From assembly GCA_022710585.1 (NCBI GenBank), contig JAKLGV010000015.1, positions 5,623-69,622 of the forward strand: a stretch of 64,000 nucleotides of DNA, written 5' to 3'. The notes below the pieces were generated by a model, which was not told the DNA's origin, did not search any database, and saw only the letters and a program-made list of their open reading frames with translations. Source of the stretch: Deltaproteobacteria bacterium. Lineage in GTDB: Bacteria > Desulfobacterota > Syntrophia > Syntrophales > Smithellaceae. Both the position numbers and the translations under genes were made by a program. This document shows, one piece after another, positions 1-64,000 of this stretch; position 1 is the stretch's first letter; each line of letters opens with the position of its first letter.

Positions 1-419
1 TCCCGTTTGGCCAATGGAAAAGCATCTTCAGCCAGACAATTGCCTATTATACCGAGGATAGCTGGACGGAAACCACAGAAATGCGCTGGGATCGCCCCCT
101 GGAGAATAATTTCCTGTTTCGATCGCTCAGCCGCGTCACATGGGAAGACAAAAGCGAGGGAATAGCGCCATCGCAGTCGTTCATCATGTATAAGAAATTA
201 AGCCCCCGCAGCGGCTATAACCTCGCTCTGTCAGGAAAATGGCCGGAGGTCCCTCATACAGATTCTGCAAACTATAGCGTCACACTGACCTATCGACAGC
301 AAATCTACCGTCCCTGGCTGTTTCTACAGATCGCTCCGGGCATTGAATTTCCGCAGGCAGACGACTATGATCTGAACGGTTTCTTGACCGTCAAACTGGA
401 GGTCGTATTCGGGGAGTAG
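1..419 (+). CDS. hypothetical protein, C-terminal fragment (gene starts left of the window)
   Basis: The reading frame of ORF 81..419 stays open back to nt 3, so the real start lies upstream of the window. The product is beta-strand-rich (ends ...FLTVKLEVVFGE). No family recognised. Confidence 0.45.
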   Translation, partial: PFGQWKSIFSQTIAYYTEDSWTETTEMRWDRPLENNFLFRSLSRVTWEDKSEGIAPSQSFIMYKKLSPRSGYNLALSGKWPEVPHTDSANYSVTLTYRQQIYRPWLFLQIAPGIEFPQADDYDLNGFLTVKLEVVFGE

Positions 420-545
420 CATTGAGAGAGCCGTCCATTGCGCCGAACATAAATTGACTTGCAAGGTACGGCCGAATTTTATAATTTCTCATCATGATAC
501 TATTTTGTGATGCATAATTTAGATGGCATTTTAATGAAATAATGA

Positions 546-2699
546 ATGAAATCCGACTTGCGATATGGTATTTTAGGCTCGCGAGGTCATCATACGACTA
601 TGAGTGATAAAGAAGATTTGAATTTGTACAAAGCTCTGACAGAGGCAAGTGACGCCGACGCGCAGAATTTGCTGGGGCTGATGTATCAGAATGGTAAAGG
701 TGTTCCGCAAAGCGACGCCGAAGCCGTCACGTGGTATCTCAAGGCCGCCGGGCAGGGCCACGCCGACGCGCAGAATAATCTGGGATTGATGCACCGCAAC
801 GGCAAAGGTGTGCCGCAAAACGATGCTGAAGCCGTCAAATGGTATCTCCAGGCCGCCGAGCAGGGGCACGCCGACGCGCAGAATAATCTGGGATTGATGT
901 ATCAGAACGGCAAAGGTGTCTCTAAAGATAAGGATGAAGCCATCAAATGGTATCTCAAAGCGGCTGAGCGGGGACACGCCGAGGCAAAAAATAATCTGGG
1001 CATGATCTACCAGAGCGGAAAAGGCATTCCTAAAGATAAGGCCGAAGCATTCAAGTGGTATCTTAATGCCGCCGAGCAGGGACACGCCGACGCGCAGAAT
1101 AATCTGGGTTTGATGTATCAGAGCGGCAAAGGTGTTTCCAAAAATAAGGAAGAAGCCATCAAGTGGTACCTCAAGGCCGCCGAACAGGGGCACGCCGATG
1201 CGCAGAATAACTTGGGAATGATTTACCAGGATGAAGCGATCAAATGGTATATCAAAGCGGCTGAGCAGGGTCACGACGGTGCGAAATTCAATCTGGAGTT
1301 AATGTACGAAGGGCCGCACGACAAGACTGCGGCTATTCATGCCGATAAAGAGCAGGAAGAGCCCAAAAAGCCTGAAGAGCCTAAGGAAGTTTCAAAGGAA
1401 AAAGCTGAAGAGATTATCGGCGCACTGGAACTGGAAGAACGTAAACAAATCCCGAAAGAAGAAGCTGAGTCTGTAGCGGTTGCACTGGGATTGGAAGAAG
1501 CGGAAGAAATCGAGAAGGAAGAAGATGAAGAGATCGCCGCTGCCCCCGAACTGGAAGAGCTCAAAGAAGTCCTGAAAGAAGAGGCTGAACCTTTCAGCCC
1601 TCCGGAATCAGAAGAACCGAAGAAGCCTGAAGAAATCCAGAAGAAAGAAACCAAAGAGATCACCGCTACCCTCGAGCTGGAGGAGACCAAAGAAATTCCT
1701 AAAGTAGAAGCTGAATCTGTCAGCCCTCCGGAATCAGAAGAACCGAAAAAGCCTGAAGAATTCCAAAAGGAAGAAGATGAAGAGATCGCCGCCACACTGG
1801 AGCTGGAAGAGCCCAAAGAGGTCCCAAAGAAAGAAGCTGAACCTGTCAGCGCGCCGGAATCAGAAGCCCCGAAGAAAGAAGCTGAACCTGTGGTTGCTGC
1901 ACTGAAACTGGAAGAGCGCAAAGAAGAACCGAAAGTCGATATCAAACCGATTAGAATGAATTTGGAGCTGGAAAGATCCGATATTGAAGCGATCAGAATT
2001 GCCGCGGAGCAGGGAGTCGCGTCGGCACAGAATGATCTGGCTATGCTCTACCGGAATGGCAAGGGGCTTCCGCAGGACGAGACCGAGGCTATTAAATGGT
2101 ATCTCATGGCTGTCGAACAGGGCAATGATGAAGCCAGAAATAATCTGGAGATGATGTACAAAAGCGGCAAAGGTATCCTGAAAGATAAAATCGAGACGTT
2201 CAAATGGTGCACCAAGGCCGCTGAAAAGGGCATCGCGTCGGCACAGTTCCTGCTGGGTCAGATATACTACGAAGGAAGAGGCGTCACACTGGACGAGGCC
2301 AAGGCGACCCGATGGTATCGCCAGGCGGCCGAACAGGGACATGCCGAGGCGCAGTATCATCTCGGTTTGACTTTCAGCAGTGGACTTCAGGATTATGTTG
2401 AGGCGGCAAGATGGTTTATAAAAGCGGCCGAACAGGGAATTGCTGACGCGCAGTACAATATCGCTGTGATCCTGGAAGAAGGCAGAGGCGTCAAACGGGA
2501 CTTTGAATCGGCCATGGTGTGGTATGGCGAGGCGGCCGAACAGGGACACAAGGAAGCGCAGTACGCTCTGGGAATGATGCACTATAAAGGCATCGGCACG
2601 CCCAAGGATGAAGATGAAGCTGTCAACTGGTTCCGCAAAGCGGCGGACCAGGGATATACAGACGCCAAGGTCCAGTTGGTCAAGATGAGAAGAAAATAA
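546..2699 (+). CDS. Sel1-repeat (SLR/TPR-like) protein with a central acidic Glu/Pro/Lys-rich repeat linker
   Basis: About 7 N-terminal and 7 C-terminal copies of the 36-aa Sel1 signature (AQNNLGLMYQNGKGVxxDxxEAxKWYxKAAEQGHAxA) flank an EEPKKPEE/ELEE low-complexity core. No signal peptide is evident. ATG 600 (MSDKEDL) is an alternative start. Confidence 0.85.
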   Translation: MKSDLRYGILGSRGHHTTMSDKEDLNLYKALTEASDADAQNLLGLMYQNGKGVPQSDAEAVTWYLKAAGQGHADAQNNLGLMHRNGKGVPQNDAEAVKWYLQAAEQGHADAQNNLGLMYQNGKGVSKDKDEAIKWYLKAAERGHAEAKNNLGMIYQSGKGIPKDKAEAFKWYLNAAEQGHADAQNNLGLMYQSGKGVSKNKEEAIKWYLKAAEQGHADAQNNLGMIYQDEAIKWYIKAAEQGHDGAKFNLELMYEGPHDKTAAIHADKEQEEPKKPEEPKEVSKEKAEEIIGALELEERKQIPKEEAESVAVALGLEEAEEIEKEEDEEIAAAPELEELKEVLKEEAEPFSPPESEEPKKPEEIQKKETKEITATLELEETKEIPKVEAESVSPPESEEPKKPEEFQKEEDEEIAATLELEEPKEVPKKEAEPVSAPESEAPKKEAEPVVAALKLEERKEEPKVDIKPIRMNLELERSDIEAIRIAAEQGVASAQNDLAMLYRNGKGLPQDETEAIKWYLMAVEQGNDEARNNLEMMYKSGKGILKDKIETFKWCTKAAEKGIASAQFLLGQIYYEGRGVTLDEAKATRWYRQAAEQGHAEAQYHLGLTFSSGLQDYVEAARWFIKAAEQGIADAQYNIAVILEEGRGVKRDFESAMVWYGEAAEQGHKEAQYALGMMHYKGIGTPKDEDEAVNWFRKAADQGYTDAKVQLVKMRRK
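651..1300. repeat. 108-bp (36-codon) tandem DNA repeat array inside the Sel1 gene
   Basis: The unit start CACGCCGA(C/T/G)GC recurs at 651, 759, 867, 975, 1083 and 1191, exactly 108 bp apart. The next unit starts at 1272, 81 bp on, which is an in-frame 27-bp deletion. Confidence 0.9.
1595..1872. repeat. 126-bp (42-codon) tandem repeat encoding the acidic PPESEEPKKPEE...ELEE..KE.PK.EAE.VS linker
   Basis: CAGCCCTCCGGAATCAGAAGAACCGAA occurs at 1595 and 1721, with a partial copy at 1847 (126-bp period). More degenerate copies lie upstream from about 1340. Confidence 0.85.
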
Positions 2700-2740
2700 A
2701 TAATTCTTTTCCTCAAGCCGAATTGTCAAGAGTAAACGGC

Positions 2741-2925
2741 CTGTTGCCCAAATATCTTTTTCGCTTGCCGGAAAGTATTTTGAATAAATCTAAGGCTCGC
2801 TTCAGGCAATGACAAAAACTCGCCCTCGGCTCAAACACTTGTCATTGCTGATCTTTCGCTTCGCCAAGATTTATGTATCAAAACACTTACAACGACCGCT
2901 CAAATAGATTTGATTTGGGCAACAG
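2741..2925. repeat. nested palindromic intergenic element between convergent genes
   Basis: Outer perfect 13-bp inverted repeat CTGTTGCCCAAAT (2741..2753) / ATTTGGGCAACAG (2913..2925). It encloses an inverted pair of the GTCATT...AATCTT repeat family (2786..2815 and 2839..2872). Confidence 0.8.
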
Positions 2926-2936
2926 CCCATAAAGAT

Positions 2937-3896
2937 TTAATCCCTATTTTGCCAGGCCAGGGCGGCGGCACCCAGAACAGCCGCGCTGTCTCTTTTTAAT
3001 TTTGAAGGCAGAATCTTGATTTTTCCCCGGAAGATCGGGAAGAGATTCTTTTCCATCGCGTTTCGGGTTGGATTAAAAATCAGGTTACCGGCCTGCGCCA
3101 GGCCGCCCAGAAGAAATATCGCTTCCGGATCGGTGATGGCCGTCACATCGGCCAGCTTCCGGCCCAGGATCTCGCCGGTGATGTTGAAGGCCTCCAGCGC
3201 CAACCTGTCCTTTTTTACAGCCGCCTCATAGATCATTTCGGAAGTGATTTTTTGAAACCCGACGCCGCTCAATGAGCTTTTTGCGGATCCTGTCCGAAGC
3301 AGGTTGAAAAAGGTGCGCCTGATGCCGGTCGCGGAAACATAAGTCTCCAGGCAGCCCCTATTCCCGCAGCGGCATAAGCGGCCATTGTGTTTTACATTCA
3401 CGTGTCCCAATTCACCGGCCAGTCCATTGTGTCCGTAAACCAGTTGACCATTGACGACAAAAGCGCTCCCCAGACCCGTTCCTAAAGTAATGACAACGAA
3501 GTCTTTCATGTTCTTCGCCCCGCCATAAAACATTTCACCGAGCGCGGCCGCGTTGGCATCATTGGTCAGCGCGACCGGCCAGCCCGGAAAGTACCTCTTG
3601 AGCTTTTTAACAAACGGAACACTCCCTTTCCAATTCAGGTTGGGCGCGTTCTCTATCGTGCCGCGGAAATGATTGGCGTTGGGTGCGCCGACACCGATTC
3701 CTTTTATATTTATATCTTTATATATTGAATTAATTATATTTTGAATTTCCAGGTGCATACATTTCAAATACTCTTCTAAATCAGTATATTGTCTTGTATT
3801 GATAGAATTCGCTTTCAGACATTTCCCTTTTCTGTCCACCACACCGAACTCGGTGGTTGTCCCGCCAATATCAATTCCCACTACAGCATCAATCAT
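2937..3896 (-). CDS. ROK-family sugar kinase (probable glucokinase)
   Basis: N-terminal ATP-binding motif VGIDIGGTTTEFGVVD, ROK zinc motif CRCGNRGCLETYVSATG, and GELGH. The start was moved to ATG 3896, which follows the RBS AAGGAAGAGG; the ORF-track start is 3947. Confidence 0.85.
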   Translation of the reverse strand: MIDAVVGIDIGGTTTEFGVVDRKGKCLKANSINTRQYTDLEEYLKCMHLEIQNIINSIYKDINIKGIGVGAPNANHFRGTIENAPNLNWKGSVPFVKKLKRYFPGWPVALTNDANAAALGEMFYGGAKNMKDFVVITLGTGLGSAFVVNGQLVYGHNGLAGELGHVNVKHNGRLCRCGNRGCLETYVSATGIRRTFFNLLRTGSAKSSLSGVGFQKITSEMIYEAAVKKDRLALEAFNITGEILGRKLADVTAITDPEAIFLLGGLAQAGNLIFNPTRNAMEKNLFPIFRGKIKILPSKLKRDSAAVLGAAALAWQNRD

Positions 3897-4193
3897 TTTT
3901 CTTGCCTCTTCCTTACTCCCCCGGATGCTTCTCGATCCACTTTCCAATCAATATCTTTAATGCTACATATGATCAGTTGAATTTTTTATACTATATTAGA
4001 GAGAATAATGACAAGAATTAAAAAACATTGACGATTTGACGGCAAAAATGTTATTATATTTAAACTTTTTACACGAATGAAAAAAATAAGCGCGGATATA
4101 ATTTTTCGATATCCGGAGCGTGAGGATTTTTTCATTAAATGGGTATATTTTTCAAGATTACCAACAAATAAATATATAAATAAGGAGGGTATC

Positions 4194-4412
4194 ATGCCGG
4201 TCAAAAAAGCAGCGCCCAAAAAAACAGCGGCCAGGAAAACAACGTCCGCAGCGAAGAAAACCGTAAAGCCGGATTTAAAAGATTTTCTGGCGGAAGTCGA
4301 AAAAAAGGCTTATGAACTCTATGAAGAGAGGATGAATTCAGGAGCTCCCTGCGATGATATCGCCGACTGGTTCCAGGCCGAAAAGGAAATCAAGACCAAA
4401 TATGATTTATAG
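4194..4412 (+). CDS. small DUF2934-like protein with a Lys/Ala-rich basic N-terminal tail
   Basis: A strong RBS (AAGGAGG) lies 4 nt before ATG 4194. The tail PVKKAAPKKTAARKTTSAAKKTVKP is followed by the conserved ...AYELYEERMNSGAPCDDIADWFQAE motif typical of DUF2934. Confidence 0.6.
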   Translation: MPVKKAAPKKTAARKTTSAAKKTVKPDLKDFLAEVEKKAYELYEERMNSGAPCDDIADWFQAEKEIKTKYDL

Positions 4413-4452
4413 TCTCATGCTGTTATCAAATCTTTTCGCGAGGTAAATCATA

Positions 4453-5763
4453 ATGGCCGGCAATAATAGTTCGGATTTCCTAGTTCAGTACGATTACGTT
4501 GAAACAAAAATCGCGACCGAGATAACCCGCAAAACGCTGGTGCTGGTTCTGGCCGGCGGGGAGGGTTCACGTCTCGGAGAGCTGACAAAATGGCGCGCCA
4601 AGCCGGCCGTTCCTTTCGGCGGCAAATACCGGATGATTGATTTTACACTTTCCAACTGCGTCAATTCCGGCCTGCGCCGCATCGGCGTCCTGACGCAGTA
4701 TAAATCCCATTCGCTGATCCGTCATCTCCAGCAGGCCTGGAATTTCATGCGCGCCGAGATCGGCGAGTTTGTGGAAATCATTCCGGCGCAGCAGCGTATG
4801 AGCAAGGACTGGTATCGCGGAACAGCCGACGCCCTGTACCAGAACATCGACATCATCCACCGCCACGCACCGCAATATGTGCTGGTGCTTGGTGGCGATC
4901 ACATTTACACCATGGACTACTCAAAGATGCTGATGCATCATGTCAATTCCAAAGCGGATATGACGGTGGCCTGCATCGAGGTTCCGCGTATGGAGGCGCG
5001 GGAATTCGGTGTGATGTCGGTCGATGAAAATATGCACATCTCCCGCTTTACCGAAAAGCCGCCTGATCCCGAATCCATGCCCGGCAAGCCGGATACGGCG
5101 CTGGCCTCGATGGGCATTTACGTTTTTTCGACCAGTTTCCTTTACGACACGCTGATTGCCGATGCCAGAGACGATGCCTCCGTTCACGATTTCGGCAAAA
5201 GCATCATTCCCCGCGTGATCAACAACAGCAAAGCCATTGCCTATCCTTATCGCGATGAAAAGGGAGAAGTCGCTTACTGGCGCGATGTGGGAACCATCGA
5301 CGCCTTCTGGAAGGCCAACATGGAACTGTGTTCCATTAAGCCGGAGTTAAACCTTTACGACAAAAACTGGCCGATCTGGACCTATCAGGAGCAGTTGCCG
5401 CCGGCTAAATTTGTCTTTGATGATGAAGGGAAACGCGGCGCGGCAATGAATTCACTGGTCAGTGGCGGCTGCATCATCTCCGGAGCGCTGGTGAAGAACT
5501 CGGTAATCTTTTACGCGACACGCATAGAGACCCACAGCGTGGTGATTGACAGCGTGGTGCTGCCCAGGGTTTATATCGGAAAGAACTGCCGCATCATCAA
5601 CGCCATTATCGACAAGGGCACCCATATTCCCGACAATACCGTCATCGGGGCGGATCGCGCCGCGGACGAGGCGCGTTTCCATATTAGCGAGGAAGGGGTC
5701 GTTCTCGTGACGCCGAACATGATGGGGCAGGATCTCCTCATGGAAGGCTCAGGCACGTATTGA
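4453..5763 (+). CDS. glgC: glucose-1-phosphate adenylyltransferase
   Basis: [41 protein letters not shown] and a C-terminal left-handed beta-helix region, as in canonical GlgC. Confidence 0.95.
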
Positions 5764-5809
5764 AAGCGCTGCCTGAAGGAGTGCTGCGGCGGATCAACTT
5801 AAAGCTATA

Positions 5810-7507
5810 TCAGATCATCTGCTCAAAGCTCGCGGCAATTTCTTTGAGCCTGTTTTCCGCCGCTTCCCGTGTCGCCTCCCGCACCGCGTAGTAGATTTTG
5901 ATTTTCGGTTCGGTTCCGGACGGACGGATGCAAATCCAGGCGGAATTTTCCAGAAGCAGCTTAACGGCATCGCCGGCCGGCAAATCAATCTCCGAAATTG
6001 AACCGTCGGCGGCGGTGCGCTTTCGCGTCAGATAATCCTCCTGATGGCGCACGGCCAGGGAGCCAACCTTTTCAATCGGTCTGGAGCGCAGTCCGGACAT
6101 GATCTGTTTCATCTTCTCCATGCCGTCAAGCCCTTTAAAGCTTAAATTTTTCACGCCTTCCAGGTAGTAACCATGCTGTCCGTACAATGCTTCCAGGACA
6201 TCCAGAAGCGTCTGCCCCTGATGTTTGTAGTGCTGCGCCGCTTTGCATAAAAGCAGCGCCGCCAGCACCCCATCTTTATCGAGGGCAAACGTGCCGGCCA
6301 AAAATCCGTAGCTTTCCTCGAAACCGAAGACAAACCCGGCAGCCGTCTTTTCATTTTTGATGATGAGTTCGGCAATAAAACGAAAACCCGTCATCACGGT
6401 GTAGGACGTAATGCCGTAGTGCCGCGCGATGGTATCGGCCATATCGGTGGTCACAAAGGACTTGACCACATAATCCGACGGCTTCAGGATACCGGATGCC
6501 CGGCGCCCCTCCAGCAGATAATGGATGAGCAGGCATCCGATCTGATTGCCGGTCAACATGGTGTAGGCGCCGTCCGACCGGCGCACGGCTGCGCCCATCC
6601 GGTCGGCATCGGGATCGGTGCCGATCGCCAGATCCGCGCCTGTTTGACCGGCCAGTTCAATGGCCATTTTCATCGCGCCCGGATCCTCGGGATTGGGAGA
6701 GCTCACCGTGGGGAAAAGTCCATCCGGATTTTTCTGCGCTTCCACCACCGTAAAATTATTGATGCCGGCTGCCGGAAAAACATTAACCGCGGTGCGCAAC
6801 CCCGAACCGTGCAGCGGCGTATAGACCACCTTCAGATCACCGCCGCTTTCCGGCGGGCACAGGGAAATCATTCGCTCGTAATAAATCCGGTCCATCTCTT
6901 CGCCGATTTCGATAATCAGGCCCCCGGCCAATCCCTCCTGATAATCGATTCTGCGGACATCAGCGAACGGATCCAGTTTCCGGATGAAATTCATCACCGC
7001 CCGGCTTGCGTCGGGCCCGAGCTGACCGCCGTAGGCGGCGTAGGCTTTATAGCCGTTGTATTCCCGGGGATTGTGGCTGGCCGTGATGACCACGCCGCCA
7101 TCCGCTTTCAGATGGCGCACCGCGAAAGAGAGTTCCGGCACGCTGGTCAGTTCCTTGAAGAGAAAGGCTTTGATGCCGTTGGCGGCAAACACGCAGGCCG
7201 TCTCTTCGGCAAACTCACGGGAAAACTGCCGGGAATCATACGCGATGACCATCCTCACATCCGGCTTGTTTTGTGAAAGCAGGTAATCCGCCATGCCCTG
7301 CGTCGCCCGTCCGATGACATAGCGGTTCATGCGCATGGTTCCCGCGCCAAGAATGCCGCGCAGTCCGGCCGTGCCGAAAATCAGATCGTCCATAAATCTT
7401 TCTTTGATCTGTAAATCATCATCCCGGATGGATTCCAGTTCGCGCAGAAGATTTTCTTCCTGAACGGATTTCTTCCAGTATAAATATGTTTCCCGATAGC
7501 CCATCAT
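5810..7507 (-). CDS. pgm: phosphoglucomutase/phosphomannomutase family phospho-sugar mutase (PgcA-type)
   Basis: Active-site loop TASHNPREYNGYK, Mg-binding GTDPDADR, about 565 aa. The first ATG is at 7507; the ORF-track start 7510 is a TTG. Confidence 0.9.
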   Translation of the reverse strand: MMGYRETYLYWKKSVQEENLLRELESIRDDDLQIKERFMDDLIFGTAGLRGILGAGTMRMNRYVIGRATQGMADYLLSQNKPDVRMVIAYDSRQFSREFAEETACVFAANGIKAFLFKELTSVPELSFAVRHLKADGGVVITASHNPREYNGYKAYAAYGGQLGPDASRAVMNFIRKLDPFADVRRIDYQEGLAGGLIIEIGEEMDRIYYERMISLCPPESGGDLKVVYTPLHGSGLRTAVNVFPAAGINNFTVVEAQKNPDGLFPTVSSPNPEDPGAMKMAIELAGQTGADLAIGTDPDADRMGAAVRRSDGAYTMLTGNQIGCLLIHYLLEGRRASGILKPSDYVVKSFVTTDMADTIARHYGITSYTVMTGFRFIAELIIKNEKTAAGFVFGFEESYGFLAGTFALDKDGVLAALLLCKAAQHYKHQGQTLLDVLEALYGQHGYYLEGVKNLSFKGLDGMEKMKQIMSGLRSRPIEKVGSLAVRHQEDYLTRKRTAADGSISEIDLPAGDAVKLLLENSAWICIRPSGTEPKIKIYYAVREATREAAENRLKEIAASFEQMI

Positions 7508-7549
7508 CAACCTCTCACTATATTTTGTCCGTTCGATCCGCGTGCAGCA

Positions 7550-9547
7550 TCAGGCAATCTTCAGCCAGATGGCATCCATCCCCTCCAGGGTAATTTCCAG
7601 CAGGCCGTCAACGATGGTGTAGGTCCTGCCGGATAACAGACAGGTGACCGTTCCGTTAAACGCGTGGCGCAGTTTTTTCTGGTGCGCTCCGGCAAAAAGC
7701 TGATTGCGGCTCAGGAAATCGAACACCACCAGCCGTGATGTCTCCGCGCGGTTCACCGCCGCGAAATAGACGCCGTCCTGGGCCGTCTGCCCCAGAGCGT
7801 CCGTCCCGTCCGTTACATAGCGCAAAACGCCCAGACAGTCGGGATCGGGGGCGAAGAACACGCCGTAACCGGTCTGCATGGCATCCGCCTCGCGGCGGAG
7901 ACGGGCCAGCGTCCGGTAATACGAAGTCAAATCGTGCGGCGCTTCACGGAACGTTTCCCTGTTGAAGGGATCCAGAAAACCTTGCATCCCCCGTTCATCC
8001 CCGTAATAAACGCAGGGAACGCCCGGCAGACAGAATTGCAGCGTCGCGGCCAGGCAATGCCGCCGGGCGCCTTTTTGATTCTGGGCGGCGGTAATAACAA
8101 ATGAAGCTTGCTGTTCCCGGGAAAGTTCGTGCGGATCAATGCGTGTGCTCAGGGCGGTGCGCACCCGCTCGATGTCATGCGAGGAAAGCAGATTGGTCAG
8201 CGCGTAGTACATCGGCGGGGGATAGCTGGCGGCCTGATCCACTAGCAGATGCTTCAAATCGTCGGCATCCGCTTTCCCGTTGAGGAACCCGACCAGGGCG
8301 TTGCGCAGCGGATAGTTGGTGACCGAATCGAGCATCCGCCCTAGCGCATACTGTCGCTTGGCGCCGTAGCTGTATTTCGTGGTCGCGTCTTCCCAGACCT
8401 CGCCCAGCACCACCGCTTCCGGATTCGTTTCGCGCGCGGCCTGATAGATCATGGCCAGCACATCGTCCGGCAGTTCATCAGCCACATCCAGACGGTAGCC
8501 TCCGGCGCCGGCTTTCAGCCAGTGCCGGATAACGCTGTTCTCGCCGGTGATGATATACTGCTGCCAGGCCGGTTCGCCTTCGTTGACCTCGGGCAGCGAT
8601 TGAAATCCCCACCAGCACCGGTAGTGATCAGGATAATCCTTGAAATCATACCACGGGTAATACGGCGAATCTTTGCTGTTGGCGGCGCCGACGACGTCAT
8701 AGCGGCCTTCGCGGTTGAAATAAATGCTGTCGGAACCGGTGTGTGAAAACACGCCGTCCAGCATGACGCGGATGCCCCTCTCGGCGGCCTTGCGGCAGAG
8801 CGACTTAAAATCTTCGTCCGTGCCCAGCACCGGATCGATTTTGAAATAGTCGGCGGTGTTGTAGCGGTGATTGGACGCGGCTTCAAACACCGGATTCAGG
8901 TAAAGGACGGTGATGCCCAGGCCTTGCAGATACTCAAGGGAATCTTCGATGCCTTTGAGCGTGCCGCCGAAGTAATCACATGGGCTGTAATCCTTTTCGC
9001 CCGGCAGCGCTGTATAAAGCGGCGTCTCCTCCCACTTTTCGTGATAAATCACGTTTCTTCCCCGGGAACGGTGATAAGCGATGCCCTTTTGAGCCGTCCG
9101 GTCTTTGCTCCGGCGGAAGCGATCGGGAAAGATCTGGTACATGACGCTTTTTTGAAACCAGCGGGGTACGGCGAATGCCGGATCATAAGCGGTCAGTTGA
9201 TAGGATGGCGGCTGGGCGCTGTACACACAGCCGACACCCTCGGTGCGGCTGCCCTGCGCGCCGTAATAGCAGATTTTGCCGCCGATATTGACGGTGAAAT
9301 AATACCAGTAAACCGCGGGCACGGACGGTGTCGTGATGTCAACTTCCCAGTAGTCTTCCGATTGCCGCATGAGGTGCTGAGCGTGAAACTCTTTTCTGTA
9401 CAGGCAAAGATAAACGCTGTCCACATTCTCCAGACGCGCCCTGAAACGCAGCCTGACCGGCGTACCGGCCGTGACGGCGCCGACCGGATCGCGGAATAAA
9501 TCCAGTGATGAGTCATGCAGCAGCTCATTGCGGTAATTGATCAGCAT
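7550..9547 (-). CDS. glycoside hydrolase family 13 alpha-glucan hydrolase (neopullulanase/cyclomaltodextrinase-like)
   Basis: The four GH13 conserved regions are present: DGVFSHTG, GYRLDVADEL, VLGEVWED and LLSSHDIER. The start is set at ATG 9547 (RBS GGGAGGGAGGGG), downstream of the glgP stop at 9570. Confidence 0.85.
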   Translation of the reverse strand: MLINYRNELLHDSSLDLFRDPVGAVTAGTPVRLRFRARLENVDSVYLCLYRKEFHAQHLMRQSEDYWEVDITTPSVPAVYWYYFTVNIGGKICYYGAQGSRTEGVGCVYSAQPPSYQLTAYDPAFAVPRWFQKSVMYQIFPDRFRRSKDRTAQKGIAYHRSRGRNVIYHEKWEETPLYTALPGEKDYSPCDYFGGTLKGIEDSLEYLQGLGITVLYLNPVFEAASNHRYNTADYFKIDPVLGTDEDFKSLCRKAAERGIRVMLDGVFSHTGSDSIYFNREGRYDVVGAANSKDSPYYPWYDFKDYPDHYRCWWGFQSLPEVNEGEPAWQQYIITGENSVIRHWLKAGAGGYRLDVADELPDDVLAMIYQAARETNPEAVVLGEVWEDATTKYSYGAKRQYALGRMLDSVTNYPLRNALVGFLNGKADADDLKHLLVDQAASYPPPMYYALTNLLSSHDIERVRTALSTRIDPHELSREQQASFVITAAQNQKGARRHCLAATLQFCLPGVPCVYYGDERGMQGFLDPFNRETFREAPHDLTSYYRTLARLRREADAMQTGYGVFFAPDPDCLGVLRYVTDGTDALGQTAQDGVYFAAVNRAETSRLVVFDFLSRNQLFAGAHQKKLRHAFNGTVTCLLSGRTYTIVDGLLEITLEGMDAIWLKIA

Positions 9548-9569
9548 GGTCCCCTCCCTCCCCGGAGGC

Positions 9570-12017
9570 TCAAATCGCGTCCAGGCCCCAGAGGGTCCTG
9601 TTGTACTCTTCAATGGTCCGGTCGACGCTGAAATAGCCGGCGCAGGCGGTGTTGAACGCGGCTTTTCTCATCCAGGCATTCGCGTCGGTGTAGGCGTTCA
9701 GCACGTTCTCATACATGGCCCGGTAGGCATCAAAATCATGCAGCACAAAATATTTGTCCGCGCGGTCGAAGCAGCCGTAAAGAAGAGACTGATAGAGGTC
9801 ATGGAATCTGTCGGAACCGCCGGCGAGCGAACCGTCCATCAGACGCGATACCGCGTTGCGGATATCCGCATTGCCGTCGAACAAACCCTTCGGGTTGTAG
9901 CTGTTGTCCCGCTCCATCCGGGCAATTTCCTCGGCCAGGGCGCCGAAAATGAAGATGTTGTCTTGGCCCACCTTCTCGAATATTTCCACATTGGCGCCGT
10001 CCATCGTGCCCAGCGTCACGGCGCCGTTGAGCATAAATTTCATATTGCCGGTGCCGGAGGCCTCGCATCCTGCTGTCGATATCTGTTCGCTGATGTCCGC
10101 CGCGGGAATCAGCAGTTCCGCCAGCGACACGTTGTAGTTCTCCAGAAAAACAACCTTCATGCAGTCCCGGGTGCGCGGATTCGCCTCGATCAGGGAGGCA
10201 ACGGCATGAATGAGGTTGATGATATCTTTGGCACGCCAATAAACGGGAGACGCCTTGGCCGCGAAAAGAAACGTGACCGGCCGGGGCAGAGCGAAGCACT
10301 CATCGCCGGTAAAGCGGTTATAGAGATGCAGGATATGCAGCACCTTCAGAAGCTGGCGTTTGTATTCGTGCAGACGTTTGGCCTGCACGTCAAAGATCGA
10401 ATCGACATTCAGGGCGATGCCCTTTTTTTTGAACATATAATCCGCGAGGCGCTGTTTATTGCGCTGCTTGACAAGCGCGAAGTCTTTCAGAAAGCGCCGG
10501 TCATCGGCCAGCGGTTTGAGACGCTCCAGCTCCCGGTAATCCCGGATGAACCGGCTGCCGATATGGCCGGCAATCAGCTCACACAGGCCGGGGTTCGCCG
10601 ACACCAGCCAGCGCCGGGGCGTGATCCCGTTGGTAATGGCCGTAAACTTTTTCGGAAACATCACATAAAAATCGCGGAATGTGCGGGTTTTCAGGATGCG
10701 GCCATGAAGCTGTGAGACGCCGTTCACGGCGGCGCACACCACCAGGCACATATGGGCCATGCGGATCTCGTCGTAGGCGATAACGGCCATGTGCGATATT
10801 TTGTCCCGGTCATCCGGAAACCGTTTTAATAACTGCTGCTGGAAACGCTCGTTGATTTCTGAGATAATTGCGTAAATGCGCGGCAGCATGGATTTGAAGA
10901 GCTGCGCCGGCCAGGATTCCAGCGCTTCATGCATGACCGTGTGGTTGGTATAGTTAAAAACGCGGCTGGTGATATCGTAGGCTTCGTCCCATCCCATGCC
11001 TTCATCATCCAGCAGAATGCGCATCAGCTCCGGAATCGCCAGGGCCGGATGAATATCATTAATCTGAATGACGATCTTTTCAGGCAGGGTGCGCACATCG
11101 CCGTAGAGCTTTTTGTGCTCCCGTACGATGCTCTGCATCGTCGCTGAGGCCAGAAAATAATACTGCCGCAAGCGCAGCATTCTGCCACCGATATGGTCAT
11201 CTTTCGGGTAGAGGACTTTGGAGATCGATTCGGCGATTTCCTTCTGCTGCACCATATAGACGAAGTCGCCCTTGTTAAACGCGTGAAAATCAAAGCCGGC
11301 GGGATATTCCGCGCGCCAGAGACGCAGCGTGGCCGGCAGCTGGCTGCCGTAGCCGGTCACAATCATATCGTAAGGCACGGCCGTGACCTTTTGGAAGTTT
11401 TTATGCACGACCGTCAGCCCCTCTTCCGTCCAGAGCTCCTCCGCCATGCCTTCGAAGCGGACTTCCACCTGTTCCTCGCGCCGCTCGATTTCCCAGACGT
11501 CGCCTTTGCACATCCAGTCATCCGGCACCTCCGTCTGTTCGCCGTCCACAATGCGCTGACAGAACATGCCGTATTCGTAGCGGATGCCGTAGCCGGTCAC
11601 GGGCAGATTCAGCGTCGAGAGGGAATCCAGAAAACAGGCCGCCAGCCGCCCCAGACCGCCGCTGCCGAGCGCCGCTTCATTTTCCTGCTCTTCCAGCTTT
11701 TCAAAGGGGTAGCCGATTTCAGCCAGCACCGCCTTGTAATCGTCCAGAACGCCCAGATTGATCATATTGTTCACGAGCGCCCGTCCCATGAGAAACTCCA
11801 CTGAAAGGTAGCAGAGCTTTTTGCGGCCCCGGGCATTGATTTCTTCATTGCCCTTCACCCACTGTTCGAGAATCATATCGCGGATGCTCAGCGCCACCGT
11901 CTGGAACATCTCCTCATCTGAGGCATTATGCAGCGTCCGCCCGTAATGCCTTTTTAATTTCCCTTCAATGGTTGCCTTGATTTCCTGAATCCTGTTTTGC
12001 GCCATGATATTTTTCAT
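9570..12017 (-). CDS. glgP: glycogen/maltodextrin phosphorylase
   Basis: About 815 aa. GT35 hallmarks include the EASGTGNMKFMLNGA pyridoxal-phosphate lysine region. The start is uncertain: ATG 12017, ATG 12005 or TTG 12053. Confidence 0.93.
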   Translation of the reverse strand: MKNIMAQNRIQEIKATIEGKLKRHYGRTLHNASDEEMFQTVALSIRDMILEQWVKGNEEINARGRKKLCYLSVEFLMGRALVNNMINLGVLDDYKAVLAEIGYPFEKLEEQENEAALGSGGLGRLAACFLDSLSTLNLPVTGYGIRYEYGMFCQRIVDGEQTEVPDDWMCKGDVWEIERREEQVEVRFEGMAEELWTEEGLTVVHKNFQKVTAVPYDMIVTGYGSQLPATLRLWRAEYPAGFDFHAFNKGDFVYMVQQKEIAESISKVLYPKDDHIGGRMLRLRQYYFLASATMQSIVREHKKLYGDVRTLPEKIVIQINDIHPALAIPELMRILLDDEGMGWDEAYDITSRVFNYTNHTVMHEALESWPAQLFKSMLPRIYAIISEINERFQQQLLKRFPDDRDKISHMAVIAYDEIRMAHMCLVVCAAVNGVSQLHGRILKTRTFRDFYVMFPKKFTAITNGITPRRWLVSANPGLCELIAGHIGSRFIRDYRELERLKPLADDRRFLKDFALVKQRNKQRLADYMFKKKGIALNVDSIFDVQAKRLHEYKRQLLKVLHILHLYNRFTGDECFALPRPVTFLFAAKASPVYWRAKDIINLIHAVASLIEANPRTRDCMKVVFLENYNVSLAELLIPAADISEQISTAGCEASGTGNMKFMLNGAVTLGTMDGANVEIFEKVGQDNIFIFGALAEEIARMERDNSYNPKGLFDGNADIRNAVSRLMDGSLAGGSDRFHDLYQSLLYGCFDRADKYFVLHDFDAYRAMYENVLNAYTDANAWMRKAAFNTACAGYFSVDRTIEEYNRTLWGLDAI

Positions 12018-12100
12018 TGCCGATTGTGAAAGACCGGCAGCCTCCGTTAGCAATTGTTAAATATTATAGCTTTTTTATGCCGAGATTGAAAGTCTGTCAA

Positions 12101-13603
12101 TCAAAAATCAGAGGGGTTCCCCGGCGCGGTCAAAAGGTAAAGTTTGGCGTAGGCCAGGGAGCTCTTCGTGAAACTCCAGTCCTGTTCCATGGCCCGTTTC
12201 CGCAGCAAATCCATGATGGCTTTCTTTCGGTAAATATTGAGCGCGTAGCGAACCGTATGGAGCATGTCATGCGCGTTATAATGGTCAAAAGAAAATCCGT
12301 TGCCCTCTCCCGTGTGTTCGTTATACGGCCAGACCGTGTCCCGCAGCCCGCCGGTCGCGCGGACAATGGGCAGCGTCCCGTAGCGCAGCGCGATCATCTG
12401 CGCGAGGCCGCACGGCTCAAACATTGACGGCATCAGGAAAAAGTCGCTGCCGGCGTAAATCCGGTGCGCCAGCCGGTCATCGAACATGGTCACGCCTTTG
12501 GCCCGGTTGCTCGTGCGGTGAGCGACCCCGCGGAAGAAATGTTCATAATGATGGTCGCCGGTTCCAATCATCACAAAACCGATTCCGGCATGCATCATCT
12601 CATCGAAAACGCGCATCACCAGATCAATCCCCTTCTGTCTGGCCAGCCGCGTGACCATCCCGATGACGGGCGTCTCCAAACTGATCTCCAGACCCATTTC
12701 TTCCATCAGCGCCTTTTTGTTTTTCTTTTTTTCCGCAAGCGAAGACGCGTCATAAGGATAGGGAATCAGCGGGTCGGCGGCGGGATTAAAAACATTCGTG
12801 TCAATGCCGTTGAGAATCCCGACCAGATCGTCCGCCCTGGTCTCAAGGATGCCGTCGAGCCCCTCTCCATAGTAGGGCATACGGATTTCCCGGGCGTAGG
12901 TGGGACTGACCGTCGTCAGTTTATCCGCGAAAACAATGCCGGCTTTGAGGAAATTGGCGTCCCCGTGAAACTCGATGTAGTCCTGATGAAAATACTTGTC
13001 ATCGATGCCCAGCAGATGCGCCGCGTAGCCGAAATTGAAGCGCCCCTGATAGCCGAGGTTATGAATGGTCAGCACGGTTTTGGATCTTCCCTGCGGGAGC
13101 AGGCCGTACTGAATTTTCATCAGCATGGGAATGATGGCCGTGTGCCAGTCGTTGGCGTGAATGATGTCCGGATCCAGGCCGATCACCGGCAGCGCCTCCA
13201 GCAGCGCCCGCGAAAAGAAGGCGTACTGCTCTCCCTCGAAATTGCCGCCGCAGTAGATGGCGTGACCGAAGTAATGTTCGTTGTCGATGAAGTAAACCGG
13301 GATGCCCTCCCAGTCATAGAGCTCGACGCCCACATACTGTGAACGCCAGCCGATATCGACGCTGAAGCTGACCAGGTGCTTGACCTGTGCGCGGTATTTC
13401 TCCTTGATGACCCGGTGAAACGGCAGGGCCAGACGGATATCGCAGCCCATGTTCTTCAGCTCCCTGGCCAGCGTGCCGATGACATCCGCCAGGCCTCCGG
13501 TTTTGGCAAACGGCGCGCATTCCGATCCGGTCATCAGAACGCCCGGCATTGTTTCTCGGCCGGTTGCCGCCATGATTTTCTGAAGCTCCGCGTTTGTGTT
13601 CAC
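12101..13603 (-). CDS. glgA: glycogen synthase (ADP-glucose type)
   Basis: N-terminal SECAPFAKTGGLADV motif and GT5 architecture. The GTG start overlaps the glgB stop (GTGA, 13600..13603). ATG 13573 is an alternative start. Confidence 0.93.
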   Translation of the reverse strand: MNTNAELQKIMAATGRETMPGVLMTGSECAPFAKTGGLADVIGTLARELKNMGCDIRLALPFHRVIKEKYRAQVKHLVSFSVDIGWRSQYVGVELYDWEGIPVYFIDNEHYFGHAIYCGGNFEGEQYAFFSRALLEALPVIGLDPDIIHANDWHTAIIPMLMKIQYGLLPQGRSKTVLTIHNLGYQGRFNFGYAAHLLGIDDKYFHQDYIEFHGDANFLKAGIVFADKLTTVSPTYAREIRMPYYGEGLDGILETRADDLVGILNGIDTNVFNPAADPLIPYPYDASSLAEKKKNKKALMEEMGLEISLETPVIGMVTRLARQKGIDLVMRVFDEMMHAGIGFVMIGTGDHHYEHFFRGVAHRTSNRAKGVTMFDDRLAHRIYAGSDFFLMPSMFEPCGLAQMIALRYGTLPIVRATGGLRDTVWPYNEHTGEGNGFSFDHYNAHDMLHTVRYALNIYRKKAIMDLLRKRAMEQDWSFTKSSLAYAKLYLLTAPGNPSDF

Positions 13604-15507
13604 GGGGATTCCCCTTCCTTATAATTAAAATAGACGGCGGAAAGCGGCGGCAGATCAATGGCCGCCCGATAAGGCTGTCCGGCAAACTCTTCCGGCAGAG
13701 GGCCAATGGCGTACGTGTGCTGACGTCCGCCGCCGCCAAACAGCGCATCGTCGCTCGAGAAAACTTCCCGCAGGGTGCCGTTTTCCGGCAGACCGATGAC
13801 AAAACCATTCACCGGCACCGGTGTGAAGTTGAAGGCGCAAACAACGCCCTCCCCCTTCCGGCTGCCCCGACGCAAAAAGCAAAGCGAGCTTTGCATATAG
13901 TTCTCCACATTCAGCCAGGTAAATCCGTCCCAGGTATCTTCAATTTCATAAAAGGCGGGACATCCCCTGTAAAAATGATTGAGCGCCTTCACATAGTCCC
14001 GCATCTGCCGGTGTTTTTCATAATCCAGCAGAAACCAGTCGAGCGGCTTGTGGTAATCCCATTCAATGAACTGACCGAACTCGCCACCCATAAACAGCAG
14101 TTTTTTGCCGGGATGCGCGTACATAAAGCCCAGCAGCGCTCTCAAAGAGGCAAACTTTTCATCATAGGAGCCGTACATCTTATCAAGCAGGGATTTTTTC
14201 CCGTGCACTACCTCGTCGTGGGAGTAAGGCAGAATATAATTTTCAGAAAACGCGTAGCACATCGAAAAGGTTATTTTGTCGTGATGATGCTGCCGGAACA
14301 GCGGATCCATGGACATATATTTGAGGGTGTCGTGCATAAAGCCCATATTCCACTTGAACATAAAGCCAAGGCCACCAACATACGGCGGTTTCGTAATCAG
14401 CGGATACGCCGTGGATTCTTCCGCGATCGTGATCGTACCGGGATGTCTGGTCAGAATCACGGAATTGAGCTTCCGCATAAATTCCAGAGCGGATATATCG
14501 ATATTGCCGCCTTCTTCGTTGGGCACGTACTCGCCATGGTTGCGCGCGTAATCCAGATAAATCATCGAGGAAACAGCATCGACGCGGATTCCGTCAATAT
14601 GATAGACATCAAAGAACAGCATGGCGCTGGAGATCAGGAAACTGACCACTTCCGGGCGAGCGTAATTAAAAATCAGCGTGCCCCACTGCGGATGATGGCC
14701 CTGCAGCGGGTTTTCATGCTCGTACAGACAAGTGCCGTCGAAGCTCGCCAGCCCGTGATCATCCCGCGGGAAATGGGCAGGCACCCAGTCCATGATGACG
14801 CCGATGCCCTTTTGGTGCATCGTATCGACAAAATACATGAAATCCTGCGGTGTGCCGAAGCGGCTGGTGACCGCGTAAAAACCGGTCACCTGATAGCCCC
14901 AAGAATCGTCCAGCGGGTATTCGGTCACGGGCATGATTTCCACGTGCGTGAAACCCGTCTCCACCAGATAATCGGAGAGTTCGTCGGCCACTTCCCGCAG
15001 ATTCGCGAATTCGTAATTTTCGCGCTTGCGCCATGACCCGATGTGCATTTCGTAAATCGTCATGGGTTTTTTCAGGATGTTTTGTTCCGGGCGACACCGC
15101 AGGAAATCCGTGTCGTGCCACTGATAGCCGCCAAGGTCCCAGACTTTCGAGGCGGTTTTCGGACGCACTTCGGCGTGAAAGGCAAACGGGTCGGCCTTGA
15201 GCACCGTCCGACCGTAAAATCCTTCAATATGATACTTGTAGCAGTCGCCGTCCCGCAGGCCGGGAATAAAGGCGGCAAAGACGCCGGCGTCGAGACGCTT
15301 CATCGGATGCCGCGCCGCGTCCCAGCCGTTAAAATCCCCCACAACACTGACCTGCCTGGCGTTGGGCGCCCACAACAGAAAGCGGTGCATTTTGATTTCA
15401 TCAATAAAATGGCAGCCGAACGTGGCGTAGGCCTGCTGCGCCTCACCGGTATTGAACAGAAAAATCTCGTCTTTGTTTATGTATTGATCAACATCATTCA
15501 TTTTCAA
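13600..15507 (-). CDS. glgB: 1,4-alpha-glucan branching enzyme
   Basis: 635 aa. GH13 subfamily 9 type motifs (DWVPAHF, GIRVDAVSSM, IAEEST, YSHDE) with an N-terminal CBM48-like region. Confidence 0.93.
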   Translation of the reverse strand: MKMNDVDQYINKDEIFLFNTGEAQQAYATFGCHFIDEIKMHRFLLWAPNARQVSVVGDFNGWDAARHPMKRLDAGVFAAFIPGLRDGDCYKYHIEGFYGRTVLKADPFAFHAEVRPKTASKVWDLGGYQWHDTDFLRCRPEQNILKKPMTIYEMHIGSWRKRENYEFANLREVADELSDYLVETGFTHVEIMPVTEYPLDDSWGYQVTGFYAVTSRFGTPQDFMYFVDTMHQKGIGVIMDWVPAHFPRDDHGLASFDGTCLYEHENPLQGHHPQWGTLIFNYARPEVVSFLISSAMLFFDVYHIDGIRVDAVSSMIYLDYARNHGEYVPNEEGGNIDISALEFMRKLNSVILTRHPGTITIAEESTAYPLITKPPYVGGLGFMFKWNMGFMHDTLKYMSMDPLFRQHHHDKITFSMCYAFSENYILPYSHDEVVHGKKSLLDKMYGSYDEKFASLRALLGFMYAHPGKKLLFMGGEFGQFIEWDYHKPLDWFLLDYEKHRQMRDYVKALNHFYRGCPAFYEIEDTWDGFTWLNVENYMQSSLCFLRRGSRKGEGVVCAFNFTPVPVNGFVIGLPENGTLREVFSSDDALFGGGGRQHTYAIGPLPEEFAGQPYRAAIDLPPLSAVYFNYKEGESP

Positions 15508-15682
15508 ACTTTCTATTCGTATGGCGATTGAGACGGTGTCACAATTATTGTTTTGTTATTCCGTGCAAGCGAAGCACGACCCTGTGGTTGACACGTGAGA
15601 ACACGGTAATTCCAACAGCTTCTGGATACCGGCTTTCGAGGCTGTGCCACAATGCCTTTTTATGTTAATTCGACTCATCATT

Positions 15683-16030
15683 TTGTCATTTCGACCGAAG
15701 GGAGAAATCTTAGAATTCTTTACTTAAATCATTCCACATTGGATTTATTTGATTCACCAACCTATCTTTTTTCTCTCTGCGCCACTTTTTGATTTCTTTT
15801 TCTCTTGCTATCGCAGCATTTATATCGGTTGTTTCCTCGACATAAACTAATTTAGTTACATTATATTTTTTGAAAAGCCGTCTATTAACTTGTTCTTATG
15901 TTCATAAATACGTCTGTTTATATCGTTAGTTACGCCAACGTAAATCACTTTGTTGTTCCAGTTGGTTAGTAAATATACGTAATAATTTTTCGTTAAAGCC
16001 ATAAGATTCCTCGCTTTGCTTCGGAATGAC
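15683..16030. mobile_element. compact GIY-YIG nuclease cassette bounded by inverted copies of the GTCATT...AATCTTA repeat
   Basis: Left end TTGTCATTTCGACCGAAGGGAGAAATCTTA (15683..15712). Right end TAAGATTCCTCGCTTTGCTTCGGAATGAC (16003..16030) is the same motif inverted. The interior is AT-rich and sits between glgB and malQ. Confidence 0.55.
15710..16002 (-). pseudogene. GIY-YIG (URI-domain, COG2827-like) nuclease gene split by a -1 frameshift
   Basis: The 5' part encodes MALTKNYYVYLLTNWNNKVIYVGVTNDINRRIYEHKNKLIDGFSK. After the T6/A6 homopolymer at 15866..15871 the frame shifts, and the next frame reads YNVTKLVYVEETTDINAAIAREKEIKKWRREKKIGLVNQINPMWNDLSKEF*. One extra A would restore a protein of about 96 aa. 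Confidence 0.7.
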
Positions 16031-16116
16031 ATTTGTTTTAATTGTGACAAGTCTCTTTCGGTATAACAATATTACTGGTACTTTTCGTCATCGTGCCACA
16101 GTCTCGATTACCGGTG

Positions 16117-17589
16117 TTATGAAGAACGTCCATACAACCATGTCTTATACGCCAGTCTCTGAGCGGTCGCGTCATCATACTGACCGGGACCGAGCCGCCA
16201 GCGCCAGTTGCCCTGCGCTGTCTGCGGCCTGTTCATCCGCGCGGACGAGGGCAGTCCCAGCACATCCTGCATCGGAATGATGCAGACATCCGCGACAGAA
16301 CTCATCGCCAGTCTGATCAACTGCCAATGGACGCCACGCTCATCCACGCCGCCGCTATAGTCATTTAAAAATTTCCGTTCGGCCCCGCCCAGTTCACCAA
16401 ACCAGCCGACGGTCGTATCATTGTCATGCGTCCCCGTGTAAACAACGCAGTTTCTCTCGTATCGATGAGGAAGATAAATGCTGCCGCCGTCCGGCGTAAA
16501 CGCGAAATGAAGCACCTTCAGCCCGGGAAAGCCCGTTTCCGCGAGCAGTTCAAAGACCGCCGGCGTCAGGTAGCCCAGGTCTTCGGCAATGAGCGGCAGT
16601 TCGCCCAGCTCGTTTTTTATCGCGCGGAAAAAATCCATTCCCGGCCCCGGAATCCATTGGCCGTCGATGGCATTGTCCGCGTCCGCGGGAATCGCGTAGT
16701 AGGCTTCAAACGCGCGGAAATGATCAATCCGCAGAAAATCAAAAAACGAGATATGATGAGCGATGCGCTTAATCCACCATTCATAACCGGTTTTTTTGAG
16801 CGCCTCCCAGTCATAAAGCGGATTGCCCCAGAGCTGTCCCGTTGCGGAGAAATAGTCCGGCGGACATCCGGCAACCCGTCCCCCCTTGTCCAGGATATCC
16901 TGATCCGTCCAGGCATCGGCGCCGTCCGGCGCCATATAGATGGGCATGTCACCGATGATTCTCACGCCGCGGTCGTTGGCATATTTCCGCAAAGCATGCC
17001 ACTGCCGGAAGAATAGATACTGAACGAAGATGTGGTAATCCATTTCGCTTTCTAGAGGCCTGGCGGCTTTTTTCAAGGCATCCTTCCGGCGTGTGCGAAG
17101 CTCTTCCGGCCATTGATGAAAAGACTTCATCTCCTGATTGCTTTTGATCACCATGTAGAGGGCATAATCCTGAATCCAGCCGGCATGCTGCTGTTTAAAT
17201 TCTTCTAATTCATCCCACAGGCGCGATAGACTGTACTGGTAGGCCAGATGCAGTATTTTCGTTTTGCCGATATACTGCGCGTGGTAATCCACCGCGCACG
17301 GATCCCGGCCGAAAAAATTTTCACACAGATCCAGCGCGTCTTTGGGCAGCAAATCCTCTCTGTGCAAATCGTCAAAATCAATAAAATAGGGATTGCCCGC
17401 AAAGGTGCTGAAAGCCTGATAGGGCGAATCGCCGAAGCCGGTGGGCGAAATCGGCAGAATCTGCCAGTAGGACTGACCGCTCATCCGCAGCCGATCCACA
17501 AACTCACGCGCGCCCGCCCCCAGCGTTCCGATGCCAAAGCGCCCGGGCAGTGACGATATGCTCAGCAATATGCCGCTTCCTCTTTTCAT
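16117..17589 (-). CDS. malQ: 4-alpha-glucanotransferase (amylomaltase, GH77)
   Basis: MKRGSGILLSISSLPGRFGIGTLG N-terminus and DSPYQ, GDMPIY, WGNPLYDW and RIDHFR motifs. The start is set at ATG 17589; the ORF-track start is 17682. Confidence 0.92.
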   Translation of the reverse strand: MKRGSGILLSISSLPGRFGIGTLGAGAREFVDRLRMSGQSYWQILPISPTGFGDSPYQAFSTFAGNPYFIDFDDLHREDLLPKDALDLCENFFGRDPCAVDYHAQYIGKTKILHLAYQYSLSRLWDELEEFKQQHAGWIQDYALYMVIKSNQEMKSFHQWPEELRTRRKDALKKAARPLESEMDYHIFVQYLFFRQWHALRKYANDRGVRIIGDMPIYMAPDGADAWTDQDILDKGGRVAGCPPDYFSATGQLWGNPLYDWEALKKTGYEWWIKRIAHHISFFDFLRIDHFRAFEAYYAIPADADNAIDGQWIPGPGMDFFRAIKNELGELPLIAEDLGYLTPAVFELLAETGFPGLKVLHFAFTPDGGSIYLPHRYERNCVVYTGTHDNDTTVGWFGELGGAERKFLNDYSGGVDERGVHWQLIRLAMSSVADVCIIPMQDVLGLPSSARMNRPQTAQGNWRWRLGPGQYDDATAQRLAYKTWLYGRSS

Positions 17590-17692
17590 GGTTTTATCAT
17601 ACACGAGATTGGCCTTTATGACTATACGATTTTCTGTTTTCGCCGGTTGACCAAACCGGACGTCTGCCGCTTTGTCGTCCACAAAATATTCA

Positions 17693-17722
17693 TTGAATTA
17701 TCGCGCTGAATTCCTGTATAAA
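17693..17722 (+). promoter_or_regulatory. possible sigma70-type promoter of the NusG paralog
   Basis: TTGAAT (17693..17698), an 18-nt spacer, then TATAAA (17717..17722), about 30 nt upstream of ATG 17753. Confidence 0.3.
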
Positions 17723-17752
17723 AGACCAGCTTATTTCCCCCGAGGATTACGG

Positions 17753-18256
17753 ATGTCCTGGTACGTCGTTCATACAAGAAGCCGCCACGAATACAAGGCC
17801 CACACGGGTCTGATGCAAAAGAATCTGACCGCTTTTCTGCCGGAGATAGAATCGTGGAGCAAACGCAAAGACCGGAAAAAGAAAATTTCCACACCTCTTT
17901 TCCCCGGCTATATTTTTGTTGAAACGGCTACTCTGGATAATGAAACCAAACTGAAAATTCTCAAAACGATCGGCGTGGTGCGCATGCTGGGCAGGAAGGA
18001 AAACGCCGAACCGATTCCTGTTCCGGATGAAAAAATTGACGCGATCCGCCGTTTTGTCGGCAGCAAAGAAGAAATCTTTACGTTTCAGTTTCCCCAGGTG
18101 GGTGAGCCGGCGCGCATCATGGACGGGCCTTTTGCGGGCGTGGAAGGCATCGTCGTCAGCAGAAATGTTGAAAAAGAGCTCTTTGTTGTCACCATCGATC
18201 TGATGCAGCGATCAGTGGGCATCACCTTAAAAGGCCATCAGATCAACAAACTTTGA
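17753..18256 (+). CDS. specialised NusG paralog (RfaH/UpxY/LoaP-like transcription antiterminator)
   Basis: NGN domain (WYVVHTRSRHEYKA...PLFPGYIFVE) plus KOW motif (GEPARIMDGPFAGVEGIVVS), 167 aa. It is not in the secE-nusG-rplK context. The start is set at ATG 17753. Confidence 0.8.
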   Translation: MSWYVVHTRSRHEYKAHTGLMQKNLTAFLPEIESWSKRKDRKKKISTPLFPGYIFVETATLDNETKLKILKTIGVVRMLGRKENAEPIPVPDEKIDAIRRFVGSKEEIFTFQFPQVGEPARIMDGPFAGVEGIVVSRNVEKELFVVTIDLMQRSVGITLKGHQINKL

Positions 18257-18355
18257 TTTTTGTTTTACCTTACCTTTATTTTTTCATTCAGGGTAAAGTT
18301 GGCGCTGTTGCCGTTCATCGTTCCTGTCATCAGCATTCTTTCATTCAGCGGCATG

Positions 18356-21300
18356 CTAAAATGATTTTTCATTAATCCACTGCGCCCCGTCACGAACCGA
18401 ATTCTGGTCAAACTTGAAGCGGAAGCGGACAAAAGGCCCCTGAGCGGTATAACTTGCGTCAGAAAAATCCTTATCTTCAAAGCCGAAGAAATTATATCCC
18501 AGACTCAGCCATGCATTTTGAGCAATGTTATATCCGACTGATAAACCGCCGCTGTAATCAAACACCGATGCGGACCACGAATGCAGGATGCTGCCCTGTA
18601 AACCGATATCCCAGTCTTTATTAATATCGTAACGGTGTTCCACACCCCAGAGATCCGTATAACCGCTGTAATCATCGCCATACTTTGTTTCCCGCCCGTA
18701 TTTTGCGCCGTAATGGAGAGAGAGCTGATGATGTTTAACCGGCCGGTAGTTCAACATCAAATTGTTGACAATTCTCCAGGAATCCGTATCGTCATTTCCG
18801 TCATTATCCTGTCTGTTAATGATTAAATCAAACCGGTTCAACGCCATCAATTTGGTTTCCGGCGGACGGTAGACCAGGCCGTAGCGCAGATCGGCGCTGG
18901 CGGTATCCGCGCCCGCGGATGAATTGACCTGGAATAACTGCAAACGTCCTGACCATGCCCAGTTTTGATCCACTTCTTTGACCAGACCGCTCATCAGACC
19001 CCATTTATCTTCCGATTCCGATGTCCGGTATTCCAGGCGGTTGTCCCACGTCAGACCTTTGACCTGATAGGTCGCTCCGCCGGATACAGCGGTAAAATCG
19101 TCACTGTTGCCGGATACGGAAACCACGTTGCCGGAAGCAGGCTGAACGTTATCATTGAACCGGTAGCTTTCCGATATGGTCTGGCTGCGCTCCAGTCCGC
19201 CATCGACTTTCCATTCCTTGTTGATCTGCCAGTTCTGCTTCATGCCGACATTGGCAAAAACACGCTCATCGTTTTCATTAAACTGCCGCTCCACGCTGCT
19301 GTTGACTTCGCCGCCTTTCCAGGGCGATGAACGCAGGCCAACCCGGGTGTTTTTGGTGTCGCTTTCCGAACCCCAGGTAAATTCCTGGGCGGCCAGCAGC
19401 GTGAACTGCTTGGTCACGGCGAGTTCGGCGCTGAGGGTGGTCCGCGTCGGAAAATCCACGTTTTCATTGCTGCCCACGGACTGGGCATGGTTGAGTCCCA
19501 GCGTCAAGCGATCATTCAACGTCACAACCTTCCCGCCCATCGTAATCTGATTGGACTTATTGTCGCTGCCGTCCTGAAGCTTGTCGGAAGCACGCAAGAA
19601 GCCCAGAGACGCTGTGTATTTCTTCGCATTATAATCAAACTTTCCTTCCATCAGATCACGTGTGGCATCGGTCATAAGATTGTCCTGACGATAGATATTG
19701 GTGCTTGCGCTGATCGTATCGGTGAAGCGGTATTTGCCCTCGATGCCGTATTTGCGCGTTCCCTCTTCGCTGCTCGGCTGCTGTCCCATGCCGAATCCTT
19801 CATCCTGTTCGCGGTAATAGGTCTTGATCTCCAGTTTCTTTGTGTTGCGCGACGCTTCCACCAGATAAGCGTTGCCATCGCGGCTTTCCGCGCCGGCATC
19901 GTACTTGCTTTTTGCGTACTCGGCGCGGACCTTTGTATTACTGTCTACATTGACGGAAACATCCGCGCCGTAAAGATCGCTGCTGCGATCGCCCTGCCCT
20001 TCGTGAATATATGTTCCGCCCGCCTTCATTTTATTGCCCGGCAGCTTGACACCGGCGCGTCCGCCGTACGTGTAGTCTTTTCCTTCCTGAGACCTGGTTT
20101 CATATTCCGCAACAATCGTTATCGGATTCATGTTCTCATCTCTGCTGAAAACAGGCTCCTTGAAGATGACTGAACCGGCGTCATAGTCAATCGAATAATC
20201 CGTAAAGCGGTTCAGAGTCCTCGAGGAAACCAGCACTTCGCTGCGGAAACGATCGCGCACCTCAATAGTAATTTTTTCCGACCCGGCCAGTATTTGCTTG
20301 CGGGAAAGCCTATACATTCCCGAGGTGCCGTCACCGGGAATTTCATCCCGGGTATAAATCTGATCCGTCTCGCTGACAAAAGCATTGACCTCATAATACC
20401 GGCCCTGCATTTCGGTTTTCACGCCCGTCATGCGTCGCCCGTAGCGGGAAAGTTCCGTAATGGTCAGTCCCGTATCAAAATCGCCGAAGAGCGCGTAAAA
20501 CTGCTTCCGTTCGATTTTCAGATACAGTTTTTTCGCGCTGGCCGCGTCGTACTGCTGTTGCGACGCATCACCGTAAAGCGTGAAATAGCTTTCCGGATTG
20601 ATGGTCTGGAACAAGGCGTTATTGGTGTCCGCTTTTGTCTTGGCGGTGTCATACGCCATCGTCAGAAGCCATTTGCCTTTGATCTGCCCCTTGGCAAAAA
20701 ACGCCAGACGGCCGTCCTGATAGAGCTTTTCTTCGAGATCGGCATGCTTGAGATTTTCCATGTTGCCGGAAACGGTATTATAGCCGACGGTCCCCTCACC
20801 CAGACCGACCAGAATCCAGTCGCGCATAATCGGCTGAACATACGTTTCCACTTCCGCGGTGACATTGTTGTAACCCAGAACAGCCCTGTACAGACCGCTG
20901 TTGGTCACCGGTTGAAATAAAATTTCTCCCTCTTTGCTCATCTGAACGACGGGATGGCTTCCCGATTTGGGTGGCAGCGCAAAAATATCCGGCTTTTTCA
21001 ACGGGACAAGCGTTCCTTCCCGAATCTCCAGGTCCGCGCTCGCCGGCATGACAACGCCACTGGCGTCATATAATTCCAAGATGATTTTGACCGGCGTTTT
21101 GCCGTCGGCCACATTGCCGTCTTCCGACTTCACGCGGATCGATGCAATTTCGCCGCTGCGCGTGACCGTGTGCGTTTTCTTGACGCGGGCGTTGCCGAAC
21201 GGATCCAGCCCTTGAATCTCCACGGTGTGCGGACCGGCTTTTCCGAAATCAACGCCGATATAGCTGTAAATCGCCTTGCCGGATACTTTATCCTTCATCG

Positions 21301-24300
21301 TGAAACCGATGCGATCTTTGGACACCTCCTGGCCGTCCACCAGCAGACGCGGGGTTAACAGAGAATTCAGACAGACGCGGACGCTCTGGATTTTATTGAC
21401 CAGAATATCTTTGTCCGCCGGAGAAATAATTCCTTCCGGTTCGGTAATCGTTTTTTCCGGCGTCTCCGCGCTGGCATCCGCCGGCGCATCCTTTGATGGA
21501 ACATCCGCCGCGGCTTTCTCGTCACGTTTCGGCGCGGCATCTTTCACCGCGGTCGTTTCCGCGCGCTGCTCGCCGCTTTGTTCCTTGACGACCCGCCAGA
21601 CAGCGCTGTCGCTGACGCTGCTGGAAACGATGTGGAGTTCCACCCGCCGGTTCAGTGCCCGTCCCTCACTGGTGCGGTTATCAGCAACCGGCTTTTCGCT
21701 CCCTCTGCCTGCCATAACCATTTTTTCCGGAGGCAGTTTGAGTTTATCCATCAGGTAACGTCCGACGCTGGAGGCGCGAGCCAGCGACAGCGCCCGGTTA
21801 TCAGCAAACTCTTTCCGGTTCTTCGGCGCGATCGGCATATTGTCCGTATAGCCGGTCACCTCGATTTTTTCGATGCGAACGCCGGCCAGGGATTGAGCCA
21901 GTTTATCCAGTTTCGCCCGGTCTTCATCATTCAGGGCGGCGCTCCGGACAGGAAAATGCGGCCGCAGGACGATATCCGGCAGTTGGGATGGTGTTTCTTT
22001 TTTATCCACCTGCAGAATGGTTTCCGCCGGCGGTGTGACAATTTCCGTTTTTGCCTCGCCCGCGGCAGTCAGATAGGCCTGCGTTACCAGCGTGCCCATC
22101 CTGGCTTCACCGGATGGCACAGCCATAAAGGTGATCTCGCGGCGCTGCCCGGCCGGCAAATCATTGAGCTGGAAGACCAGACCTGTTTTTTCTTTTTCCG
22201 AAGGATCAGCCATTTCAGCGCCATCCACCTGAGAGCTGCCTTTTTTGTAAATCACACCTTCCGGGAGAGCAATATTGATCTTCGGCGCGGCCACAGGCAG
22301 GGCGCTGCTCTTCACCGACACTTTGTAAATGATGGTTTCTTTGTCCAGCGTATTGGTCAGATCCAGAACAATCTCGCCTTTGACGGGAGCCGTCTTTTCC
22401 GGCGGTTTGGCTTTGGAACGGACATGGAAATCCGCGCGCCAGATGGTGCCGCCCTGCGTTTCAACAAACTGCGAAAATGAACGGCCGGCAAAACGGCTGT
22501 TTTCCGTACAGGCAAAAGGCGTAGAACCTTCGGGCAGCGAATCCAGATCCATCTGCACGACATGCAGGCCGGGACGGACACCCTCGAAATGATACAGACC
22601 CCGTTTATCAGTGATGGCGAATGTGCCGTCCTCCAGATAAATGCGAACGCCTTCAACGCCGGTAGCACCCTCGCCGGACTTGTCATTGCAGTCACCGGTG
22701 CTCACACGTCCCATCAGGACGGATCGGGTTTTCATCAAATCGTCCCTGATCTTGACCGTAACGCGCGCCCGGTTCGATTTTTCACCGGTCGCCGCGAAGG
22801 CAATGGCATTGTTGATCGCGTCACCGAGTTTTGTTCCCGCGGTCACTTCCGTCATATAATCAATGATCGCCGAACCTTCCTTCGCCAGGAACCCGACATT
22901 AAACGTCAGCGTCCGGCCGTCTTTGGAAATGGTCGGATTATCCATGGAGGCGCTGTTGAATTTTGCCGATCCTTTGCGGTACCGGAAACCCACCGGCATG
23001 ACATCGGTAATTTGAACGCCGTTGGCGCCCACTCTTGTGCTTCGATTGGCCACGGTCAGTTGATAGGGAATAAAATCGCCATAACCGGCCGTGTCCTTGC
23101 CGACGGTTTTTTGCAGCCAGAGTTCTACGGGGGCCTGATCAAGCGGAATATCAATCCGTACCGCCGGACCGGGATTGAGTGTAAAGGTCTCTCCCCGGGA
23201 ACCGTCAACAATATTAAACGGTGCGCCGGGTAATGTCTGGATAATTTCCGTCGCCACAATACTCGGGAAGGCATAACCGGGCGGCGGCTCCACAACAAAC
23301 TGATAACTGCCCGGGAAAACATACGGGAAACGGAAACCGCCTTCCGGAAACGTATAAACCCGCCCGCTGCTGTCGGTAACAGTGCCGCCGCTGGTTATCG
23401 TTGACGGATAAGCGCTGACGCCGTCATCGCCGAAAACGACAGCCGGCTGCCCGGTAGCGGTGTCAATGATGGTCACCTTCGCGCCATCAACCGGCAGACC
23501 TGTGGTGGTATCAAAAACAATACCGAGAGGATCCACCATAACCGCGGTAACCGAAGTATCCGTGCCATCCGCCACATCCACATAATTGATATAAAGCATC
23601 TCCCCATCTTTGACGGAGATGGTGCCGTTATACGTGGTCACCGTCGTATTGGCGGTAAACACATAGCCGACAAACACGCCCGTATTGGGTCCGGTTTCGG
23701 TCAGCCGGATGACTTCGACATCCCCGTTGACCTGATTTTTGACGGTTACAAAAACTGTTTCCCTCACCGTATTATCCAGATTCTGATCCAGATCCGTCAC
23801 CCGGATGAAAAGCGGTTCGCCCTGATGCAGCAACCGGCTGTCCGTCAAGGGCAGCGGATTGCTCAAATCCAGAGGCGTCGTTGTCCCCACGGGAACAGGC
23901 GACGTCATATTCACGAACTGACCGGCGGAGCCTCCGGAAAGATACGCGGATTGGAAAACATTAACTTGATCGGCTCCGGTAAGTTCCGGAGCATACGCTA
24001 ACGTTTCAATCGTTGAGGGTGTCCGGATAACAATCGTCACCGTCACCGACGACGATCCCTGTCCGATAAAAGCATTACTGTTAATCTTTGCGTTGTTCAC
24101 AACCTTATCAGCCTGGACGGGAGCGGCAAAAGTAAAAGCGGGAAGAACCAGAAGAGCAGATAAAACCGCTAAAACGGACAAGACAATCGTAAAATGACTC
24201 TGACAGGACCAGCGCCGTTTCCAACCGGAATTGAACAAAACACCACCGACCCCGCTTGCCATACAAGGCAAACGGGTCGGTTTTCCGGCCTTTCGGCCGG

Positions 24301-24340
24301 AAAACCGTCGGTGAAGTCTATGTAACCGGTTTAAAAGCAT
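18356..24340 (-). CDS. giant outer-membrane protein: DUF11/Cna-B-like passenger modules, OmpA peptidoglycan-binding domain and a large C-terminal beta-barrel
   Basis: Signal peptide ...LLVLPAFTFA/AP. Two DUF11-like modules (e.g. GDFIPYQLTVANRSTRVGANGVQITDVMPVGFRY). A CarboxypepD_reg/SdrD-B-like module (GVRIYLEDGTFAITDKRGLYHFEGVRPG). An OmpA domain (IEVTGYTDNMP...NRALSLARASSVGRYL...NRRVELHIV). The last 880 aa or so are alternating beta-strands ending FVRFRFKF...EKSF. The true start is probably internal (ATG 24262), because codons 10-22 of the long ORF are a perfect hairpin. Confidence 0.8.
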   Translation of the reverse strand: MLLNRLHRLHRRFSGRKAGKPTRLPCMASGVGGVLFNSGWKRRWSCQSHFTIVLSVLAVLSALLVLPAFTFAAPVQADKVVNNAKINSNAFIGQGSSSVTVTIVIRTPSTIETLAYAPELTGADQVNVFQSAYLSGGSAGQFVNMTSPVPVGTTTPLDLSNPLPLTDSRLLHQGEPLFIRVTDLDQNLDNTVRETVFVTVKNQVNGDVEVIRLTETGPNTGVFVGYVFTANTTVTTYNGTISVKDGEMLYINYVDVADGTDTSVTAVMVDPLGIVFDTTTGLPVDGAKVTIIDTATGQPAVVFGDDGVSAYPSTITSGGTVTDSSGRVYTFPEGGFRFPYVFPGSYQFVVEPPPGYAFPSIVATEIIQTLPGAPFNIVDGSRGETFTLNPGPAVRIDIPLDQAPVELWLQKTVGKDTAGYGDFIPYQLTVANRSTRVGANGVQITDVMPVGFRYRKGSAKFNSASMDNPTISKDGRTLTFNVGFLAKEGSAIIDYMTEVTAGTKLGDAINNAIAFAATGEKSNRARVTVKIRDDLMKTRSVLMGRVSTGDCNDKSGEGATGVEGVRIYLEDGTFAITDKRGLYHFEGVRPGLHVVQMDLDSLPEGSTPFACTENSRFAGRSFSQFVETQGGTIWRADFHVRSKAKPPEKTAPVKGEIVLDLTNTLDKETIIYKVSVKSSALPVAAPKINIALPEGVIYKKGSSQVDGAEMADPSEKEKTGLVFQLNDLPAGQRREITFMAVPSGEARMGTLVTQAYLTAAGEAKTEIVTPPAETILQVDKKETPSQLPDIVLRPHFPVRSAALNDEDRAKLDKLAQSLAGVRIEKIEVTGYTDNMPIAPKNRKEFADNRALSLARASSVGRYLMDKLKLPPEKMVMAGRGSEKPVADNRTSEGRALNRRVELHIVSSSVSDSAVWRVVKEQSGEQRAETTAVKDAAPKRDEKAAADVPSKDAPADASAETPEKTITEPEGIISPADKDILVNKIQSVRVCLNSLLTPRLLVDGQEVSKDRIGFTMKDKVSGKAIYSYIGVDFGKAGPHTVEIQGLDPFGNARVKKTHTVTRSGEIASIRVKSEDGNVADGKTPVKIILELYDASGVVMPASADLEIREGTLVPLKKPDIFALPPKSGSHPVVQMSKEGEILFQPVTNSGLYRAVLGYNNVTAEVETYVQPIMRDWILVGLGEGTVGYNTVSGNMENLKHADLEEKLYQDGRLAFFAKGQIKGKWLLTMAYDTAKTKADTNNALFQTINPESYFTLYGDASQQQYDAASAKKLYLKIERKQFYALFGDFDTGLTITELSRYGRRMTGVKTEMQGRYYEVNAFVSETDQIYTRDEIPGDGTSGMYRLSRKQILAGSEKITIEVRDRFRSEVLVSSRTLNRFTDYSIDYDAGSVIFKEPVFSRDENMNPITIVAEYETRSQEGKDYTYGGRAGVKLPGNKMKAGGTYIHEGQGDRSSDLYGADVSVNVDSNTKVRAEYAKSKYDAGAESRDGNAYLVEASRNTKKLEIKTYYREQDEGFGMGQQPSSEEGTRKYGIEGKYRFTDTISASTNIYRQDNLMTDATRDLMEGKFDYNAKKYTASLGFLRASDKLQDGSDNKSNQITMGGKVVTLNDRLTLGLNHAQSVGSNENVDFPTRTTLSAELAVTKQFTLLAAQEFTWGSESDTKNTRVGLRSSPWKGGEVNSSVERQFNENDERVFANVGMKQNWQINKEWKVDGGLERSQTISESYRFNDNVQPASGNVVSVSGNSDDFTAVSGGATYQVKGLTWDNRLEYRTSESEDKWGLMSGLVKEVDQNWAWSGRLQLFQVNSSAGADTASADLRYGLVYRPPETKLMALNRFDLIINRQDNDGNDDTDSWRIVNNLMLNYRPVKHHQLSLHYGAKYGRETKYGDDYSGYTDLWGVEHRYDINKDWDIGLQGSILHSWSASVFDYSGGLSVGYNIAQNAWLSLGYNFFGFEDKDFSDASYTAQGPFVRFRFKFDQNSVRDGAQWINEKSF
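24278..24307 (-). promoter_or_regulatory. perfect 13-bp stem-loop between the 399-aa subunit gene and the giant gene
   Basis: CGGTTTTCCGGCC-tttc-GGCCGGAAAACCG (GAAA tetraloop on the mRNA strand). No U-tract follows, so this is more likely an RNA stability, processing or attenuation element than a full terminator. Confidence 0.6.
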
Positions 24341-24363
24341 AAACGAAACACTGATCCCATCTC

Positions 24364-25563
24364 TTAGGGGTTAACTGTCGCCTGATAGAGCACAAGCACC
24401 CTGCTGCTCGCCGGAATCGTTCCACCGGCCGAACTCGTTGCTCCCTGGCCGATATACACCGTCAATGTGGGAGCGGCATACGTGGCCTGGTCATCACCCG
24501 ATGTTGCGGACAGCGTTGTCGGCACATTGGCCTCGTTGACATACGTCACTGCTTTTCCGCTATAGGAATCCGTTTTGAATGTCACAAACGTTGTCGGCAA
24601 CGCATCGGAGATCACAGACGCGGAAACGCCTCCCGATGTGCTGGTATTGGCCGCAACCAGGATGTACTCCAGCGTATCTCCGGGTTCCGCCGTCACACCG
24701 GCCGGATAATAATTGGTGGAATTATAGACATAAGCCACTCCCGTTCCGCTACCGGGCCTGGTGATGTTGCGCACATACTTGCTCAGATTGGCCACACCGC
24801 TGGTAAAGGTGTTGAGAATCGCCGGAGTCGAGGTAGCCGTGGCCGACGCATCCGTGGCTGATGTAACGGTCGCCGTGACAGAAACCGTGACATCGGTGCC
24901 GGGGGTAGTGATCGTGCCCGGCGTAACCGTGGCCTGGATCACCTGCCGTTCAGCAACCAGAACACCGGCAGCAGGCGCTGCGGATAGTGCCGAAGCAAGT
25001 GTGATAGTGGACGTACCGGTAGCATTATCCACGATACCGGTAACTATTCTGGCTTCACCATTGATGACGACTGTATCGCCTACAGCAATGCCGTTAACAC
25101 CGGGCACCTCGCCGGGCAGGTTGCCATCCGCGGGAACCACGATGACCGTGGCAGTCGATCCGGTGGTGGTCACCGACGCGCCCAGTGTTACTGTGGCTGT
25201 GGTCGGAGTAGCCGTGGCGCCGGTGGTATTGGTGGACCCCGTTACCGTCGTGGCAATGTTATAGGTATCCGGGCCATTGGCACCGGCCGTAACGGTAAAG
25301 CTGTCCGTCAGCGTGGCGCCAGAGCTGTATGATGTGCTCTGGTTCGGTCCCGGTACGATGGTCAATGCCGCCGGCACCAGGCTGACGGTCACCGTGACGC
25401 TGGCCGTGGCCGTTCGGGTACCGGAACCATCAAAGTAAGACAGTTGCGCCTGGTTGATAATCTGCGTGTTGGCCGCAATGTTCGCCCAGGCTGAAGCGGC
25501 TGACATAACGGCAAACAGCATGATAATCATCAAGCAGGCACATATTTTTTTGTGAATTTTCAT
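24364..25563 (-). CDS. secreted Thr/Ala/Val-rich DUF11-type protein (candidate fibre subunit, paralog of 25650..26786)
   Basis: The start is set at ATG 25563 (RBS AAAGGAG). Signal peptide MKIHKKICACLMIIMLFAVMSAASAWA. C-terminal DUF11-like module (AEPGDTLEYILVAANTSTSGGVSASVISDALPTTFV...). Collinear similarity to the 378-aa neighbour (GPDTY, TLGA and NGI..GD.V.I motifs). Confidence 0.8.
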   Translation of the reverse strand: MKIHKKICACLMIIMLFAVMSAASAWANIAANTQIINQAQLSYFDGSGTRTATASVTVTVSLVPAALTIVPGPNQSTSYSSGATLTDSFTVTAGANGPDTYNIATTVTGSTNTTGATATPTTATVTLGASVTTTGSTATVIVVPADGNLPGEVPGVNGIAVGDTVVINGEARIVTGIVDNATGTSTITLASALSAAPAAGVLVAERQVIQATVTPGTITTPGTDVTVSVTATVTSATDASATATSTPAILNTFTSGVANLSKYVRNITRPGSGTGVAYVYNSTNYYPAGVTAEPGDTLEYILVAANTSTSGGVSASVISDALPTTFVTFKTDSYSGKAVTYVNEANVPTTLSATSGDDQATYAAPTLTVYIGQGATSSAGGTIPASSRVLVLYQATVNP

Positions 25564-25602
25564 ATGTTTCTCCTTTAATGTTCTCCTTTTATAAAGTTTT
25601 TG

Positions 25603-25638
25603 ATGAGCAGAAGCGGTGGTATGGCCGCTTCTGCTCAT
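25603..25638 (-). promoter_or_regulatory. perfect 14-bp stem-loop between the 378-aa and 399-aa subunit genes
   Basis: ATGAGCAGAAGCGG-tggtatgg-CCGCTTCTGCTCAT, 12 nt downstream of the upstream gene's stop codon and upstream of the next gene's RBS. The ORF-track N-terminal extension MSRSGHTTASAH is simply this hairpin translated. Confidence 0.6.
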
Positions 25639-25649
25639 ACTCTAAAGAG

Positions 25650-26786
25650 TTAATTTACCGTGACCTGGAATGTTATTGTAGCCACTCCTGCAGGACTTAA
25701 AATACCGCTGGAAACCGCTCCGGCTGCACGGGCTGGATCATCGTCGTCAACCAGTAACCCCGCAATTAATGGCGAAGGATCGGCAACCCCGTCGTTGGCA
25801 ACGGTCTTGCCGTTGAGCCTCGTCGATTGATGTACATAAGTTGTGTAAGGCGGCAACGGGTCTGTTATGGTAACAACATTAGCATCGCTGCTGCCGGTAT
25901 TGGTCACAACGATGGTATAGGTTATCGTGTCACCGGGAGCCGCAGAGGCAGTACTCGCGGTCTTCTCAATCGTAAGGTTTGCCGGTGTTACTGTGGTTAC
26001 CGTCTCATCCGTATCGGCATCGCACGATCCGTCCGCTGTGGTCACAACCGTAATGGTTTGATTAGATGCCGCTGTTAACGCACCGGGATCAACCGCTACC
26101 GTAAAGGTCTGCTGCTCATAAATGGGATCGCCTGGATTAATAGCTGCCTGGAGCGCAGTATAAGGCGCTGTGGTATCTAAATTAATGGTCGACGTACCGC
26201 CGACTGTACCACCATTATCAGTAACGGTGCTGACTTTGTAAACATAGCTACCGATAACAATGAGGTCTCCGTTTTCAATGCCGTTGACTGAACTGTTGGA
26301 CCCTGCATCATTAGGCACCGTAATGGAAGTGGCGCCTATTGCCGCAGCCCCCGCCACCGTGGTAGCGCCCAGCGTGATGCTTGCGGTTGAGGGAGTGGCC
26401 GTCGAACCGCTGATACCGGCAGACTCCGCCGTGACAGCAGCGCTGATGGCATACGTGTCGGGACCATTGGACTGTGATGTCAAGGTATAGGTGTAAACCT
26501 CATTGGTCGCCGGATCCGTGGTGCCGTCACCAGGCGAACTTAATAACGGTGCAACGCAAACAAACTCAACCGTGACATCGACACTGTCGGATACCGCCGG
26601 CATGGCTGTACCCGCCGTATCATTGTAATTGACCGTCGCCGTGTTGCGGATCGTGGTGTAGGCCGCTGTTGAAGCCTGAGCCGCCTGTGGCAGGACAAAG
26701 GCCAGCAACGCCAGCAGTGTCAGACTGCAGACAAAAGCCTTTGACGCGGCCCTCCTGATGTTGATAAATCTTGTTTTCATATTCAT
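25650..26786 (-). CDS. secreted DUF11-domain protein (candidate fibre subunit)
   Basis: Signal peptide ...LPQAAQA/ST. The C-terminal canonical DUF11 module (PGDTITYTIVVTNTGSSDANVVTITDPLPPYTTYVHQSTRLNG...ATITFQVTVN) is closely similar to the C-terminus of the 1,074-aa protein. Confidence 0.85.
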   Translation of the reverse strand: MNMKTRFINIRRAASKAFVCSLTLLALLAFVLPQAAQASTAAYTTIRNTATVNYNDTAGTAMPAVSDSVDVTVEFVCVAPLLSSPGDGTTDPATNEVYTYTLTSQSNGPDTYAISAAVTAESAGISGSTATPSTASITLGATTVAGAAAIGATSITVPNDAGSNSSVNGIENGDLIVIGSYVYKVSTVTDNGGTVGGTSTINLDTTAPYTALQAAINPGDPIYEQQTFTVAVDPGALTAASNQTITVVTTADGSCDADTDETVTTVTPANLTIEKTASTASAAPGDTITYTIVVTNTGSSDANVVTITDPLPPYTTYVHQSTRLNGKTVANDGVADPSPLIAGLLVDDDDPARAAGAVSSGILSPAGVATITFQVTVN

Positions 26787-26950
26787 TCCTCCTTAAAAAT
26801 TAATTTCGTTTTTTTATCTTTTTTTTATTTTCATTAATGACTTATTTTTTACTCACTACCATTATCTTCATTTTGCATTCCCTCACCCGTCCATAAGCGC
26901 CTCCTTGATTTCTCCTTTTGTTGTTATATTCCTGAGACAGGACGTTCCTG

Positions 26951-27430
26951 TCATTTCACTTTCACCTTGAAGCCAACCTGACCTTTGCCGCCCTCGGGAA
27001 CTTTGGCAATGGTCCAGCGGATATTGGTGTATTGCTCGGGTGACGCGACTTTCTTTTCCACCTTTCCGCCCGGAAGCGTAATTTCGTAAGTCAGCAGGGA
27101 AGGTTTTTTAAACGTCTTGCCGCCGTCAATGGAAAACGTGACATCCGCATCGCTACCGAAGGCGCTGCCGTTAATATAGACCGTGCCTTTGGGAATCGGA
27201 TCATCCAGAACAGCGTTGGTTGCCGCTTCATTACCGGTATTGACGTAGCTGATGGTATAAATAACCACGTCACCGGAACTGATTTTAGTCACGGGCACCC
27301 TTTTGGTCGCATTATTGACTGTTACCTCTGTTTCCGCCTTCATGTTTACCGACAGAAGGGGTTTGGCCATCGCCTCCATCGCAAACATGAGCAAGCTCAT
27401 TGCCGCTAATAACGTAAAAATTTTCTTCAT
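26951..27430 (-). CDS. small secreted single-DUF11-domain protein
   Basis: Signal peptide MKKIFTLLAAMSLLMFAMEAMA/KP, then one module SGDVVIYTISYVNTGNEAATNAVLDDPIPKGTVYINGS...GQVGFKVKVK. Total 159 aa. Confidence 0.8.
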   Translation of the reverse strand: MKKIFTLLAAMSLLMFAMEAMAKPLLSVNMKAETEVTVNNATKRVPVTKISSGDVVIYTISYVNTGNEAATNAVLDDPIPKGTVYINGSAFGSDADVTFSIDGGKTFKKPSLLTYEITLPGGKVEKKVASPEQYTNIRWTIAKVPEGGKGQVGFKVKVK

Positions 27431-27548
27431 AACATCCTCCTTTCAGACACCTGTTAAAATATTTTTGATAAATCAGTAGAGTAAGCTTCTACTCATGCTC
27501 TTCTTGCCCATTATTTTTTTCACCTCCATATCATTTTATTTTGCACGC

Positions 27549-30500
27549 TTAATTAATCGTCACCTGAAACGTTATGGTTGCGCGTCCGACGACCGGCGGC
27601 CCGGCGCTGTAGGGCGGCAGAATGCCGGTTGCCGCCGCTCCCGCGCTGCGGCTTGAATTGTCGTCAATCAGAATTCCCGCGATCAGCGGCAGGGTGGCGC
27701 CGTCCCCGGCAACGGTAATGCCGTTAAGACGGGTGGAATTGGCCACATACGTCGTATATTGCGGCAGGGGGTCCGTGACTCTTGCATTAATCGCGTTGCC
27801 GGTACCGGTATTGGTAACAACAATGCTATAGGTTACGGTTTGTCCGGAACTTACCGGATTGGCGCTGGCGGACTTGACAATGGTGAGATTCGGTTGAGGA
27901 ACTATTACCCTCATTGTCGCATAAGCGGTATTGGTCACAGTTCCTTCCGTACCTTCAGTTGCTGTGACGCTGACCGACCAGTTGCCGGTGGGAGAAGTTG
28001 GCACGGTATATTGGTATTCATAGGTTTTTGTCAAACTTGGAGTCTCCGTCCCTGTAGCGACAAGCGTCATGGAGGCAGCATTGACTATGGTTGTTCCACC
28101 GGGATTTTTTATGGTGATTTTCGGGGCGTTGACAATATCATAACTGCCGAACGGGTCGCTCACCACCGCCCGAATATAAACGGTACTTCCGGTCGTCACG
28201 TAGGAAAGGAGAGTGCCTCCCGAATAGGCGGCATCGTAATAATTGATGGAATCAACATGAACAACCGTCGTTGCCGGGAGGTCAACACGGGAAGCAGCGC
28301 CGACGGTGGCCGAATACGGATATACGCGTGTGGCAACGGCGCCTGCAGTTTGAGAAACCGTAAGATTCCAGGTACTCCCCTGCGGACAGGTCACGTTGGC
28401 TGTATTGAGGGTGAAGGTGTACGCAGTCTGTGTATTATTGTTCATGGTGATATTTCGTGACGCTGTCATAATCGTGGGATCTGATGAGCACTTGAGATCA
28501 ACCTGGATGGTTCTTGTGCTGTTGGTATTGGTGTCTCTTCTCATATTTAAAACAACCGGGAATGTCGCACTAACCGACGAGTTAATCGCTATTGCCGCCG
28601 CCGCGGCCGGGTCCATAACCCATGTCCGGGAAGTCGTGGTATTGACCACTGTATATCCGGAAGTTGTTGTATTGGGTGTACGGGAAAGTTTCCACGACGG
28701 GCTTGAAGTGTTGTCATACAGATAAAGTCTCTTGGTTCCCGTGCCGGTCGTCGTACCGGCAACCGTGACCACCGGCGCCGTCGCTGTTGAACCCGTCCCG
28801 CTGGGCGTGTGTGTAATGATTGCCGTATTGGTAATCGTTGTTCCCGCCGCTGACGAGCTGGAAATATCCGCAGAATAAACAATTGTCACGGAACCGTTTG
28901 CGGGAACGGTAATTCCGGTAGCACTCAAGGTTGGAGCGCTGTAGGTGCAGGTAGCGCCGGTCGGGCAACTGGTTATGGTTACGTTTGTTAAATCCGTATC
29001 AATAATATCGGAAATCGAAACGTCGGTTGCCTCATTGCCTTTGGTTTCCGCAATGGTGATGGTATATTGCAGTGTATCGCCTGCTTCATACTCGCCGCCG
29101 TTGATATCAACCAGCGTTTTGGCGGAGGTGGATAAATCCGGCACGCACTCGGCGCCGGGTTCAATGCCGGGGGGCGCGGATGAATCAAACGCGGCATAAC
29201 CGCCGGACGAACTGGTAGAACCATAAGTATCATTCGCGGTTGTTGTCCTTCCGCTGACACCAGCGGCATAGGACATGGCAATCCCGAGAGTTGAGGGAGA
29301 GTAGGCAATAAACCCGCCGCTGCCGCCGCCGCCGGGTCCATGACGTTCACCCGGATATGTGGCCCCGGGTGCCTGAGATCGCCAGGCGTTGCCTCCATCC
29401 CCGCCGTTGACAGAAGCGGAGGCGGAACCTCCGGTATAGGAGTAGATAACAATGGACCCTCCGGCGCCGCCGCCGCCGGAACTGTCGTTTAGAACATTAT
29501 ATGCCGAACCGCCATTGGCCGTGATTGTTCCCGAACCGGTAATATAATTTGCCCTGATGATGACAATGCCGCCTCCGGGAGCGCCGCTGCTGCAAGCTCC
29601 GGCTCCAGAATTGCAGGCAATACCTGGAGGCGTGGGGGGCAGGTATGTTGAATTGTCCGCAGTGCCGTTATTGCTGGTACCGGCGCCGCCGCCGCCGCCC
29701 ATAACGATGCGATTAAAAGCGAGTCCGGTAACACCGTCACCGCCTTCACCACCGGTAGTGAGATTGGTGCTCCAGGAATTTCCGCCTTTCGCGCCGGCTG
29801 CGTAGTTGCCTCCTCCTCCGCCGCCGGTGTTCTCATCATTGTTTGCCGCATCCGCGTCTGTGCCGCCGCCACCCGCATTTCCGGGCGCGCCGCGGGCATA
29901 GGAAGCGTTTGAATTTGTTCCGTCCGGATAGCCGCTGCCACCTGTCACCTGTACCGGCGCGCCGTCAAAAGTTGCCGGCCTGTTCATGTAATACGGGGTG
30001 CCTGCTATTCCTTCGCCCTTGGATCCGTTGGCGCCGTTTGTGTAGGAGGTGCGATAGTCAGTATTCGCGCCGGTTCCGCCGTTAATCGAACGTCCATATC
30101 CGCCACGGAAACCGGCGCCATCGGCGGTGACGGTTCCATTGATCGTCAGGGTTCCGGCCACATCCATGGCCACAACACCGCCGACGCTGCCGTTCCAGTT
30201 GAGCGCCGACACCGTTCCGGACACTGTAGCCGAGGAGTATTGGGGAACACGAATGACCTGATAGCGACTCTGGCCATTGGTTCCCGAAGCCGCGCGATTG
30301 CGGTAACTGTAGGTCAGGCCGCTGGTAATACCGACAAACCCTCCGGCAACGGCACCAGACGCCCTTGCAAACTCATAATAGCCGGTCTGATTGAGATTTG
30401 TAGAACCTCTTCCGGTGCCTGAACCACTACCATAACTGCTGTTGTTACTGTAGTTTATGTCGGCATCCTGCATCTGAATGATTAATAGCAGATCTCCGGC

Positions 30501-30773
30501 GGCAATCGCCGGACCGCTGCCCAACGGAGAACCAACCGGAATGGATGTTGCGCCTGCAGAGACCGATGCCGTGCCGGGATAGTAGGTATTGATAACACCG
30601 GAAGGAGGCCCGGTACCGTCATTTCCGGGCGTGGCACAGTCAGCAAATGATTTTCCGGTGAATATCAGTTGGCAGAAAATGTAAGTTAATGTAAGGAAAA
30701 CCAGCGCAGAGTATATATGCTTATTTAATGGATTTCTATGCTTGAAAATGGCCATCACTCTTTTACGATTCAT
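27549..30773 (-). CDS. large secreted adhesin-like protein: N-terminal globular domain, Gly-rich beta-helix-like region, Ig-like/DUF11 modules
   Basis: Signal peptide ...FTGKSFA/DCATPGNDG. A poly-Gly/Ala/Ser-rich stretch (GGGGGNYAAGAKGGN, GGGGGAGTSNNG, GGGGAGGSIVIY, GPGGGGSGGFIAY). An internal DUF11-like module (AGDTLQYTITIAETKGNEATDVSISDIID). A terminal DUF11 module ending ATITFQVTIN. Confidence 0.85.
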   Translation of the reverse strand: MNRKRVMAIFKHRNPLNKHIYSALVFLTLTYIFCQLIFTGKSFADCATPGNDGTGPPSGVINTYYPGTASVSAGATSIPVGSPLGSGPAIAAGDLLLIIQMQDADINYSNNSSYGSGSGTGRGSTNLNQTGYYEFARASGAVAGGFVGITSGLTYSYRNRAASGTNGQSRYQVIRVPQYSSATVSGTVSALNWNGSVGGVVAMDVAGTLTINGTVTADGAGFRGGYGRSINGGTGANTDYRTSYTNGANGSKGEGIAGTPYYMNRPATFDGAPVQVTGGSGYPDGTNSNASYARGAPGNAGGGGTDADAANNDENTGGGGGGNYAAGAKGGNSWSTNLTTGGEGGDGVTGLAFNRIVMGGGGGAGTSNNGTADNSTYLPPTPPGIACNSGAGACSSGAPGGGIVIIRANYITGSGTITANGGSAYNVLNDSSGGGGAGGSIVIYSYTGGSASASVNGGDGGNAWRSQAPGATYPGERHGPGGGGSGGFIAYSPSTLGIAMSYAAGVSGRTTTANDTYGSTSSSGGYAAFDSSAPPGIEPGAECVPDLSTSAKTLVDINGGEYEAGDTLQYTITIAETKGNEATDVSISDIIDTDLTNVTITSCPTGATCTYSAPTLSATGITVPANGSVTIVYSADISSSSAAGTTITNTAIITHTPSGTGSTATAPVVTVAGTTTGTGTKRLYLYDNTSSPSWKLSRTPNTTTSGYTVVNTTTSRTWVMDPAAAAAIAINSSVSATFPVVLNMRRDTNTNSTRTIQVDLKCSSDPTIMTASRNITMNNNTQTAYTFTLNTANVTCPQGSTWNLTVSQTAGAVATRVYPYSATVGAASRVDLPATTVVHVDSINYYDAAYSGGTLLSYVTTGSTVYIRAVVSDPFGSYDIVNAPKITIKNPGGTTIVNAASMTLVATGTETPSLTKTYEYQYTVPTSPTGNWSVSVTATEGTEGTVTNTAYATMRVIVPQPNLTIVKSASANPVSSGQTVTYSIVVTNTGTGNAINARVTDPLPQYTTYVANSTRLNGITVAGDGATLPLIAGILIDDNSSRSAGAAATGILPPYSAGPPVVGRATITFQVTIN

Positions 30774-30899
30774 TTTTCACCGCTTTCTGGTTGGGCTTCT
30801 CGAAAATCAGTACTATTCATTTGGCATCAATTTATTACGCTATTCCCAATTTCCTGAACATTTCAAATCATTTGTCGAAGGTTTTGTGGCGATCTCTCC

Positions 30900-31319
30900 T
30901 TATGAATTGAAAAGTTTACCGGCAGCCGTTTGACATTCAGAACAAACGCCGTAAACATTGACTGCTATTTTTTGAATGTCATAATCATGTTTCTGATCTT
31001 CAGAAATCAATAACTGACGGTCTACATCAATGTTAATATCAACAACCTTTCCGCAGGAAGTGCAAATCAGGTGATCGTGAGGTGTGACTGTTGAATCATA
31101 CCTCTTTGAATCTGTTTGCACCATCACAGGCAGTTCCACGATATGTCCTCTCTTTTTAAACAGTTCCATCGTGTTGTAAACTGTCGTTAAGGAAATATTG
31201 GATAGTTGCTTGGAAACGTGTTGATAAACTTCTTTAATGCTCGGATGAGATTTGTTGTCCTTGATATAATTATAGATGGCTAATCTCTGTGCGGTTTTTT
31301 GCGGTTCTTTCTGTTTCAC
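30900..31319 (-). CDS. Fur-family metalloregulator (Fur/PerR/Zur-like)
   Basis: Winged-helix N-terminus (RLAIYNYIKDNKSHPSIKEVYQHV), an HDH motif and two CxxC pairs (CTSCGKV...CSEC). GTG start 31319 with RBS GGAGG 6 nt upstream. Confidence 0.85.
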   Translation of the reverse strand: MKQKEPQKTAQRLAIYNYIKDNKSHPSIKEVYQHVSKQLSNISLTTVYNTMELFKKRGHIVELPVMVQTDSKRYDSTVTPHDHLICTSCGKVVDINIDVDRQLLISEDQKHDYDIQKIAVNVYGVCSECQTAAGKLFNS

Positions 31320-31372
31320 TTTAAACCTCCATAATTTCTAACATTTTATTCAAAATTTGAAAACATTACTAG

Positions 31373-31389
31373 TTTGTAATTATTACAAA
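31373..31389. promoter_or_regulatory. 17-bp perfect palindrome (8-1-8), candidate Fur-family/TetR operator
   Basis: TTTGTAAT-T-ATTACAAA lies 54-70 nt upstream of the Fur-family start, between a minus-strand TTGACG (31400..31405) and the gene. It is flanked by direct repeats AAATTTGAAAA (31353..31363 and 31387..31397). Confidence 0.45.
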
Positions 31390-31515
31390 TTTGAAAAATC
31401 GTCAATAATTATTTAACGGATTTGATAATAAACATCATTCGACATAATAAATTATAAGTTATTGTAATATATTATTATTTATCAATAACAATTTTTGATA
31501 AACACATAAAAAATC

Positions 31516-31544
31516 TTGACATAATTAAATAACGCTGTTATCTT
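31516..31544 (+). promoter_or_regulatory. sigma70-type promoter of the tetR/glycyl-radical-enzyme operon with an overlapping palindrome
   Basis: TTGACA (31516..31521), a 17-nt spacer, then TATCTT (31539..31544). The spacer contains ATAAC-GCT-GTTAT, a plausible TetR operator. Confidence 0.45.
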
Positions 31545-31572
31545 AACACCGCTATTTAAAAAGGTGGACATC

Positions 31573-32244
31573 ATGCCTAAAAAGCCCATGACCAAACAAG
31601 ATGTGGAGAATACCCGCGAGTTGATTCTGGATACTGCTCTCGACATCATTATCAGGGACGGTTTTCAGAATCTCAGTCTGCGGAAAATCGCATCGCGATT
31701 AAATGTGACGGCCACGACCATTTATAATTATTACACCAATAAAGATGAAATCAACCTGATGATCCGGATCAGAGGATTTGAGAAGCTTTATGACCTCCTG
31801 GTGAAACGCTCGGCTCCTTTGAAAAAAATGGAAGATCGGCTAAAGGCCATGATCCGCGCGTATGTTGAGTTCGGCCTGACCTATCCCGGCTACTATGATA
31901 TCATGTTCAACCTCCACACACCCAAATATCTCGACTATGTGGGAACAGACATAGAACCTCTCGCCTTTAAGGAAAAACAGAATGCTTTAAAATGCCTTTC
32001 CCTTTTTGTGGAACCGATCAGTAGCTACATCACGGTGAAGGGAAAAAGAAAAGATCAATATGTTTTATATCAGGTGATCAAATTCTGGTCTGATCTACAC
32101 GGTCTTGTCACCCTGAATAACAGCCGCTTATTTCATGAAGTCACAGATAAGGTGGAAGACTTTATCGAAAAACGCACCGCCGAAATGACTGATGAGGTTT
32201 TGAGACTTAAACAAAGTCTCGATGGGGGCAAGAAGCTATTTTAA
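31573..32244 (+). CDS. TetR/AcrR-family transcriptional regulator
   Basis: N-terminal HTH ILDTALDIIIRDGFQNLSLRKIASRLNVTATTIYNYYTNKDE. ATG 31573 follows the RBS AAGGTGG; the ORF-track start 31564 is a GTG. Confidence 0.88.
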   Translation: MPKKPMTKQDVENTRELILDTALDIIIRDGFQNLSLRKIASRLNVTATTIYNYYTNKDEINLMIRIRGFEKLYDLLVKRSAPLKKMEDRLKAMIRAYVEFGLTYPGYYDIMFNLHTPKYLDYVGTDIEPLAFKEKQNALKCLSLFVEPISSYITVKGKRKDQYVLYQVIKFWSDLHGLVTLNNSRLFHEVTDKVEDFIEKRTAEMTDEVLRLKQSLDGGKKLF

Positions 32245-32278
32245 ACAAAAATAACCCTGGGAATATTGGAGGTAGGCT

Positions 32279-35251
32279 ATGCAAGCCGCAAGGACAAATG
32301 AAAAAAGGTTGAATGATAAGCTGGCCAATTTGTTTCTTAAATTTGTCGCCTTTAATTTCAACAACCGTCCTTCATTAAATAAATATCTGAAAAGCGATGA
32401 CGGCTGGTTGAACTTCACCTTCGGTATCAAAACGGAAAACGGCAGCGTGGAACAGGCCTTGAGCATTGAAAACGGCAAGATTCGCGTATTAAAACAAATG
32501 CCGGACAAATTTGATGCCCAACTGATCTTCAGGGATGAAGACGCGCTTAAGGAAGCCGCCACACAGCCCCCCAACAAGCTGATGATCGCGCTCATGGAAA
32601 ACAGAATGATTCCCGTCGGCAACCTCGGTTATCTGCAATTAATCAATTTGTATCTATCGCTGCTATTGAAACAAATTCAGATTGCGAAACTGAAGAACGA
32701 AGCCAAAGCGGAAAACCGGAAATACGATGCCGGCAAAGCATCGAAACACAGTATTGAGACCAGAAAACCGCGACAGCTCAAAGCAGAGTCTGTCGATCCG
32801 TGCGTCAGATTCCTGAAAGACCCCTATCTGGCAGAATATTCGCTGGATGATTTTCCAAGAGTCAAAGATTTTCTGGATATTCATCTGAAAACAAAACCGG
32901 CCATCTGTCATGAACGGGCGGAGCTGATCACGCAATGGTACAAAGAAAATGGATTTGAAAAAGATAAGAACGGCAAGCCCTGGGTTGTCGAACTGCGCCA
33001 GGCCAACGCTTTTAAATATTTGATGGAAAACAGACAACCCATCATTCGTCAAAATGATTTGATTGCCGGAACCAATACGACCAAAGAGATCGGCGTCATC
33101 ATTTATCCGGAAGCGCACGGCACCATGATCTGGGGAGAATTGCTTACCGTTCCCCACCGGCCGTTGAATCCTTACGATGTCGATCTCGACACCATTGACG
33201 TTCTGCATAACAAGGTATTCCCTTTCTGGATCCGGCGTAATTTCCGCGAGTGGGTGAGATACAATAAAGGATATCCTCTCTGTCAGAAGCTGGATGAGCG
33301 TTTTGCTGCCTGCTTCTTGTGGAAAACCGTCGCGCTGTCGCACACGATTTTAAATTATCCCGAAATACTCAGCAAGGGCGCCAACGGCATCATCGAAAAC
33401 ATCGACCGGGAACTGAGCGCCACACCGGAAAACGAAAAGCAAAAACGCGATACATTGCAGTCGATGAAGATCAGCATGGAAGGAATCAACGCCTACGCGA
33501 AGAATCTGGCGCAGGAGGCTTGGCGTCTCGCGTCTCAGGAAACTCAACCTGTCCGCAAAAACGAATTGCTTCATCTGGCTGAGATCTGCAAACGTGTCCC
33601 GGCCAATCCCTGCACAACGCTGGATGAAGCCGTCAATGCCATGTGGATCATCTGGATCGGTGTGCATATGGAAAACACCAATGCCGGATTTTCCCTGGGA
33701 CGGCTGGATCAATGGCTGCAACCTTATTTTATTGCCGATATGGAAAAAATTAAGGATGAAAAGGAAAAACAAGACTACATCAAGCACGCGATTGAAATGA
33801 TCGGCTGTTTCTACATGCGCTGTACGGATCATCTGCCTTTGATCCCGGATATCGGAAATTATTTATTCGGCGGAAGCTCCTCCGACCAGGCCATCACGCT
33901 GGGCGGCGTAACACCTTCTGGAGAAGATGCCGTCAATGACATGACGTATATTTTCCTGAAGGTGACGGAGATGCTCTCCATCCGTGATCCCAACGTCAAC
34001 GCCCGTTACAACAAGAGCAAAAACAGCGTCACCTATCTGAAGAGACTTTGCGAAGTCAATTTAAATACCACGGCCACCCCATCCATTCACAATGACGAGG
34101 TGGTGATGGAATCGCTCGCGGAATTCAACTATCCGCCGGAACATCTGCGTGACTGGTCGGCAACCGGCTGCGTGGAGCCGACGCTTTCCGGACGGCACAT
34201 TGGCCACACCAACTGTATGATGTTCAACATGGTGGCGGCGCTGGAGATGGCACTCAACAACGGCCGGCATCCGTTGATGCGCTGGGATCTGGGGCCAAAA
34301 ACCGGTGATATCAAGGCGGGAGCGTTTCCCGATTATGAATCCTTCTTTAACGCTTTTGCAACACAGCTTCGTTTTCTGGCCGATCAAACCTGTGAATACA
34401 ACAATCTGCTGGGTGAAGCCCATCAGGCGATTCGTCCGACCCCTTTCATCTCGGCTCTGATTGAGGGACCGTTGAAAAAAGGGAAAGACGTCACCAGGGG
34501 CGGTGCTCTCTATAACTCATCGGGAACCGCCTGCATCGGCCTTGCCGACATTACCGACTCCCTGATGGTGATCAAAAAGCTGGTCTTTGAAGATAAAAAA
34601 ATAACGTTTGGCCAACTACTGGATGCAATCAACACCAACTTTAAAAATGATCCCGCACTGCATGCACTGATAAAAAATAAGACCGCGCTTTTCGGCTCGG
34701 GCAGTGAAGAAGCTCTGGCGACAGCCAACCGCGTGACCAAACTGGCTCACGACATTTTTATCGAGCACGAAAATTACCGCGGCGGCAAATATACCGCAGG
34801 CTTCTGGTCGATGTCCAACCATGTCGCTTTCGGCACTCTAACTGGCGCGCTTCCATCAGGAAGACTGGCCGGTAAAGCCTTTACACCGGGCCTTACACCG
34901 GAACCGCACGCTTCCAAGAGCATTCTGGACAACATTCGCGATGTCGCCCGATTAAAGCCGGAAAATATGAACAATAATATTGCTTTTAACGTGAAGGTTG
35001 TACCCGGCGCACATGAATCGCATCAGAAAACCGTGGAGAATATTTATTCGTATGTAAAAACATACAGCGATCTCGGCGGCATGCAGATGCAACTCAATGT
35101 CGTGTCTTCCAAAACGCTTCGTGATGCCATGGAACATCCAGAGAATTATCAGAATCTTCTTGTCCGCATTTCCGGCTACAACGCGTACTTCGTAACGTTG
35201 AACAGGGAGATGCAGATTGAATTGATTGAAAGGGCAGAGTTCGGAATCTAG
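32279..35251 (+). CDS. glycyl radical enzyme (PFL2/glycerol-dehydratase-like 'eliminase' class) with an N-terminal SCP2-like extension of about 165 aa
   Basis: C-terminal glycyl-radical motif LLVRISGYNAYF (Gly966, nt 35174..35176). Thiyl loop ATGCVEP (Cys631 at nt 34169..34171, Glu633). 990 aa against roughly 800-850 typical. Residues 10-135 or so resemble SCP2 (DAQLIFRDEDALKEAAT..PNKLMIALMENRMIPVGNLGYLQL). Confidence 0.9.
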   Translation: MQAARTNEKRLNDKLANLFLKFVAFNFNNRPSLNKYLKSDDGWLNFTFGIKTENGSVEQALSIENGKIRVLKQMPDKFDAQLIFRDEDALKEAATQPPNKLMIALMENRMIPVGNLGYLQLINLYLSLLLKQIQIAKLKNEAKAENRKYDAGKASKHSIETRKPRQLKAESVDPCVRFLKDPYLAEYSLDDFPRVKDFLDIHLKTKPAICHERAELITQWYKENGFEKDKNGKPWVVELRQANAFKYLMENRQPIIRQNDLIAGTNTTKEIGVIIYPEAHGTMIWGELLTVPHRPLNPYDVDLDTIDVLHNKVFPFWIRRNFREWVRYNKGYPLCQKLDERFAACFLWKTVALSHTILNYPEILSKGANGIIENIDRELSATPENEKQKRDTLQSMKISMEGINAYAKNLAQEAWRLASQETQPVRKNELLHLAEICKRVPANPCTTLDEAVNAMWIIWIGVHMENTNAGFSLGRLDQWLQPYFIADMEKIKDEKEKQDYIKHAIEMIGCFYMRCTDHLPLIPDIGNYLFGGSSSDQAITLGGVTPSGEDAVNDMTYIFLKVTEMLSIRDPNVNARYNKSKNSVTYLKRLCEVNLNTTATPSIHNDEVVMESLAEFNYPPEHLRDWSATGCVEPTLSGRHIGHTNCMMFNMVAALEMALNNGRHPLMRWDLGPKTGDIKAGAFPDYESFFNAFATQLRFLADQTCEYNNLLGEAHQAIRPTPFISALIEGPLKKGKDVTRGGALYNSSGTACIGLADITDSLMVIKKLVFEDKKITFGQLLDAINTNFKNDPALHALIKNKTALFGSGSEEALATANRVTKLAHDIFIEHENYRGGKYTAGFWSMSNHVAFGTLTGALPSGRLAGKAFTPGLTPEPHASKSILDNIRDVARLKPENMNNNIAFNVKVVPGAHESHQKTVENIYSYVKTYSDLGGMQMQLNVVSSKTLRDAMEHPENYQNLLVRISGYNAYFVTLNREMQIELIERAEFGI

Positions 35252-35273
35252 ATCAGAGATAGATTAATCATTC

Positions 35274-35375
35274 GTGTCATTTCGAGAAGTCCCGACGAGT
35301 CGAGACGACGAGAAATCTTTTTTAATGAACGTTTTAAGACTTCTCATCCCGACACATCGGGATTCGAAGTGACAA
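35274..35375. repeat. gene-less (MITE-like) pair of GTCATT...AATCTT repeats in outward-facing inverted orientation
   Basis: GTGTCATTTCGAGAAGTCCCGACGAGTCGAGACGACGAGAAATCTTT (35274..35320), 15 nt, then TAAGACTTCTCATCCCGACACATCGGGATTCGAAGTGACAA (35336..35375). The topology matches the ends of the GIY-YIG cassette. Confidence 0.7.
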
Positions 35376-35425
35376 AAATTTTAAGCGCAACTTAATATAA
35401 TTAAAAAAGTCTGGAATATTTATTT

Positions 35426-36361
35426 ATGGTACAAAATGAAATAAAAACCCCTTTGATTCTGGAAATCAAAGGCAACAGTCTCGATGACGGGCCGGGCATC
35501 CGCTCCGTAGTGTTTTACAAAGGATGCCCTCTTTCCTGCGTCTGGTGTCACAATCCGGAAAGTAAAAAACCCTCTGTGGAAATATCCTTTGACCCGAAAG
35601 TCTGTATCGACTGCGGTACCTGCCGCGAGCTTTGTCCGAAGAAAGCCCTTTCCCGTGATAATCGTTTTTACATCGACCGAAGCAAATGCGACCTTTGTTT
35701 TTTATGCGTTGATGTCTGCCCTTCGGGCGCGTTGGACAGCGTCGGAAAAAACATGTCCGCTGAGGAAATCATGAAGAAGATTCTTCCGGACAAACCCTTC
35801 TTCGATACATCAGGCGGCGGTGTAACCCTTTCCGGAGGCGAACCGACTCTCTTCATGGATTTCACATCTGGGCTTTTAAAGTCGCTCAGGCAAAACAATA
35901 TTCATACCCTTATGGAAACGTGCGGTTTATTCGACATCCATAAATTTATGGACATGCTCTATCCGTATCTGGACGCTATTTATTTTGACATAAAAATTAT
36001 CGATAGCGCTGCGCATAAAAAATATTGCGGCGTGACCAATGAAAAAATACTGGATAATTTCATCAGGCTTGCCAAAACGGCAAAAAAAGACGGCAAGACT
36101 CTTTTGCCGCGGACACCGCTCATTCCCGATATGACAGATATCGAAAGTAATATTCAGGGAATTGCGGCTTTTCTTAAAAACCTGAATATTACAGAAGCCG
36201 CTCTTCTGGCGTATAATCCTTTATGGCACGAAAAAAGCGATAAAGTCGGTGTTGACGATCCCTATAAAAACAATAAAGTAATGAATTCCTTTCGTAAGAA
36301 TAGCATCATGGAAAGATGCGAAAATATTTTTGCTGCATCAGGAATAAATAATATTTTGTAG
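35426..36361 (+). CDS. glycyl-radical enzyme activating enzyme (radical SAM)
   Basis: CX3CX2C motif GCPLSCVWCHNPE plus two ferredoxin-type clusters (CIDCGTCRELCP, CDLCFLCVDVCP) and GGVTLSGGEP. Confidence 0.92.
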   Translation: MVQNEIKTPLILEIKGNSLDDGPGIRSVVFYKGCPLSCVWCHNPESKKPSVEISFDPKVCIDCGTCRELCPKKALSRDNRFYIDRSKCDLCFLCVDVCPSGALDSVGKNMSAEEIMKKILPDKPFFDTSGGGVTLSGGEPTLFMDFTSGLLKSLRQNNIHTLMETCGLFDIHKFMDMLYPYLDAIYFDIKIIDSAAHKKYCGVTNEKILDNFIRLAKTAKKDGKTLLPRTPLIPDMTDIESNIQGIAAFLKNLNITEAALLAYNPLWHEKSDKVGVDDPYKNNKVMNSFRKNSIMERCENIFAASGINNIL

Positions 36362-36427
36362 GGATTGTTCCCCGAACAATCCGTTGCGGCGCATTCGGGC
36401 AATGCGCTATCAAAACCAGTGAGGTAA

Positions 36428-37435
36428 ATGATGATATCAAAAATAGTCCAACCGGTTCTGGTCACGGGAGCCACCGGATTCATCGGCAGCAGAGTCGTGC
36501 ATAAGCTTTTACAAAACGGAGTCGCGGTGAAAGTACTGGCGCTCCCCGGTGAAGCAATACCGGACGAATGGGCCGAAAAAGTCGAGATTGTCCGCGGCAG
36601 CATATCCGATCCTCAGGCGGTGGAAAAAGCGGCCAAAGACGCCAAAACGATCATTCATCTGGTTGCCATTGTTACCGACTGGGGGGACGAGAAAAAGTAC
36701 TGGGACTTTACGGTCGAAGGAAGTCGGAAGATTTTTGACCAAGCCGTCAGAAATAATGCCCGCGTCGTGCTGGCTTCCAGCATTGTGGTTTATGGAGACA
36801 AAATTTACAGCCAGCCCTGCCCTGAAGAAACTCCATACGGAAAAACATTTGGCCCCTACAGCCGGACCAAACAGGCACAGGAAAATCTCGCCTGGAATTA
36901 TCATAAAGAAAAAGGAATGAAGCTCACCGTGGTTCGTCCGGCTAATGTCTACGGCCCGCGTTCAGGCCCCTGGCTTCATGATATCATTAACGTTCTTCGC
37001 AGCGGTTCGCCCGGTCTGATCTCCGGAGGAAATATGAACGCGGGACTTGCGTATGTGGACAACGTTGCCGATATTCTTATCCTCGCGGGATCAACGGAAA
37101 AAGCAATCGGCAGAGCTTATAATGCCTCCGATTGCACAGACGTTACATGGAAACAGTATTTTACGGATATCGCTGATATGATCGGAGCAAACAAACCTAA
37201 GTCAATCCCCCGGCCTTTAGCTGCCGTCGGCGCCAGCGCCCTGGAAGGCATATGGAAACTGCTCGGCATTCAAAAACGCCCTCTGATCACCCGTGAAGCG
37301 CTGAATCTGATCGGATCAAACAATCGCATTCCCAATGACAGAGTCCGGAAGGAATTGCAATATCATCCACGAATTTCTTATTCGGAAGGTCTGCAGCGCA
37401 CCAGAGAATATTTATTAAGAGATTTTTCAAAATAA
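36428..37435 (+). CDS. NAD(P)-dependent epimerase/dehydratase family oxidoreductase (extended SDR, 3-beta-HSD/aldehyde-reductase-like)
   Basis: Rossmann motif VLVTGATGFIGSRVV and catalytic YSRTK. 335 aa. Confidence 0.85.
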   Translation: MMISKIVQPVLVTGATGFIGSRVVHKLLQNGVAVKVLALPGEAIPDEWAEKVEIVRGSISDPQAVEKAAKDAKTIIHLVAIVTDWGDEKKYWDFTVEGSRKIFDQAVRNNARVVLASSIVVYGDKIYSQPCPEETPYGKTFGPYSRTKQAQENLAWNYHKEKGMKLTVVRPANVYGPRSGPWLHDIINVLRSGSPGLISGGNMNAGLAYVDNVADILILAGSTEKAIGRAYNASDCTDVTWKQYFTDIADMIGANKPKSIPRPLAAVGASALEGIWKLLGIQKRPLITREALNLIGSNNRIPNDRVRKELQYHPRISYSEGLQRTREYLLRDFSK

Positions 37436-37451
37436 TCCGAAGGATTTTTTT

Positions 37452-38285
37452 ATGGCTTACTTTTCCGGCAAACTCGTTTATATCACCGGCGGCTCCAGCG
37501 GCATCGGGCTGGCAGCGGCAAATTTGCTGGCAGCGGAAGGTTGCCGTCTCGTTCTGATCGCGAGAGGAGAACCGCTTCTCGACAAGGCCTGCAAAACCAT
37601 CGCGAGTCAAACAGATCAAACCGCGCAAGCCATCAACTTCATATGCATGGATGTCGCCAATAACGATGACGTCCGGCAGAAAATCAAAACCGCCGTCGAA
37701 ACCTTCGGCATCCCCGACATACTGATCAATAGCGCGGGGATTGGCACCGGTGATTATTTTGAAAATATTTCTTACGAACAGTTTGACAAGGCCATGAAAA
37801 TAAATGTGTACGGCACGAGAAACGTCATCAGCGCCACGCTTCCCTATATGAAACAGAAAGGCGGCGGACATATTGTCAATATTGCTTCCGTGGCCGGATT
37901 GATCGGCATGTTCGGCTACACGACTTACAGCACCACCAAATACGCCATCGTGGGTTTTACGGAATGCCTGCGTAGCGAACTCAAGCGATTTAATATTAAA
38001 GTGACGCTGATCTGCCCCCCGGAAGTCAAAACGCCTTTTATCCATGAAGAAGCGAAGACGCTGCCGCCCGAGGCACGGGTTGTCAAGAATCTTGCAGGTC
38101 TGTTAACACCGGAAGAGGCGGCAAAGGCCATTGTCCAGAGCATCAAAGGACGAAAATTCCTGGTGGTGCCGGGCGTCATGGCCAAATCAATGCTATTCTG
38201 GCACCGCATCAGCAACGGATTGCTGACGCGTGTGCCTTCGGATCTGATTATTAAATTTGCTTCCCGGCCGTCGCTTAAAAAATAA
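37452..38285 (+). CDS. classical short-chain dehydrogenase/reductase (3-ketosphinganine-reductase-like)
   Basis: ITGGSSGIGLAAA cofactor motif, NSAG, and catalytic YSTTKYAIVGF. 277 aa. Confidence 0.85.
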   Translation: MAYFSGKLVYITGGSSGIGLAAANLLAAEGCRLVLIARGEPLLDKACKTIASQTDQTAQAINFICMDVANNDDVRQKIKTAVETFGIPDILINSAGIGTGDYFENISYEQFDKAMKINVYGTRNVISATLPYMKQKGGGHIVNIASVAGLIGMFGYTTYSTTKYAIVGFTECLRSELKRFNIKVTLICPPEVKTPFIHEEAKTLPPEARVVKNLAGLLTPEEAAKAIVQSIKGRKFLVVPGVMAKSMLFWHRISNGLLTRVPSDLIIKFASRPSLKK

Positions 38286-38341
38286 TCAAAGGATTTGATC
38301 ACCTGCTCCCTGAATGATAGAACCTGTGCCGCCGGCAACAA

Positions 38342-38932
38342 TTATTTCGCCGGATCCGCTGGATTACGATCCTGGAGCCTTATCCCCTGCACATCGCGTT
38401 TTTTTCTGTCCACGCTGGAAAAATCGTCCTCGATTACAATCAAAAAGGGTCTGCTATCATAGACCCATCTCTGGAAAACAGCGCCGTCATAGAACACCTC
38501 CGTATAAACACCGGATGGCACCGTCTGCTGTTCTTTAAGAAAACAAAACGGATCATACCGATGCGTCCAGTCGCCCTTCTCACATACAAAGGTCAGCCAT
38601 TTCCCCGCTTCAAAGCTGACATCCACCGTATCTTCTGTGCTGTTCATGGCGATCCCGGGCAGCTTGTCGCTGAAGTTGATTTCTTCTATAAGTTTCCCTT
38701 TGACAGACTTCAGCGTATGACCTTCCGCAATTTTTTTGCTGTCGAGCGTCGTCACCTCTCTGTATAACCGGAGAGGATGGGATAAGTAAAACTGGACATT
38801 CTTGATATCGTCATTCGTCAACGCGTACTTTTCTTTTAAGTTCGACGTAAAGGGAACGTAGTGAACACAGGAACTCAAGAACAATGATAATAAAATCATT
38901 GCAAGGGTATTGAGCAGAGATCTCATGGCCAT
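38342..38932 (-). CDS. hypothetical lipoprotein
   Basis: Lipobox LFLSSC in MAMRSLLNTLAMILLSLFLSSCVH. No recognised domain. Confidence 0.6.
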   Translation of the reverse strand: MAMRSLLNTLAMILLSLFLSSCVHYVPFTSNLKEKYALTNDDIKNVQFYLSHPLRLYREVTTLDSKKIAEGHTLKSVKGKLIEEINFSDKLPGIAMNSTEDTVDVSFEAGKWLTFVCEKGDWTHRYDPFCFLKEQQTVPSGVYTEVFYDGAVFQRWVYDSRPFLIVIEDDFSSVDRKKRDVQGIRLQDRNPADPAK

Positions 38933-38999
38933 CCTCCTTTTTTACGATAATATTTTAATTTATGTCATCAACGCATGGCTCGCCGACAATCGAAGAAGC

Positions 39000-39689
39000 C
39001 TAGAAACGGAACTTGAATCCCAGGGTCACCATGCTGGTTGAAAATTCAATGTCGCGGGAATCTTCATGTTCATGATCATAGTCGTCATCATCATCATCTA
39101 ATTCCATTTCTGTTACAAAATAACGATAGCCGAGATCCAACGACAGGTTGTAGGCCAGGTCAAATTCCACTCCCGCCATCAGTTGCCAGGCATATCCCGT
39201 GTCATCTCCCCGGCTGATCCATTCTCCGTCTTCAGCGGACATTTCATGATGGGAAAATCCAATCCCTCCACCGCCGTAGGGATGAACGACGCCGAAGGGA
39301 ATTTTCCAGATGATATTGAACATGAAATTGTTGAACTCGATGTCTCCCACGGTCTCGTCATAATAAGTCATATCCGGATTCAGATAGAGATATTCCAGCT
39401 CCAGAGCCAGCACTCTGAATTGCGGAGGAGAAAAACCAAGCTTGGCCCCGAATACGGCGGCTTCATCAATATCTAAATTGATGTCATATTCGTCACAATC
39501 CCAATCATCACAATACTCATAACTTAAATCGGGAGCGATGGTATAGCCTCCCCATATGCCAAAATATCCTCCGACCTGGTAAGCGCTGCTATAATATCCT
39601 CCACTTTGAGCCGACGCTGATTTCAGTGGGTAAGCAGCAAACAATACAGCGACTGTTAAGATAAAAATAAAACTGGCTGCTTTTTTCAT
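39000..39689 (-). CDS. small outer-membrane beta-barrel protein with acidic loop inserts
   Basis: Signal peptide ...KSASA/QS, alternating aromatic strands and a terminal GFKFRF. Acidic runs CDDWDCDEYD and DDDDDDYDHEHED. Confidence 0.7.
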   Translation of the reverse strand: MKKAASFIFILTVAVLFAAYPLKSASAQSGGYYSSAYQVGGYFGIWGGYTIAPDLSYEYCDDWDCDEYDINLDIDEAAVFGAKLGFSPPQFRVLALELEYLYLNPDMTYYDETVGDIEFNNFMFNIIWKIPFGVVHPYGGGGIGFSHHEMSAEDGEWISRGDDTGYAWQLMAGVEFDLAYNLSLDLGYRYFVTEMELDDDDDDYDHEHEDSRDIEFSTSMVTLGFKFRF

Positions 39690-39787
39690 ATCTCTTCTCC
39701 TTTCCTTTGTTTTAAATGTATTTTAAATCTTTATACAGGATTTGCCAAGCTTCATCTTTTAACCTCACATTGCCCGTTGACTGCTGA

Positions 39788-41740
39788 CTATGGTGGCGAT
39801 ACTGAAGGCAGTACTGAAACTGACTTGAGATGTTCCAGAAGGATCCTCCGCACTTCTTCTATCGTCAGGGGGTGTCCCTGGCAGGAATGGCCGGACCGTA
39901 CGATATACTCGGACTCCACACCTTCCTGATGAGCGCTTTTGTACTCTACAACTCCATCATTCCCTTGCGGCGGTATGTCGTCTCCATCGATGGCAATGAT
40001 GGAGTGGGTCTTTACGCCGGAAGCTACCGGCAGTTCCGCCAGCGTCTGCAGAATCGGATTATCGGGTGACATGCCATCAACACTGGTGGGGAGTTTGTTG
40101 CCGATATCGATGGGCAACTTCAACTGACGAAACAAATTACTCAGAATATTGGGATTCCCGGCCACAACATTATAGGGAAGCGTCAGAACGTCCATGGGCA
40201 GGGATACAATTCTCTTAATGATGCCACGGACCCAGTTCTTGGCCTGAAAACTGCCGCGAAACGGCGCGGAAATGTACACCGTCCGCTTGACAAAAGGAAG
40301 AGGTTCAACAAAGGCCCATTTGCGCAGTAGCGCTTTCATTTCCGGTGGCGTGTCCAGGTCTTCGAAGTTTTTATCGCTGACCGACCTCCAGAGCGCATCT
40401 CCGGATTTAACCGCAGTCAATTTTGTCAGAAGCCCTCCCTGGCTGTGGCCGATAACAACCATCTGCTGCAGCGCCGTGTCATCTCCTTTGGGATCAATCC
40501 TGGCGATCGTATCGGACAGGATACTGCGCAAATCACTGGCCGAGGCTACAAAAGGCAGACTGCTGTTGTAGAAAAAAAACCAGAACTGAAAGCGTTTACG
40601 CAGCACCGGATCGGCGCTGAGCGTATTCCACATCTCCCCCCACCAGACAGGACTGCTGGCCGTGCCGTGAACAAACACGAGCGGTATCTTTCCCCTTTGG
40701 TAGGGTTGAATCATCAACAGCTCCGATTTCTTTTTTCCCGGAGTTAAAAACGACTGAATTCCCAGATCCCAGATCGGAGCATCATTGAGCTGGTAAGCAA
40801 TCGGTGTTGTGGAATCAGTTTCCAGGGGGACTTTATGGTCATTGATCATGGTTTCAACTTCGTCATATCCCGAATAGAGCTCCAGGGAAGCGCGGGCGGC
40901 GTTGTTGCTCAGGGCGTTGATATCCCCTTCGATCTTCAGCAGCGCCGTGACCGGTATCGCCATACCGCGAGGCGACTGCTTCGTTTTTTTCTTAATGGCT
41001 ACCAGGGGTAACCCGATACCCGCAGTCCGGTTGCGTGTTGTCAGTCCGCGCACTTCATAATCATCTGCCGCCAGGAAGGACTGAAAGTCTTCCAGCGGAA
41101 TACCGAGGGAGTTTTTGATGGGGACGAGAGTGATATCACCGACAGGCAGACGGTGGACCTGTTTTTTGAATTTCCAGTCGCCATTTTCGCCGAGCGCCAG
41201 ACCTCGGCCCAATGCGCGATTATAAAGTTCACTGGCAGTTATAAATCTGCGATCATAGGGTCGGGGAGAATTTTCGTTTGCCCGTCCATAAAGATAATAA
41301 TAGGCATAGATGGAAGACATCAGGAAGTAATCTTTATCCAATCCCGTCTGATCAGGAGAAATTGCGTTCCTTAATCGTTCTCCATGAAAAAAGCTCAATT
41401 CCGCCAGAGCAAAAAGGATATCCCGTCTCGCGTCCTTTAGAGCCTTCTCGTGGAGCAAGGCAATCACGCCGGCCGTGTCCTTGTCCAAACGGTCAAGCAG
41501 ATTGAAACGCTTCAGCAGAACCTTTGTGTAGGAACTGATCTCATCCGCAGAGAGGGCATTGGCATTAATGGACTTGTATGAATCCCTCAGTTCCACCTTC
41601 TTAACACCAATCGGTGTGGCACAGGCACAGAGCGACATAATCAGAATAAAGATGAGAACGACTCGAAATATACGTGAAATAATTTCACGACTGATTTTTA
41701 CTGCCAAACAATCATATCCTTTAGTTTGATTGATCATCAC
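39788..41740 (-). CDS. alpha/beta-hydrolase (lipase/esterase-like) lipoprotein, 650 aa
   Basis: Lipobox ILIMSLCAC. Oxyanion-region LVFVHGTASS and nucleophile elbow VIGHSQGG. Confidence 0.75.
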   Translation of the reverse strand: MMINQTKGYDCLAVKISREIISRIFRVVLIFILIMSLCACATPIGVKKVELRDSYKSINANALSADEISSYTKVLLKRFNLLDRLDKDTAGVIALLHEKALKDARRDILFALAELSFFHGERLRNAISPDQTGLDKDYFLMSSIYAYYYLYGRANENSPRPYDRRFITASELYNRALGRGLALGENGDWKFKKQVHRLPVGDITLVPIKNSLGIPLEDFQSFLAADDYEVRGLTTRNRTAGIGLPLVAIKKKTKQSPRGMAIPVTALLKIEGDINALSNNAARASLELYSGYDEVETMINDHKVPLETDSTTPIAYQLNDAPIWDLGIQSFLTPGKKKSELLMIQPYQRGKIPLVFVHGTASSPVWWGEMWNTLSADPVLRKRFQFWFFFYNSSLPFVASASDLRSILSDTIARIDPKGDDTALQQMVVIGHSQGGLLTKLTAVKSGDALWRSVSDKNFEDLDTPPEMKALLRKWAFVEPLPFVKRTVYISAPFRGSFQAKNWVRGIIKRIVSLPMDVLTLPYNVVAGNPNILSNLFRQLKLPIDIGNKLPTSVDGMSPDNPILQTLAELPVASGVKTHSIIAIDGDDIPPQGNDGVVEYKSAHQEGVESEYIVRSGHSCQGHPLTIEEVRRILLEHLKSVSVLPSVSPP

Positions 41741-41779
41741 CGGACTCCTTTCTCCGATTCTCCTGGAACAATTCTGAAT

Positions 41780-42778
41780 TTATATCCCGGGTAATCCCTC
41801 ACGGATCTTTTGCGAGAAATTGGGATCCTTATCCGCGGCCCGGCCGCGGGCATTCACATGGCTTACGGCCTTGAGTTTTTCAAAAGGCAGGCTCTGATCC
41901 AGAATCTTTTCTTCATAGATAAACTGATCACCAAAGCCGTTCACGATGATTCGCCAGTCGAGCTTCGCGTGAGGATTATAGGGAGCTGTGTGGCCCCTCA
42001 GTGCGGTCGTGCAATTATCGGTCAGGGCGTTGTACCATTCGGGCGCGTCCTTCAACCGGTTCACCTCCCGGAGATAGTCGAGAAATACTTTCCGGATAAT
42101 CTCCGGCTGTGCCTTCAGGCGATAAAGATAGACATCCTCATTGCGGTAGTTGGTGCGCAGACGCACCAGATCGCGTTCGTCGGCGACGACATAAGTAATC
42201 TCGTACTGTCTGAAAAATCCTTTGATTGCGGAATAGTCTTCCCCTTTCTCTTTACGGGTCTCGATGGAAATGCACACGAAATTTCCGTCGCCGAAGCCAA
42301 AGCTGAACATCGTGTGGGCGATATACGGAGACCCCCAATACACCAGAAAAAGATCGGCACTTTGCAGTTTTGACAGGTCGAAGGTTTTGTCGTAATGGCG
42401 AACGGTATAATCGGTCTCCGTTCGATAATCACAGTTGCGGATGTTATGAATCGTCACCATGTTTCCGTTGATCGTTGCGTACGGCAAAACCGCCACATCA
42501 GGTTGCCAGGCCCTGTTATTGCTGGGTGGAATAGTGAACCACCAGACTAAAACAACGACAAAGATTCCGATAAAGACCATAAAAGCTCTCCGTCGGGGCC
42601 GGACTACAAAGAGAACAAAAAAGGAAATAAGGCCATACAGAATAGTCGTAACCAGACGAATGGGGTCCGGTAAATTTGAGTAATAAATGGCCAGCGATGC
42701 CCAACCGATCATCAGAAAGACGGTCAGAGCAAGCAATGTCCAGCTACCTATTTTCAATATTTTTCTGATGATGTTCAT
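41780..42778 (-). CDS. DUF4105 (Lnb N-terminal-like) membrane protein
   Basis: Two or three N-terminal TM helices, then WGSPYIAHTMFSFGFGDGNFVCISIETRKEKGEDYSAIKGFFRQYEITYVVADERD, which resembles the DUF4105 core. Confidence 0.6.
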   Translation of the reverse strand: MNIIRKILKIGSWTLLALTVFLMIGWASLAIYYSNLPDPIRLVTTILYGLISFFVLFVVRPRRRAFMVFIGIFVVVLVWWFTIPPSNNRAWQPDVAVLPYATINGNMVTIHNIRNCDYRTETDYTVRHYDKTFDLSKLQSADLFLVYWGSPYIAHTMFSFGFGDGNFVCISIETRKEKGEDYSAIKGFFRQYEITYVVADERDLVRLRTNYRNEDVYLYRLKAQPEIIRKVFLDYLREVNRLKDAPEWYNALTDNCTTALRGHTAPYNPHAKLDWRIIVNGFGDQFIYEEKILDQSLPFEKLKAVSHVNARGRAADKDPNFSQKIREGLPGI

Positions 42779-42782
42779 CTCA

Positions 42783-44030
42783 TTACCACTTCGTTGCCAG
42801 ACCGAAGACGAGGCCGTAATTGGTTGTATATTTCACCTCGATATCCCCGGCAACCGGAACGTCATCCGCGGTAAACAGCGCTTCACCATACTGTATATAG
42901 GTCACGTCAAAAGCTACGCTGCGATTCTGCTGGTATTTATATTCGCATCCGAGACCGACACCCCACATCCGGTCAAGACGCATGGTCGCCGTGCGGTACT
43001 CCTTATCCTGCGGCGACGTGACGTAGAATGCGCCGCTCTTGATTTCCCACTGTGGTGTTAACGCATAATTGACGCCCAGCGTCGTGGCCCAGATATCATT
43101 GTAATGACCCGGTTGCGTATCGATGGAAGACTCTCCGATGGTAACTTCTTCCAATCCCCAATCGGAAAAGTTCACCCAGGCAACATCGACTGACATCGAC
43201 CAGCCGTTTTCAAACTCATGAAAAACGCCTGCATTCACGCCCTGGGGCGTGCTTGTATCGACGGAGATATCCTGTTTAAGAACTCCGAACTTATTGAGCA
43301 GTTCCCGTCGTTCTTCCGTGAGACCGGAGAGCTCGGGCTTGCCCTCTTCCGTCACTGAAACCTTGGAACGATAGGTCAGACCGAAGCGGGTGTGCTCCGT
43401 CAGCTCATAGAGAATCCCGACATTGACGCCTGCCCCCCAGCCATCAGCCGTCAATTCAAAGGTCCCGTCAGAAGATCCGGGCGACATATTGTAAACGGCC
43501 TTCTCCAGCGTGAATTGTGAATACACGATGGGCAGGGATGCCCCGATGGAAAGCTTGTCGTTGACACGATAGGCAACAGACGGTGCGATGCCCACAAACA
43601 TCAGTGACCATTCCTTCATCAGATAGCGGCCCATCCAGTCGTCGTCGCCGCTGGCCCCAAATCCCAGAGCCGAGTTAGGGCCAATTCCCACGGCCCAATG
43701 ATCGCCAATAGGCCGGGCATAGTATAATCCCGGCATGGCGGCCAGCATGTCGTCATCCATTGTTTGCGTGTATCCCGTGTTTTTAACCTTCGATTGGTCT
43801 TCACTCTTCAAATAGACGATCATCGGATTTCCATAAATACTGGGCTGCTTGAGTCTGGTCATGCCGGCCGGATTATTCACGACCGTTTCCGCGGAGTCCG
43901 CCGTGGCAGTAATCCCCGAAAAGCCCGGTCCCGCTGAAGCTGCGCCCGGAAGCAAAACCATAAAAAAGACCAAGTTGATGATCACTACTCCAAAAAAGTT
44001 TCTGAATTGTTTTCCTCTACTCTGATTCAA
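42783..44030 (-). CDS. FadL/OmpP1/TodX-family outer-membrane hydrophobic-compound channel
   Basis: Signal peptide, the family-typical N-terminal NPAGMTRL hatch motif, a roughly 400-aa barrel, and terminal FGLATKW. Confidence 0.8.
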   Translation of the reverse strand: MNQSRGKQFRNFFGVVIINLVFFMVLLPGAASAGPGFSGITATADSAETVVNNPAGMTRLKQPSIYGNPMIVYLKSEDQSKVKNTGYTQTMDDDMLAAMPGLYYARPIGDHWAVGIGPNSALGFGASGDDDWMGRYLMKEWSLMFVGIAPSVAYRVNDKLSIGASLPIVYSQFTLEKAVYNMSPGSSDGTFELTADGWGAGVNVGILYELTEHTRFGLTYRSKVSVTEEGKPELSGLTEERRELLNKFGVLKQDISVDTSTPQGVNAGVFHEFENGWSMSVDVAWVNFSDWGLEEVTIGESSIDTQPGHYNDIWATTLGVNYALTPQWEIKSGAFYVTSPQDKEYRTATMRLDRMWGVGLGCEYKYQQNRSVAFDVTYIQYGEALFTADDVPVAGDIEVKYTTNYGLVFGLATKW

Positions 44031-44096
44031 TTCCTTTTCTCCTCCGCTACAGGTTAACTTGTTTTATAACTTCACACACTCAAAAAACCTTAATCC

Positions 44097-45167
44097 TTAT
44101 CCTCCCGCCGAAATCGTCAGAACCGGTGCCGCATCTTTCCCGCCTGTCTCCATCAGCGTCATCACAAACAGCAGGAAGGAGAAGAGTCCTTTCGACGAGT
44201 AGTCCTTATCATCGATCCAGAACCAGCCCCCCCGATACGGAATGGCGGCAAAGGCATCTTTCGGCTCGTCTTCCGCATAGCGAATACGTATCATCACTCC
44301 TTTGATCCCCTCGCCTTCCGGTTTCATGGTCGGCAGAACCCGCTTTTCATCAACGTGCCCGGCAGGTACTTCAATGGTCGAAGCAATATCGTTGAGCAGT
44401 TCAAGCATCGAGCGAGTCAGCAGGGCAATTTCTTTGTCGTCAACCGGTATCGCCCCGTAGACGACTGTAAACTCGTCGGCCTTATCATTCAGTCCGAGGA
44501 TCTGCCGAATTTCCCGGCTCTGTGCTTCCTCATTATTCTTCTGCTTATGGAAGACCATAACAAGAGCGGTCTGGTTTTGTGTTTTTTTTATTCTGATGGC
44601 AGCGGCGCCCTCAGTCTGCATATCCCGTAGTTTCTCCAGAAGAACATAAAATTTCGGATCAGCCCGGTGCCTCCTGGCCGAACCGCCGAACTGGTTACTG
44701 ACGCCATTGACCGAATGAACGAGCAACCGGAAAACCAGGTCGATGGGGTATCCTCCCTCGACCAGACTCATGATGGTTGTCGGCGCGACGGGGGTCATAA
44801 GACTGCGGGCAAATTTCTCGCCGGTCAGCGGCGAATAAGTGATCGTCGGACGGTCGTAATAGCGGCCCGTGCCGCCAACTTCCTGATTGTTGCTTTGAGG
44901 CGGGAAGGACCAACCAAAAGTGCCGCGCAACTCGGCCTCCAGGGAATACTGGTTGGTAATCGAGGAAACATCAAGAAAAATCGGCGCGTCGCCATAGCGA
45001 ATCTTGACAATGTTAAGGAGCATCTGCCGTTTCCACGAATCAGCCACGGCTTTTGTATAGTCGAAGCGGTCTTTGTTGACCATACCAGGCCCGATACTCG
45101 CACAGCCGCTGACCAGCATGCAGATGCCGGCTACTCCGAGCATCAAAACTGAGAATCTTTTCATCAT
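44097..45167 (-). CDS. hypothetical lipoprotein
   Basis: The start is set at ATG 45167 (RBS GGGAGG), after the upstream stop at 45181. Lipobox MLVSGCAS. No recognised domain. Confidence 0.6.
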   Translation of the reverse strand: MMKRFSVLMLGVAGICMLVSGCASIGPGMVNKDRFDYTKAVADSWKRQMLLNIVKIRYGDAPIFLDVSSITNQYSLEAELRGTFGWSFPPQSNNQEVGGTGRYYDRPTITYSPLTGEKFARSLMTPVAPTTIMSLVEGGYPIDLVFRLLVHSVNGVSNQFGGSARRHRADPKFYVLLEKLRDMQTEGAAAIRIKKTQNQTALVMVFHKQKNNEEAQSREIRQILGLNDKADEFTVVYGAIPVDDKEIALLTRSMLELLNDIASTIEVPAGHVDEKRVLPTMKPEGEGIKGVMIRIRYAEDEPKDAFAAIPYRGGWFWIDDKDYSSKGLFSFLLFVMTLMETGGKDAAPVLTISAGG

Positions 45168-45180
45168 AACGAGACCTCCC

Positions 45181-46563
45181 TTATTCTGCTTTACCCCTGC
45201 GCTGTTTCTGCCCTGTTTTTCCTTGAATGGATGATTGTCCGCTGTCCATATCATCAAGGACTCTGTAGAATGTTTGTCTTGCCTGTTCATCATTCAGGAT
45301 ACCTACGTGAGACTTATTGAATCCGTAAGTCCTGGTGGCCGCAAACTGGATTTTATGCTCCAACTGACTTTGCAGGGTAATGGTGCCGTCGCTGCTCTGG
45401 CCGGTTTCGTAGCCGAAGAAAAGATAAAAAGGAATTTTCCCGGCAGCCGATTCCCGATAGAGTTTTTCCAGAAAAGGACTGCCCGGTGCTACATCACGCC
45501 AGGCGTCCAACACGGCGGGTGCTTTTTCAATCGCTTTCTGCGCCGATTCCACACCTCCGTAAGGTGAATTAAAGGAAACGTATCCTTTCAAATAATCAGG
45601 CACGCCATTACGACATAATTCATTGAGCGCGGAAAGACTGACCAGACCGCCCATGCTGTGCGCCACGACGATAAAGCGCTTTGCACGGAAATATTGATTC
45701 TCCCGCAAAATGGTTATGATGTCGGAAAGGAATGAGCCCAGCTTTTGCAGAGGCATCCCTGATGGATAATAGTAGAACAACGGCTGATAGCGGGTCTTAT
45801 CAAGGCCGTCAACAAGATATTTGAAATCCCGCGGAGTGCCCGATACGCCGTGAACAAAAACAACGGTTGTTTTATCGGGATCGAATTTATCCAGGGAAAA
45901 CATAAAGCGTTGCGTATGGGCAAAAAATTTCTTGGTATCGTACATGCCCATCTCTCCGTAACGGGGATCAAAGAATTCATCATCCAGAGAAGCAAAGACG
46001 TAGTCCTGCTGTCTTACCTGAACCCTGACGGGAAGATCCGTTTTCGAAGGCTTCTGAACATCCAGGCTGAAGGTTGGTCCGTAGAAGGTCAGGCCGTCTT
46101 TGACTCCTTCTTTACTCACCTGGATAGATGATCCCGATGTCTGTCCGATCATCTCATAGGCGTCGAAATACCCGTTGCCGTCCAGATCCGCAAAAAAATT
46201 GAGGTCGTAATTACCTTCGGGAAGAAAGACCTGATAATAAAGGACCGGGGGAAGAAGAATCCTCTCCGCAACAATTTCCCGTTTCTTGAACATGTCGGTC
46301 ACGGCCACAACCAGCAGGGGTTTTTCATAGACCGTTCCCATCTTAACCGGCCCCGCGAGCAGATAATCATCGCCAACCTTGAGTTCTCTCAACAGTTTAG
46401 CCGTCGGATCTTCCTGAAATGCCGCTTTTGTTTCGCGTTTGCCCTTCCAGAAATCCATGTAATTGCCGACATGCGAACATCCGGCCAAAACCAACGCAGC
46501 AAGCGTGAACAGCATCCATTTGAATGATACTCGTTTTATGGCTTTTCCAAAAAATCTGGACAT
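45181..46563 (-). CDS. alpha/beta-hydrolase (lipase/PGAP1-like) lipoprotein, 460 aa
   Basis: Lipobox LVLAGCSH, VVFVHGVSGT and nucleophile elbow VVAHSMGG. Confidence 0.75.
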   Translation of the reverse strand: MSRFFGKAIKRVSFKWMLFTLAALVLAGCSHVGNYMDFWKGKRETKAAFQEDPTAKLLRELKVGDDYLLAGPVKMGTVYEKPLLVVAVTDMFKKREIVAERILLPPVLYYQVFLPEGNYDLNFFADLDGNGYFDAYEMIGQTSGSSIQVSKEGVKDGLTFYGPTFSLDVQKPSKTDLPVRVQVRQQDYVFASLDDEFFDPRYGEMGMYDTKKFFAHTQRFMFSLDKFDPDKTTVVFVHGVSGTPRDFKYLVDGLDKTRYQPLFYYYPSGMPLQKLGSFLSDIITILRENQYFRAKRFIVVAHSMGGLVSLSALNELCRNGVPDYLKGYVSFNSPYGGVESAQKAIEKAPAVLDAWRDVAPGSPFLEKLYRESAAGKIPFYLFFGYETGQSSDGTITLQSQLEHKIQFAATRTYGFNKSHVGILNDEQARQTFYRVLDDMDSGQSSIQGKTGQKQRRGKAE

Positions 46564-46591
46564 ATATCACCTCGTAAAAGTTTGTTATCTG

Positions 46592-47899
46592 CTACTTCAA
46601 CTCTGGGAGCTGTATGACCAGCGGACCCTTTACAGCCTCCATCACGTGTGACGCCGGCAGACCGTTCTCCAGCAGCGTGGTTATGGCCTTCAGATACTTC
46701 CTGATGTGCAGAAAAAACTTTCGATACCCTTCGCACAAGTAATGCAACCCCGGCTCGCCGGGAGGGCTTTTCAGAAAACGGTGTTTAGGACATCCTCCAC
46801 GGCAGGCCTTCAGGACCTCGCAATCCCGGCACCACTGCGGCAGTGCGGTCTCTTTCATAATGCCGAAGCCGGTGTGCAGGGACTTCTTTACCATGCCGGT
46901 CAGCGTATCATTAACGATGTTCCCGAGTTTATAAGGCTGATAGACAAAGTGGTCGCAGGCATAGACATCGCCGTTGTGCTCGATTACCACGGCACGGCCA
47001 CACTGCTGTGCATGAATGCAGACGGGCGAGGGATTGCCGATCCAGGCATTGAGCGCCCACTCGAAATTCATGACAAAAATGCTGCCCACGTCATGGCGCA
47101 CCCAGTCTTCATAAACACTGATGAGAAAGTCTCCGTATTCCTCCGGCAGCACGGTCCAATCAGTGACCTGCACCTGCTGTTCTTCCTCTTTGAGTGCGGC
47201 AGGCCCGGCTAGACGCAGGCCGCTGCGAATGCTTGTCTCATCGGGAAGGCGCTCGATCACCGGGGCAAACTGAATGAACTCGATCCCCTCGCTTTTAAAG
47301 AAGCTATACACATCGAGGGGTCTTTTGGCCGTTTCCCTGGCAACGCAGGCCAGCACATTGTATTCCACCCCGTGCTTCTGCAGCAGTTTCAGCCCCCGCA
47401 TCACGGCATCGAATGTTCCGTGACCCGCCCGGTCGCGGCGATAGGTATCGTGGATGTCTTTTGGCCCGTCAAGGCTGATGCCCACCATAAAGTTGTTCTT
47501 CTTGAGAAAGGCGCACCATTCATCGGTGAGGAGTGTACCGTTCGTCTGCAAAGCGTTTTTGATGGTTTTCTCTTTGGTGTATGGTTTCTGTTGCCTGACG
47601 ACCTGTTTGAAAAAATCAAGCCCCGCGAGAGTGGGTTCGCCGCCCTGCCAGACGAATTCCACCACCGGCGTGGGTTGGGATTTAACATAGTCTTTTACAA
47701 AGGCGGAAAGAACTTCGTCAGACATGCGGAAGTTCTCGTTCGGTCCAAACAACATCTTTTTCTCGAGGTAGAAGCAGTATTCACAGACAAGGTTGCACAC
47801 AGGCCCCATGGGCTTGGCCACGACATGGATGCCTTGCACGGGATTGTCCGTGCAGGCATCAGCCGTGACGTTCTCAGCGTTTATGGTTTCCCTCGCCAT
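46592..47899 (-). CDS. anaerobic sulfatase-maturating enzyme (radical SAM/SPASM, AtsB-like)
   Basis: CNLVCEYCFY radical SAM cluster and C-terminal SPASM cysteines (CRDCEVLKACRGGCPKHR). No signal peptide. Confidence 0.9.
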   Translation of the reverse strand: MARETINAENVTADACTDNPVQGIHVVAKPMGPVCNLVCEYCFYLEKKMLFGPNENFRMSDEVLSAFVKDYVKSQPTPVVEFVWQGGEPTLAGLDFFKQVVRQQKPYTKEKTIKNALQTNGTLLTDEWCAFLKKNNFMVGISLDGPKDIHDTYRRDRAGHGTFDAVMRGLKLLQKHGVEYNVLACVARETAKRPLDVYSFFKSEGIEFIQFAPVIERLPDETSIRSGLRLAGPAALKEEEQQVQVTDWTVLPEEYGDFLISVYEDWVRHDVGSIFVMNFEWALNAWIGNPSPVCIHAQQCGRAVVIEHNGDVYACDHFVYQPYKLGNIVNDTLTGMVKKSLHTGFGIMKETALPQWCRDCEVLKACRGGCPKHRFLKSPPGEPGLHYLCEGYRKFFLHIRKYLKAITTLLENGLPASHVMEAVKGPLVIQLPELK

Positions 47900-47906
47900 G
47901 ATTACC

Positions 47907-48908
47907 TTAAAACTCGCCTTTCAGCCGGTTCATGCCTTCAATAATCGGGTGCCAACCGAACACAAGTGAGACCATAAACATGTTCATGCGAAGGTCCTCG
48001 GGATCACTGTCATTAACGGTCGATTTATAGCCGAAGGTTAACCCAAGGTTGTCGTTGATCTGGTACCCCAGCGTGAGTCCTAAGCCGACACTATTGAGTT
48101 CCTCTCCCTCGACGCCGTTGATACTCGTCTTGCCGCCATAAAACCAGGTGCCATCAAGCGACCCCCAGAAGCTCTTGGTGAAATCGCGCGTCAAGTGCGC
48201 GTCCATCTGGAACTTCGGATCAGTCTTCATTGTCTGCCCGACAAAATCGTTGTTGTCTCCGTAGAGCCACAAAGAGGGCAGCAATTCCAGGGTTGTGCGC
48301 TGTCCCGGCACCCATAGGCCTAGCTGCCAGATGATGGGCATGCCTATACGTCCATACCAGCGATTCATCCCGATATTTAGTTGCTTATCGCTATCGTACT
48401 CTCCGATGGGCAGAGTGAGGTCGACGAGTAAGTCGACAGAAAACCCCGGTTGATAAAGCAGAATGTCAGGGATGTTCATCTGCGCCGGCGGACCGATAAG
48501 ATTAATGTCAAACTCGAGCATCGGGTCGCCGAATCCTTCGGCCGATTGTTTGGAGGTCTTGCCGTTCACGGTAACCTCGCCTGAGATTCGCCCCATGGGA
48601 ACGATGACCGCAGCAAAGGCCGCACGATTGAACAGAGGAAAGGTCTTCGCATAACCCATTAGGGCCATCGTCGCTTCAAAGTCCGCATTCGCTGTCACGG
48701 TATCAGCAGGATCAAATGGATTCGTATTGCCGCTTATAGATTCGAAGATAAGCGGTACCCCATTTCCACCCGACAGACTCTTCCAGTAAAAACGCGGCGG
48801 GAGTTGGGCCAGAGACTGCGGCGGGCAGAATGCTTCCACGGCCAGCACCGCGATGACAACCAACCACAACCGGACTACCGATTTCATCAGAATTCTTTTA
48901 TTTTTCAT
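47907..48908 (-). CDS. outer-membrane beta-barrel protein (MetA-pathway/'transporter' family-like)
   Basis: The start is set at ATG 48908 (signal MKNKRILMKSVVRLWLVVIAVLAVEA...). Strand-rich, with FGDPMLEF and FGWHP motifs. The family call comes from memory of Phenol_MetA_deg-type proteins. Confidence 0.55.
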   Translation of the reverse strand: MKNKRILMKSVVRLWLVVIAVLAVEAFCPPQSLAQLPPRFYWKSLSGGNGVPLIFESISGNTNPFDPADTVTANADFEATMALMGYAKTFPLFNRAAFAAVIVPMGRISGEVTVNGKTSKQSAEGFGDPMLEFDINLIGPPAQMNIPDILLYQPGFSVDLLVDLTLPIGEYDSDKQLNIGMNRWYGRIGMPIIWQLGLWVPGQRTTLELLPSLWLYGDNNDFVGQTMKTDPKFQMDAHLTRDFTKSFWGSLDGTWFYGGKTSINGVEGEELNSVGLGLTLGYQINDNLGLTFGYKSTVNDSDPEDLRMNMFMVSLVFGWHPIIEGMNRLKGEF

Positions 48909-48961
48909 AATGTGTCCATCCTTCCATATAGATTTATGTTTTATTCTTGCATCTGCAGCGC

Positions 48962-50854
48962 TCAAGGTTTGGGATCAGCCATCATATCCTTCGGCGGCTC
49001 GAACTGCTTATTGTAGATCAGCGGCGGGAAGCCCGGATAAACCGTAACCCGTTGCGGCATGTCCTTTTCCATGGTATCGAATAGGGTACGATTGGGCAGG
49101 ATCACGTTGTTCGTCCGGACATATTGATCCCAGAGAACGACCAGCTCCTTAAGCTTGTCGGGGCGTTCTTGGGCGAGGTCCTTTCGCTCGGTGGGATCCG
49201 CCGCGAGATTGAAGAGCTCCCAGTCGCTCTTGCCGAACGGCTTGATCTGCCAGCGCAGCTTCCAGTCGCCCTGCCGCACCGCGCGGTTGCCGAAGACCTC
49301 CCAGGCGAGGTGATCATCCTTGGTTCGAGGAGAATCCGTCTGGCCGGCCAGCATCGGAACCCAGGATTTGCCGTAGAGCGGGGGCACCTCGTGACCCTGG
49401 TACGTCTTAGGATAGCTGGTACCGGCGACTTCAAGCAGCGTCGGCATCAGATCGGCCACATGCATCACCCCGTGGTTGATGCTCCCCTTGGTCCGTTTGA
49501 CGACCGGGCCACTGACTAGGAGAGCGTTGTGGATGCCGCCCTCGGCCAGCCAGCCCTTGTACTGGCTGAAGGGGGTCATCGAGACCTGCGCCCACATCGG
49601 GCCATAGCCGACCCAGGTGCCCGGCTCGCCCCACGCATTGGGATGGGTCCAAGACCAGTGGATCGCCGCGAAGAGGTTGTCGCGCGAACCCTGGGCACCC
49701 GCGATCATCCCGAAAAGGTCGGTGCCCTCGGCGCCATTGTCGCCGAAGCAGATGAAGATCGTGTTCTCGTATTCACCGATTTCCTTGAGGTGGTCGATAA
49801 GCCTGCCGACGTGGAAGTCCATGTTCTCCACCATGCCGGCGTAGAGTTCCATCTTCTTGCCGAGTATGTAGAGGGGTGCGGGGGCAAGCACGATCGGATC
49901 GGGAATAAACCACATCCGTTCAGCAAGTTCCGTGTCCGGCGGCATGATGCCCATTTCCTTCTGGCGCTTAAGCCTCTCGGCCCTTACCGCATCCCAGCCC
50001 TTGTCATATTCTCTAGGGTGCCGGTTGCGCCAGTCCCTCGGCAGGTGGTACGGGTCGTGCGGCGCCTGATGCGCCACGTAGGCAAAGAAGGGCTTGCCGT
50101 CGCCGCGGTTGGCGTCAATGTATCCGATCAGCTTGTCGGTATAAGTCTTTGTTGCGTAATAGTCCTTGGGAAGCTTCGTCAGGTAGCGGCCATCCTCGGT
50201 GAAGAGCGAATTCGGCGACACGGCGCTGGCGCTCTTCATGTCCCAGTAGCTGCCGCCGCCGTCGAGCAGCGAGAAGTCACGCTCGAAGCCGCGTGCGCGC
50301 GCTATCTGGTCAGGTTTCTTGCCCATGTGCCACTTGCCCGCCATGTAGGTGTGATAGCCGGCATCCTTGAGGAGCTGGGGTAGCGTGACGACACGGTTGT
50401 TGAGGTTGCCCTCGTAGCCGTCCACGCCGCGCTGGTTGGGCGCGATCATCTCGTTCATGTTACCCAGGCCATTGAGGTGGGTATCAACACCGGAAAGCAG
50501 CATAGATCGCGTGGGTGAAGAGCTCGCGTGCGTGTAGAAGTTTGTGAAGCGCACGCCATCCTTGGCCAGCGAGTCAAGGTTCGGCGTTTTGATTTCGCTG
50601 CCGAACGAGCCCATGTCGGAAAATCCCATGTCATCAGCGAGAATGATGACGATGTTCGGACGTCTTGCGGGCGACTTTCCCTCAAACCGCTCCGGCGGTG
50701 CGGCGTTCCTGACATCAGACACATTAATTTTCTTAGTCTGAGGCTCCGGAATCGGAAGTGAGTTCCGATCCTGTTCCGTCTGCGCTGCGGCTGTGGCGAT
50801 GCAGGCCGTGCCCAGTGCCAGACCTAACACGCTATATGCCATTTTCTTCTTCAT
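48962..50854 (-). CDS. periplasmic arylsulfatase-family enzyme, Ser-type
   Basis: Signal peptide ...ATAAAQ. IVIILADDMGFSD. The FGly motif is S-S-P-T-R (Ser112, nt 50519..50521) rather than C-x-P-x-R. GKWHMG is present. Confidence 0.9.
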   Translation of the reverse strand: MKKKMAYSVLGLALGTACIATAAAQTEQDRNSLPIPEPQTKKINVSDVRNAAPPERFEGKSPARRPNIVIILADDMGFSDMGSFGSEIKTPNLDSLAKDGVRFTNFYTHASSSPTRSMLLSGVDTHLNGLGNMNEMIAPNQRGVDGYEGNLNNRVVTLPQLLKDAGYHTYMAGKWHMGKKPDQIARARGFERDFSLLDGGGSYWDMKSASAVSPNSLFTEDGRYLTKLPKDYYATKTYTDKLIGYIDANRGDGKPFFAYVAHQAPHDPYHLPRDWRNRHPREYDKGWDAVRAERLKRQKEMGIMPPDTELAERMWFIPDPIVLAPAPLYILGKKMELYAGMVENMDFHVGRLIDHLKEIGEYENTIFICFGDNGAEGTDLFGMIAGAQGSRDNLFAAIHWSWTHPNAWGEPGTWVGYGPMWAQVSMTPFSQYKGWLAEGGIHNALLVSGPVVKRTKGSINHGVMHVADLMPTLLEVAGTSYPKTYQGHEVPPLYGKSWVPMLAGQTDSPRTKDDHLAWEVFGNRAVRQGDWKLRWQIKPFGKSDWELFNLAADPTERKDLAQERPDKLKELVVLWDQYVRTNNVILPNRTLFDTMEKDMPQRVTVYPGFPPLIYNKQFEPPKDMMADPKP

Positions 50855-51033
50855 AGTATTCCTCCTATTGTATACAATGTTTTATCCTAGCCTTGGTAAT
50901 CTTCAGGACAACCTCTTCGCCGACCTTTACGGCGCAGGGACTCACTGAGCCGAGTCATCCATTTTCTGGAAATATTCATACCAATGTCATTATGCGTATC
51001 CTTTTGTTCAGTCAAAAAATGTCCAGATTCATT

Positions 51034-51471
51034 TCATTTGACACGTAAAAATTCAACGTTATAAGTTTCCCCCTGCATCGCCTGAAAGTATGTCCCTGTC
51101 AGCTTGTCCCGCCTTGAGTCATACTGCAGGCTGTATGTTGATCCCGGATAGTTAACGTCGCGAAGTTCTACAAACACCGTCAACTCATTACCCCTGCGCT
51201 TAAGTTCAGCCCTGGAGACGTTAATCGGCCTCGGGTTGAAATAAGCCGCCTTCAGAGCGCCGCCTTTCTCTAACTGCTTCAATTCGAGAAGATAGTCTCC
51301 GTCGGGCCGTTGCCACTTCCCTTTCAGAAGCTTAAAGTCCGACAGCGTAACTTTCCCGGTTCCACTGGTGTTCTGTGCAGCAGAATGTGATGAAACACTG
51401 AAGAATATAATGACCGAGAAAAGCGTTGCCCACATGAGAGCCGACTCCCTTAATCTCCATAATGTCATCAT
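51034..51471 (-). CDS. hypothetical exported protein
   Basis: N-terminal hydrophobic signal (...FFSVSSHSAAQ). No recognised domain. Confidence 0.5.
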   Translation of the reverse strand: MMTLWRLRESALMWATLFSVIIFFSVSSHSAAQNTSGTGKVTLSDFKLLKGKWQRPDGDYLLELKQLEKGGALKAAYFNPRPINVSRAELKRRGNELTVFVELRDVNYPGSTYSLQYDSRRDKLTGTYFQAMQGETYNVEFLRVK

Positions 51472-51616
51472 TACACCTCTCTTCCCTGATGTTTGGCTGC
51501 CTTCCTACCCTAAGACGGTGTTCATATGAATTTCGTCTGACATCAACATTCCTGTCAAGGCCTTCGCTGCAACAATAACAGATCATACCAATGGTACCCG
51601 CTCAAGGCCAATAATT

Positions 51617-52375
51617 CTAAAAGAGAACGCCGACACCGACCGTCAATCCGGAAAATCTTACATTCAGTTCGTTGTCCTCATTGTTATCCCCTTCGAACTT
51701 ATATCCCACTGTGCGATAGCCTAAGCGCATAGCTATTGTATCCGTGAACTTGTATTGAATCTGCGGGAATAGTTCATAGACGAGTTCGGAATCGCCGCCG
51801 CCACCGATGGCTAAGGTCGGATTAAACACCAGTCCTTTGATCATCGAAGGAAGTATGGGGATGCAGGGCCTGACAACGAACATGGGATCAACTAAGTCAT
51901 AGCTTTTACTCCTTTTGCCAAAACCATGCACGTCCAGATCGTTTTCCATATTCAAAATTCGCACGCCCACCATCAGGTCGAATGTCTGACCTTCGTAAAA
52001 ACCGTCAATCTGGTATCCCACGGCCGTCTCATTGATCATGACATCAGAATCGAAATCCACACGTGCCGGTTGGTCTTTAGCGTCTAACTCATCGGTGCTC
52101 AACGACATATAGTCAAACTGATGCCAGAAGAGGAACCGGTTGTACTGAATCACGCCGAGAAATGATCCCGCAAATTCAGCGGCGTCAAAGACATCGCTGG
52201 CCGACCTGTCGAAATCATATTCTTCGCCATTGACCGTCACATCGCCCTCAACCCCGACATACCAAAGATACGGCATGAGTTCGAACTTCCAACCTTTCGG
52301 CTCAGCCGCAAAACTCGTTGCGCCAAAGGTTAACAACAACAGTGCAATGAGGAAACTCCCCATAATCTTTTTCAT
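51617..52375 (-). CDS. outer-membrane beta-barrel protein
   Basis: Signal peptide ...ATSFA/AEP, alternating strands and a terminal GVGVLF. Confidence 0.65.
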   Translation of the reverse strand: MKKIMGSFLIALLLLTFGATSFAAEPKGWKFELMPYLWYVGVEGDVTVNGEEYDFDRSASDVFDAAEFAGSFLGVIQYNRFLFWHQFDYMSLSTDELDAKDQPARVDFDSDVMINETAVGYQIDGFYEGQTFDLMVGVRILNMENDLDVHGFGKRSKSYDLVDPMFVVRPCIPILPSMIKGLVFNPTLAIGGGGDSELVYELFPQIQYKFTDTIAMRLGYRTVGYKFEGDNNEDNELNVRFSGLTVGVGVLF

Positions 52376-52456
52376 GTCTCTTTCTCCTTTTTTAAATATA
52401 ATTTATTTTTATCAACCATCAGTTATTACACTCAGGATTCGTTAACTCAATTATCC

Positions 52457-54751
52457 TTAACGACGACCACGACCACCACGGCCTCCTCTGCCGCCGAAGC
52501 TTCTTGAGCTGCTTCCCGAACTGCCCGAACTGAACGACCGTTGATACTCCTGCGAACGCTGGTAGGTCTGCTGACCCCGCTGCCGGTTTTGCGCCTCCTG
52601 CTGAACCCGCTGCATCTGTTCGCTTCCGCCTGCACGCACCTGAGATGATTCACGCTGCTGTGCCTTAGACTGGTATTGCTGCTGTGCGGATTGCCGCGAT
52701 TCACTCGCCGAGGCAGGCTTCTGGACACTGTTCCAGCTTCCGTCTTCATATTTCTGCCAGCCGGAACCTGTGTTCTTATAAACATTGCCGTCATGAGCGG
52801 CATACATATCGCCGCTCCCCGTCTTGCCCTTGACGGTCGTACCGTGATCGGTAGACACACCGACAGCCTTCCCGCCAGTGGACGTCCGCACGGAACCAAC
52901 CGTCCCCCGGTCATCAGAATAATGCCGCGTGTAAGCGCTCTCTCCTCCCTTCCTGACCACGGAACTGCCCCACGAGGCGTATTCGTTGGAGCGCTGCCTG
53001 GTGGCTGCTGACGCCCCTGTGTAGGGATTGTAGGCCCGTCCCGCTGCTGCGCTGCCATAGGGCGTGGAAACCGAGGCGGTCCGCGCATACGTCCCTGTGT
53101 AAGGATTATAAGAAGCTATTCTCGTTGCCGAGCTGTAAGGACCGTACGCCGTATGGGAGACGCCATAGGCCCCCGTGGGTGAATGGTAATGAGCCATATA
53201 ACCGTAGGTGTATGGCGTCGGATAGTACACCGGATGATGATAGACGGGATGAACAACAACGTAGGGTGGATAATAATATCCTGTACCACCCGCGATAATG
53301 ACGCCGGTGGCCACACCGATGATGAATGCGCCCGTGTATCCTGCCGTGTAGCTAGCCTGAACATAGCCGTCAGACGTCGTCACCTGGGTCACATAGGTAA
53401 CGTTGTAAACCGGTGAACTGGGCGGAATGGTATAGATGACCTGAGGAACGGAAGGGGCTGTCTGCCAGGGCCCATTCGGATTTGAGGAAACGAACCAGAT
53501 CCCCTGATAACAGAGGTAGTAGAGATTGTCCGCTTTAATCACGGTCTGCTGTGTATTCTTGATGTAATAAAGCTGTGTCCCTTCTATGCGAACAAGTTGC
53601 GGTTCACCGACGTAAACGACCTTGACCGTTTTAGCCGCCTCAGCCGGATTGACAATCACGGTTGTCGGAACCTGCGCCAGGAGAACGGCATCCTTGGCTT
53701 CTTCAGTACCCGGAACGGAGGCGCGCACCTGGCCGGCAGGGCTTGACGGGGGAATATGGGCAAAATCGGCAGGCAGGTTGGGTGTCGCAAATCTCCATGG
53801 CCCGGCCAGACTGCCGGAGCTGAACCAGCGGCCCGCCGTCAGGAAGTAATAGGTGTTTGTTGCCGTATGAAAAAAAACATAGTTGATCGTATTGGTCGCG
53901 TATTTGAGCCTGGTTCCCGGAATTTGCGCATAGGCAGGCTGTCCGTTAAAGAGAATCATCTCGGCCGGACTGGTGCTGTAAAAAACAGCAGGAACCGTGG
54001 CATTTGCCTTTACGGGAGGAGGAATGAATTTCTTCAGGTGTGACCATTCCGGACTCCTGGCCAACTGGTTCATCGCGTTGGGCAGTTTCTTCGCCAATGT
54101 CCATGGTCCCTGCAGGGCCGCCGCCGTCAGCCACTGTTCGCCGGCCAGCAGATAAAACATCGACGTTTGCGGATCGATAAACAGCGGCCAGCGCGTATTG
54201 ATGACGTATTGGAGCTGTCCGTTGAGGATGGAGGCCTGCACCGGCTGTCCATCGACATCCAGAAGGATGGCAGGCTTATAACTGACATAAATAACCGGCG
54301 GATCATTCTTCAGTTGTACGCCGGGCATCGACTCCGGCTTCGGGATGCTGGCCACAAGCTGATGCAAACCAATCGTGACGGCGGGAGGCATGAATTTCCT
54401 GACCAGTTGATCCATCTTTGCCGCGTTTGTTGGATCCAGAGAAGGGAATTTGGTTTCCTTGATCCTGAGGTTATCAATCAATACCGTTTTTCGATCATTA
54501 TCGACGGTTGTCCGACCGCGCATTTCCACAATACCCACGGCCGGTTTCCCGCCTTTGGGCGTAATAGAAATGGCCATTCTCCAATCAAGTTCCTGGAAAT
54601 CTTTCCAGTTATCAACCTGGGGCTGGTATATGATTAACGTGTTCCCGTTTTCATTACGCAGACGCGGCCAGCCGTTATCTTGCGCTATACTCGCCATCGA
54701 TGATAACAGGACCAATATCAAAGAAGCGATGATGCATTTAATAATCTTCAT
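52457..54751 (-). CDS. exported repeat protein with a Tyr/Pro-rich and Gln/Arg/Ser-rich C-terminus ending in an RGG box
   Basis: The start is set at ATG 54751 (RBS GGAAGGAG). Signal ...SSMASIAQ. Three modules of about 75 aa each end in GPW (GPWTLAKKLP, GPWRFATPNLP, GPWQTAPSVP). A hydrophobic GAFIIGVATGVIIAGG segment, YYPPYVVVHPVYHHPVYYPTPYTYGY, and the tail GGRGGRGGRGRR. Confidence 0.7.
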   Translation of the reverse strand: MKIIKCIIASLILVLLSSMASIAQDNGWPRLRNENGNTLIIYQPQVDNWKDFQELDWRMAISITPKGGKPAVGIVEMRGRTTVDNDRKTVLIDNLRIKETKFPSLDPTNAAKMDQLVRKFMPPAVTIGLHQLVASIPKPESMPGVQLKNDPPVIYVSYKPAILLDVDGQPVQASILNGQLQYVINTRWPLFIDPQTSMFYLLAGEQWLTAAALQGPWTLAKKLPNAMNQLARSPEWSHLKKFIPPPVKANATVPAVFYSTSPAEMILFNGQPAYAQIPGTRLKYATNTINYVFFHTATNTYYFLTAGRWFSSGSLAGPWRFATPNLPADFAHIPPSSPAGQVRASVPGTEEAKDAVLLAQVPTTVIVNPAEAAKTVKVVYVGEPQLVRIEGTQLYYIKNTQQTVIKADNLYYLCYQGIWFVSSNPNGPWQTAPSVPQVIYTIPPSSPVYNVTYVTQVTTSDGYVQASYTAGYTGAFIIGVATGVIIAGGTGYYYPPYVVVHPVYHHPVYYPTPYTYGYMAHYHSPTGAYGVSHTAYGPYSSATRIASYNPYTGTYARTASVSTPYGSAAAGRAYNPYTGASAATRQRSNEYASWGSSVVRKGGESAYTRHYSDDRGTVGSVRTSTGGKAVGVSTDHGTTVKGKTGSGDMYAAHDGNVYKNTGSGWQKYEDGSWNSVQKPASASESRQSAQQQYQSKAQQRESSQVRAGGSEQMQRVQQEAQNRQRGQQTYQRSQEYQRSFSSGSSGSSSRSFGGRGGRGGRGRR

Positions 54752-54831
54752 ATTTCTTCTCCTTCCCCAAAACATCAAAAAACTTTTTTACAAGCCATCG
54801 TTAAATACTGTTTAACGATCGGACGACCCGG

Positions 54832-55314
54832 TTATTTATCCGGAACCAGCGGTATCTGAGAAGCCACTTCGTATCGGATGACCGAGCGGATCTTGTTTTC
54901 GATCTGCAGATAACGGGCGACCTTGGTAGCCGGCAGGATCTTATTCAGCTTAGCTGCATAGGATTTCGTCATCTTCACCTCGTCATCCTGAAGCGCGATA
55001 AATTCTTTCGTTATTTTTTTCGCTGCTTTATTGTCCATTTCAGATTTCCATGCCTCGGCGTAAGCATTGATCAGCGCTAACGCGCGTTGATTGATCTTGG
55101 CGAGGTCCTTCTGATAGGCGTCATAGACAGGCCAGAAAGCCTTGGACTCTGATTCCGTAAGCTGCATGTTGACTGCCACAACCAGTTTCTTGTCCGCCTT
55201 GACCTTGTCGCGCAGGATCTGCATGTTGTCTGATGAAGCGCTCTGGGCAAATGCCGGAACCATCATGCACAATATAACAGCCACTGCCATAACCATCTTG
55301 ATCATTTTCTTCAT
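54832..55314 (-). CDS. hypothetical periplasmic all-helical protein
   Basis: Signal peptide ...MMVPAFA/QS. A helical, Lys/Ala-rich mature part. A Spy/CpxP-like fold is only a guess. Confidence 0.5.
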   Translation of the reverse strand: MKKMIKMVMAVAVILCMMVPAFAQSASSDNMQILRDKVKADKKLVVAVNMQLTESESKAFWPVYDAYQKDLAKINQRALALINAYAEAWKSEMDNKAAKKITKEFIALQDDEVKMTKSYAAKLNKILPATKVARYLQIENKIRSVIRYEVASQIPLVPDK

Positions 55315-55352
55315 AATAATCTCCTTTTTGATTTATTTATTTTTAAATTGGG

Positions 55353-56060
55353 CTATATCCAGCCCAGTTCTTTGAAACGCTTTTCATACACGTCAGCTAT
55401 TTCCTTTGCGGTTTGTTCGGCACGCCCTTCCAGTGTACTGCTGCCGCTTTTTTCCCCGTACACTTTAACTCCGGTGGAGACGACGAGCCCCAATGGATTT
55501 TTTGTGGCAATTAAGACCGCCGCTCCCACAGCCGCACCGGGAGATTTTTTTTTGCCGGTATCCGTTGAGCCGGAACCCAATTTTCGTAAACCGTGAGCCG
55601 TGACCTGAAAACCTTCAACCGCCACCTTCAGGTTGGAATCACCGGCCCCTAACCCAATCGCCACACGCTTGACGGCACTTCCCTCATCAAATGAAAGGAG
55701 ATAGCCCCGAACGACGATATCGTTGATTTGCATGATGGATCCTTCCATCACATGCTCTGCGGGCATTCCCATATCACGGATATTCTTAACCAGCTCCGTC
55801 GCGATCTTGGCACCCAACTTTCGACCTAGTGCAATCTGCTCTCCGGACTGGGGTGTGGCATCCTGTGTATATTGACCGGCGAGCTCCGAGTCCGCCTGGA
55901 CGTCTGCGGGGGTGGCCGCAAAGTCGTACACCCAAATGTGAGCAGGCCGGGGAAGTTGTTCTTTCACGAGTTGCTCACGGCTGGTGACTTTTGTCGATGC
56001 GCATCCTGCGACGATCAGCAGAACCAACACACATAAAGTAAAACGATAACGATTGATCAT
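55353..56060 (-). CDS. hypothetical lipoprotein (DUF4410-like)
   Basis: Lipobox LLIVAGCAS. The family name is from memory only. Confidence 0.5.
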   Translation of the reverse strand: MINRYRFTLCVLVLLIVAGCASTKVTSREQLVKEQLPRPAHIWVYDFAATPADVQADSELAGQYTQDATPQSGEQIALGRKLGAKIATELVKNIRDMGMPAEHVMEGSIMQINDIVVRGYLLSFDEGSAVKRVAIGLGAGDSNLKVAVEGFQVTAHGLRKLGSGSTDTGKKKSPGAAVGAAVLIATKNPLGLVVSTGVKVYGEKSGSSTLEGRAEQTAKEIADVYEKRFKELGWI

Positions 56061-56081
56061 TAATAATCCTCCTTCAGTTCC

Positions 56082-56915
56082 TTATTTGGGAAACAAAAAC
56101 GTCAATTGTACCCGCATGCCCCAGCCCTCCGGTCCGTTATCCGGTGACGCCGCCCAGTACTTTCCTCCCAGAGAAAACTGGAGAATCTGGGGACCAATCT
56201 TGAAAAGTTGTGACACCTGTGCAATCACCGGGACAGACCAGTGATTTTCTTCCCAGTCATAGCTGGACTCGGTTGTGACCCCCAGGGTCGTCTTGGTTTT
56301 TGTAATGTAACTGAAAATCGGTTGCAGGCTGGTCAGATTAATATTGGACCGGGTATCTTCGCCGCCCAGTGACCAGATGTGACTGGTGAGCAAGCCGATA
56401 GTCCATCCCCCCATCTGCTTCAGAGCAACGGCTGTCGGCCCCAGTCCCCACTGTTCGCCTCCGAGGACATCGTGGGATGCCGTCGGCAGCAGCTCGACCG
56501 GCCCTACACCCCAGATCAATCCGCCTGCGGTGGGCGCTTTCGGCGAAAAGAACTGACTGGCCGTGATATCGCCAAGACCCGCTTCCTCCATATCCTTCAT
56601 CGGAATGTCATGCTGATCTTTATACGGAATAATGGTGCGGGTGATGATGTTCCATTCATCATTCATACTGAAGGGAATGACCGGCTGTACATTCACGAGA
56701 TTGACGTACCCGTCGTCTTCCGGACCGTAATTTTTGTCATAGTTGTACTGCACCGGCACGCTGATGAGCGCGGCTACCGGGTTGGCCAACTTCTTGGCCA
56801 GTTCCGTAGCATCATCTTTTTCGTCTTGCGCCCATGATGATGGAACAATCATGGTAACCGCTAAAATAATCGTGAGAATTTGTAATATCTTTTTTATGCT
56901 CAATGTTGTTTTCAT
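56082..56915 (-). CDS. outer-membrane beta-barrel protein ('transporter' family-like)
   Basis: The start is set at ATG 56915 (RBS AAGGGAG). Signal ...VPSSWA/QD, then LANPVAALISVPVQYNYD, and terminal QLTFLFPK. Confidence 0.55.
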   Translation of the reverse strand: MKTTLSIKKILQILTIILAVTMIVPSSWAQDEKDDATELAKKLANPVAALISVPVQYNYDKNYGPEDDGYVNLVNVQPVIPFSMNDEWNIITRTIIPYKDQHDIPMKDMEEAGLGDITASQFFSPKAPTAGGLIWGVGPVELLPTASHDVLGGEQWGLGPTAVALKQMGGWTIGLLTSHIWSLGGEDTRSNINLTSLQPIFSYITKTKTTLGVTTESSYDWEENHWSVPVIAQVSQLFKIGPQILQFSLGGKYWAASPDNGPEGWGMRVQLTFLFPK

Positions 56916-56944
56916 CAAAACACTCCCTTTCATTGATTTACTTT

Positions 56945-57277
56945 TTAATGCCGATAAGTTCCTTCTCTCATTTTCTGCAGAGGCAATATTCCAACCATCG
57001 GTTCGTTGTCGCCGATCTTCACTTTCGTTTTTTCGCTCAAAACCTCAATAGCGCCGAGAAGCGCGCTGCCGTCATTGGACCGCAGGTAATGCACCAGGCT
57101 CTCCTGATCTTCCCATTCAAAAAAAACAAGGAAAACGTCATCATCGTTCGTGTCCCTGTTGATACTGATTTTTTGGAGACCTTTCTTTTTGCGAATCACG
57201 GGAACAAGGGCCAGCAATGTCTGATAGAGCTCCTGAAAACTTGTTCGTTTTGCTTTGACCTCGATTGTAAGTTCCAT
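56945..57277 (-). CDS. small ABM (antibiotic-biosynthesis-monooxygenase)-like / ferredoxin-fold protein
   Basis: 110 aa, no signal peptide. The VFLVFFEWEDQESLVHYLRS pattern resembles ABM domains. Confidence 0.4.
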   Translation of the reverse strand: MELTIEVKAKRTSFQELYQTLLALVPVIRKKKGLQKISINRDTNDDDVFLVFFEWEDQESLVHYLRSNDGSALLGAIEVLSEKTKVKIGDNEPMVGILPLQKMREGTYRH

Positions 57278-57453
57278 GTTGTCTCCTTTTGGATTGTTCT
57301 GCTTCTACTGATTATTTTTGACTACATTTGCTCAAACGGTATGGACGGCAGGCCCGTATTTACAGGCCTGCTTCAGATCGTCCAATCAGCATTCCAAAGA
57401 TGGAAATTAAAAGATTCCATCTTAATATGAACGTTATGATATTTTTTTGTCAG

Positions 57454-58134
57454 TTACCTCACGACACCATTGACATCATCAATGAATTGAACAGTGCTTC
57501 GGGACCAGTACCAGAAGGTATCCTTGGCCGATTTTGACTTGGAGAACCTTTCGTGAAAGGCCGCCTGCTTCAGATCAACGGCCATGCCAATCACGTCATT
57601 GGTTGTGGAATCGAGCCACATCACCTCAGCGCTGGTTTCACCTCCACCCGTCCAGCCTCCGGTTACGCCCCTCTTGACCAGACTCACAGCCGCACCGACC
57701 GGAACGATCGTCGTGATAGCGCTGAGCACGGGCTTGCTCTGTGTGACATTCGTGATAGCAATGCGAATCCTCGCCACATCCGGGCCTGGCTCGCTGACCA
57801 TCTCGTACTTGCCTTTGAATGCCGCCACCATTTCATTGTTGAAGGTATCAGCCATTTCTTTCATAAACTCGGGATCGACAGCCTTGTTCTCCGATTTGTC
57901 AGAAACATAGAAAACGACGCTGTCCACCATGAATTTTTTATACTTCTTTAAATCCACACCCGGTTTGATCCAACGCAGTTTGGCTCCTCCTTCAGGTCCC
58001 GGTTTCAACTGCTTATAAACCTCCGGCCCCCCGAGAAATCCGGAAAAGGGTGGATTGCTGTCTGCAAATACGGTTGAAACAGTGAATAAAAAAACAATTG
58101 CACTGGCCAAAATAACCTTTACTGATGATTTCAT
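57454..58134 (-). CDS. exported protein (DUF3313-like)
   Basis: The start is set at ATG 58134 (RBS AAGGAGG). Signal ...TVSTVFA/DS. The FSGFLGGPEVYKQLKP...DLKKYKKFMVDSV pattern resembles DUF3313. Confidence 0.55.
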   Translation of the reverse strand: MKSSVKVILASAIVFLFTVSTVFADSNPPFSGFLGGPEVYKQLKPGPEGGAKLRWIKPGVDLKKYKKFMVDSVVFYVSDKSENKAVDPEFMKEMADTFNNEMVAAFKGKYEMVSEPGPDVARIRIAITNVTQSKPVLSAITTIVPVGAAVSLVKRGVTGGWTGGGETSAEVMWLDSTTNDVIGMAVDLKQAAFHERFSKSKSAKDTFWYWSRSTVQFIDDVNGVVR

Positions 58135-58168
58135 AACAACCTCCTTAATTTTTTTATTCTTGAGATAT

Positions 58169-58184
58169 TTCAATAATCATTCCA
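58169..58184 (-). promoter_or_regulatory. sigma54-like -24/-12 element with a non-canonical -12
   Basis: The minus strand reads TGGAATGATTATTGAA (TGG-N9-TTGA, with sigma54 spacing). It ends 35 nt before ATG 58134 and has a near-identical twin at 61561..61576. Confidence 0.5.
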
Positions 58185-58281
58185 AGATGGAAAACAAGAG
58201 GAAATAAATTATAATAGTTTGATATTATTAATTATTTAAGAATGTAGCGTTTTTCTGAAGAAACTTAAAAGGAACAACAAT

Positions 58282-58314
58282 CCTCAATATTTTGTGGATT
58301 CGTAATATATTGAG
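58282..58314 (-). promoter_or_regulatory. candidate enhancer (UAS) for the adjacent sigma54 activator, copy 1
   Basis: The minus strand reads CTCAATATATTACGAATCCACAAAATATTGAGG. An 8-bp inverted repeat CTCAATAT/ATATTGAG is separated by 16 nt. It is 29/33 identical to 61431..61463 and lies 98 nt upstream of the TGG of the -24 element. Confidence 0.55.
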
Positions 58315-58341
58315 AGTCATTTATGCGGGTTGATAGAAATT

Positions 58342-61233
58342 TTAAGGACGTGTAATACCCAATTTCTTTATGCGGAATCGAAGGGTGCTGGGATTAAGTC
58401 CAAGAATGACAGCCGCGCCACCTTCTCCATCAATCTTCCAGCGGGTTTTTTGAAGCACTTTCAGAATATGTTCCCGTTCCGTTGTTTCCATATCTTTAAG
58501 CGATACTTTTCCCTTGTCGATTGTCTCACGTTCCAGGCTGTCTATAATATTAAGCTCCGGTCCGGAACTGATGATGACGGCCCTTTCGATGACGTGTTCC
58601 AACTCTCTTACATTACCGGGCCAATGGTAGGCTTGAAGTTTCTGCAACGTGTTCCTGGACACAATCTCAATCTGCCGGCCATATTTCTGATTGTACTTTC
58701 CGACAAAATAATTGACCAGCAACGGAATGTCTTCCAACCGCATACTCAAGGGAGGAATCGAAACGGGAAAAACGTTTAGCCTGTAAAAGAGGTCTTCCCG
58801 AAAACGCCCGTTGCGCACGTCAGCCTTTAAATCCCGGCTGGTCGCGGTAATCACCCTCACATCAACTTTGATGGTCTTTGTGCTTCCCAATCTCTCAAAT
58901 TCCCCGTCCTGCAGCACCCGCAGGAGCTTGGTCTGGAGAGCCAGGGGCATTTCTCCGATTTCATCCATGAAGAGCGTCCCGCCATGGGCAACCTCGAAAC
59001 GACCGACTTGCGTCGCATGAGCGCCTGTAAAAGCGCCTTTCTCCCGTCCGAAAAGCTCGCTCTCGATCAGGTTTTCCGGAAGAGCGGCACAGTTGATCGT
59101 GACCATGGGCTTGTCCTTTCGGGAACTCATTTCATGAATGGCATGAGCCACCATTCCTTTGCCGGTTCCTGTGTCGCCAAGGATGAGCACCGTGGCATCG
59201 GTTGGGGCAACCTGTTGAGACCGGAAGAGAACATACTTGATGGCATCGCTTTCTCCAATAATGGTTCCTAAGCCCAGTTCCATCTTGATTTCATTGCGGA
59301 GATAAACATTCTCTTCTTCCAGCCGGGTCTTCAAGTTGTTGATTTCCGCCAATTGCTGCTGAAGTTGATTTTCCATCTTCCTGCGCTCGGTGATGTCCTG
59401 GGCGAATACCGATAGTCCGAACACAACATCATCGTGCTTGAGGGTGTTGATATTCAAACGCAGCGTCCGGCCTTGAGCGGAAGTCTGGTAATCCGTTATG
59501 AAAGACCCTTCCTTCAGTGCGCGACGGTAGAAAGCATACCACTTCTGGGCAAACTCCTCTGTAGGGAGGAGATCATCAGGATTCATACCGATTTCGATAT
59601 GAAGGCCGGATCCGTGCAGGAAGTATTCGGAAAGGCCGCGGTTGAATACGACAAGACCGAAGCGCTCGGGATCCACCGACCAAATCAAGTCGGGCGTACT
59701 GTTGATCAATGAAGAGAGAAGTGTCTGCGACTCGTTTAATTTAAGTTCCGTCTCTTTGCGTTCGGTAATGTCCAAAGACAGTCCCAAGAGACGAATCGTC
59801 TCACCGGTTGATTGGAGATATCGTTGCCCGCGGGCAACTATCCAGCGAATGGTTCCATCGGAAAGGATGATCCGGTAATCGCAATGAAGGGTCTCTCCGG
59901 ATTGCAGCGTGTGTGCCACCTCCCGGTGGACGCGGTCCCGATCCTCGGGATGAATCACACGGAAGTAACGTTCATAAGTAATTTCTTCATCGGGTGCAAA
60001 TTGAAATATCTCCCGGCTCTTCGGCGAGACCCAGACTTTTTTCGTGTCGACATCCATGATCCATAGCCCTGCATCCACGGCTTCCGTAATCAGGCTGATA
60101 CGCTCTTCCCGTTCACGCAGTAACACATCCGTCTGCTTTCGGAGGATCGCATTGGCAAAAACTTCTCCTACAAGTCGCAGCCGGGGAATGAGCCTTTCCG
60201 GCCAGATCCGTTCTGCACGCGTTGACACAAAAACACAGGACCCCAGCGTATGGCCTCCCATTCTAAGGGGTACGGCTAGAATCGATTTCACATTCATATT
60301 TAGGCAAAGACGTCGTTCAGCAAGAGCATCCGGCGGCAAATCTTCAACACGGTTGATGATCACATCTTTCCCTGCAATCAATTGCCCGAAATACCAGGGA
60401 AGTTGTTCCGTGGTTGCGGATGGGGGGGGTGAATCAGCACCTGACACCTGGTAATTATAAGTGGTGCTCAGACGATTCGATTCATTGCTGAACAAGCCGA
60501 TGGTGCATCGGTCCACTTGAAAAAACTCGACCAGTGTGCGGAGCCATTTTCGGATGGTATCATCAACATGATCGGATGGAATATTCACAAAATCGGAGGA
60601 AAGATTGGAAATCAATCCTTCAAAGCGGAGTTGCTCATCGATCTGCAGCCTGCTCTTATTACGCTCGATGGCATTGACGATCATTTCACCGAGCAGTTGA
60701 ACTCTTGAGATTAGCTCCTGCGGCCATGCACACTCATTGTTTACCGCGTTGATATTGATCACATAATCGACGGATTCGTCAATGATGATCGGGATACTGA
60801 CAATGGAGCGGATTCCCCATTGCATCAGGATTTGCCTGTCTCCATCCGCCTCAGCCGGCAGATCGTCCAGATTCGAAATGACCAGAATCTCACGTTTTTG
60901 TATCAGCTTTTCAAAAATCCATGGATTGATCGCTATGGGGAGTTCTTCCCCTACAGGAACCGGCGGCAAATTTTCTCTGGCGGCAACATGGGCGATCTTC
61001 CATTTGGTCTTGTCCGGAAATCCTTCCAGCAATGCGCAACGGTCACACCCGAAGAATTCGTAGATCAGTTTGAGAGACCTCTCAATCTCTTCATCCATCT
61101 TATCGGGAGATATATTCATAAAGCGGGCCGATAAATCCGATATCAGTTGCTCAAATTCCAGACGATCCAGCAGCGCTTTATCGTCCTGCAAATGATCTGA
61201 TGGAAGATGATCGTTGATATCTGTTTTTTTCAT
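58342..61233 (-). CDS. sigma54-dependent transcriptional activator with GAF and PAS sensory domains
   Basis: AAA+ core with Walker A GDTGTGKG, the GAFTGA loop ([15 protein letters not shown]), and a C-terminal Fis-type HTH ([21 protein letters not shown]). The N-terminal 640 aa or so carry GAF-like and two PAS-like modules. Confidence 0.92.
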
Positions 61234-61430
61234 ATTTTTAAATCTCTAATGATTTAAATGTATTATTGTTTAGTCATCCATTAGTATTCAAATTTCTCTT
61301 TTTCAATGATGTAAATATTATAACATTATTTATTTTCAAGAAAAGTTACATACATAGCATCATCAATAATGAATTAAGAATCGTTGAATTCAATTCCATC
61401 AAAGAATCAAAATATTTTCAACATAAAAAT

Positions 61431-61463
61431 CTTAATATACTACGAATCCGCAATATATTGAGG
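61431..61463 (+). promoter_or_regulatory. candidate enhancer (UAS), copy 2
   Basis: CTTAATATACTACGAATCCGCAATATATTGAGG lies exactly 98 nt upstream of the TGG at 61561. Confidence 0.55.
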
Positions 61464-61560
61464 CTCATCGTTTTCTTAAATCTTATTTAGAAATATCTTC
61501 ACAATTATATTAACTAATAATATCATATAATTACAGTTTTTTTACGCGTATTTTTCGTTT

Positions 61561-61576
61561 TGGAATACTTATTGAA
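61561..61576 (+). promoter_or_regulatory. sigma54-like -24/-12 element, twin of 58169..58184
   Basis: TGGAATACTTATTGAA ends 36 nt before ATG 61612. Confidence 0.5.
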
Positions 61577-61611
61577 TTAGCTGAAGCAGAATTACTAAAG
61601 GTATCTGAAAA

Positions 61612-62946
61612 ATGGTCTGGAATCGACAGTACGTCATCAAGAGTTACGTGAAGTCATCGCTGTGGCTCGTGCCTTTTTTCGCTGTGCTGGTGTATATGGT
61701 CGTCATTCGCCTCACGCGCTTCATGGGCGGCTGGCTTCTGCAAACCGGACGAATCAATGAAGCGACGGCATTCTTTGGTTACTCCATGGCCGGAGCAAGG
61801 TCGCTGCTCGAAACGATCGTTACAATAAACCTTTCTTTCATCGTCTTCACATTCGGTTCGCTGCTGGTAGCCATTCAAGTCGCCGGCGGACAGTACACAC
61901 CTCGTATCATTGCGACGACATTGCTGCGCGACAACGCCATCCGGTTCACCGTCGGTTATTTCGTTTTTACCCTATTGTTCACCCTGAGGGTGTTAACCAT
62001 GATGGGCGATGTTGTTGTTTATCAATTCCATTGCTTTGTTGCAGGGGTACTGGGATTGATTTCGATTGTGGTATTTCTTTATTTGATTGACCATGCAGCC
62101 CGATTGCTTCGCCCCGTAAGCATCGTGCAGCGAGTGGGACAGTTCGGCATGGCGGTCATCCAGGACGTCTATCCGGAAACCAGTAAATCACCGCACCGTA
62201 TCGAATCTTCCGGCAATGGCATATCCCCGGCCCGGATCGTAACGAACACAGACACCTCGGGAATCGTGCTCGCCTTAGATATCAAGGGATTGGTCAGGCA
62301 AGCACAACGTGCCAACGGTATGATTGAATTTGTACCTCATGTTGGCGATTTCATAGCCGTCGATGAACCCCTGTTTCAATTGTATGGAGGAGCCACTTCC
62401 ATTGACAACCTTCACTTGAGGGCATCTGTTGCGCTGGGGTCCGAGCGAACTCTGGAGCAGGATCCTACTTTTGCCTTCCGCATCCTGGTCGATATTGCCA
62501 GTAAAGCATTGTCCCCGGCCATTAATGATCCGACCACGGCCGTGCTCGCCGTCGACCAGCTTCACCGCCTGCTCAGAATGGTTGGACTACGGCATATTGG
62601 TAATGAGAAGATTTGCGATAAAACAGGTGAATTGAGGCTCTTATTCCGGACACCGAACTGGGAGGACTTCGTCCATCTGGCCTGCACTGAAATTCGACAT
62701 TACGGTTCGGGCAGCATTCAGATCACGCGGCGGATGCGTTCCATGCTGGATAATCTCATCCAAACCCTGCCGGTTCATCGCCATTCGGAATTACACCAGC
62801 AACTGCAGTTCCTCGACCGTGTGATCGACGAACATTACACGTTGCCAGAGGACCGGGCGCTGGCCCGGATCGCGGATCCGCAGGGCTTAGGCGGTTCGGT
62901 GGGTGTTCAAGCGGCAACCGATGGGACGGAAAAAGTCAGTCAATGA
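61612..62946 (+). CDS. DUF2254-family membrane protein
   Basis: Four N-terminal TM helices (SSLWLVPFFAVLVYMVV..., ...FTFGSLLVAIQVAGGQYTPRI) and a soluble C-terminal domain with the ALSPAINDPTTA motif typical of DUF2254. Confidence 0.7.
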   Translation: MVWNRQYVIKSYVKSSLWLVPFFAVLVYMVVIRLTRFMGGWLLQTGRINEATAFFGYSMAGARSLLETIVTINLSFIVFTFGSLLVAIQVAGGQYTPRIIATTLLRDNAIRFTVGYFVFTLLFTLRVLTMMGDVVVYQFHCFVAGVLGLISIVVFLYLIDHAARLLRPVSIVQRVGQFGMAVIQDVYPETSKSPHRIESSGNGISPARIVTNTDTSGIVLALDIKGLVRQAQRANGMIEFVPHVGDFIAVDEPLFQLYGGATSIDNLHLRASVALGSERTLEQDPTFAFRILVDIASKALSPAINDPTTAVLAVDQLHRLLRMVGLRHIGNEKICDKTGELRLLFRTPNWEDFVHLACTEIRHYGSGSIQITRRMRSMLDNLIQTLPVHRHSELHQQLQFLDRVIDEHYTLPEDRALARIADPQGLGGSVGVQAATDGTEKVSQ

Positions 62947-62992
62947 CATGATCGTTGACACCTGTGAGATGAATGATTCCCCGTAAGATTTT

Positions 62993-64000
62993 CTAGTGAC
63001 CGAACAGAACCTCGCCCGGGTCGGTTAAAAGCTTTTCCGGCCATTGTAAAATACGATTGAGCATATCCAGTGTGCCTCTGGTAATGGAGCTGGCCGGTAT
63101 CATGCTGACGTTCGGATCGTCCCATTTTCCATCCACCTTAAAGTCCACCGTGATCAGATTTCCTTTCTCATCCGTGATCAGCCAGCCGGCAATGGGAATT
63201 TTTGCCGCGAGGCGATCGATGGTCTGCAGCGGATGAATGCCGGCAATGTAATCAACCTTATTCTTCAGATAATCAATTTTACCCACAACTGAAATTTTCA
63301 TCGCATCGCTGTCCACAAAGAAATCTTCCGAATAGAGAACACCGTCTTTAAGAGATAAATTGGCCTTAATCGTATTATAAGGCATGCCGTCTGTGGCCAT
63401 ATCCGGCAGCTGCAGTTTGAACAGTTGATAAACATTCAGCAGAGAGAATATCTTGGACAGGACAGAGAACTTTTTCATGACGCCCTTTTCAGCTTTGAAG
63501 TTTACGGTTCCGGCCAGTGTTTTTTTGAAATCAGCGGCATTTTTACCGGCAGCCGTGAAATCGCTCTTGAGCGATAACCGGCCCGTCACCATCCGCTCAC
63601 CCATATCGAGATAGCGCTGGAGTTTTTCCAGTGAAAGTTTATCAATCGCCATATTGACGGCATAATGATTCTGACCGTCCTGTTGGGTATTGATGCTGCC
63701 TTTGGCGTTGAGTTTTCCGTCAAAAATGCCTGCTTCCAGACGTTCAATGTCAACGATATTCTGTTGGGCTTTTACCGCGGCGTTGAGGTTTTTGAAGTCC
63801 GCTCCGTTGAACTTGCCCGCGTCCACCCGCACATCGGCTTTCAACCGCCAGTCGGAAGACGGCTCATCTTTCTGCTTTTCGTAATCCAGGGCCAGCAGTC
63901 GGGCAAAATCATCGTAATTGATATAAGGCGACTGCAGCGTCATACGGATCGCCGGATTCTTCCAGCCGCTGATATTCCCGGCCAGATCGAACTTCGATTC
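62993..64000 (-). CDS. AsmA/YhdP-like protein, C-terminal part (gene continues beyond the right window edge)
   Basis: The frame stays open from 63943 to 64000 (ESKFDLAGNISGWKNPAIR precedes the first Met). The beta-rich C-terminus ...DFKVDGKWDDPNVSMIP resembles the AsmA-like C-terminal region. Confidence 0.6.
   Translation of the reverse strand, partial: ESKFDLAGNISGWKNPAIRMTLQSPYINYDDFARLLALDYEKQKDEPSSDWRLKADVRVDAGKFNGADFKNLNAAVKAQQNIVDIERLEAGIFDGKLNAKGSINTQQDGQNHYAVNMAIDKLSLEKLQRYLDMGERMVTGRLSLKSDFTAAGKNAADFKKTLAGTVNFKAEKGVMKKFSVLSKIFSLLNVYQLFKLQLPDMATDGMPYNTIKANLSLKDGVLYSEDFFVDSDAMKISVVGKIDYLKNKVDYIAGIHPLQTIDRLAAKIPIAGWLITDEKGNLITVDFKVDGKWDDPNVSMIPASSITRGTLDMLNRILQWPEKLLTDPGEVLFGH

Follow-up and report, generated by a model that had tools for sequence, protein, structure and literature searches.

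The locus and its conserved gene module

The window, meaning the whole analysed stretch of 64,000 nucleotides, had been described in a first-pass annotation as carrying six co-directional minus-strand genes, and all six open reading frames (ORFs) were found where it had placed them:

30900..31319, minus strand: Fur-family (PerR-like) regulator, 139 aa; Pfam FUR 89 bits, best NCBIfam models PerR
27549..30773, minus strand: tip-adhesin candidate, 1,074 aa; DUF11 49.2 bits
26951..27430, minus strand: 159-aa protein with a single truncated CLIPPER-like domain; DUF11 33.3 bits, profile positions 5-56 only
25650..26786, minus strand: 378-aa subunit, proposed shaft; ORF, DUF11 48.2 bits
24364..25563, minus strand: 399-aa subunit, proposed adaptor/terminator; ORF
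18356..24340, minus strand: giant protein, 1,994 aa; ORF, Pfam and NCBIfam

The ORF of the 399-aa subunit spans 24364-25638 and corresponds to 424 aa; the 399 aa are counted from the ATG at 25563. A public copy of the giant protein begins at Met27 and comprises 1,968 aa, and Met27 is possibly the true start.

With the Fur-family gene excluded, the other five genes form a module that is kept in at least 582 GTDB species genomes from several phyla. Homologues of the giant protein were located at 582 loci among GTDB species genomes, and at least 599 such homologues are annotated merely as "OmpA family" or "TIGR01451 repeat protein". Conservation of the gene neighbourhood was assessed in 54 homologous loci, each with at least 3 kb of upstream sequence. 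A 159-type gene is present in 53 of them, and in 52 of the 54 at least one gene for a mid-size subunit lies between the 159-type gene and that of the giant protein; some loci contain one mid-size subunit only. This synteny spans Desulfobacterota, Myxococcota, Nitrospirota, Gammaproteobacteria, Zetaproteobacteria, Eisenbacteria, and Latescibacterota. The arrangement of the five-gene set is far from one expected by chance, and it bears out the composition originally suggested, namely a tip adhesin, a small protein, mid-size subunits, and a giant outer-membrane protein.

The Fur-family regulator had been regarded as the head of the system, but this linkage is not conserved: the gene neighbours the module in 3 of 54 loci, one of them the Smithella locus L005, where it is positioned downstream of the giant protein. 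The Fur/PerR gene is a neighbour and lies outside the conserved module. The flanks of the module are unrelated, with glycogen metabolism downstream, and a TetR gene and a glycyl-radical enzyme upstream.

All five structural proteins carry Sec signal peptides, as read from their sequences and as previously assigned. These are of the signal peptidase I type (AQA/S, AWA/N, AMA/K, SFA/D). Median identities amount to 47-50% for the giant and the 159-aa protein and to 37-40% for the subunits, and the adhesin heads are variable. With the giant and the 159-aa protein conserved and the subunits and adhesin heads variable, this is the pattern expected for machinery versus exposed parts. The earlier view that none of the module's parts comes from a known pilus pathway is supported. 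In Pfam and NCBIfam searches, sortase signals, T9SS C-terminal domains, autotransporters, and TPS signatures were absent from the module proteins, and no match to an usher, chaperone, secretin, or ATPase was obtained in the locus proteins.

Incomplete C-terminal domains and N-terminal hairpins

Searches with the DUF11 profile yielded matches above threshold in the 378-, 159-, and 1,074-aa proteins and in the giant protein, in agreement with the modules initially recognised. The 399-aa protein has no Pfam match by itself and is connected to the family only via a cis-complete homologue (P0015), the acceptor domain of which passes DUF11 with 27.0 bits (cutoff 24.6).

The C-terminal CLIPPER (DUF11) domains of the 1,074-, 378-, and 399-aa proteins stop short of the last two strands. 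The C-terminal domain of the 159-aa protein is cut short in like manner. Where C-terminal domains match Pfam DUF11, the match breaks off at positions 56-65 of the 114-position profile, one strand before the end of the protein. In the 1,074-, 378-, and 399-aa proteins, the truncated domain retains the isopeptide Lys in strand 1 and the catalytic Asp, and lacks the strand bearing Asn. While the three residues do not occur together within any of the terminal domains, they do so in one domain of the giant protein:

22787..23122, minus strand: complete CLIPPER/DUF11 domain, giant aa 407-518; PF01345, 35.0 bits, profile positions 2-100

With Lys, Asp, and Asn all in one chain, this domain ("...ITDVMP...AINNAIAFA...RARVTVKI") serves as an internal reference for a complete CLIPPER domain.

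In the 378-aa subunit, the signal peptide (aa 1-38) is followed by a donor hairpin (aa 39-75, with Asn48), an Ig-like body, and a C-terminal acceptor CLIPPER domain, termed type A (aa 266-378; Lys275, Asp309), which terminates in "...ATITFQVTVN". The DUF11 match covers aa 271-335 and only profile positions 2-65 of 114. Lys and Asp are conserved in 89 of 89 homologues each, the donor Asn in 88, and the same C-terminal position is reached by 88 of the 89. The 399-aa subunit shares the donor and body with its 378-aa paralogue and differs in the C-terminal domain. It is composed of a signal peptide (aa 1-27), a donor hairpin (aa 28-63, with Asn37), the paralogous body, and a type-B acceptor (aa 256-399; Lys262, Asp320) terminating in "...RVLVLYQATVNP". 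Lys and Asp of the 399-type acceptor are at least 90% conserved, with a joint loss in loci L004 and L034.

The 1,074-aa adhesin begins with a signal peptide and a head, followed by a Gly-rich region, a complete internal CLIPPER domain at about aa 549-653, and more Ig-like modules. At its C-terminus lies a type-A acceptor (aa 959-1074; Lys967, Asp1001) sharing 57% identity with the acceptor of the 378-aa protein, and a donor hairpin is absent. The head (aa 59-311) is related to the N-terminal domain of AgmC, with a score for NF047640 of 120.9 bits, which is below the cutoff of 275. Adhesins sampled at other loci vary in their heads and are positioned up- or downstream of the giant protein; where readable, nearly all terminate in an acceptor-type domain.

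The missing hairpin with its near-invariant Asn is found at the start of the mature 378-aa, 399-aa, and giant proteins, right after the signal peptide. Directly behind the signal peptide, 70 of 71 mid-size subunits carry the donor motif "(G/A)(T/N)x-I-x-N-x-A-x-V-x-Y ... VTVTV"; its frequency elsewhere is 2 of 60 among 159-type proteins, 1 of 21 among adhesins, and 38 of 522 among other signal-peptide-like ORFs. In the giant protein it corresponds to the following feature:

24026..24124, minus strand: giant donor hairpin at the mature N-terminus, aa 73-105 (APVQADKVVNNAKINS...SSSVTVTIVI), with Asn82 as candidate isopeptide residue

The hairpin motif is present after the signal peptide in nearly all giants and in all phyla sampled (48/58 by a strict heuristic).

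Seven homologues (P0008, P0011, P0015, P0016, P0019, P0028, and P0031) have the 399-type subunit fused in frame to the giant protein. The junction reads "...VLVLYQVNVN-NPVQGDKIVNSAQLSS...VTTVIRT"; here the mature N-terminus of the giant succeeds the 399 C-terminus without a gap. Since the two are directly joined in the fusions, both pieces constitute one domain. P0011, P0015, and P0016 contain tandem copies of the C-terminal domain, with a hairpin after each. When the 399 C-terminal domain and the giant donor were combined in a chimera, a DUF7927 match was obtained across the junction, which appears only with the donor added. At the level of sequence, the fusions demonstrate pairing of the 399 type with the giant, and of no other pair. 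Given this pairing, the 399 type has the appearance of a terminator or adaptor. The first-pass annotation had taken it together with the 378-aa protein as abundant-looking subunits, a view that their differing acceptors and this pairing do not support.

Pairing of the 378-aa donor with type-A acceptors is suggested by similarity. Adding a donor to the 378 C-terminal domain extended the DUF11 match from profile positions 2-65 to 2-100, with a small gain of 2-5 bits, and adding one to the C-terminal domain of the 1,074-aa protein lowered the score from 44.7 to 41.0 bits. A chimera of C-terminal domain and donor was also aligned to the CLIPPER structure 9IFR, in which K715-N806 is the bonded pair of the triad (PMC12617251). 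In this alignment the Lys of the acceptor matches K715 and the Asn of the donor matches N806; the second piece of the alignment scores 0.7 bits, which is not significant by itself, and the Asp is one position off from the published numbering.

In an alignment of 61 orthologues, the 159-aa protein shows neither a conserved isopeptide Lys nor a conserved Asp. It also lacks a donor hairpin, and the tandem form P0301 comprises two copies with no hairpin between them. It would take a strand and give none, which speaks against the adaptor role first assigned to it. With a median identity of 47% it is, together with the giant, the best-conserved part of the module. Conservation on a par with the giant is more in keeping with an assembly factor or cap than with a chain link, and the 159-aa protein would most likely either assist assembly in the periplasm or cap donor hairpins non-covalently. 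Two parts, the adhesin and the 159-aa protein, have an acceptor and no donor, and a linear chain can accommodate only one such end.

The giant protein and its predicted barrel

The giant protein is made up of a signal peptide, the donor hairpin, a conserved N-terminal Ig-like region, an OmpA domain, an Ala/Pro/Lys-rich linker, two Ig-like domains, and a large C-terminal β-barrel. From the OmpA domain onwards it includes the following features:

21647..21955, minus strand: OmpA-like peptidoglycan-binding domain, giant aa 796-898; PF00691 63.8 bits, cutoff 27.2
20831..21355, minus strand: two Ig-like β-sandwich domains, giant aa 996-1170, between the OmpA linker and the barrel; AF2
18416..20704, minus strand: predicted very large β-barrel, giant aa 1213-1975 (approximately); AF2, DSSP

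The OmpA domain recognised in the first-pass annotation scores above the gathering threshold of PF00691, and peptidoglycan binding is predicted. Its sequence matches in the PDB are domains of MotB, OmpA, YfiB, and TssL. Some giant homologues lack the OmpA domain and retain the barrel. Matches to SdrD_B and CarboxypepD_reg in the giant are below threshold. The segment aa 996-1170 has no Pfam match; in the AF2 model m25d07ec3ba31 it corresponds to residues 1-175, with a pLDDT of about 75-87. The N-terminal region of the giant is conserved, with a median identity of 45%. This is unusual for an exposed stalk, and the region may therefore stay in the periplasm.

The AF2 model of the giant C-terminus shows a barrel-like fold at moderate confidence (pLDDT 70.9, pTM 0.56). 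DSSP assigns 32 long strands at aa 1406-1975 and about seven more before them. The large barrel proposed earlier is thereby retained as a fold of at least 32 strands, with its start moved from aa 1115 to near aa 1213. A small β-rich insert at about aa 1342-1393 could form a plug. The protein terminates in "GPFVRFRFKF", a strand typical of outer-membrane proteins. Foldseek searches with the barrel returned generic large barrels alone (SlpA, TonB-dependent transporters, SprA, LptD, MtrB, FimD), with TM-scores of at most 0.30, and the sole Pfam match at E up to 10 is a weak one to OMP_b-brl (E 0.018). Neither search placed the barrel in a known family. With a median identity of 50% over 86 loci, the barrel is the best-conserved part of the module.

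Proposed assembly and comparison with known systems

The preferred interpretation, with a probability of about 0.6, is a split-CLIPPER surface fibre or chain on a diderm cell, with the giant protein as its anchor. The exported components other than the giant would each terminate in a CLIPPER-type Ig-like domain minus its last two strands, and the N-terminal hairpin of the incoming component would complete the C-terminal domain of the previous one. With the acceptor at the C-terminus and the missing hairpin at the next N-terminus, assembly would proceed head to tail. Since complementation would unite Lys, Asp, and Asn, an intermolecular isopeptide bond could form without an enzyme, and such Lys-Asn bonds probably lock the joints. 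The first-pass annotation had anticipated an isopeptide-stabilised DUF11 fibre in a diderm; its direction was right, although it missed the split domain with the Asn hairpin on the next component. In the literature searched, no description of such a pilus system was found, consistent with the system having been put forward as undescribed.

Assembly is proposed to take place in four steps. The tip would be the 1,074-aa adhesin, which has a type-A acceptor but lacks a donor. The 378-aa subunit, with both a donor and a type-A acceptor, would add to the adhesin and to itself, giving rise to the shaft. The 399-aa subunit, with a similar donor and a type-B acceptor, would then terminate the shaft. 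Lastly, the N-terminal hairpin of the giant would fit type B, fixing the fibre to the giant, the OmpA domain of which would hold the assembly to peptidoglycan while the barrel, with its 32 strands or more, would be embedded in the outer membrane. Judging by the model, the width of the barrel may suffice for an export channel for folded Ig-like domains.

Export through the barrel is disputed by the reading that the giant is only an anchor or envelope tether and not a pore, with the subunits crossing the outer membrane otherwise or the chain staying periplasmic. This is considered unlikely, although it is the likeliest of the alternatives. The combination of a barrel and a peptidoglycan-binding domain is known from Deinococcus SlpA, the top Foldseek match, and the presence of an OmpA domain, the machinery-like conservation of the N-terminal region, and the fact that no plug or substrate-binding domain was identified in the giant all suit a tether. 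However, the TM-scores to SlpA are about 0.2 and reflect generic barrel similarity, and the barrel persists in homologues devoid of the OmpA domain. Furthermore, no other secretion component is conserved at the locus in any phylum sampled, and a barrel with 32 or more strands is of a size similar to SprA, the translocon by which type 9 secretion moves folded proteins.

A finite stitched adhesin has a somewhat smaller chance of being correct. Here, the adhesin, the 378- and 399-aa proteins, and the giant would be exported separately, joined 1:1:1:1 by strand complementation into one long modular adhesin, and anchored to peptidoglycan. The fusions indicate that evolution can merge the pieces, as in ordinary OmpA-anchored fibrillar adhesins (PMC12617251), and the loci with a single mid-size subunit are in keeping with it, self-polymerisation of the 378-aa protein being a conjecture. 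The similarity of the 378 and adhesin acceptors stands against this: at 57% identity, a donor that binds the adhesin should bind the 378-aa protein too, which makes self-addition hard to avoid. Two paralogues with unlike acceptors also fit a shaft and a terminator.

Another reading takes the proteins as CLIPPER proteins that are secreted or reside in the outer membrane independently of one another, in which the N-terminal motif merely provides the first strands of the protein's own first domain and no complementation in trans occurs. This is improbable. The AF2 model of the 378-aa monomer is very confident (pLDDT 95.7, pTM 0.85), N-terminus included (hairpin pLDDT 89-97), and the Pfam gains of the chimeras are small, as such a reading would have it. 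Yet in the fusions the giant hairpin comes right behind the C-terminal domain of the 399 type, and each tandem repeat has its hairpin at the end of the domain and not at the start. Moreover, the acceptors lack the Asn strand of complete CLIPPER domains but keep invariant Lys and Asp, and the Asn of the donor hardly ever varies.

That the module is a divergent form of a chaperone-usher, type V, or autotransporter system is highly improbable. The operon logic is alike (tip, subunits, outer-membrane protein) and FimD is among the generic Foldseek barrel matches, but no PapD-like chaperone, usher, lipobox, or autotransporter profile match was obtained (barrel scanned to E 10), no Foldseek TM-score exceeds 0.30, and the subunit fold is CLIPPER (CnaA-like) and not pilin.

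The split-CLIPPER fibre proposed here nevertheless resembles chaperone-usher pili (type 1/P; FimH-FimG-FimF-FimA(n)-FimI on FimD) in its logic, a likeness already pointed out in the first-pass annotation and strengthened by the truncated C-terminal domains, the N-terminal hairpins, and the fusions that make one domain of both. In those pili, an incomplete Ig-like fold is completed by the next N-terminal extension, the tip adhesin comes first, growth occurs at the base, a terminator subunit is used, and the operon also codes for a large outer-membrane barrel, much as would apply here. An incomplete Ig fold completed by the next N-terminus, as it appears from the sequences, is a way of working and not membership of the chaperone-usher family. 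A PapD-like chaperone (PF00345/PF02753) is absent from the six proteins and from the called genes of homologous loci (Pfam/NCBIfam), and no match to the PF00577 usher was obtained in the barrel region, scanned to E 10. Whereas chaperone-usher subunits lack a single G strand, a two-strand hairpin of a CnaA-like CLIPPER domain is missing here; the joint is predicted to be covalent, and the last donor would be the barrel protein's own N-terminus. The chaperone-usher barrel has 24 strands, compared with at least 32 plus an OmpA domain in the giant.

Type V pili of Bacteroidota (FimA/Mfa1 with the Mfa2/FimB anchor) likewise employ strand exchange without a chaperone or usher and a terminator or anchor at the end. 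Their pilins are proteolysis-primed lipoproteins with C-terminal strand donors, whereas the putative donor here is N-terminal, the lipobox is absent, and the fold is a different one; type V pilin profiles gave no Pfam/NCBIfam match in the locus proteins. No match to autotransporter or inverse-autotransporter profiles was found either, and the AF2 barrel has at least 32 long strands versus 12.

Gram-positive sortase-dependent pili share covalently joined Ig-like pilins, isopeptide chemistry, and the order of tip adhesin, shaft, and base with the assembly proposed here. No sortase is encoded in the 64,000-nt window, and the C-termini ("...QVTVN", "...QATVNP", "...KVKVK") have no LPXTG motif or hydrophobic tail. 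The present system would differ in operating on diderm cells, without transpeptidation to a pilin-motif Lys, and with an OmpA anchor instead of linkage to lipid II.

The archaeal thread filament (Saci_0406; PMC9715654) is, by its description, similar in that Sec-exported subunits are joined head to tail by donor-strand complementation. A sortase-free intermolecular isopeptide bond appears to reinforce the joint, comparable to the bond proposed here, and links the N-terminal α-amino group of Asp24 to Asn57 of subunit n+2 (PMC9715654). In the split CLIPPER domain, by contrast, a Lys-Asn pair and the catalytic Asp would lie inside one reconstituted domain, and the subunit fold differs. Threads belong to archaea and involve neither an outer membrane nor any barrel or anchor to peptidoglycan.

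The CLIPPER/DUF11 domains of fibrillar adhesins (PMC12617251; 9IFR) have the family, the positions of Lys, Asp, and Asn, and the role in a force- and protease-resistant stalk in common with those described here, and an OmpA-like anchor is also found in these adhesins (PMC12617251). In those adhesins the triad belongs to a single chain and serves to stabilise a single domain, whereas the domain considered here is shared between the products of two genes and the bond would therefore connect separate chains.

This is also the principle of SpyTag/SpyCatcher and related systems (PMC6539128), in which a peptide with one reactive residue completes a truncated Ig-like domain with the other two, and the bond forms spontaneously. 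SpyTag/SpyCatcher is engineered and derived from CnaB2, with the reactive Asp on the tag (PMC6539128), whereas the system proposed here would be natural and CnaA-like, with the Asn on the donor, and would serve an ordered assembly of several components. If the bond forms, the module would represent a natural counterpart of SpyTag/SpyCatcher.

Gene content and conservation of the module

The first-pass annotation had proposed a surface-fibre and adhesin system headed by a Fur-family regulator, and its six minus-strand ORFs were recovered as described by the ORF calls. In searches against Pfam and NCBIfam, DUF11, the domain now called CLIPPER, scored above threshold in the 378-, 159- and 1,074-aa proteins and in the giant of 1,994 aa, which contains one such domain together with the expected OmpA domain. 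The 399-aa protein alone matched no profile in either database, and the SdrD_B and CarboxypepD_reg matches of the giant were sub-threshold.

Scanning a single genome for each GTDB species yielded at least 582 confirmed loci in Desulfobacterota, Myxococcota, Nitrospirota, Gamma- and Zetaproteobacteria, Eisenbacteria and Latescibacterota. Carriers that can be cultured include Geomobilimonas luticola JCM 17780, Geomonas silvestris, Geobacter sp. AOG1 and Desulfosarcina alkanivorans PL12. Among the matches listed, the nearest relatives are Smithella/Syntrophales assemblies, which makes a syntrophic member of the Desulfobacterota the probable source of the window. For the giant, at least 599 homologues were counted, annotated as no more than 'OmpA family protein' or 'uncharacterized repeat protein (TIGR01451 family)'. 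Their best-conserved part is the C-terminal 1,000 residues, with 46-85% identity among the 120 homologues listed.

Gene content was established from gene calls in five loci and ORF analysis of 86 loci. The same gene set recurs in the loci analysed, and its common order runs from a protein of ~160 aa through one to three proteins of middle size to the giant. The gene for a large variable adhesin lies ahead of the small gene in some loci and behind the giant in others. Where the giant has at least 3 kb of upstream sequence, the small gene is present in 53 and a mid-size gene in 52 of 54 loci, locus counts being slightly redundant, with a few contigs entered twice. The module is almost certainly conserved. 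The regulator keeps its Fur-family identity, with PerR models as the nearest, and loses its place at the head of the system: it occurs in only three of the 54 loci and lies downstream of the giant in the homologous locus L005. It was therefore rejected as a conserved component and is regarded as a lineage neighbour, with local regulation of the module in this lineage being possible.

Both flanks are unrelated to the module, with glycogen metabolism genes downstream and, upstream, genes for a TetR regulator, a glycyl-radical enzyme and the activase of that enzyme. The adhesin gene and the Fur-family gene are separated by 126 bp (30774-30899). A promoter and terminator scan and an Rfam search gave nothing decisive.

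Features surrounding the module in the window
2937-17682, large glycogen/glucan metabolism cluster: ROK glucokinase, GlgC-like nucleotidyltransferase, phosphoglucomutase, alpha-amylase family protein, glycogen phosphorylase, starch/glycogen synthase, branching enzyme, 4-alpha-glucanotransferase
18965-23233, plus strand, ORFs of 121-300 aa antisense inside the giant gene
31564-36361, adjoining the module and divergent from it: TetR regulator, 990-aa glycyl-radical (PFL-like) enzyme, radical-SAM activase
38342-56060, minus strand, abundance of outer-membrane and exported proteins: small OMP_b-brl proteins, FadL/TodX-type transporter, Lnb_N protein, MetA-pathway-type outer-membrane protein, DUF4410 protein; also a sulfatase with a radical-SAM/SPASM maturase
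39788-41740, minus strand, large protein (650 aa) without Pfam match
52457-54778, minus strand, large protein (773 aa) without Pfam match

The TetR, glycyl-radical enzyme and activase genes also lie beside the module in the Smithella-like loci L005 (1-2566) and L006 (1-2845), and local gene order is therefore kept within the lineage. The antisense ORFs are most likely artefacts of coding-strand composition.

Truncated CLIPPER domains and donor hairpins

The giant contains a complete CLIPPER domain (aa 407-518), whose Asn strand and last strand read '...GDAINNAIAFA...SNRARVTVKI'. In the C-terminal domains of the 1,074-, 378- and 159-aa proteins, Pfam coverage is limited to profile positions 2-65 of 114, and the chain stops one strand past the match. 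The two strands absent from these acceptors are located at the N-terminus of the mature chain in the 378-aa protein, the 399-aa protein and the giant, where they form a donor hairpin with a candidate isopeptide Asn.

Donor hairpins of the window, and occurrence of the donor motif after the signal peptide in homologous loci
378-aa protein, 'TTIRNTATVNY...SDSVDVTVEFV'
399-aa protein, 'NTQIINQAQLSY...ASVTVTVSLV'
Giant, 'DKVVNNAKINS...SSSVTVTIVI'
Mid-size subunits, motif in 70/71
Giants, motif in 48/58 by a strict heuristic, by eye in nearly all
159-type proteins, motif in 2/60
Adhesins, motif in 1/21
Other signal-peptide-like ORFs, motif in 38/522

Seven homologues of the giant (P0008, P0011, P0015, P0016, P0019, P0028 and P0031) reach 2,272-2,790 aa owing to in-frame fusion of a 399-type module to their N-terminus. 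The sequence at the fusion junction is '...GKRVLVLYQVNVN-NPVQGDKIVNSAQLSS...SAVAVTTVIRTASVLELLTYAP'. The 399-aa protein of the window ends in '...RVLVLYQATVNP', followed by the stop codon, and past its signal peptide the giant starts with 'APVQADKVVNNAKINS...SSVTVTIVIRTPSTIETLAYAP'. The fusion therefore corresponds to a 399 C-terminus joined to the mature N-terminus of a giant. In P0011, P0015 and P0016 the 399 C-terminal domain is also repeated in tandem in cis, and such a hairpin closes every copy before the next domain. Together, the fusions and tandem copies show that hairpin and truncated domain are one folding unit, in which the hairpin terminates a domain and does not begin one. Fused giants, including those of loci L022 (5587-13603) and L010 (6805-12985), span 2,059-2,790 aa, some with extra tandem C-terminal copies; evolution shifts freely between fused and split forms of one joint. 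In Pfam, the cis domain of P0015 exceeds the DUF11 threshold. The C-terminal domain of the window's 399-aa protein matches no isopeptide domain by itself, and when joined to the donor of the giant it gives a DUF7927 match spanning the junction. Complementation in trans between the 399-type C-terminus and the N-terminus of the giant is very probable.

At the remaining joints, artificial chimeras were scored with Pfam. Adding any of the three donors to the 378 C-terminal domain lengthened the DUF11 match from profile positions 2-65 to 2-100 and raised its score by 2-5 bits, and the score of the adhesin C-terminal domain dropped in a donor chimera. These small gains count as supporting only, the natural fusions being the stronger test. 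An AF2 model of the mature 378-aa protein (89 sequences) reached a pLDDT of 95.7 and a pTM of 0.85, with a pLDDT of 89-97 in the N-terminal hairpin. AF2 often docks the strand of strand-exchange pilins onto the C-terminal domain of the same protein, and the hairpin of this model may be placed likewise. Foldseek matched this model to generic multi-Ig proteins only, including pilin fusions and isopeptide domains, and mutual information across the 89 sequences was dominated by subfamily signal. The same split-domain principle probably operates at the joints of the acceptor type shared by the 378- and 1,074-aa proteins (type A).

In the CLIPPER crystal structure 9IFR, an intramolecular bond connects Lys715 and Asn806, with Asp748 as the catalyst (PMC12617251). 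Alignment of the 378 C-terminal domain, fused to its own donor, with 9IFR places the Lys of 'LTIEK' on K715 and the Asn of 'TIRNTATV' on N806, the second segment being in register, though not significant alone. By count, the Asp of 'ITDPLP' aligns with the Asp adjacent to position 748. Among the 378-aa homologues, Lys and Asp are each conserved in 89/89 and the donor Asn in 88/89, and all but one of the 89 have the same C-terminal end position. At least 90% of the 399 family retain the Lys ('TKYVRN') and the Asp ('VISDALP'), and the adhesin has Lys967 and Asp1001. In the window, the candidate residues are Lys275, Asp309 and donor Asn48 of the 378-aa protein, Lys262 and Asp320 of the 399-aa protein, and donor Asn82 of the giant. 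Two 399-type proteins (L004, 8719-9937; L034, 5677-6895) jointly replace Lys by Ser and Asp by Glu, with the donor Asn of the giant retained; this joint may be a non-covalent variant. Overall, a covalent bond is moderately likely.

The giant, the small protein and the adhesin head

The longest ORF of the giant adds 26 basic residues (aa 1-26, 24265-24340) before Met27, at which a public copy of 1,968 aa begins. Either start results in an unusually long n-region ahead of the hydrophobic core of the signal peptide. Residues 996-1994 were modelled with AF2 from a 48-sequence alignment (mean pLDDT 70.9, pTM 0.56). The model retains the very large barrel suggested earlier and shifts its start from about residue 1115, as Ig-like structure extends to 1170.

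Parts of the giant in the AF2 model
aa 996-1170, two Ig-like domains
Between the Ig-like pair and the insert, a poorly predicted stretch, then about 7 strands
~aa 1342-1393, small beta-rich insert
To aa 1975, 32 long antiparallel strands

The chain ends in an outer-membrane-type terminal strand. The barrel was searched with Pfam and NCBIfam under permissive thresholds, its sequence was compared with the PDB, and its AF2 model was submitted to Foldseek. Pfam returned a weak OMP_b-brl match and nothing else. Foldseek returned generic large barrels only (SlpA, TonB-dependent transporters, SprA, LptD, MtrB and FimD), with E-values of 1e-8 to 1e-4 and TM-scores of at most 0.30. Membership of the usher, LptD, BamA or autotransporter families, which would have spoken against the original proposal, was looked for and not found; these identities, along with SprA, were rejected. 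As modelled, the barrel is very large and outside described families.

The order of parts in the giant (donor hairpin, Ig-like region, OmpA domain, flexible linker, Ig-like pair, barrel) allows one consistent topology. The N-terminal region could thread the barrel lumen, with the OmpA domain beneath it in the periplasm on peptidoglycan, and fibre load would pass to the cell wall via this domain. Since the N-terminal region is well conserved, it may instead remain periplasmic. No further secretion gene is conserved at the homologous loci analysed, and the odds that the modelled barrel is the export pore are put at slightly under even.

The 159-aa protein consists of one truncated CLIPPER-like domain, with neither a donor hairpin nor a conserved Lys or Asp column. 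Its median identity of 47% is level with that of the giant, compared with 37-40% for the subunits; the adhesin head is detectable in 9 loci only. Against 1.84 billion representatives, the 159-aa protein mostly retrieved multi-repeat CLIPPER giants whose similarity is confined to the generic first half of the domain; the informative matches were ~160-aa orthologues and one tandem form. In P0301 (319 aa), a natural tandem, two 159-type domains follow one another with no intervening Asn hairpin, and the domain is therefore still truncated when duplicated. The 159-aa protein could alternatively tip fibres that have no adhesin. A role as periplasmic factor is favoured because a linear chain has one acceptor-only end, which is taken by the adhesin. 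The 159-aa protein would then hold donor hairpins non-covalently, either acting as a decoy acceptor or capping the N-terminus of the giant, and is tentatively assigned as an assembly factor.

For the head of the adhesin (aa 59-311; gene 27549-30773, minus strand), the match is to AgmC, a gliding protein of Myxococcus, in its N-terminal domain (NF047640), at 120.9 bits and thus below the cutoff of 275. Its start, 'C-x-NPG-x-DGP...INSYYPG', is shared with large adhesins downstream of Geobacter-type giants (L012, L016, L018 and L031). The literature searched held nothing relevant on AgmC.

Proposed assembly and comparison with known systems

The 378- and 399-aa proteins are paralogous in donor hairpin and body (39% identity) and differ in their C-terminal domains. 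The C-terminal domain of the 378-aa protein shares 57% identity with that of the adhesin (type A), and that of the 399-aa protein (type B) is paired with the donor of the giant by the fusions. The 378 and 399 donors are closer to each other than either is to the donor of the giant. The simplest pairing scheme we infer is adhesin-378-399-giant. The adhesin, with its type A acceptor, would form the tip. The 378-aa protein, with donor and type A acceptor, would join the adhesin and then itself, building a shaft, and the 399-aa protein, with a similar donor and a type B acceptor, would end it. Insertion of the giant's N-terminal donor into type B would fix the fibre. The main alternative is a finite 1:1:1:1 chain, over which a polymeric shaft is slightly favoured.

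Taken together, we give a probability of roughly 0.4 to an unrecognised class of diderm pilus, polymerised through split CLIPPER domains with an autocatalytic intermolecular Lys-Asn lock. The giant would be exporter (a barrel pore of at least 32 strands), terminator (its own N-terminus being the last 'subunit') and load transfer to peptidoglycan through OmpA, and the small Lys-less acceptor would be a periplasmic chaperone for donor hairpins.

Few pilus pathways are known in diderms, namely chaperone-usher, type IV, type V, curli and conjugative pili, and covalent pili are regarded as a sortase-dependent Gram-positive trait. If the proposal is true, envelope biology would gain an assembly principle, that of a widespread and probably covalent fibre made without sortase, with split isopeptide domains as joints and one giant barrel protein as anchor and likely pore. 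It would also explain thousands of genes labelled only 'OmpA family' or 'TIGR01451 repeat protein'. The carriers have environmental weight (syntrophs, Geobacter relatives, sulfate reducers and Nitrospirota), and cell-cell and cell-mineral attachment is central to them. Furthermore, type A and type B acceptors, each with its own donor, would be natural orthogonal protein-ligation pairs.

The literature searched, whose coverage is incomplete so that a prior account is possible, holds no description of the module or of a split CLIPPER domain. Among systems that assemble pili and adhesins, we rate the module, known here from computation, as categorically new. It lacks every component that defines the chaperone-usher, type V, sortase and autotransporter systems. 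Its working principle also operates in chaperone-usher and type V pili, in TasA and in archaeal bundling pili. The closest is the archaeal thread, where strand complementation is accompanied by an apparent isopeptide bond between subunits (PMC9715654). The predicted chemistry is that of intramolecular CLIPPER domains, and the CLIPPER survey describes intramolecular bonds only (PMC12617251); here the bond would be formed between chains, as in the engineered SpyTag/SpyCatcher. The adhesin-378-399-giant order is analogous to that of FimH...FimA(n)-FimI on the usher.

Follow-up and report, generated by a model that had tools for sequence, protein, structure and literature searches.

An SCP2-fused glycyl radical enzyme in a TetR-controlled operon: a candidate C-O eliminase acting on amphiphilic alcohols

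Organization of the operon

The window analysed here is a stretch of 64,000 nucleotides from contig JAKLGV010000015.1. Its positions 31516-38285 contain, on the + strand, a promoter/operator region followed by genes for a TetR-family repressor, a glycyl radical enzyme (GRE) of 990 residues, a three-cluster activase, an extended SDR and a classical SDR. The five open reading frames were found on this strand at the positions given in the initial annotation, with gaps of 34, 174, 66 and 16 nt between successive genes and a single strand used throughout. The source of the operon is a Smithella-like anaerobe. For comparison with related neighbourhoods a set of 86 loci was used, of which 48 are complete, together with 62 TetR genes for the operator count.

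The promoter is of the sigma-70 type (31516..31544, +) and consists of a -35 element TTGACA (31516-31521), a 17-nt spacer and a TG-extended -10 element TATCTT (31539-31544). With 10 of 12 matches it has the top score of the 18 promoter-like sites in a scan of positions 31200-38500. The -10 hexamer forms the centre of a 27-bp palindrome, ATAACGCTGTTA-TCT-TAACACCGCTAT (31529..31555, no strand assigned), which has a longer extent at 31525-31559 with 16-nt arms that are 88% complementary. Its pattern is ATAAC-N3-GTTA-N3-TAAC-N3-GTTAT, and a count over 1.51 Mb of related loci gave 82 copies of the strict core, GTTA-N3-TAAC; 68 of these copies lie between -130 and +40 of TetR genes (57 of the 62 genes), where approximately 0.0016 would be expected per interval. 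The retention of a palindrome over the -10 box upstream of so many TetR genes shows that it is a genuine conserved operator. The promoter with its overlapping palindrome, as first described from the sequence of the window, is upheld, and the case for control by TetR is stronger than in that description.

The repressor gene (31573..32244, +) encodes a protein of 223 residues with TetR_N and TetR_C_33 domains (PF00440, 1e-10; PF13305, 1.2e-10). Translation most likely starts at ATG 31573, which is preceded by the SD sequence AAAGGTGG and gives a length within the range of the orthologues (219-231 residues); this start replaces the mechanical one at GTG 31564. The TetR gene is located directly upstream of the GRE gene in 41 of the 48 complete loci.

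The GRE-activating radical-SAM enzyme (35426..36361, +) contains a CxxxCxxC motif and two auxiliary ferredoxin-type 4Fe-4S motifs, in agreement with its earlier description as a three-cluster activase, and passes TIGR02494 with 285 bits against a cut-off of 174. It adjoins the GRE in 43 of the 48 complete loci. The extended SDR (36428..37435, +; Epimerase/3Beta_HSD family) and the classical SDR (37452..38285, +; adh_short) contain the YSRTK and YSTTK motifs, respectively, that had been noted before, and also the Gly-rich nucleotide-binding loops GATGFIG and TGGSSGIG. The more specific labels given to them did not hold: the 3-beta-HSD label of the extended SDR reflects a generic family resemblance, and the similarity between the classical SDR and 3-ketosphinganine reductase has no specific support. 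From their family matches, neither SDR appears to warrant a specific functional assignment. The extended SDR is present in 27 of the 86 loci and the classical SDR, the more widespread of the two, in 36, while in 7 loci, including that of Desulforegula conservatrix, the two are fused as one protein. Consistent with the initial annotation, none of the neighbours scanned with Pfam is a microcompartment, sulfite-handling or amino-acid gene.

The catalytic domain

The GRE gene (32279..35251, +) has an SD sequence, GGAGG, 8 nt upstream, and its product matches PF02901 over residues 203-852 (E=7e-175) and PF01228 over residues 869-972 (E=4.6e-25). The latter region is the glycyl radical domain (34883..35194, +), with the RISGY motif at residues 963-967 and Gly966 encoded by nucleotides 35174-35176. 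The Cys loop GCVEP (34166..34180, +; residues 630-634) contains the thiyl residue Cys631 and Glu633 of the CXE motif; both motifs were located where the initial annotation had placed them. His355 (codon 33341..33343, +), which in numbering anchored on glycerol dehydratase (GD) matches His164 of that enzyme and Asp216 of CutC, is unchanged in all orthologues. In GD the leaving group is protonated by His164 as general acid, and the roles of the CXE motif have likewise been described (PMC13450708). The CXE motif and the conserved equivalent of His164 support the earlier view of the enzyme as a CXE-type GRE (eliminase/isomerase class) that is neither a PFL nor an X-succinate synthase; the presence of CXE, together with the absence of small subunits, argues against the latter.

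The nearest folds are those of propanediol dehydratase (PD), GD, Archaeoglobus fulgidus PFL2, HypD and CutC, with target-normalised TM scores of 0.93-0.95. The catalytic domain shares only 24-29% sequence identity with every solved GRE, and the protein scores under the cut-off of every NCBIfam equivalog model (e.g., 414 vs 1100 for HypD and 382 vs 1050 for CutC). Apart from His355, the pocket residues are unlike those of every characterised GRE. Relative to GD, His281-Ser282 are replaced by Ala469-Gly470, Tyr339 by Asp536, His446-Asp447 by Thr644-Asn645 and Tyr157-Tyr158 by Trp348-Lys349, and the substituted residues are invariant in orthologues of 58 to 100% identity across phyla. No Arg was found in the segments that correspond to the sulfonate-binding Arg/Gln/Arg set of C-S lyases.

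The catalytic domain thus does not group tightly with any characterised GRE. It is very improbable that the protein is a plain orthologue of GD/PD, CutC, HypD, IslA/HpsG/HpfG, PflD/YbiW or alkylsuccinate synthase (a role reportedly once proposed for A. fulgidus PflD) with an incidental N-terminal extension. Although the fold is nearly identical to that of characterised GREs (TM 0.9-0.95) and the top sequence match is A. fulgidus PFL2 (3e-111), the identity to each candidate is at most 29%, the equivalog scores are far too low, GD, PD and CutC have other residues at the substrate-binding positions, and an X-succinate synthase is contradicted by the CXE motif and the missing small subunits. PFL2 itself, which does not contain the N-terminal domain, is a GRE of unknown function (PMC13450708), and therefore no annotation can be transferred from it.

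The inferred pocket lining is strikingly polar (Lys349, Ser533-535, Asp536, His640, His643, Asn645, Asn847 and His848) and would suit a small polar or charged substrate equally well. Asp536 in particular could be a sign of an amine-bearing substrate, with cleavage of a C-N instead of a C-O bond. A CutC-like C-N lyase would then have an amino alcohol of lipid type as its substrate (a sphingoid base, for instance, or a 2-amino-1-alkanol with a long chain), with Asp536 binding the ammonium group and the SDRs reducing the long-chain hydroxy-aldehyde product. The invariant Asp536 is at the position of CutC Phe395 and GD Tyr339, Thr644 is the equivalent of CutC Thr502, and the initial annotation had likened the SDRs to sphingolipid reductases. 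However, the CutC-defining Asp216 is a His here, i.e., the dehydratase state, CutC Tyr506 and Tyr208 are replaced by Met and Trp, the SDR likeness is not specific, and the sphingolipid genes Spt and CerS were seen in none of the 86 neighbourhoods. We regard C-N cleavage of this kind as quite improbable.

The N-terminal SCP2 domain

The GRE core begins at approximately residue 193 and is preceded by an extension of ∼190 residues, comprising a domain of ∼125 residues and a linker of ∼55 residues. The enzyme is thus longer than usual, as had been noticed, with an extension of ∼190 rather than 150 residues. The domain (32306..32683, +; approximately residues 10-135) contains a segment, ...GNLGYLQL..., that aligns with the SCP2 hallmark GNMGLAMKL. 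The linker (32684..32854, +; approximately residues 136-192) is basic and variable in sequence, and ends in a conserved segment, DPGVxFLxDPYLxxYSLDDFPR, which forms the opening of the GRE core.

When the N-terminus of this one 990-residue protein is analysed by itself, no Pfam family other than SCP2 registers, and SCP2 does so with 15.5 bits (E=0.023), which is below the gathering score of 21.3 for PF02036. With family information the prediction of an SCP2 fold, already made in the initial annotation, becomes solid: PF02036 is matched by 9 of 22 orthologue N-domains (best 2.4e-5), a profile of the N-domain family has SCP2 proteins as its best three matches in the PDB (87 residues aligned, E ∼0.012), and the first ∼40 Foldseek matches of a confident AlphaFold model (pLDDT 86) are all SCP2-fold proteins (best E=1e-5, target-normalised TM 0.70). 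These structural neighbours include the SCP2 domains of enzymes with alkyl or lipid substrates, i.e., the alkylsulfatases SdsA1/Pisa1 and MFE-2, and also UbiJ, the best match, which binds isoprenoid lipids. The C-terminal domain of Eis is also among the matches; some SCP2-like domains, such as this one, are structural. The full-length model has a pTM of 0.92 and a confident linker (pLDDT ≥88), which suggests that the SCP2 domain is docked onto the GRE core and not loosely tethered.

In a search of 1.84 billion representative proteins, the N-domain was confined to GREs of ∼1000 residues. While GREs are a known enzyme class, no description of an SCP2-GRE fusion was found in the literature searched, including a June 2026 GRE review, in line with the initial annotation, which knew of no characterised example. 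The fusion of SCP2 to a dehydratase/lyase-type GRE, a radical enzyme sensitive to oxygen, suggests radical bond cleavage directed at a greasy substrate.

The same chemistry might instead be applied to a substrate that is small, soluble and polar, such as a polyol, an amino alcohol, a derivative of a sugar or an alcohol with a phospho or sulfo group. The SCP2 domain would then be a structural cap, or a module for oligomerisation, regulation or association with a membrane. Such a role would fit the very polar, invariant pocket, the existence of structural SCP2-like domains such as that of Eis, and the large N-terminal extension of long-form CutC, which has no lipid role. Small polar molecules are the substrates of all characterised CXE GREs, and gating of the substrate channel by extra subunits or elements has precedent in GREs (PMC13450708). 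Nevertheless, the N-domain retains the complete SCP2 topology and sequence hallmark, the structures closest to it are those of genuine lipid binders and of SCP2 domains from enzymes with alkyl substrates, and the TetR_C_33-type regulator and the hydrolase, FadL and acyl-CoA neighbours, weak signals in themselves, are better suited to hydrophobic chemistry. A small polar substrate is accordingly a possibility that we consider doubtful but of some weight.

Distribution and gene neighbourhoods

The SCP2-fused GRE has orthologues in no fewer than 138 species genomes, from Smithella, Desulfobacterales, Spirochaetota, Myxococcota, Bacteroidota and rumen Clostridia, and the SCP2 fusion and the pocket are invariant among them. 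A carbonyl-redox gene lies within 8 kb of the GRE in 40 of the 48 complete loci, the other 8 being without one. These neighbours, which are SDRs, a tungsten-type aldehyde oxidoreductase (AOR) or AKR-FeS, belong to four unrelated families that are exchanged by lineage. Their recurrence points to an aldehyde or ketone as the product. The SDR pair is present only in the Smithella/Desulfobacterales type; elsewhere an aldehyde:ferredoxin oxidoreductase or an AKR-FeS protein is found. Of the initial proposal of a carbonyl product that is subsequently reduced, the first part is thus supported by the neighbourhood statistics, whereas reduction is lineage-specific and does not hold as a general rule. 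In three Clostridial loci the AOR gene is located 28-454 nt downstream on the same strand, while the deltaproteobacterial AOR gene and TetR are transcribed divergently from either side of the operator region; the low identity of the two AORs (27-28%) and their different placement indicate independent recruitment.

Several neighbours may be read as soft lipid signals. Alpha/beta-hydrolase genes adjoin TetR in loci L003, L006 and L041, and a clade of 64-67% identity contains genes for an EEP phosphodiesterase-family protein, an acyl-CoA synthetase and an acyl-CoA dehydrogenase. In this clade, plain synteny among close relatives may account for the acyl-CoA genes as well as for GlpK and MlaE. Within the window, the operon has convergently oriented genes for a FadL/TodX channel and a lipase-like hydrolase as neighbours; they are not conserved beside the orthologues. 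According to record titles, the habitats of the family are methanogen-rich and anoxic (digesters, peat, sediments, groundwater and rumen).

These habitats and neighbours are also compatible with an anaerobic ether-lipid or ether-surfactant lyase that would cut a C-O ether bond beta to a hydroxyl, in 1-O-alkylglycerols, archaeol-type dialkylglycerols without a head group, or alcohol ethoxylates and PEG-type compounds (R-O-CH2-CH2-OH). Ether bonds are not hydrolysable, and a radical route would explain the need for a GRE on a lipid. UbiJ, which heads the structural matches of the N-domain, binds isoprenoid lipids, and in the 64-67% clade the EEP protein could free the glycerol hydroxyl, while AOR, acyl-CoA synthetase and acyl-CoA dehydrogenase could process 3-alkoxypropanal. 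The combination of CXE and a general-acid His fits an alkoxide leaving group, and YbiW/PflD, which act on the ring ether of anhydro-sugars, provide a precedent for ether C-O cleavage by ketyl-radical elimination (PMC13450708), which here would give an alcohol and an aldehyde or hydroxy-ketone. This proposal is, however, wholly inferential, the habitats are common to most strict anaerobes and hence a weak argument, the accessory genes are limited to a particular clade, and dehydration of a vicinal diol accounts for the same catalytic residues more simply. An ether lyase of this kind is judged unlikely.

Proposed function

The domain architecture, the catalytic motifs, the SCP2 fold, the operator, the GRE-activase-TetR core and the recurrent carbonyl-redox neighbours form the observed basis for a functional proposal. 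We give about even chances to a ligand-inducible catabolic or detoxifying operon built around a new clade of single-subunit CXE GREs with an SCP2 domain, in which the enzyme is a C-O eliminase for an amphiphilic alcohol. TetR would occupy the palindrome over the -10 box and be released on binding an inducer, which is probably the substrate itself or a hydrophobic compound related to it. The activase would put the radical onto Gly966, from where it would move to Cys631, and the thiyl radical would take a hydrogen from the hydroxyl-bearing carbon of the substrate. Glu633 would deprotonate the hydroxyl and His355 would protonate the leaving group on the adjacent carbon, most likely OH or OR, which implies C-O cleavage. 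By regaining a hydrogen from Cys631 the product radical would yield an aldehyde or ketone.

We infer that the SCP2 domain binds the substrate, gripping the hydrophobic tail of an amphiphilic molecule while the polar head goes into the barrel, that C-O is the bond cleaved and that an aldehyde is produced. The best guess for the substrate would be a lipid or surfactant with a head of the glycerol, 1,2-diol or beta-alkoxy-alcohol type; a long-chain or polycyclic diol or amino-alcohol, as first suggested, is a conjecture about the substrate class. The carbonyl product would be reduced here by both SDRs, and elsewhere oxidised by aldehyde:ferredoxin oxidoreductase or handled by AKR-FeS.

Comparison with known systems

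The SCP2-fused GRE has the same ten-stranded barrel as GD from C. butyricum (1R8W/1R9D) and 1,2-propanediol dehydratase (R. inulinivorans 5I2G; 9RCO), with TM scores of 0.93-0.95. It shares with them the Gly-radical motif, the GCVEP loop with Cys and Glu of CXE, the general-acid His, a three-cluster activase, a single-subunit organization and an aldehyde-processing enzyme encoded nearby. In contrast, the sequences are just 28-29% identical, the positions that hold the substrate's other hydroxyls carry different residues (Ala-Gly for His281-Ser282, Thr-Asn for His446-Asp447, and Asp for Tyr339, which is a Phe in PD), the N-terminal SCP2 domain and linker of 190 residues are found only in the SCP2-fused GRE, and the latter is TetR-controlled without a dha or microcompartment context. 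A. fulgidus PFL2 (2F3O), the best sequence match (E=3e-111), has the Ser-His pair at 354-355 and the GCVE loop, but is a protein of 776 residues that aligns from residue 218 with 29% identity, and has Gln-Ala at 469-470 and Asn at 536.

The YbiW/PflD anhydro-sugar-phosphate 'isomerases' and CutC/IslA-type eliminases have the CXE ketyl-radical logic in common with the SCP2-fused GRE: a hydrogen is abstracted from the carbinol carbon, Glu acts as the base, and the beta-substituent, an ether oxygen in YbiW/PflD, is lost heterolytically (PMC13450708). Their identity to it is 24-28%, their substrates are small and soluble, they do not contain a lipid-carrier domain, and Asp216 of CutC is replaced by His. 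That a GRE eliminase can carry a large extension at its N-terminus has a precedent in long-form (type II) CutC of the Klebsiella/Proteus type (9F3W, 1150 residues), but the extension of CutC aligns with GRE core helices and is an internal partial duplication, not an SCP2 fold.

The alpha/beta SCP2 fold of the N-domain is shared with SdsA1/Pisa1, peroxisomal MFE-2 and SCPx, and with SCP2 and UbiJ, which bind lipids as stand-alone proteins (Foldseek E down to 1e-5, probability 1.00), at only 11-22% sequence identity. In SdsA1/Pisa1, MFE-2 and SCPx the SCP2 module is C-terminal and the catalytic folds are of the metallo-beta-lactamase, dehydrogenase/hydratase or thiolase type, whereas here it is located at the N-terminus of a radical enzyme; as in those proteins, a catalytic domain is joined to a module of the lipid- or alkyl-binding SCP2 type.

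Operon organization and the TetR operator

The five genes of the operon (31516-38285, +) run in one direction and are separated by gaps of 34, 174, 66 and 16 nt. The first encodes a TetR-family regulator (31573-32244, +), in which both the TetR_N (PF00440) and the TetR_C_33 (PF13305) domains are matched. It is followed by the 990-aa glycyl radical enzyme (GRE; 32279-35251, +), with a GGAGG Shine-Dalgarno sequence upstream of its start, a GRE activase (35426-36361, +), an extended SDR of the Epimerase/3Beta_HSD type with the motif YSRTK (36428-37435, +) and a classical SDR of the adh_short type with the motif YSTTK (37452-38285, +). The initial annotation had described the activase as a three-cluster enzyme; it scores 285 bits against TIGR02494 (cut-off 174) and has a radical-SAM CxxxCxxC motif and two ferredoxin-type cluster motifs. 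The 174-nt gap between the GRE and activase genes holds no plausible candidate for a small-subunit gene, its largest ORF being 32 aa long. An Rfam scan of the operon revealed no known RNA family, riboswitch or leader, the sole match being to tmRNA with 13 bits (gathering threshold 47).

The top-scoring promoter-like site of the region (31516-31544) consists of TTGACA and TATCTT hexamers with a 17-nt spacing and a TG-extended -10 element. The TetR reading frame most probably starts at ATG 31573, behind AAAGGTGG, which would yield a protein of 223 aa, the typical length of its orthologues. A palindrome (31525-31559) spans the -10 box, and the candidate TetR operator in the window reads ATAACGCTGTTATCTTAACACCGCTAT. 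In 1.51 Mb of related loci there are 82 copies of the strict core GTTA-N3-TAAC; 68 of these cores are located between -130 and +40 of TetR starts (~0.0016 expected per such window), covering 57 of the 62 TetR genes. The other 14 are mostly full palindromes in the same intergenic position, at loci where ORF calling missed TetR. Across the loci, the operator consensus is ATAAC-RNY-GTTA-N3-TAAC-RNY-GTTAT. The palindrome over the -10 box cannot be put down to chance in AT-rich DNA, and its retention upstream of so many TetR genes therefore indicates that the operon is autoregulated. By analogy with TetR-family repressors the operon would be induced by a ligand; control of this type is usual for catabolism, detoxification or efflux and not for housekeeping biosynthesis. 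The Clostridial members of the family are without TetR and have the gene order activase-GRE.

A gene for a Fur-family regulator (30900-31319, -) is oriented divergently from the TetR promoter region, and the same Fur neighbour is present in another locus of the family (L021). Several more inverted repeats (31353-31405 and 31444-31502) lie in the AT-rich Fur-TetR intergenic region of 250 nt and may represent the operator or operators of the Fur gene itself.

Distribution of the family

A protein search retrieved 723 proteins with E≤1e-50. The best 120 of these are 65-100% identical to the query, most of them covering 97-100% of it and a few incomplete entries covering less; nearly all are 980-1000 aa long (the four exceptions listed are 774, 889, 930 and 1000 aa), and none has a name more specific than pyruvate formate lyase family or glycyl radical protein. 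At least 138 GTDB species-representative genomes, from six or more phyla, encode a relative. In the 80 of these 138 loci that were fetched, identities range from 57 to 91%, with alignments starting from about residue 10. The closest relatives (91%) are found in Smithella, Smithellaceae and Syntrophaceae, and the other lineages include Desulfobacterales, Desulfosudaceae, Desulfomonilia, Myxococcota, Bacteriovoracaceae, Spirochaetota/Leptospirales, Chitinophagales, Bacteroidaceae, and rumen and gut Clostridia (Mogibacterium, Lachnospiraceae, Anaerovoracaceae). The GRE is highly conserved over its full length, N-terminal domain included.

Several variants accompany the family. Two proteins from outside the window, P0176 (1007 aa) and P0190 (984 aa), are 40-42% identical to the GRE and keep the SCP2-like N-terminal domain and the GRE fold, with GAAAP and GDGGP in place of GCVEP in the Cys loop and RVGAC and RSAGA in place of RISGY in the glycyl motif; apparently they are catalytically dead GREs. 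In a Spirochaetota and a Syntrophaceae genome a tandem sister isozyme is present beside the orthologue (L050:6432-9395, + and L067:1865-4921, +). These isozymes are 56-58% identical and keep the SCP2 domain and the catalytic residues, with A469T, F471L, N645G, M648L and N847Q replacements; the shifted pocket suggests a second, related substrate. The pocket pattern of a further relative, P0134, resembles that of the isozymes, without being identical. Immediately upstream of the TetR-GRE operon of a delta-proteobacterial MAG lies a 1117-aa ORF (L046:5557-8910, +), in which an activase (N-terminal ~290 aa, with CxxxCxxC) is in frame with a GRE core of 28% identity; this ORF represents either a true fusion of activase and GRE or an artefact of assembly or frameshifting.

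The N-terminal SCP2-fold domain

The initial annotation had likened the N-terminal extension to a sterol-carrier-protein-2 fold. In the window protein alone, PF02036 scores 15.5-16.3 bits, which is below the gathering threshold of 21.3, SCP2 being the sole Pfam family to register. Among the N-terminal domains of the orthologues, however, 9 of 22 match PF02036 at E≤1, the best with 2.4e-5, so that family information upholds the assignment where the single sequence did not. A profile of the domain searched against the PDB returns the rabbit and human SCP2 structures 1c44, 2c0l and 1qnd first, over 87 residues including the GN(L/M)G...L motif. The AlphaFold model of residues 1-143 (pLDDT 86, pTM 0.76) has the order helix-helix, four strands, two helices, strand, helix, as in SCP2. 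In a Foldseek search of this model against the PDB the best ~40 matches are all SCP2-fold proteins, among them UbiJ-SCP2 (E=1e-5, TM 0.70), the yeast, insect and human SCP2s, the SCP-2L domain of MFE-2, archaeal and Thermus SCP2s, and the SCP2 domains of the alkylsulfatases SdsA1 and Pisa1. The N-terminal extension is thus predicted with confidence to adopt the SCP2 fold.

Residues 1-192, searched exhaustively with phmmer against 1.84 billion representative proteins, gave only 130 matches. Every full-length match is ~980-1040 aa long and the remainder look like contig-end fragments; the domain is therefore private to the SCP2-fused GRE lineage. The variable, basic linker (136-192) has pLDDT values of at least 88 in the full-length model, which suggests that the N-terminal domain would be docked in a fixed position on the core.

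The GRE core and its substrate pocket

The core contains a PFL-like domain (PF02901, residues 203-852, E=7e-175) and a Gly_radical domain (PF01228, residues 869-972, E=4.6e-25). Its glycyl motif RISGY (963-967, with Gly966) is invariant in the orthologues, and Cys631 of the loop GCVEP aligns with Cys433 of glycerol dehydratase (GD, 1r8w). With a glycyl radical domain, a PFL-like barrel with its Cys and a dedicated radical-SAM activase, the protein belongs to the GRE superfamily, and its GC631VE633P sequence is the CXE motif by which the 1,2-eliminase and isomerase GREs are defined (PMC13450708). The full-length AlphaFold model (pLDDT 92.2, pTM 0.92) matches the solved structures of propanediol dehydratase (PD), GD, PFL2, HypD and CutC with target-normalised TM scores of 0.93-0.95, yet at only 24-29% identity; the SCP2-fused GRE therefore falls inside the eliminase/isomerase radiation, near none of its members.

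To map the pocket, alignments were used with PD structure 9rco as a bridge to 1r8w; the residue assignments below rest on aligned, ligand-bound homologues rather than on the structure of the window GRE itself. The 1r8w chain numbering reproduces the published residues His164, His281, Ser282, Tyr339, Cys433, Glu435 and Asp447. The catalytic trio of GD is kept, with Cys433, Glu435 and His164 corresponding to Cys631, Glu633 and His355, respectively. In such enzymes the Glu deprotonates the substrate hydroxyl and His164 protonates the leaving hydroxyl (PMC13450708). The substrate-binding residues are replaced: His281-Ser282 by Ala469-Gly470, His446-Asp447 by Thr644-Asn645, Tyr157-Tyr158 by Trp348-Lys349, and Tyr339, a Phe in PD and CutC, by Asp536, which is part of an invariant FGGSSSDQ motif. 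All pocket residues deduced in this way are invariant in every orthologue examined, which argues for one well-defined substrate and for spread of the family by horizontal transfer.

The invariant Asp536 and Lys349, together with Ser, His and Asn residues, indicate that the head-group site is polar. This polarity lends some weight to a reading in which the SCP2-fold domain has a structural or regulatory role and the substrate is small and soluble, as does the precedent of the characterised CXE-type GREs, all of which, to our knowledge, act on small water-soluble metabolites and none of which has a lipid-carrier domain. We nevertheless regard this reading as rather unlikely. At the distal side, the exchange of GD His281-Ser282 for Ala-Gly may enlarge the pocket away from the reacting carbons. 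Such an enlarged pocket would suit substrates longer than a three-carbon head, for instance a 1-substituted glycerol, a long 1,2-diol or an R-O-CH2CH2OH unit.

The enzyme might also be an anaerobic ether-lipid or ether-surfactant lyase. Its substrate, displayed by the SCP2 domain, would then be an alcohol ethoxylate or an alkyl or isoprenyl ether of glycerol, with archaeol among the candidates, and ketyl-radical beta-elimination would cut the ether C-O bond, which cannot be hydrolysed. Such an activity would account for the use of radical chemistry on a lipid, and the cleavage of a ring ether by YbiW/PflD provides a mechanistic precedent (PMC13450708). It is, however, a speculative proposal, and we regard it as improbable. 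A third reading, C-N lyase activity on lipid amino alcohols, is suggested by Asp536, but the position of CutC Asp216 is taken by a His and sphingolipid genes are absent from the 86 neighbourhoods compared, which makes it more doubtful still.

Carbonyl-redox partners in the gene neighbourhoods

Gene neighbourhoods were compared in a tblastn census, in which the 48 loci with at least 3 kb of upstream and at least 5 kb of downstream sequence were counted as complete. The activase is adjacent to the GRE in 43 of these loci and TetR in 41, and 40 contain at least one carbonyl-redox enzyme within 8 kb, drawn from four unrelated families that substitute for each other. The first is the classical SDR (23 loci), which directly follows the activase in Smithella, Desulfobacterales and some Spirochaetota; the extended SDR is with it in 16 loci or absent, and in seven loci, e.g. 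in Desulforegula conservatrix, the two SDRs are fused into one protein of 620-670 aa. The second, found in a clade of 64-67% identity, is a tungsten-type aldehyde:ferredoxin oxidoreductase (AOR) with a polyferredoxin, divergent from TetR across the operator region; because they share this intergenic region with TetR, both are probably co-regulated. Downstream genes in this clade encode an EEP-family phosphodiesterase-like protein, a thioredoxin, AMP-forming and ADP-forming acyl-CoA synthetases and a long acyl-CoA dehydrogenase. The third family is another AOR, only 27-28% identical to the former; in three Clostridial loci it is encoded on the same strand, 28-454 nt downstream. The fourth, known from Mogibacterium and Anaerovoracaceae, is an aldo/keto reductase that carries an Fe-S tail and is encoded 58-67 nt downstream.

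If the product of the GRE is an aldehyde, as it is for the diol dehydratases, CutC and IslA, enzymes that handle aldehydes would be expected to have been recruited independently in this way, and the neighbourhoods point to a carbonyl product. Some of the associations with accessory genes hold within one clade only and may be plain synteny. The earlier proposal that a carbonyl product is formed and subsequently reduced is supported in its first part by the redox partners in 40 of the 48 loci; its second part does not hold throughout the family, in which the SDRs are lineage-specific and an oxidising AOR is found elsewhere. The likeness of the two SDRs to 3-ketosphinganine reductase and 3-beta-HSD, also put forward earlier, found no specific support: PDB searches with both proteins gave generic relatives only, and no function was transferred to them.

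The 64-67% identity clade comprises loci L004, L047, L049, L051-L054, L056, L057, L061, L062 and L064-L066, and in 10 of its loci the Exo_endo_phos gene (EEP, sphingomyelinase/phosphodiesterase-type) is positioned tail-to-tail after the activase. The GlpK and MlaE genes of this clade were down-weighted as a clue to a glycerolipid, because they are part of a housekeeping synteny block and the AOR genes, which run in the opposite direction, lie between them and the GRE. In a Myxococcota locus without SDRs, the activase is followed by a homologue of the 2-hydroxyacyl-CoA dehydratase D-component (L025:14345-15592, +), another oxygen-sensitive radical-type enzyme adjoining the GRE.

Surroundings of the operon

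A convergent block on the minus strand (38342-44030) lies beside the operon. It encodes a 196-aa protein with no Pfam match (38342-38932), an OMP beta-barrel (39000-39689), a 650-aa lipase-like alpha/beta-hydrolase (39788-41740), an Lnb_N-domain protein (41780-42778) and a FadL/TodX-type outer-membrane channel for hydrophobic compounds (42783-44030). The theme of the block fits lipid uptake. The FadL, Lnb_N and lipase-like genes were rejected as members of the system, being singletons in the cross-locus clustering and not kept beside the orthologues elsewhere. On the other side (26951-30773, -), a 1074-aa Gly/Thr/Ser-rich surface protein adjoins a 159-aa DUF11-domain protein, and in two other Smithella-type loci the operon is likewise preceded by DUF11-type paralogues (cluster c22). 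As had been noted from the sequence, microcompartment genes are absent: no shell genes are present among the Pfam-scanned neighbours at 26.9-44.0 kb, nor among the recurrent neighbour clusters of 86 loci.

Proposed reaction and implications

The reading that we prefer takes together the CXE machinery with its activase, the His at the general-acid position, the predicted SCP2 fold, the conserved operator and the carbonyl-redox partners. The substrate would be an amphiphilic alcohol with its tail held in the SCP2 domain. The Cys631 thiyl radical would take the hydrogen from the carbinol carbon, Glu633 would deprotonate the substrate hydroxyl and His355 would protonate the beta leaving group, OH or OR, yielding an aldehyde or ketone. 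In the window the SDRs would reduce this product, whereas other lineages would oxidise it to the acid, which would perhaps enter beta-oxidation.

Anaerobic attack on non-hydrolysable lipid bonds, as in ether lipids, long-chain diols and glycol-ether surfactants, is poorly understood, and it bears on the interpretation of lipid biomarkers and on how carbon is turned over in sediments, peat, digesters and the rumen. The SCP2-fused GREs form a well-defined and tractable candidate family for anoxic radical chemistry directed at amphiphiles or lipids, and TetR with its operator offers a direct handle on the inducer, and hence on the substrate. Should ether-lyase activity be the true one, strict anaerobes such as Smithella, sulfate reducers and rumen Clostridia would be able to break down glycol-ether surfactants or the ether lipids of archaea and bacteria. 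Should the substrate be small and polar, the family would still represent a new GRE specificity and a new structural role for an SCP2 domain.

Comparison with characterised glycyl radical enzymes

A search of PDB sequences places Archaeoglobus fulgidus PFL2 (2f3o, 3e-111) first, followed by CutC, PD and GD; the function of PFL2, the closest solved relative by sequence, is still listed as unknown (PMC13450708). In agreement with the earlier expectation that the catalytic domain has no tight match to a characterised GRE, the score stays far below the cut-off of every NCBIfam equivalog and the pocket differs. Membership in the glycerol and propanediol dehydratases was rejected on the basis of the replaced substrate residues and a score of 512 bits against the PFL2/GD subfamily model TIGR01774 (cut-off 678), although the general-acid His of these enzymes (His166 in PD) is kept, as aligned via 9rco. 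For the choline TMA-lyase CutC (TIGR04394, 382 bits vs 1050), Asp216, Phe395 and Tyr506 correspond to His355, Asp536 and Met648, with Thr502 kept as Thr644. Equally low are the scores for hydroxyproline dehydratase HypD (NF043068, 414 bits vs 1100; 28% identity) and for the C-S lyases and DHPS dehydratase IslA, IseG, HpsG and HpfG (NF048011, 382 vs 1000; NF048009, 351 vs 1000). As to the Arg/Gln/Arg set for sulfonate binding in these lyases, neither the beta1-loop segment (345-356) nor residues 841-851 contain an Arg, in a segment check that is approximate with respect to IslA.

The initial assignment to the CXE-type GREs and not to the X-succinate synthases is confirmed by the GCVEP loop, the absence of small beta/gamma subunit genes and the 21-23% identity to the synthases, of which 4pkc and 9o8u score 192-227 bits compared to 342-376 bits for the eliminases. 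The Smithellaceae GRE described in the literature in connection with limonene is a fumarate-adding enzyme and differs from the SCP2-fused GRE. Orthology to any known GRE or X-succinate synthase is accordingly dismissed as extremely improbable. The GRE review of June 2026 lists six C-O, one C-N and three C-S eliminases and three isomerases (PMC13450708); in the literature searched, including this review, no lipid-directed GRE and no SCP2-GRE fusion is reported, and the family is not mentioned. Compared with these systems, the family is set apart by an active site that is unique and does not vary, an SCP2 fusion confined to it, and its own conserved repressor-operator pair: its radical machinery and class are known, its domain architecture and pocket are new, and its substrate class is probably new as well.

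Follow-up and report, generated by a model that had tools for sequence, protein, structure and literature searches.

The locus analyzed here carries two look-alike regulatory regions, one on each side of the gene for a sigma-54 activator, and it raises the question whether both are sigma-54 promoters under the control of this activator, even though the GC of the -12 element is replaced by GA in both. We analyzed the whole stretch of 64,000 nucleotides (hereafter the window) together with 3 kb beyond it, altogether 67 kb of available sequence (for the features see Table 1). The look-alike regions are real, and they very probably represent ordinary sigma-54 enhancer/IHF/promoter modules of a widespread and uncharacterized activator family. 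It is also highly likely that a standard enhancer-dependent control region for sigma-54 is present here twice, with the GAF-GAF-PAS activator, whose gene lies between the copies, acting on both.

Table 1. Features of the two modules and their neighborhood (positions within the window)
Feature	Position	Strand	Description
Left enhancer (UAS)	58283..58314	-	box 1 58301-58314 CTCAATATATTACG, 4-nt linker, box 2 58283-58296 CACAAAATATTGAG
Left IHF-like site	58212..58224	-	TATCAAACTATTA; exact match to WATCAANNNNTTR; TGG 40 nt further on
Left -24/-12 element	58169..58184	-	TGGAATGATTATTGAA; GG-N10-GA
Right enhancer (UAS)	61431..61462	+	box 1 61431-61444 CTTAATATACTACG, linker, box 2 61449-61462 CGCAATATATTGAG
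Right IHF-like site	61521..61533	+	TATCATATAATTA; 1 mismatch to WATCAANNNNTTR; TGG 40 nt further on
Right -24/-12 element	61561..61576	+	TGGAATACTTATTGAA; GG-N10-GA
Third, partial promoter copy	57381..57396	-	TGGAATGCTGATTGGA; 119 nt before ABM start; without own enhancer; weak profile match (E 5.6)
Activator gene	58342..61233	-	963 aa; GAF-GAF-PAS sensor, AAA+ sigma-54 interaction domain, Fis-type HTH
DUF3313 gene, first of left operon	57454..58134	-	226 aa, signal peptide; Pfam DUF3313 1.2e-45
Rest of left operon	52457..57277	-	Pfam domains; signal peptides, a lipobox; intergenic gaps 11-53 nt
ABM gene	56945-57277	-	left operon
283-aa secreted protein gene	56082-56933	-	left operon
DUF4410 lipoprotein gene	55353-56060	-	left operon
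160-aa secreted protein gene	54832-55314	-	left operon
~764-aa secreted protein gene	52457-54751/54778	-	left operon
DUF2254 membrane-protein gene, right-module target	61612..62946	+	Pfam DUF2254 1.1e-86

An ungapped alignment of the left and right modules extends from enhancer to promoter, and the two are identical in internal spacing, including 130 nt from the start of the enhancer to TGG. All four elements listed in the earlier note (enhancer, IHF-like site, promoter-like element and the ATG thereafter) were found where it had placed them. The 33-mers at 58282-58314 (minus strand) and 61431-61463 (plus strand) agree at 29 of 33 positions; a search of the window that tolerated up to 3 mismatches retrieved no further match, and 100 shuffles gave none. 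Both IHF-like 13-mers are located midway between enhancer and promoter, and the promoter-like element is followed after 35 nt by the ATG of the DUF3313 gene (58134, the same as in the ENA gene call) and after 36 nt by that of the DUF2254 gene (61612). In the spacer separating the enhancer from the promoter, the copies share 60% identity, whereas shuffled sequences averaged 34% and did not exceed 52%. Using an nhmmer profile made from 44 modules, all from other loci and with the window copies left out, we detected exactly two full-length matches in the window plus the 3 kb beyond, at 58166-58317 for the left module (E 3.6e-20, 68 bits) and at 61431-61579 for the right module (E 2.2e-15, 52 bits). 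The enhancer element, present in just two copies in 67 kb, is thus not a dispersed repeat, a point on which the earlier note had made its proposal depend.

The enhancer had been described as a single 33-nt inverted repeat. The repeat is indeed present twice, but it is better read as two 14-bp palindromic boxes with four half-sites, of the consensus CTCAATATATTGCG / CGCAATATGTTGAG and with a centre-to-centre distance of 18 bp. The left enhancer begins 27 nt past the stop codon of the activator gene, and an enhancer of the same sequence type is located at the same position in the orthologous loci; the right enhancer is located 198 nt upstream of the start codon of the divergent activator gene. 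Among the orthologous loci the half-sites change in pairs (CAATAT/ATATTG versus CAACAT/ATGTTG). With dyad-symmetric boxes that start 130 nt before TGG, are conserved and in most loci accompany the activator gene, the element represents a putative cognate UAS. One additional match to AATAT-N16-ATATT just past the window (L081, 762-787) lies at a gene start and was set aside as a chance match. As IHF sites we accepted matches to WATCAANNNNTTR that have an A/T-rich upstream flank and lie between enhancer and promoter, and a putative site of this kind is present in both the left and right copies. Its position is locked: among 45 unique modules, a match with at most one mismatch is located at -40 in 23, at -39/-38 in 4 and at other offsets in 4.

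The activator belongs to the sigma-54 enhancer-binding proteins, as indicated by its intact AAA+ domain (Pfam Sigma54_activat, PF00158, 3.9e-72, residues 658-824) with GAFTGA at residue 733; in addition, AAA_lid_14, GAF and PAS_3 domains were recognized, together with HTH_8 at residues 915-958. No second AAA+ activator is encoded in the window. The promoter core, given as TGG-N9-TTG in the earlier note, is in fact TGG-N8-TTG, equal to GG-N10-G. The GG doublet at -25/-24 is provided by TGG in the two window copies and in almost every one of the 45 unique modules (a few carry AGG), and by their GG-N10-G spacing both elements are in register with the canonical TGGCA-N6-TTGC promoters that follow this type of enhancer. 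The GC doublet at -13/-12 is lacking: G is present, but A takes the place of C in each of the two, as had been noticed, and G does so in the third, partial copy, while the -24 flank of the window modules is AAT, not CAC. For comparison, C at -12 is found in 96% of the known sigma-54 promoters (PMC4551910). From sigma-54 geometry, transcription is predicted to start at about 58158 on the left, giving a 24-nt leader that contains AAGGAGG, and at about 61587 on the right, giving a 25-nt leader; the leader length and the ribosome-binding site are compatible with a start about 12 nt past the -12 element. No other sigma-54 promoter was recognized in the window, where matches to TGGCAC-N5-TTGCW (up to 2 mismatches) occur at chance level and within genes. 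Neither rpoN nor ihf is found within the available sequence, and it is solely the GAFTGA-bearing activator that points to the presence of rpoN in this genome.

The same arrangement was observed in relatives. Genes for orthologous activators (57-81% identical; L001, L085-L088, L091, L092, L211) are followed after the stop codon by the enhancer, the IHF-like site 40 nt before TGG, and TGGAAY-N5-TTG(A/G/T), the latter usually driving an ABM-domain gene and genes for envelope proteins; behind one further activator (L002, 54% identical), no module was found downstream. The distances from enhancer to -24/-12 element fall into two classes, 96-100 nt and 88-89 nt, one helical turn apart. In order to describe the enhancer independently of the promoter, we scanned metagenomes for the enhancer only, and TGG-N8-TTG was located at 94-102 nt in 40 of the 52 occurrences counted within 285 nt. 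Behind the same enhancer type, 16 unique modules carry canonical TGGCA-N6-TTGC at 97-102 nt, and intermediates with TGGCACG at -24 and TTGA/TTGG at -12 were also identified (L099, L102, L112, L165). Sister activators (47-54% identical) are associated with TGGCAC-N5-(CCGC/TGGC) at the same distance, before ABM or DUF3313 genes. The metagenome copies of the element adjoin the activator gene, ABM or -24/-12 elements, recognizable false positives aside: about 16 of the first 80 enhancer-pattern matches (the CCCAAYAC...TTGGG group) lie inside conserved coding sequence, three precede an nrdR-like gene and resemble NrdR-type boxes, and a further one is an 18-nt tandem array.

The location of the left inverted repeat shortly after the activator stop codon and the paired changes of its half-sites might also suit an RNA element, such as a terminator or attenuator hairpin behind the activator gene, or the element might be a mobile repeat, being in neither case a protein-binding enhancer. 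This is extremely improbable. The predicted hairpins are weak (-8.0 and -7.3 kcal/mol, z-scores -0.9 and -2.0), a terminator-like site is absent, and Rfam recognized no RNA family within the window; moreover, the right copy is downstream of no gene, and each 14-bp box is palindromic in itself, four half-sites being the signature of DNA binding. A mobile repeat is at variance with the copy number in the 67 kb, and with the finding that elsewhere the element nearly always accompanies the activator gene and/or a -24/-12 element at a fixed distance. We also consider it very improbable that TGGAAT-N5-TTGAA is read not by sigma-54 but by a sigma-70-family or ECF factor, for instance with GGAAT or TTGAAA as -35. 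The deviations at -12 and -24 would agree with such a reading, as would CT(C/G)AAG, common to the three window copies downstream of the promoter, and the sigma-70-like hexamer pairs that can be found in these A/T-rich regions. What is conserved across the 45 unique modules, however, is GG and TTG at the fixed GG-N10-G spacing, while the downstream CTSAAG is not kept in orthologues. Sigma-70-like matches are as frequent or more frequent in shuffled sequences and differ in position between the copies, a -10 after TTGAAA would overlap the ribosome-binding site, and the adjacent regulator is a GAFTGA-bearing sigma-54 activator. In a second class of loci and at sister activators alike, canonical elements follow the same enhancer at an equal distance, and the intermediates connect both types. 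Another sigma factor, the alternative left in the earlier note, thus gained no support; its sigma-54 reading of the geometry is well supported by this positional homology to canonical promoters, together with the activator domains, the conservation in orthologues and the enhancer-only scan.

Homologues of ABM, DUF3313, DUF4410 and the large secreted protein are encoded downstream of the same module type at other loci, supporting the left operon as a target. The DUF2254 gene adjoins 71-74% identical activators in L137, L151, L167 and L169, with no module of its own there, and a module before DUF2254, as well as a gene order with DUF3313 first, was found only in the window lineage among the relatives examined. 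The compact two-operon regulon proposed before holds across the available 67 kb but not necessarily genome-wide, and a third, partial promoter copy precedes ABM; this copy carries 5+1-nt deletions in a related strain. The left copy would be the ancestral module, in agreement with the usual order activator-enhancer-promoter-ABM in this family, and the right copy and the partial third promoter look like lineage-specific duplications.

The right module might then be a recent, unused duplication, with only the left one functional, or DUF2254 might be expressed mainly from another promoter. In addition to the absence of a counterpart in any relative examined (in L151 and L169, the gene before DUF2254 encodes an AI-2E-type permease, and no enhancer is present), the right copy gave the lower profile score, its IHF-like site has one mismatch, and a sigma-70-like pair, TTCACA-17-TATCAT, is located at 61498-61526. 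Furthermore, the predicted DUF2254 start is preceded by 30 nt in one RNA contig (61557-61709), which reflects either DNA carry-over or transcription from further upstream, the RNA for this locus consisting of low-depth assembled contigs from one wastewater metatranscriptome, without read ends and possibly including DNA. Against this, all right elements are intact with spacing exactly as on the left, the match is highly significant for a profile made without it, the right leader and ribosome-binding site are compatible, and DUF2254 is a recurrent neighbor of the activator family. It is this intactness that suggests a functional right copy, and we regard its disuse as unlikely. The atypical -12 noted earlier is real, but it is a trait of the whole clade and promoter family and not of this locus alone: C is present in none of 33 unique ABM-linked promoters, in which A, G and T all occur. 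This might simply reflect an altered sigma-54 promoter preference of the whole bacterial lineage, and 293 kb of module-bearing loci yielded no canonical promoter; these 293 kb, however, hold few other candidate sigma-54 genes, so that the absence says little. Canonical GC is used in the related Thermodesulfobacteriota loci L003, L089 and L090 and in the second promoter class behind the same enhancer type, and the consensus for Desulfovibrionales is tGGcacg/tTGCt (PMC4641369). A lineage-wide preference thus appears rather doubtful. Special tuning of the promoter family may be proposed tentatively: the non-C base might be selected and not kept by inertia, in which case it would have been retained through at least about a dozen A/G/T substitutions, with a weakened -12/fork-junction contact altering the hold of the closed state. 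If so, the promoter might be less occupied while idle behind the unterminated activator gene, or its opening might be leakier or faster, and the family would be a natural clade-wide version of the glnAp2 -12 mutants.

Under the preferred reading as two sigma-54 control regions, activator dimers would bind the two 14-bp boxes of each 32-bp enhancer, centered about 140 bp upstream of the predicted start, and an IHF-type protein would bend the A/T-rich spacer near -60. The bend would allow the activator hexamer to meet RNA polymerase-sigma-54 in the closed complex on TGGAAT-N5-TTGAA, and the promoter would then be opened by ATP hydrolysis, under the control of the signal to which the GAF/PAS domains respond. 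The left copy would direct the DUF3313-ABM-...-DUF4410-... operon of secreted and envelope proteins and the right copy DUF2254. The promoters of this activator family are sub-consensus, deliberately or historically, at both -24 (TGGAAY) and -12 (A/G/T for C), and are therefore probably weak sigma-54 binders relying on the enhancer and the bend.

Dependence of a sub-consensus core on its architecture is known from Pu (regulated by XylR) and nifH (regulated by NifA), intrinsically weak and IHF-assisted sigma-54 promoters with the enhancer at about -100 to -150 and an IHF bend between enhancer and promoter. The modules share the distant enhancer, the intervening, here putative, IHF bend and the sub-consensus core, but Pu and nifH keep the -12 GC, whereas the weakness of the window promoters would include the -12 C itself. 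Sigma-54 promoters with a non-consensus -12 make up about 4% of those known, and the -12 C is linked to restraining basal, activator-independent transcription (PMC4551910). For the sigma-54 polymerase of P. putida, TTGAAT has been shown to work as a -12 motif in vitro, TTGAAT templates being transcribed in a library in which TTGCAT was the strongest (PMC11997794). As in this class, including the glnAp2 -12 mutants, TTGA(A/T) here replaces TTGC(A/T), but the deviation is conserved over a whole natural promoter family and is not that of an isolated promoter or mutant.

In gene arrangement, OrpR of Desulfovibrio vulgaris Hildenborough is similar: the gene for this one-component PAS-type sigma-54 activator is located between two divergent target operons, each with a palindromic OrpR site, an IHF requirement and a sigma-54 promoter, and the two flanking units constitute the regulon (PMC8359166). 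Likewise, the window activator gene lies between two units with palindromic site, IHF-like site and -24/-12 element each, here as judged from sequence. The sites are unrelated, however (GGGCGYRTTTTGCGCCC for OrpR, two copies of CTCAATATATTGCG in the window), the OrpR sensor is an Fe-S PAS domain and not GAF-GAF-PAS, the target genes are not the same, and the window promoters are without the -12 C. Furthermore, one window unit follows the activator gene in the same orientation, the units thus not being simply divergent from it. A literature search retrieved no paper in which an enhancer-binding protein is connected with the box sequence or in which DUF3313, DUF2254 or DUF4410 are treated as sigma-54 targets.

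By this analysis, an unnamed, widespread family of GAF-PAS sigma-54 activators, hosted by anaerobic Thermodesulfobacteriota-type bacteria of digesters, sediments and wastewater, gains a putative binding motif together with a promoter class and a core regulon (ABM protein, DUF3313 and DUF4410 lipoproteins, other secreted proteins and, in the window, also DUF2254), putting several domains of unknown function in a common regulatory context linked to the cell envelope. Promoters with A/G/T at -12 form a natural series, and the same enhancer type also precedes a sister series with C; the two together are well suited for testing what the -12 C contributes to promoter locking. The TGGAAY-N5-TTG(A/G/T) class would escape standard position-weight searches designed for TGGCAC-N5-TTGC.

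The window activator shares with FhlA, NifA and NorR the order of GAF sensor, AAA+ domain and HTH_8, but differs from them in targets and binding site, and it is below the cut-off of every NCBIfam equivalog, far below for NifA, FhlA and NorR (384 versus 529, 377 versus 830 and 351 versus 476 bits, the scores arising from the shared AAA+ region only). Database names of window-type activators, such as 'formate hydrogenlyase transcriptional activator', are generic.

The two modules that flank the activator gene were found to be alike in architecture and spacing, as proposed in the earlier note, and all the elements named there are present. The modules align without gaps from enhancer to promoter, and in each of them 130 nt separate the start of the enhancer from TGG. 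The two 33-nt enhancer copies, as read in the sequence, agree at 29 of 33 positions, and a search of the 64 kb with the 33-mer pattern, allowing up to 3 mismatches, gave no further match (0 in 100 shuffles). Nor is the element a dispersed repeat, since a profile made from 44 modules of other loci detected exactly two full copies within the window plus 3 kb beyond (E values 3.6e-20 for the left and 2.2e-15 for the right copy). The inverted repeat reported for the enhancer had to be corrected to two 14-bp boxes, each palindromic, with centres 18 bp apart. The spacing TGG-N9-TTG had also been misread: the actual core is TGG-N8-TTG, i.e. the canonical GG-N10-G register, and exact matches to the common pattern of the two promoter-like elements are these two alone. 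The ATG follows the element after 35 nt (DUF3313, as in one public gene call) or 36 nt (DUF2254), and the predicted start sites would leave leaders of 24-25 nt with a ribosome-binding site.

Positions of the features discussed, in window coordinates
Feature	Sequence	Position	Strand	Remark
Left enhancer copy		58282-58314	minus
Right enhancer copy		61431-61463	plus
Left promoter-like element	TGGAATGATTATTGAA	58169-58184	minus
Right promoter-like element	TGGAATACTTATTGAA	61561-61576	plus
Third promoter copy	TGGAATGCTGATTGGA	57381-57396	minus	119 nt 5' of ABM, the usual location
Left start site (predicted)		~58158	minus
Right start site (predicted)		~61587	plus
DUF3313 ATG		58134	minus
DUF3313 stop		57454	minus
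ABM ATG		57277	minus
DUF2254 ATG		61612	plus
Sigma-70-like pair	TTAAGA-16-TATATT	61452-61479	minus	9/12
X1 contig match		61557-61709
C-terminal third of ~764-773-aa protein		52457-53000	minus
Outer-membrane beta-barrel gene		51617-52375
Sulfatase gene		48962-50854	minus

The product of the intervening gene is 963 aa long; its domains are GAF, PAS, Sigma54_activat (3.9e-72), AAA_lid_14 and HTH_8, and its GAFTGA loop (residue 733) is intact. Since it scored below every cut-off of the NCBIfam equivalogs (NifA, FhlA, NorR and others), it is a sigma-54 activator whose family has no name.

In loci with activators 57-81% identical (L001, L085-L088, L091, L092 and L211), the 32-bp element of the window's enhancers is present 30-60 nt past the activator stop codon in every case, followed by an IHF-like site, TGGAAY-N5-TTG(A/G), and usually ABM and then DUF3313 and other envelope genes. 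Half-sites change in pairs (CTCAACAT...ATGTTGAG in L001 vs CTCAATAT...ATATTGAG in the window), a pattern that would be expected of a symmetric protein-binding site. More distant homologues (47-54% identical; L003, L089 and L090), the sister clade, carry another palindrome, CCGATAT...ATATCGG, and at equal distance the canonical promoters TGGCACGAATCCCGCT, TGGCACAAACCTGGCA and TGGCACGTATTTGGCA, preceding ABM or DUF3313; the variant element thus stands where a textbook sigma-54 promoter would be expected. In locus L002, the region 3' of a 54%-identical activator (8990-9400) contains no module and two small ORFs, one Phd/YefM-type antitoxin-like and one PIN (VapC-type) toxin-like. The regions 5' of the activator genes in L002 (5760-5990) and L003 (3600-3830) are clearly alike (…GATYCGGATKTGAGTCYTCAC…AGATTAAGAT…AAAGG.TCTTG) and may represent a conserved promoter or leader of that activator clade.

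Metagenome contigs were then scanned using the enhancer pattern only, the promoter not being presupposed. In the flanks of all the enhancer matches, TGG-N8-TTG was found 52 times within 285 nt, 40 of these at 94-102 nt past the element. About one-fifth of the pattern matches are false positives; the others are apparently genuine sites, many of them directly 3' of an activator homologue and 5' of an ABM homologue. In the ABM-followed modules (counted as unique combinations of enhancer and promoter), the base after TTG is A in 12, G in 19, T in 2 and C in none. A second set, whose enhancer differs slightly (…GAGGTTCCACAAAATATTGAG) and which lacks all of the window operon's genes 3', carries the canonical TGGCA-N6-TTGC in 16/16, and intermediates (L099, L102, L112, L165) combine the canonical TGGCACG at -24 with TTGA or TTGG at -12.

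Rejected as enhancers were CCCAAYAC/TGCTG...TTGGG matches inside a G+C-rich coding sequence of strong conservation, alignable over >200 nt (L098, L105, L106, L113-L115, L125, L129, L141, L142, L149, L154, L158, L160, L164, L166), and a tandem array (L093, ~1354-1600; 18-nt unit GGTTTCGTAACATATTGA, with variants) resembling one enhancer box repeated many times. Three more (L110, L153, L159) are NrdR-like CACAATATAYTGTG boxes just 5' of an ORF starting MKCPYCSHSETKVIDSRE..., NrdR-like by reading; the boxes of the activator and of NrdR type are therefore nearly identical in sequence. In L102 and L132, CACAATATATTGTG boxes adjoin an activator or ABM gene. Enhancers of the same type with a -24/-12 element ~100 nt on also precede other gene types, assigned by eye from translations without family search: transaldolase-like (L099, L112, L139, L165, L147), DUF302-like (L100, L144), BON-domain lipoprotein (L096) and AI-2E/PerM-type permease (L109). 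In L124, L145 and L188 the gene is a homologue (64% identical) of the window's ~764-773-aa secreted protein.

The 45 unique modules of the variant class gave the enhancer consensus CTCAATATATTGCGGATCCGCAATATGTTGAG, with strong preferences also at positions left free in the search pattern. The IHF consensus WATCAANNNNTTR, with at most 1 mismatch, lies relative to TGG at exactly -40 in 23 modules, at -39/-38 in 4 and at other offsets in 4. In 35 modules the TGG lies 96-100 nt from the enhancer and in 7 modules 88-89 nt; these two clusters are one helical turn apart, as expected if looping needs matched helix faces. By established sigma-54 biology, the activator would bind to the enhancer, the DNA would be bent between enhancer and promoter and form a loop, and the promoter would be opened at the expense of ATP.

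The suggestion that the element serves another sigma factor is left little room by the second, canonical set, the TGGCACG intermediates and the GAFTGA activator. A sigma-70-type promoter might be sought in the A/T-rich regions of the modules, but hexamers of this type occur at chance frequency and at positions not equivalent between the left and right copies. One such pair, again of a kind found here at chance frequency, overlaps the right enhancer and is directed at the activator gene; if real, activator binding could auto-repress this gene. That the enhancer acts instead as an RNA hairpin or terminator is unlikely: the hairpins of the two copies are weak, at -8.0 and -7.3 kcal/mol, a search for a terminator-like site found none, the right copy is not 3' of any gene, and the element has four half-sites. 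A 156-nt contig (depth ~3, 4 mismatches) from the wastewater metatranscriptome X1 begins 4 nt 5' of the right TGG, before the predicted start site, and may come from carried-over DNA or from a transcript begun further upstream.

With sigma-54 as the preferred factor, the single unusual trait of this promoter family is the conserved non-C base at -12. According to published work, 96% of sigma-54 promoters have this C, which helps to restrain basal transcription (PMC4551910); the Desulfovibrionales consensus is tGGcacg/tTGCt (PMC4641369). When 1.5 million templates were screened in vitro with the sigma-54 polymerase of P. putida, TTGAAT was one of two -12 motifs recovered, the strongest templates carrying TTGCAT (PMC11997794), so that TTGA is unusual, not unprecedented; what is new is the avoidance of C by an entire natural promoter family. 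In a neighbour-joining tree built from the 45 modules, parsimony requires a minimum of 12 changes between A, G and T and 0 to C, a count only suggestive because the tree is rough. Since the sister clade controls the same kind of genes with GC, the deviation is not demanded by the regulon itself. It may come from selection favouring a promoter that is weak or locked in a different way, from constraint relaxed under strong enhancer and IHF assistance, or from an altered sigma-54 in these organisms.

Pu and nifH are IHF-assisted weak promoters, and the window modules resemble this type. The arrangement works like that of OrpR in Desulfovibrio vulgaris (PMC8359166), whose gene is flanked by two target operons (orp) that both have a palindromic site, IHF and a sigma-54 promoter. 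The window system is a new member of this known kind; its activator family is undescribed and has its own binding motif and an envelope-protein regulon.

The spacers of the left and right copies are 60% identical, vs 30-56% between either and the other compared modules and a mean of 34% (maximum 52%) in shuffles. CT(C/G)AAG just 5' of the predicted start is common to the three window promoters and absent in orthologues; both features fit copying within the window's lineage. In the relatives examined, no module was found before DUF2254: in four loci this gene stands beside 71-74% identical activators without its own enhancer, and in the closest relative, L211 (activator 81% identical), the order is activator-module-ABM-DUF3313. 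Judged by its intactness, the right copy may be functional; it is the chief uncertainty as to function.

The third promoter copy lies in the 176-nt gap between DUF3313 and ABM, with flanks common to both full modules and, at -45, an IHF-like TATCATAACGTTC; within 130 nt no enhancer was found, and a related X1 strain carries internal deletions of 5 nt and 1 nt. It looks like what is left of the ancestral ABM promoter now that DUF3313 lies in front, or like an internal promoter using the distant enhancer.

The left operon encodes, in order, DUF3313, the ABM-domain protein, a 283-aa protein, DUF4410, a 160-aa protein and the ~764-773-aa protein, with gaps of 11-53 nt except that before ABM; every product but ABM has a signal peptide or lipobox. 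Directly 3' of the right module is the gene for the DUF2254 membrane protein. The bacterium is uncultured and occurs in assemblies from anaerobic digesters, wastewater and sediment, and the closest activators among reference genomes belong to MAGs labelled Desulfobacteraceae and Syntrophaceae. The C-terminal third of the ~764-773-aa protein is a long low-complexity tail, Tyr/Pro-rich and then Ser/Gly/Gln/Arg-rich, ending in GGRGGRGGRGRR, with a sub-threshold NACHT_sigma as its sole Pfam match. An outer-membrane beta-barrel gene lies 81 nt past the final left-operon gene, and sulfatase genes recur a few genes 3' of the module in the window, L088, L090 and L092.
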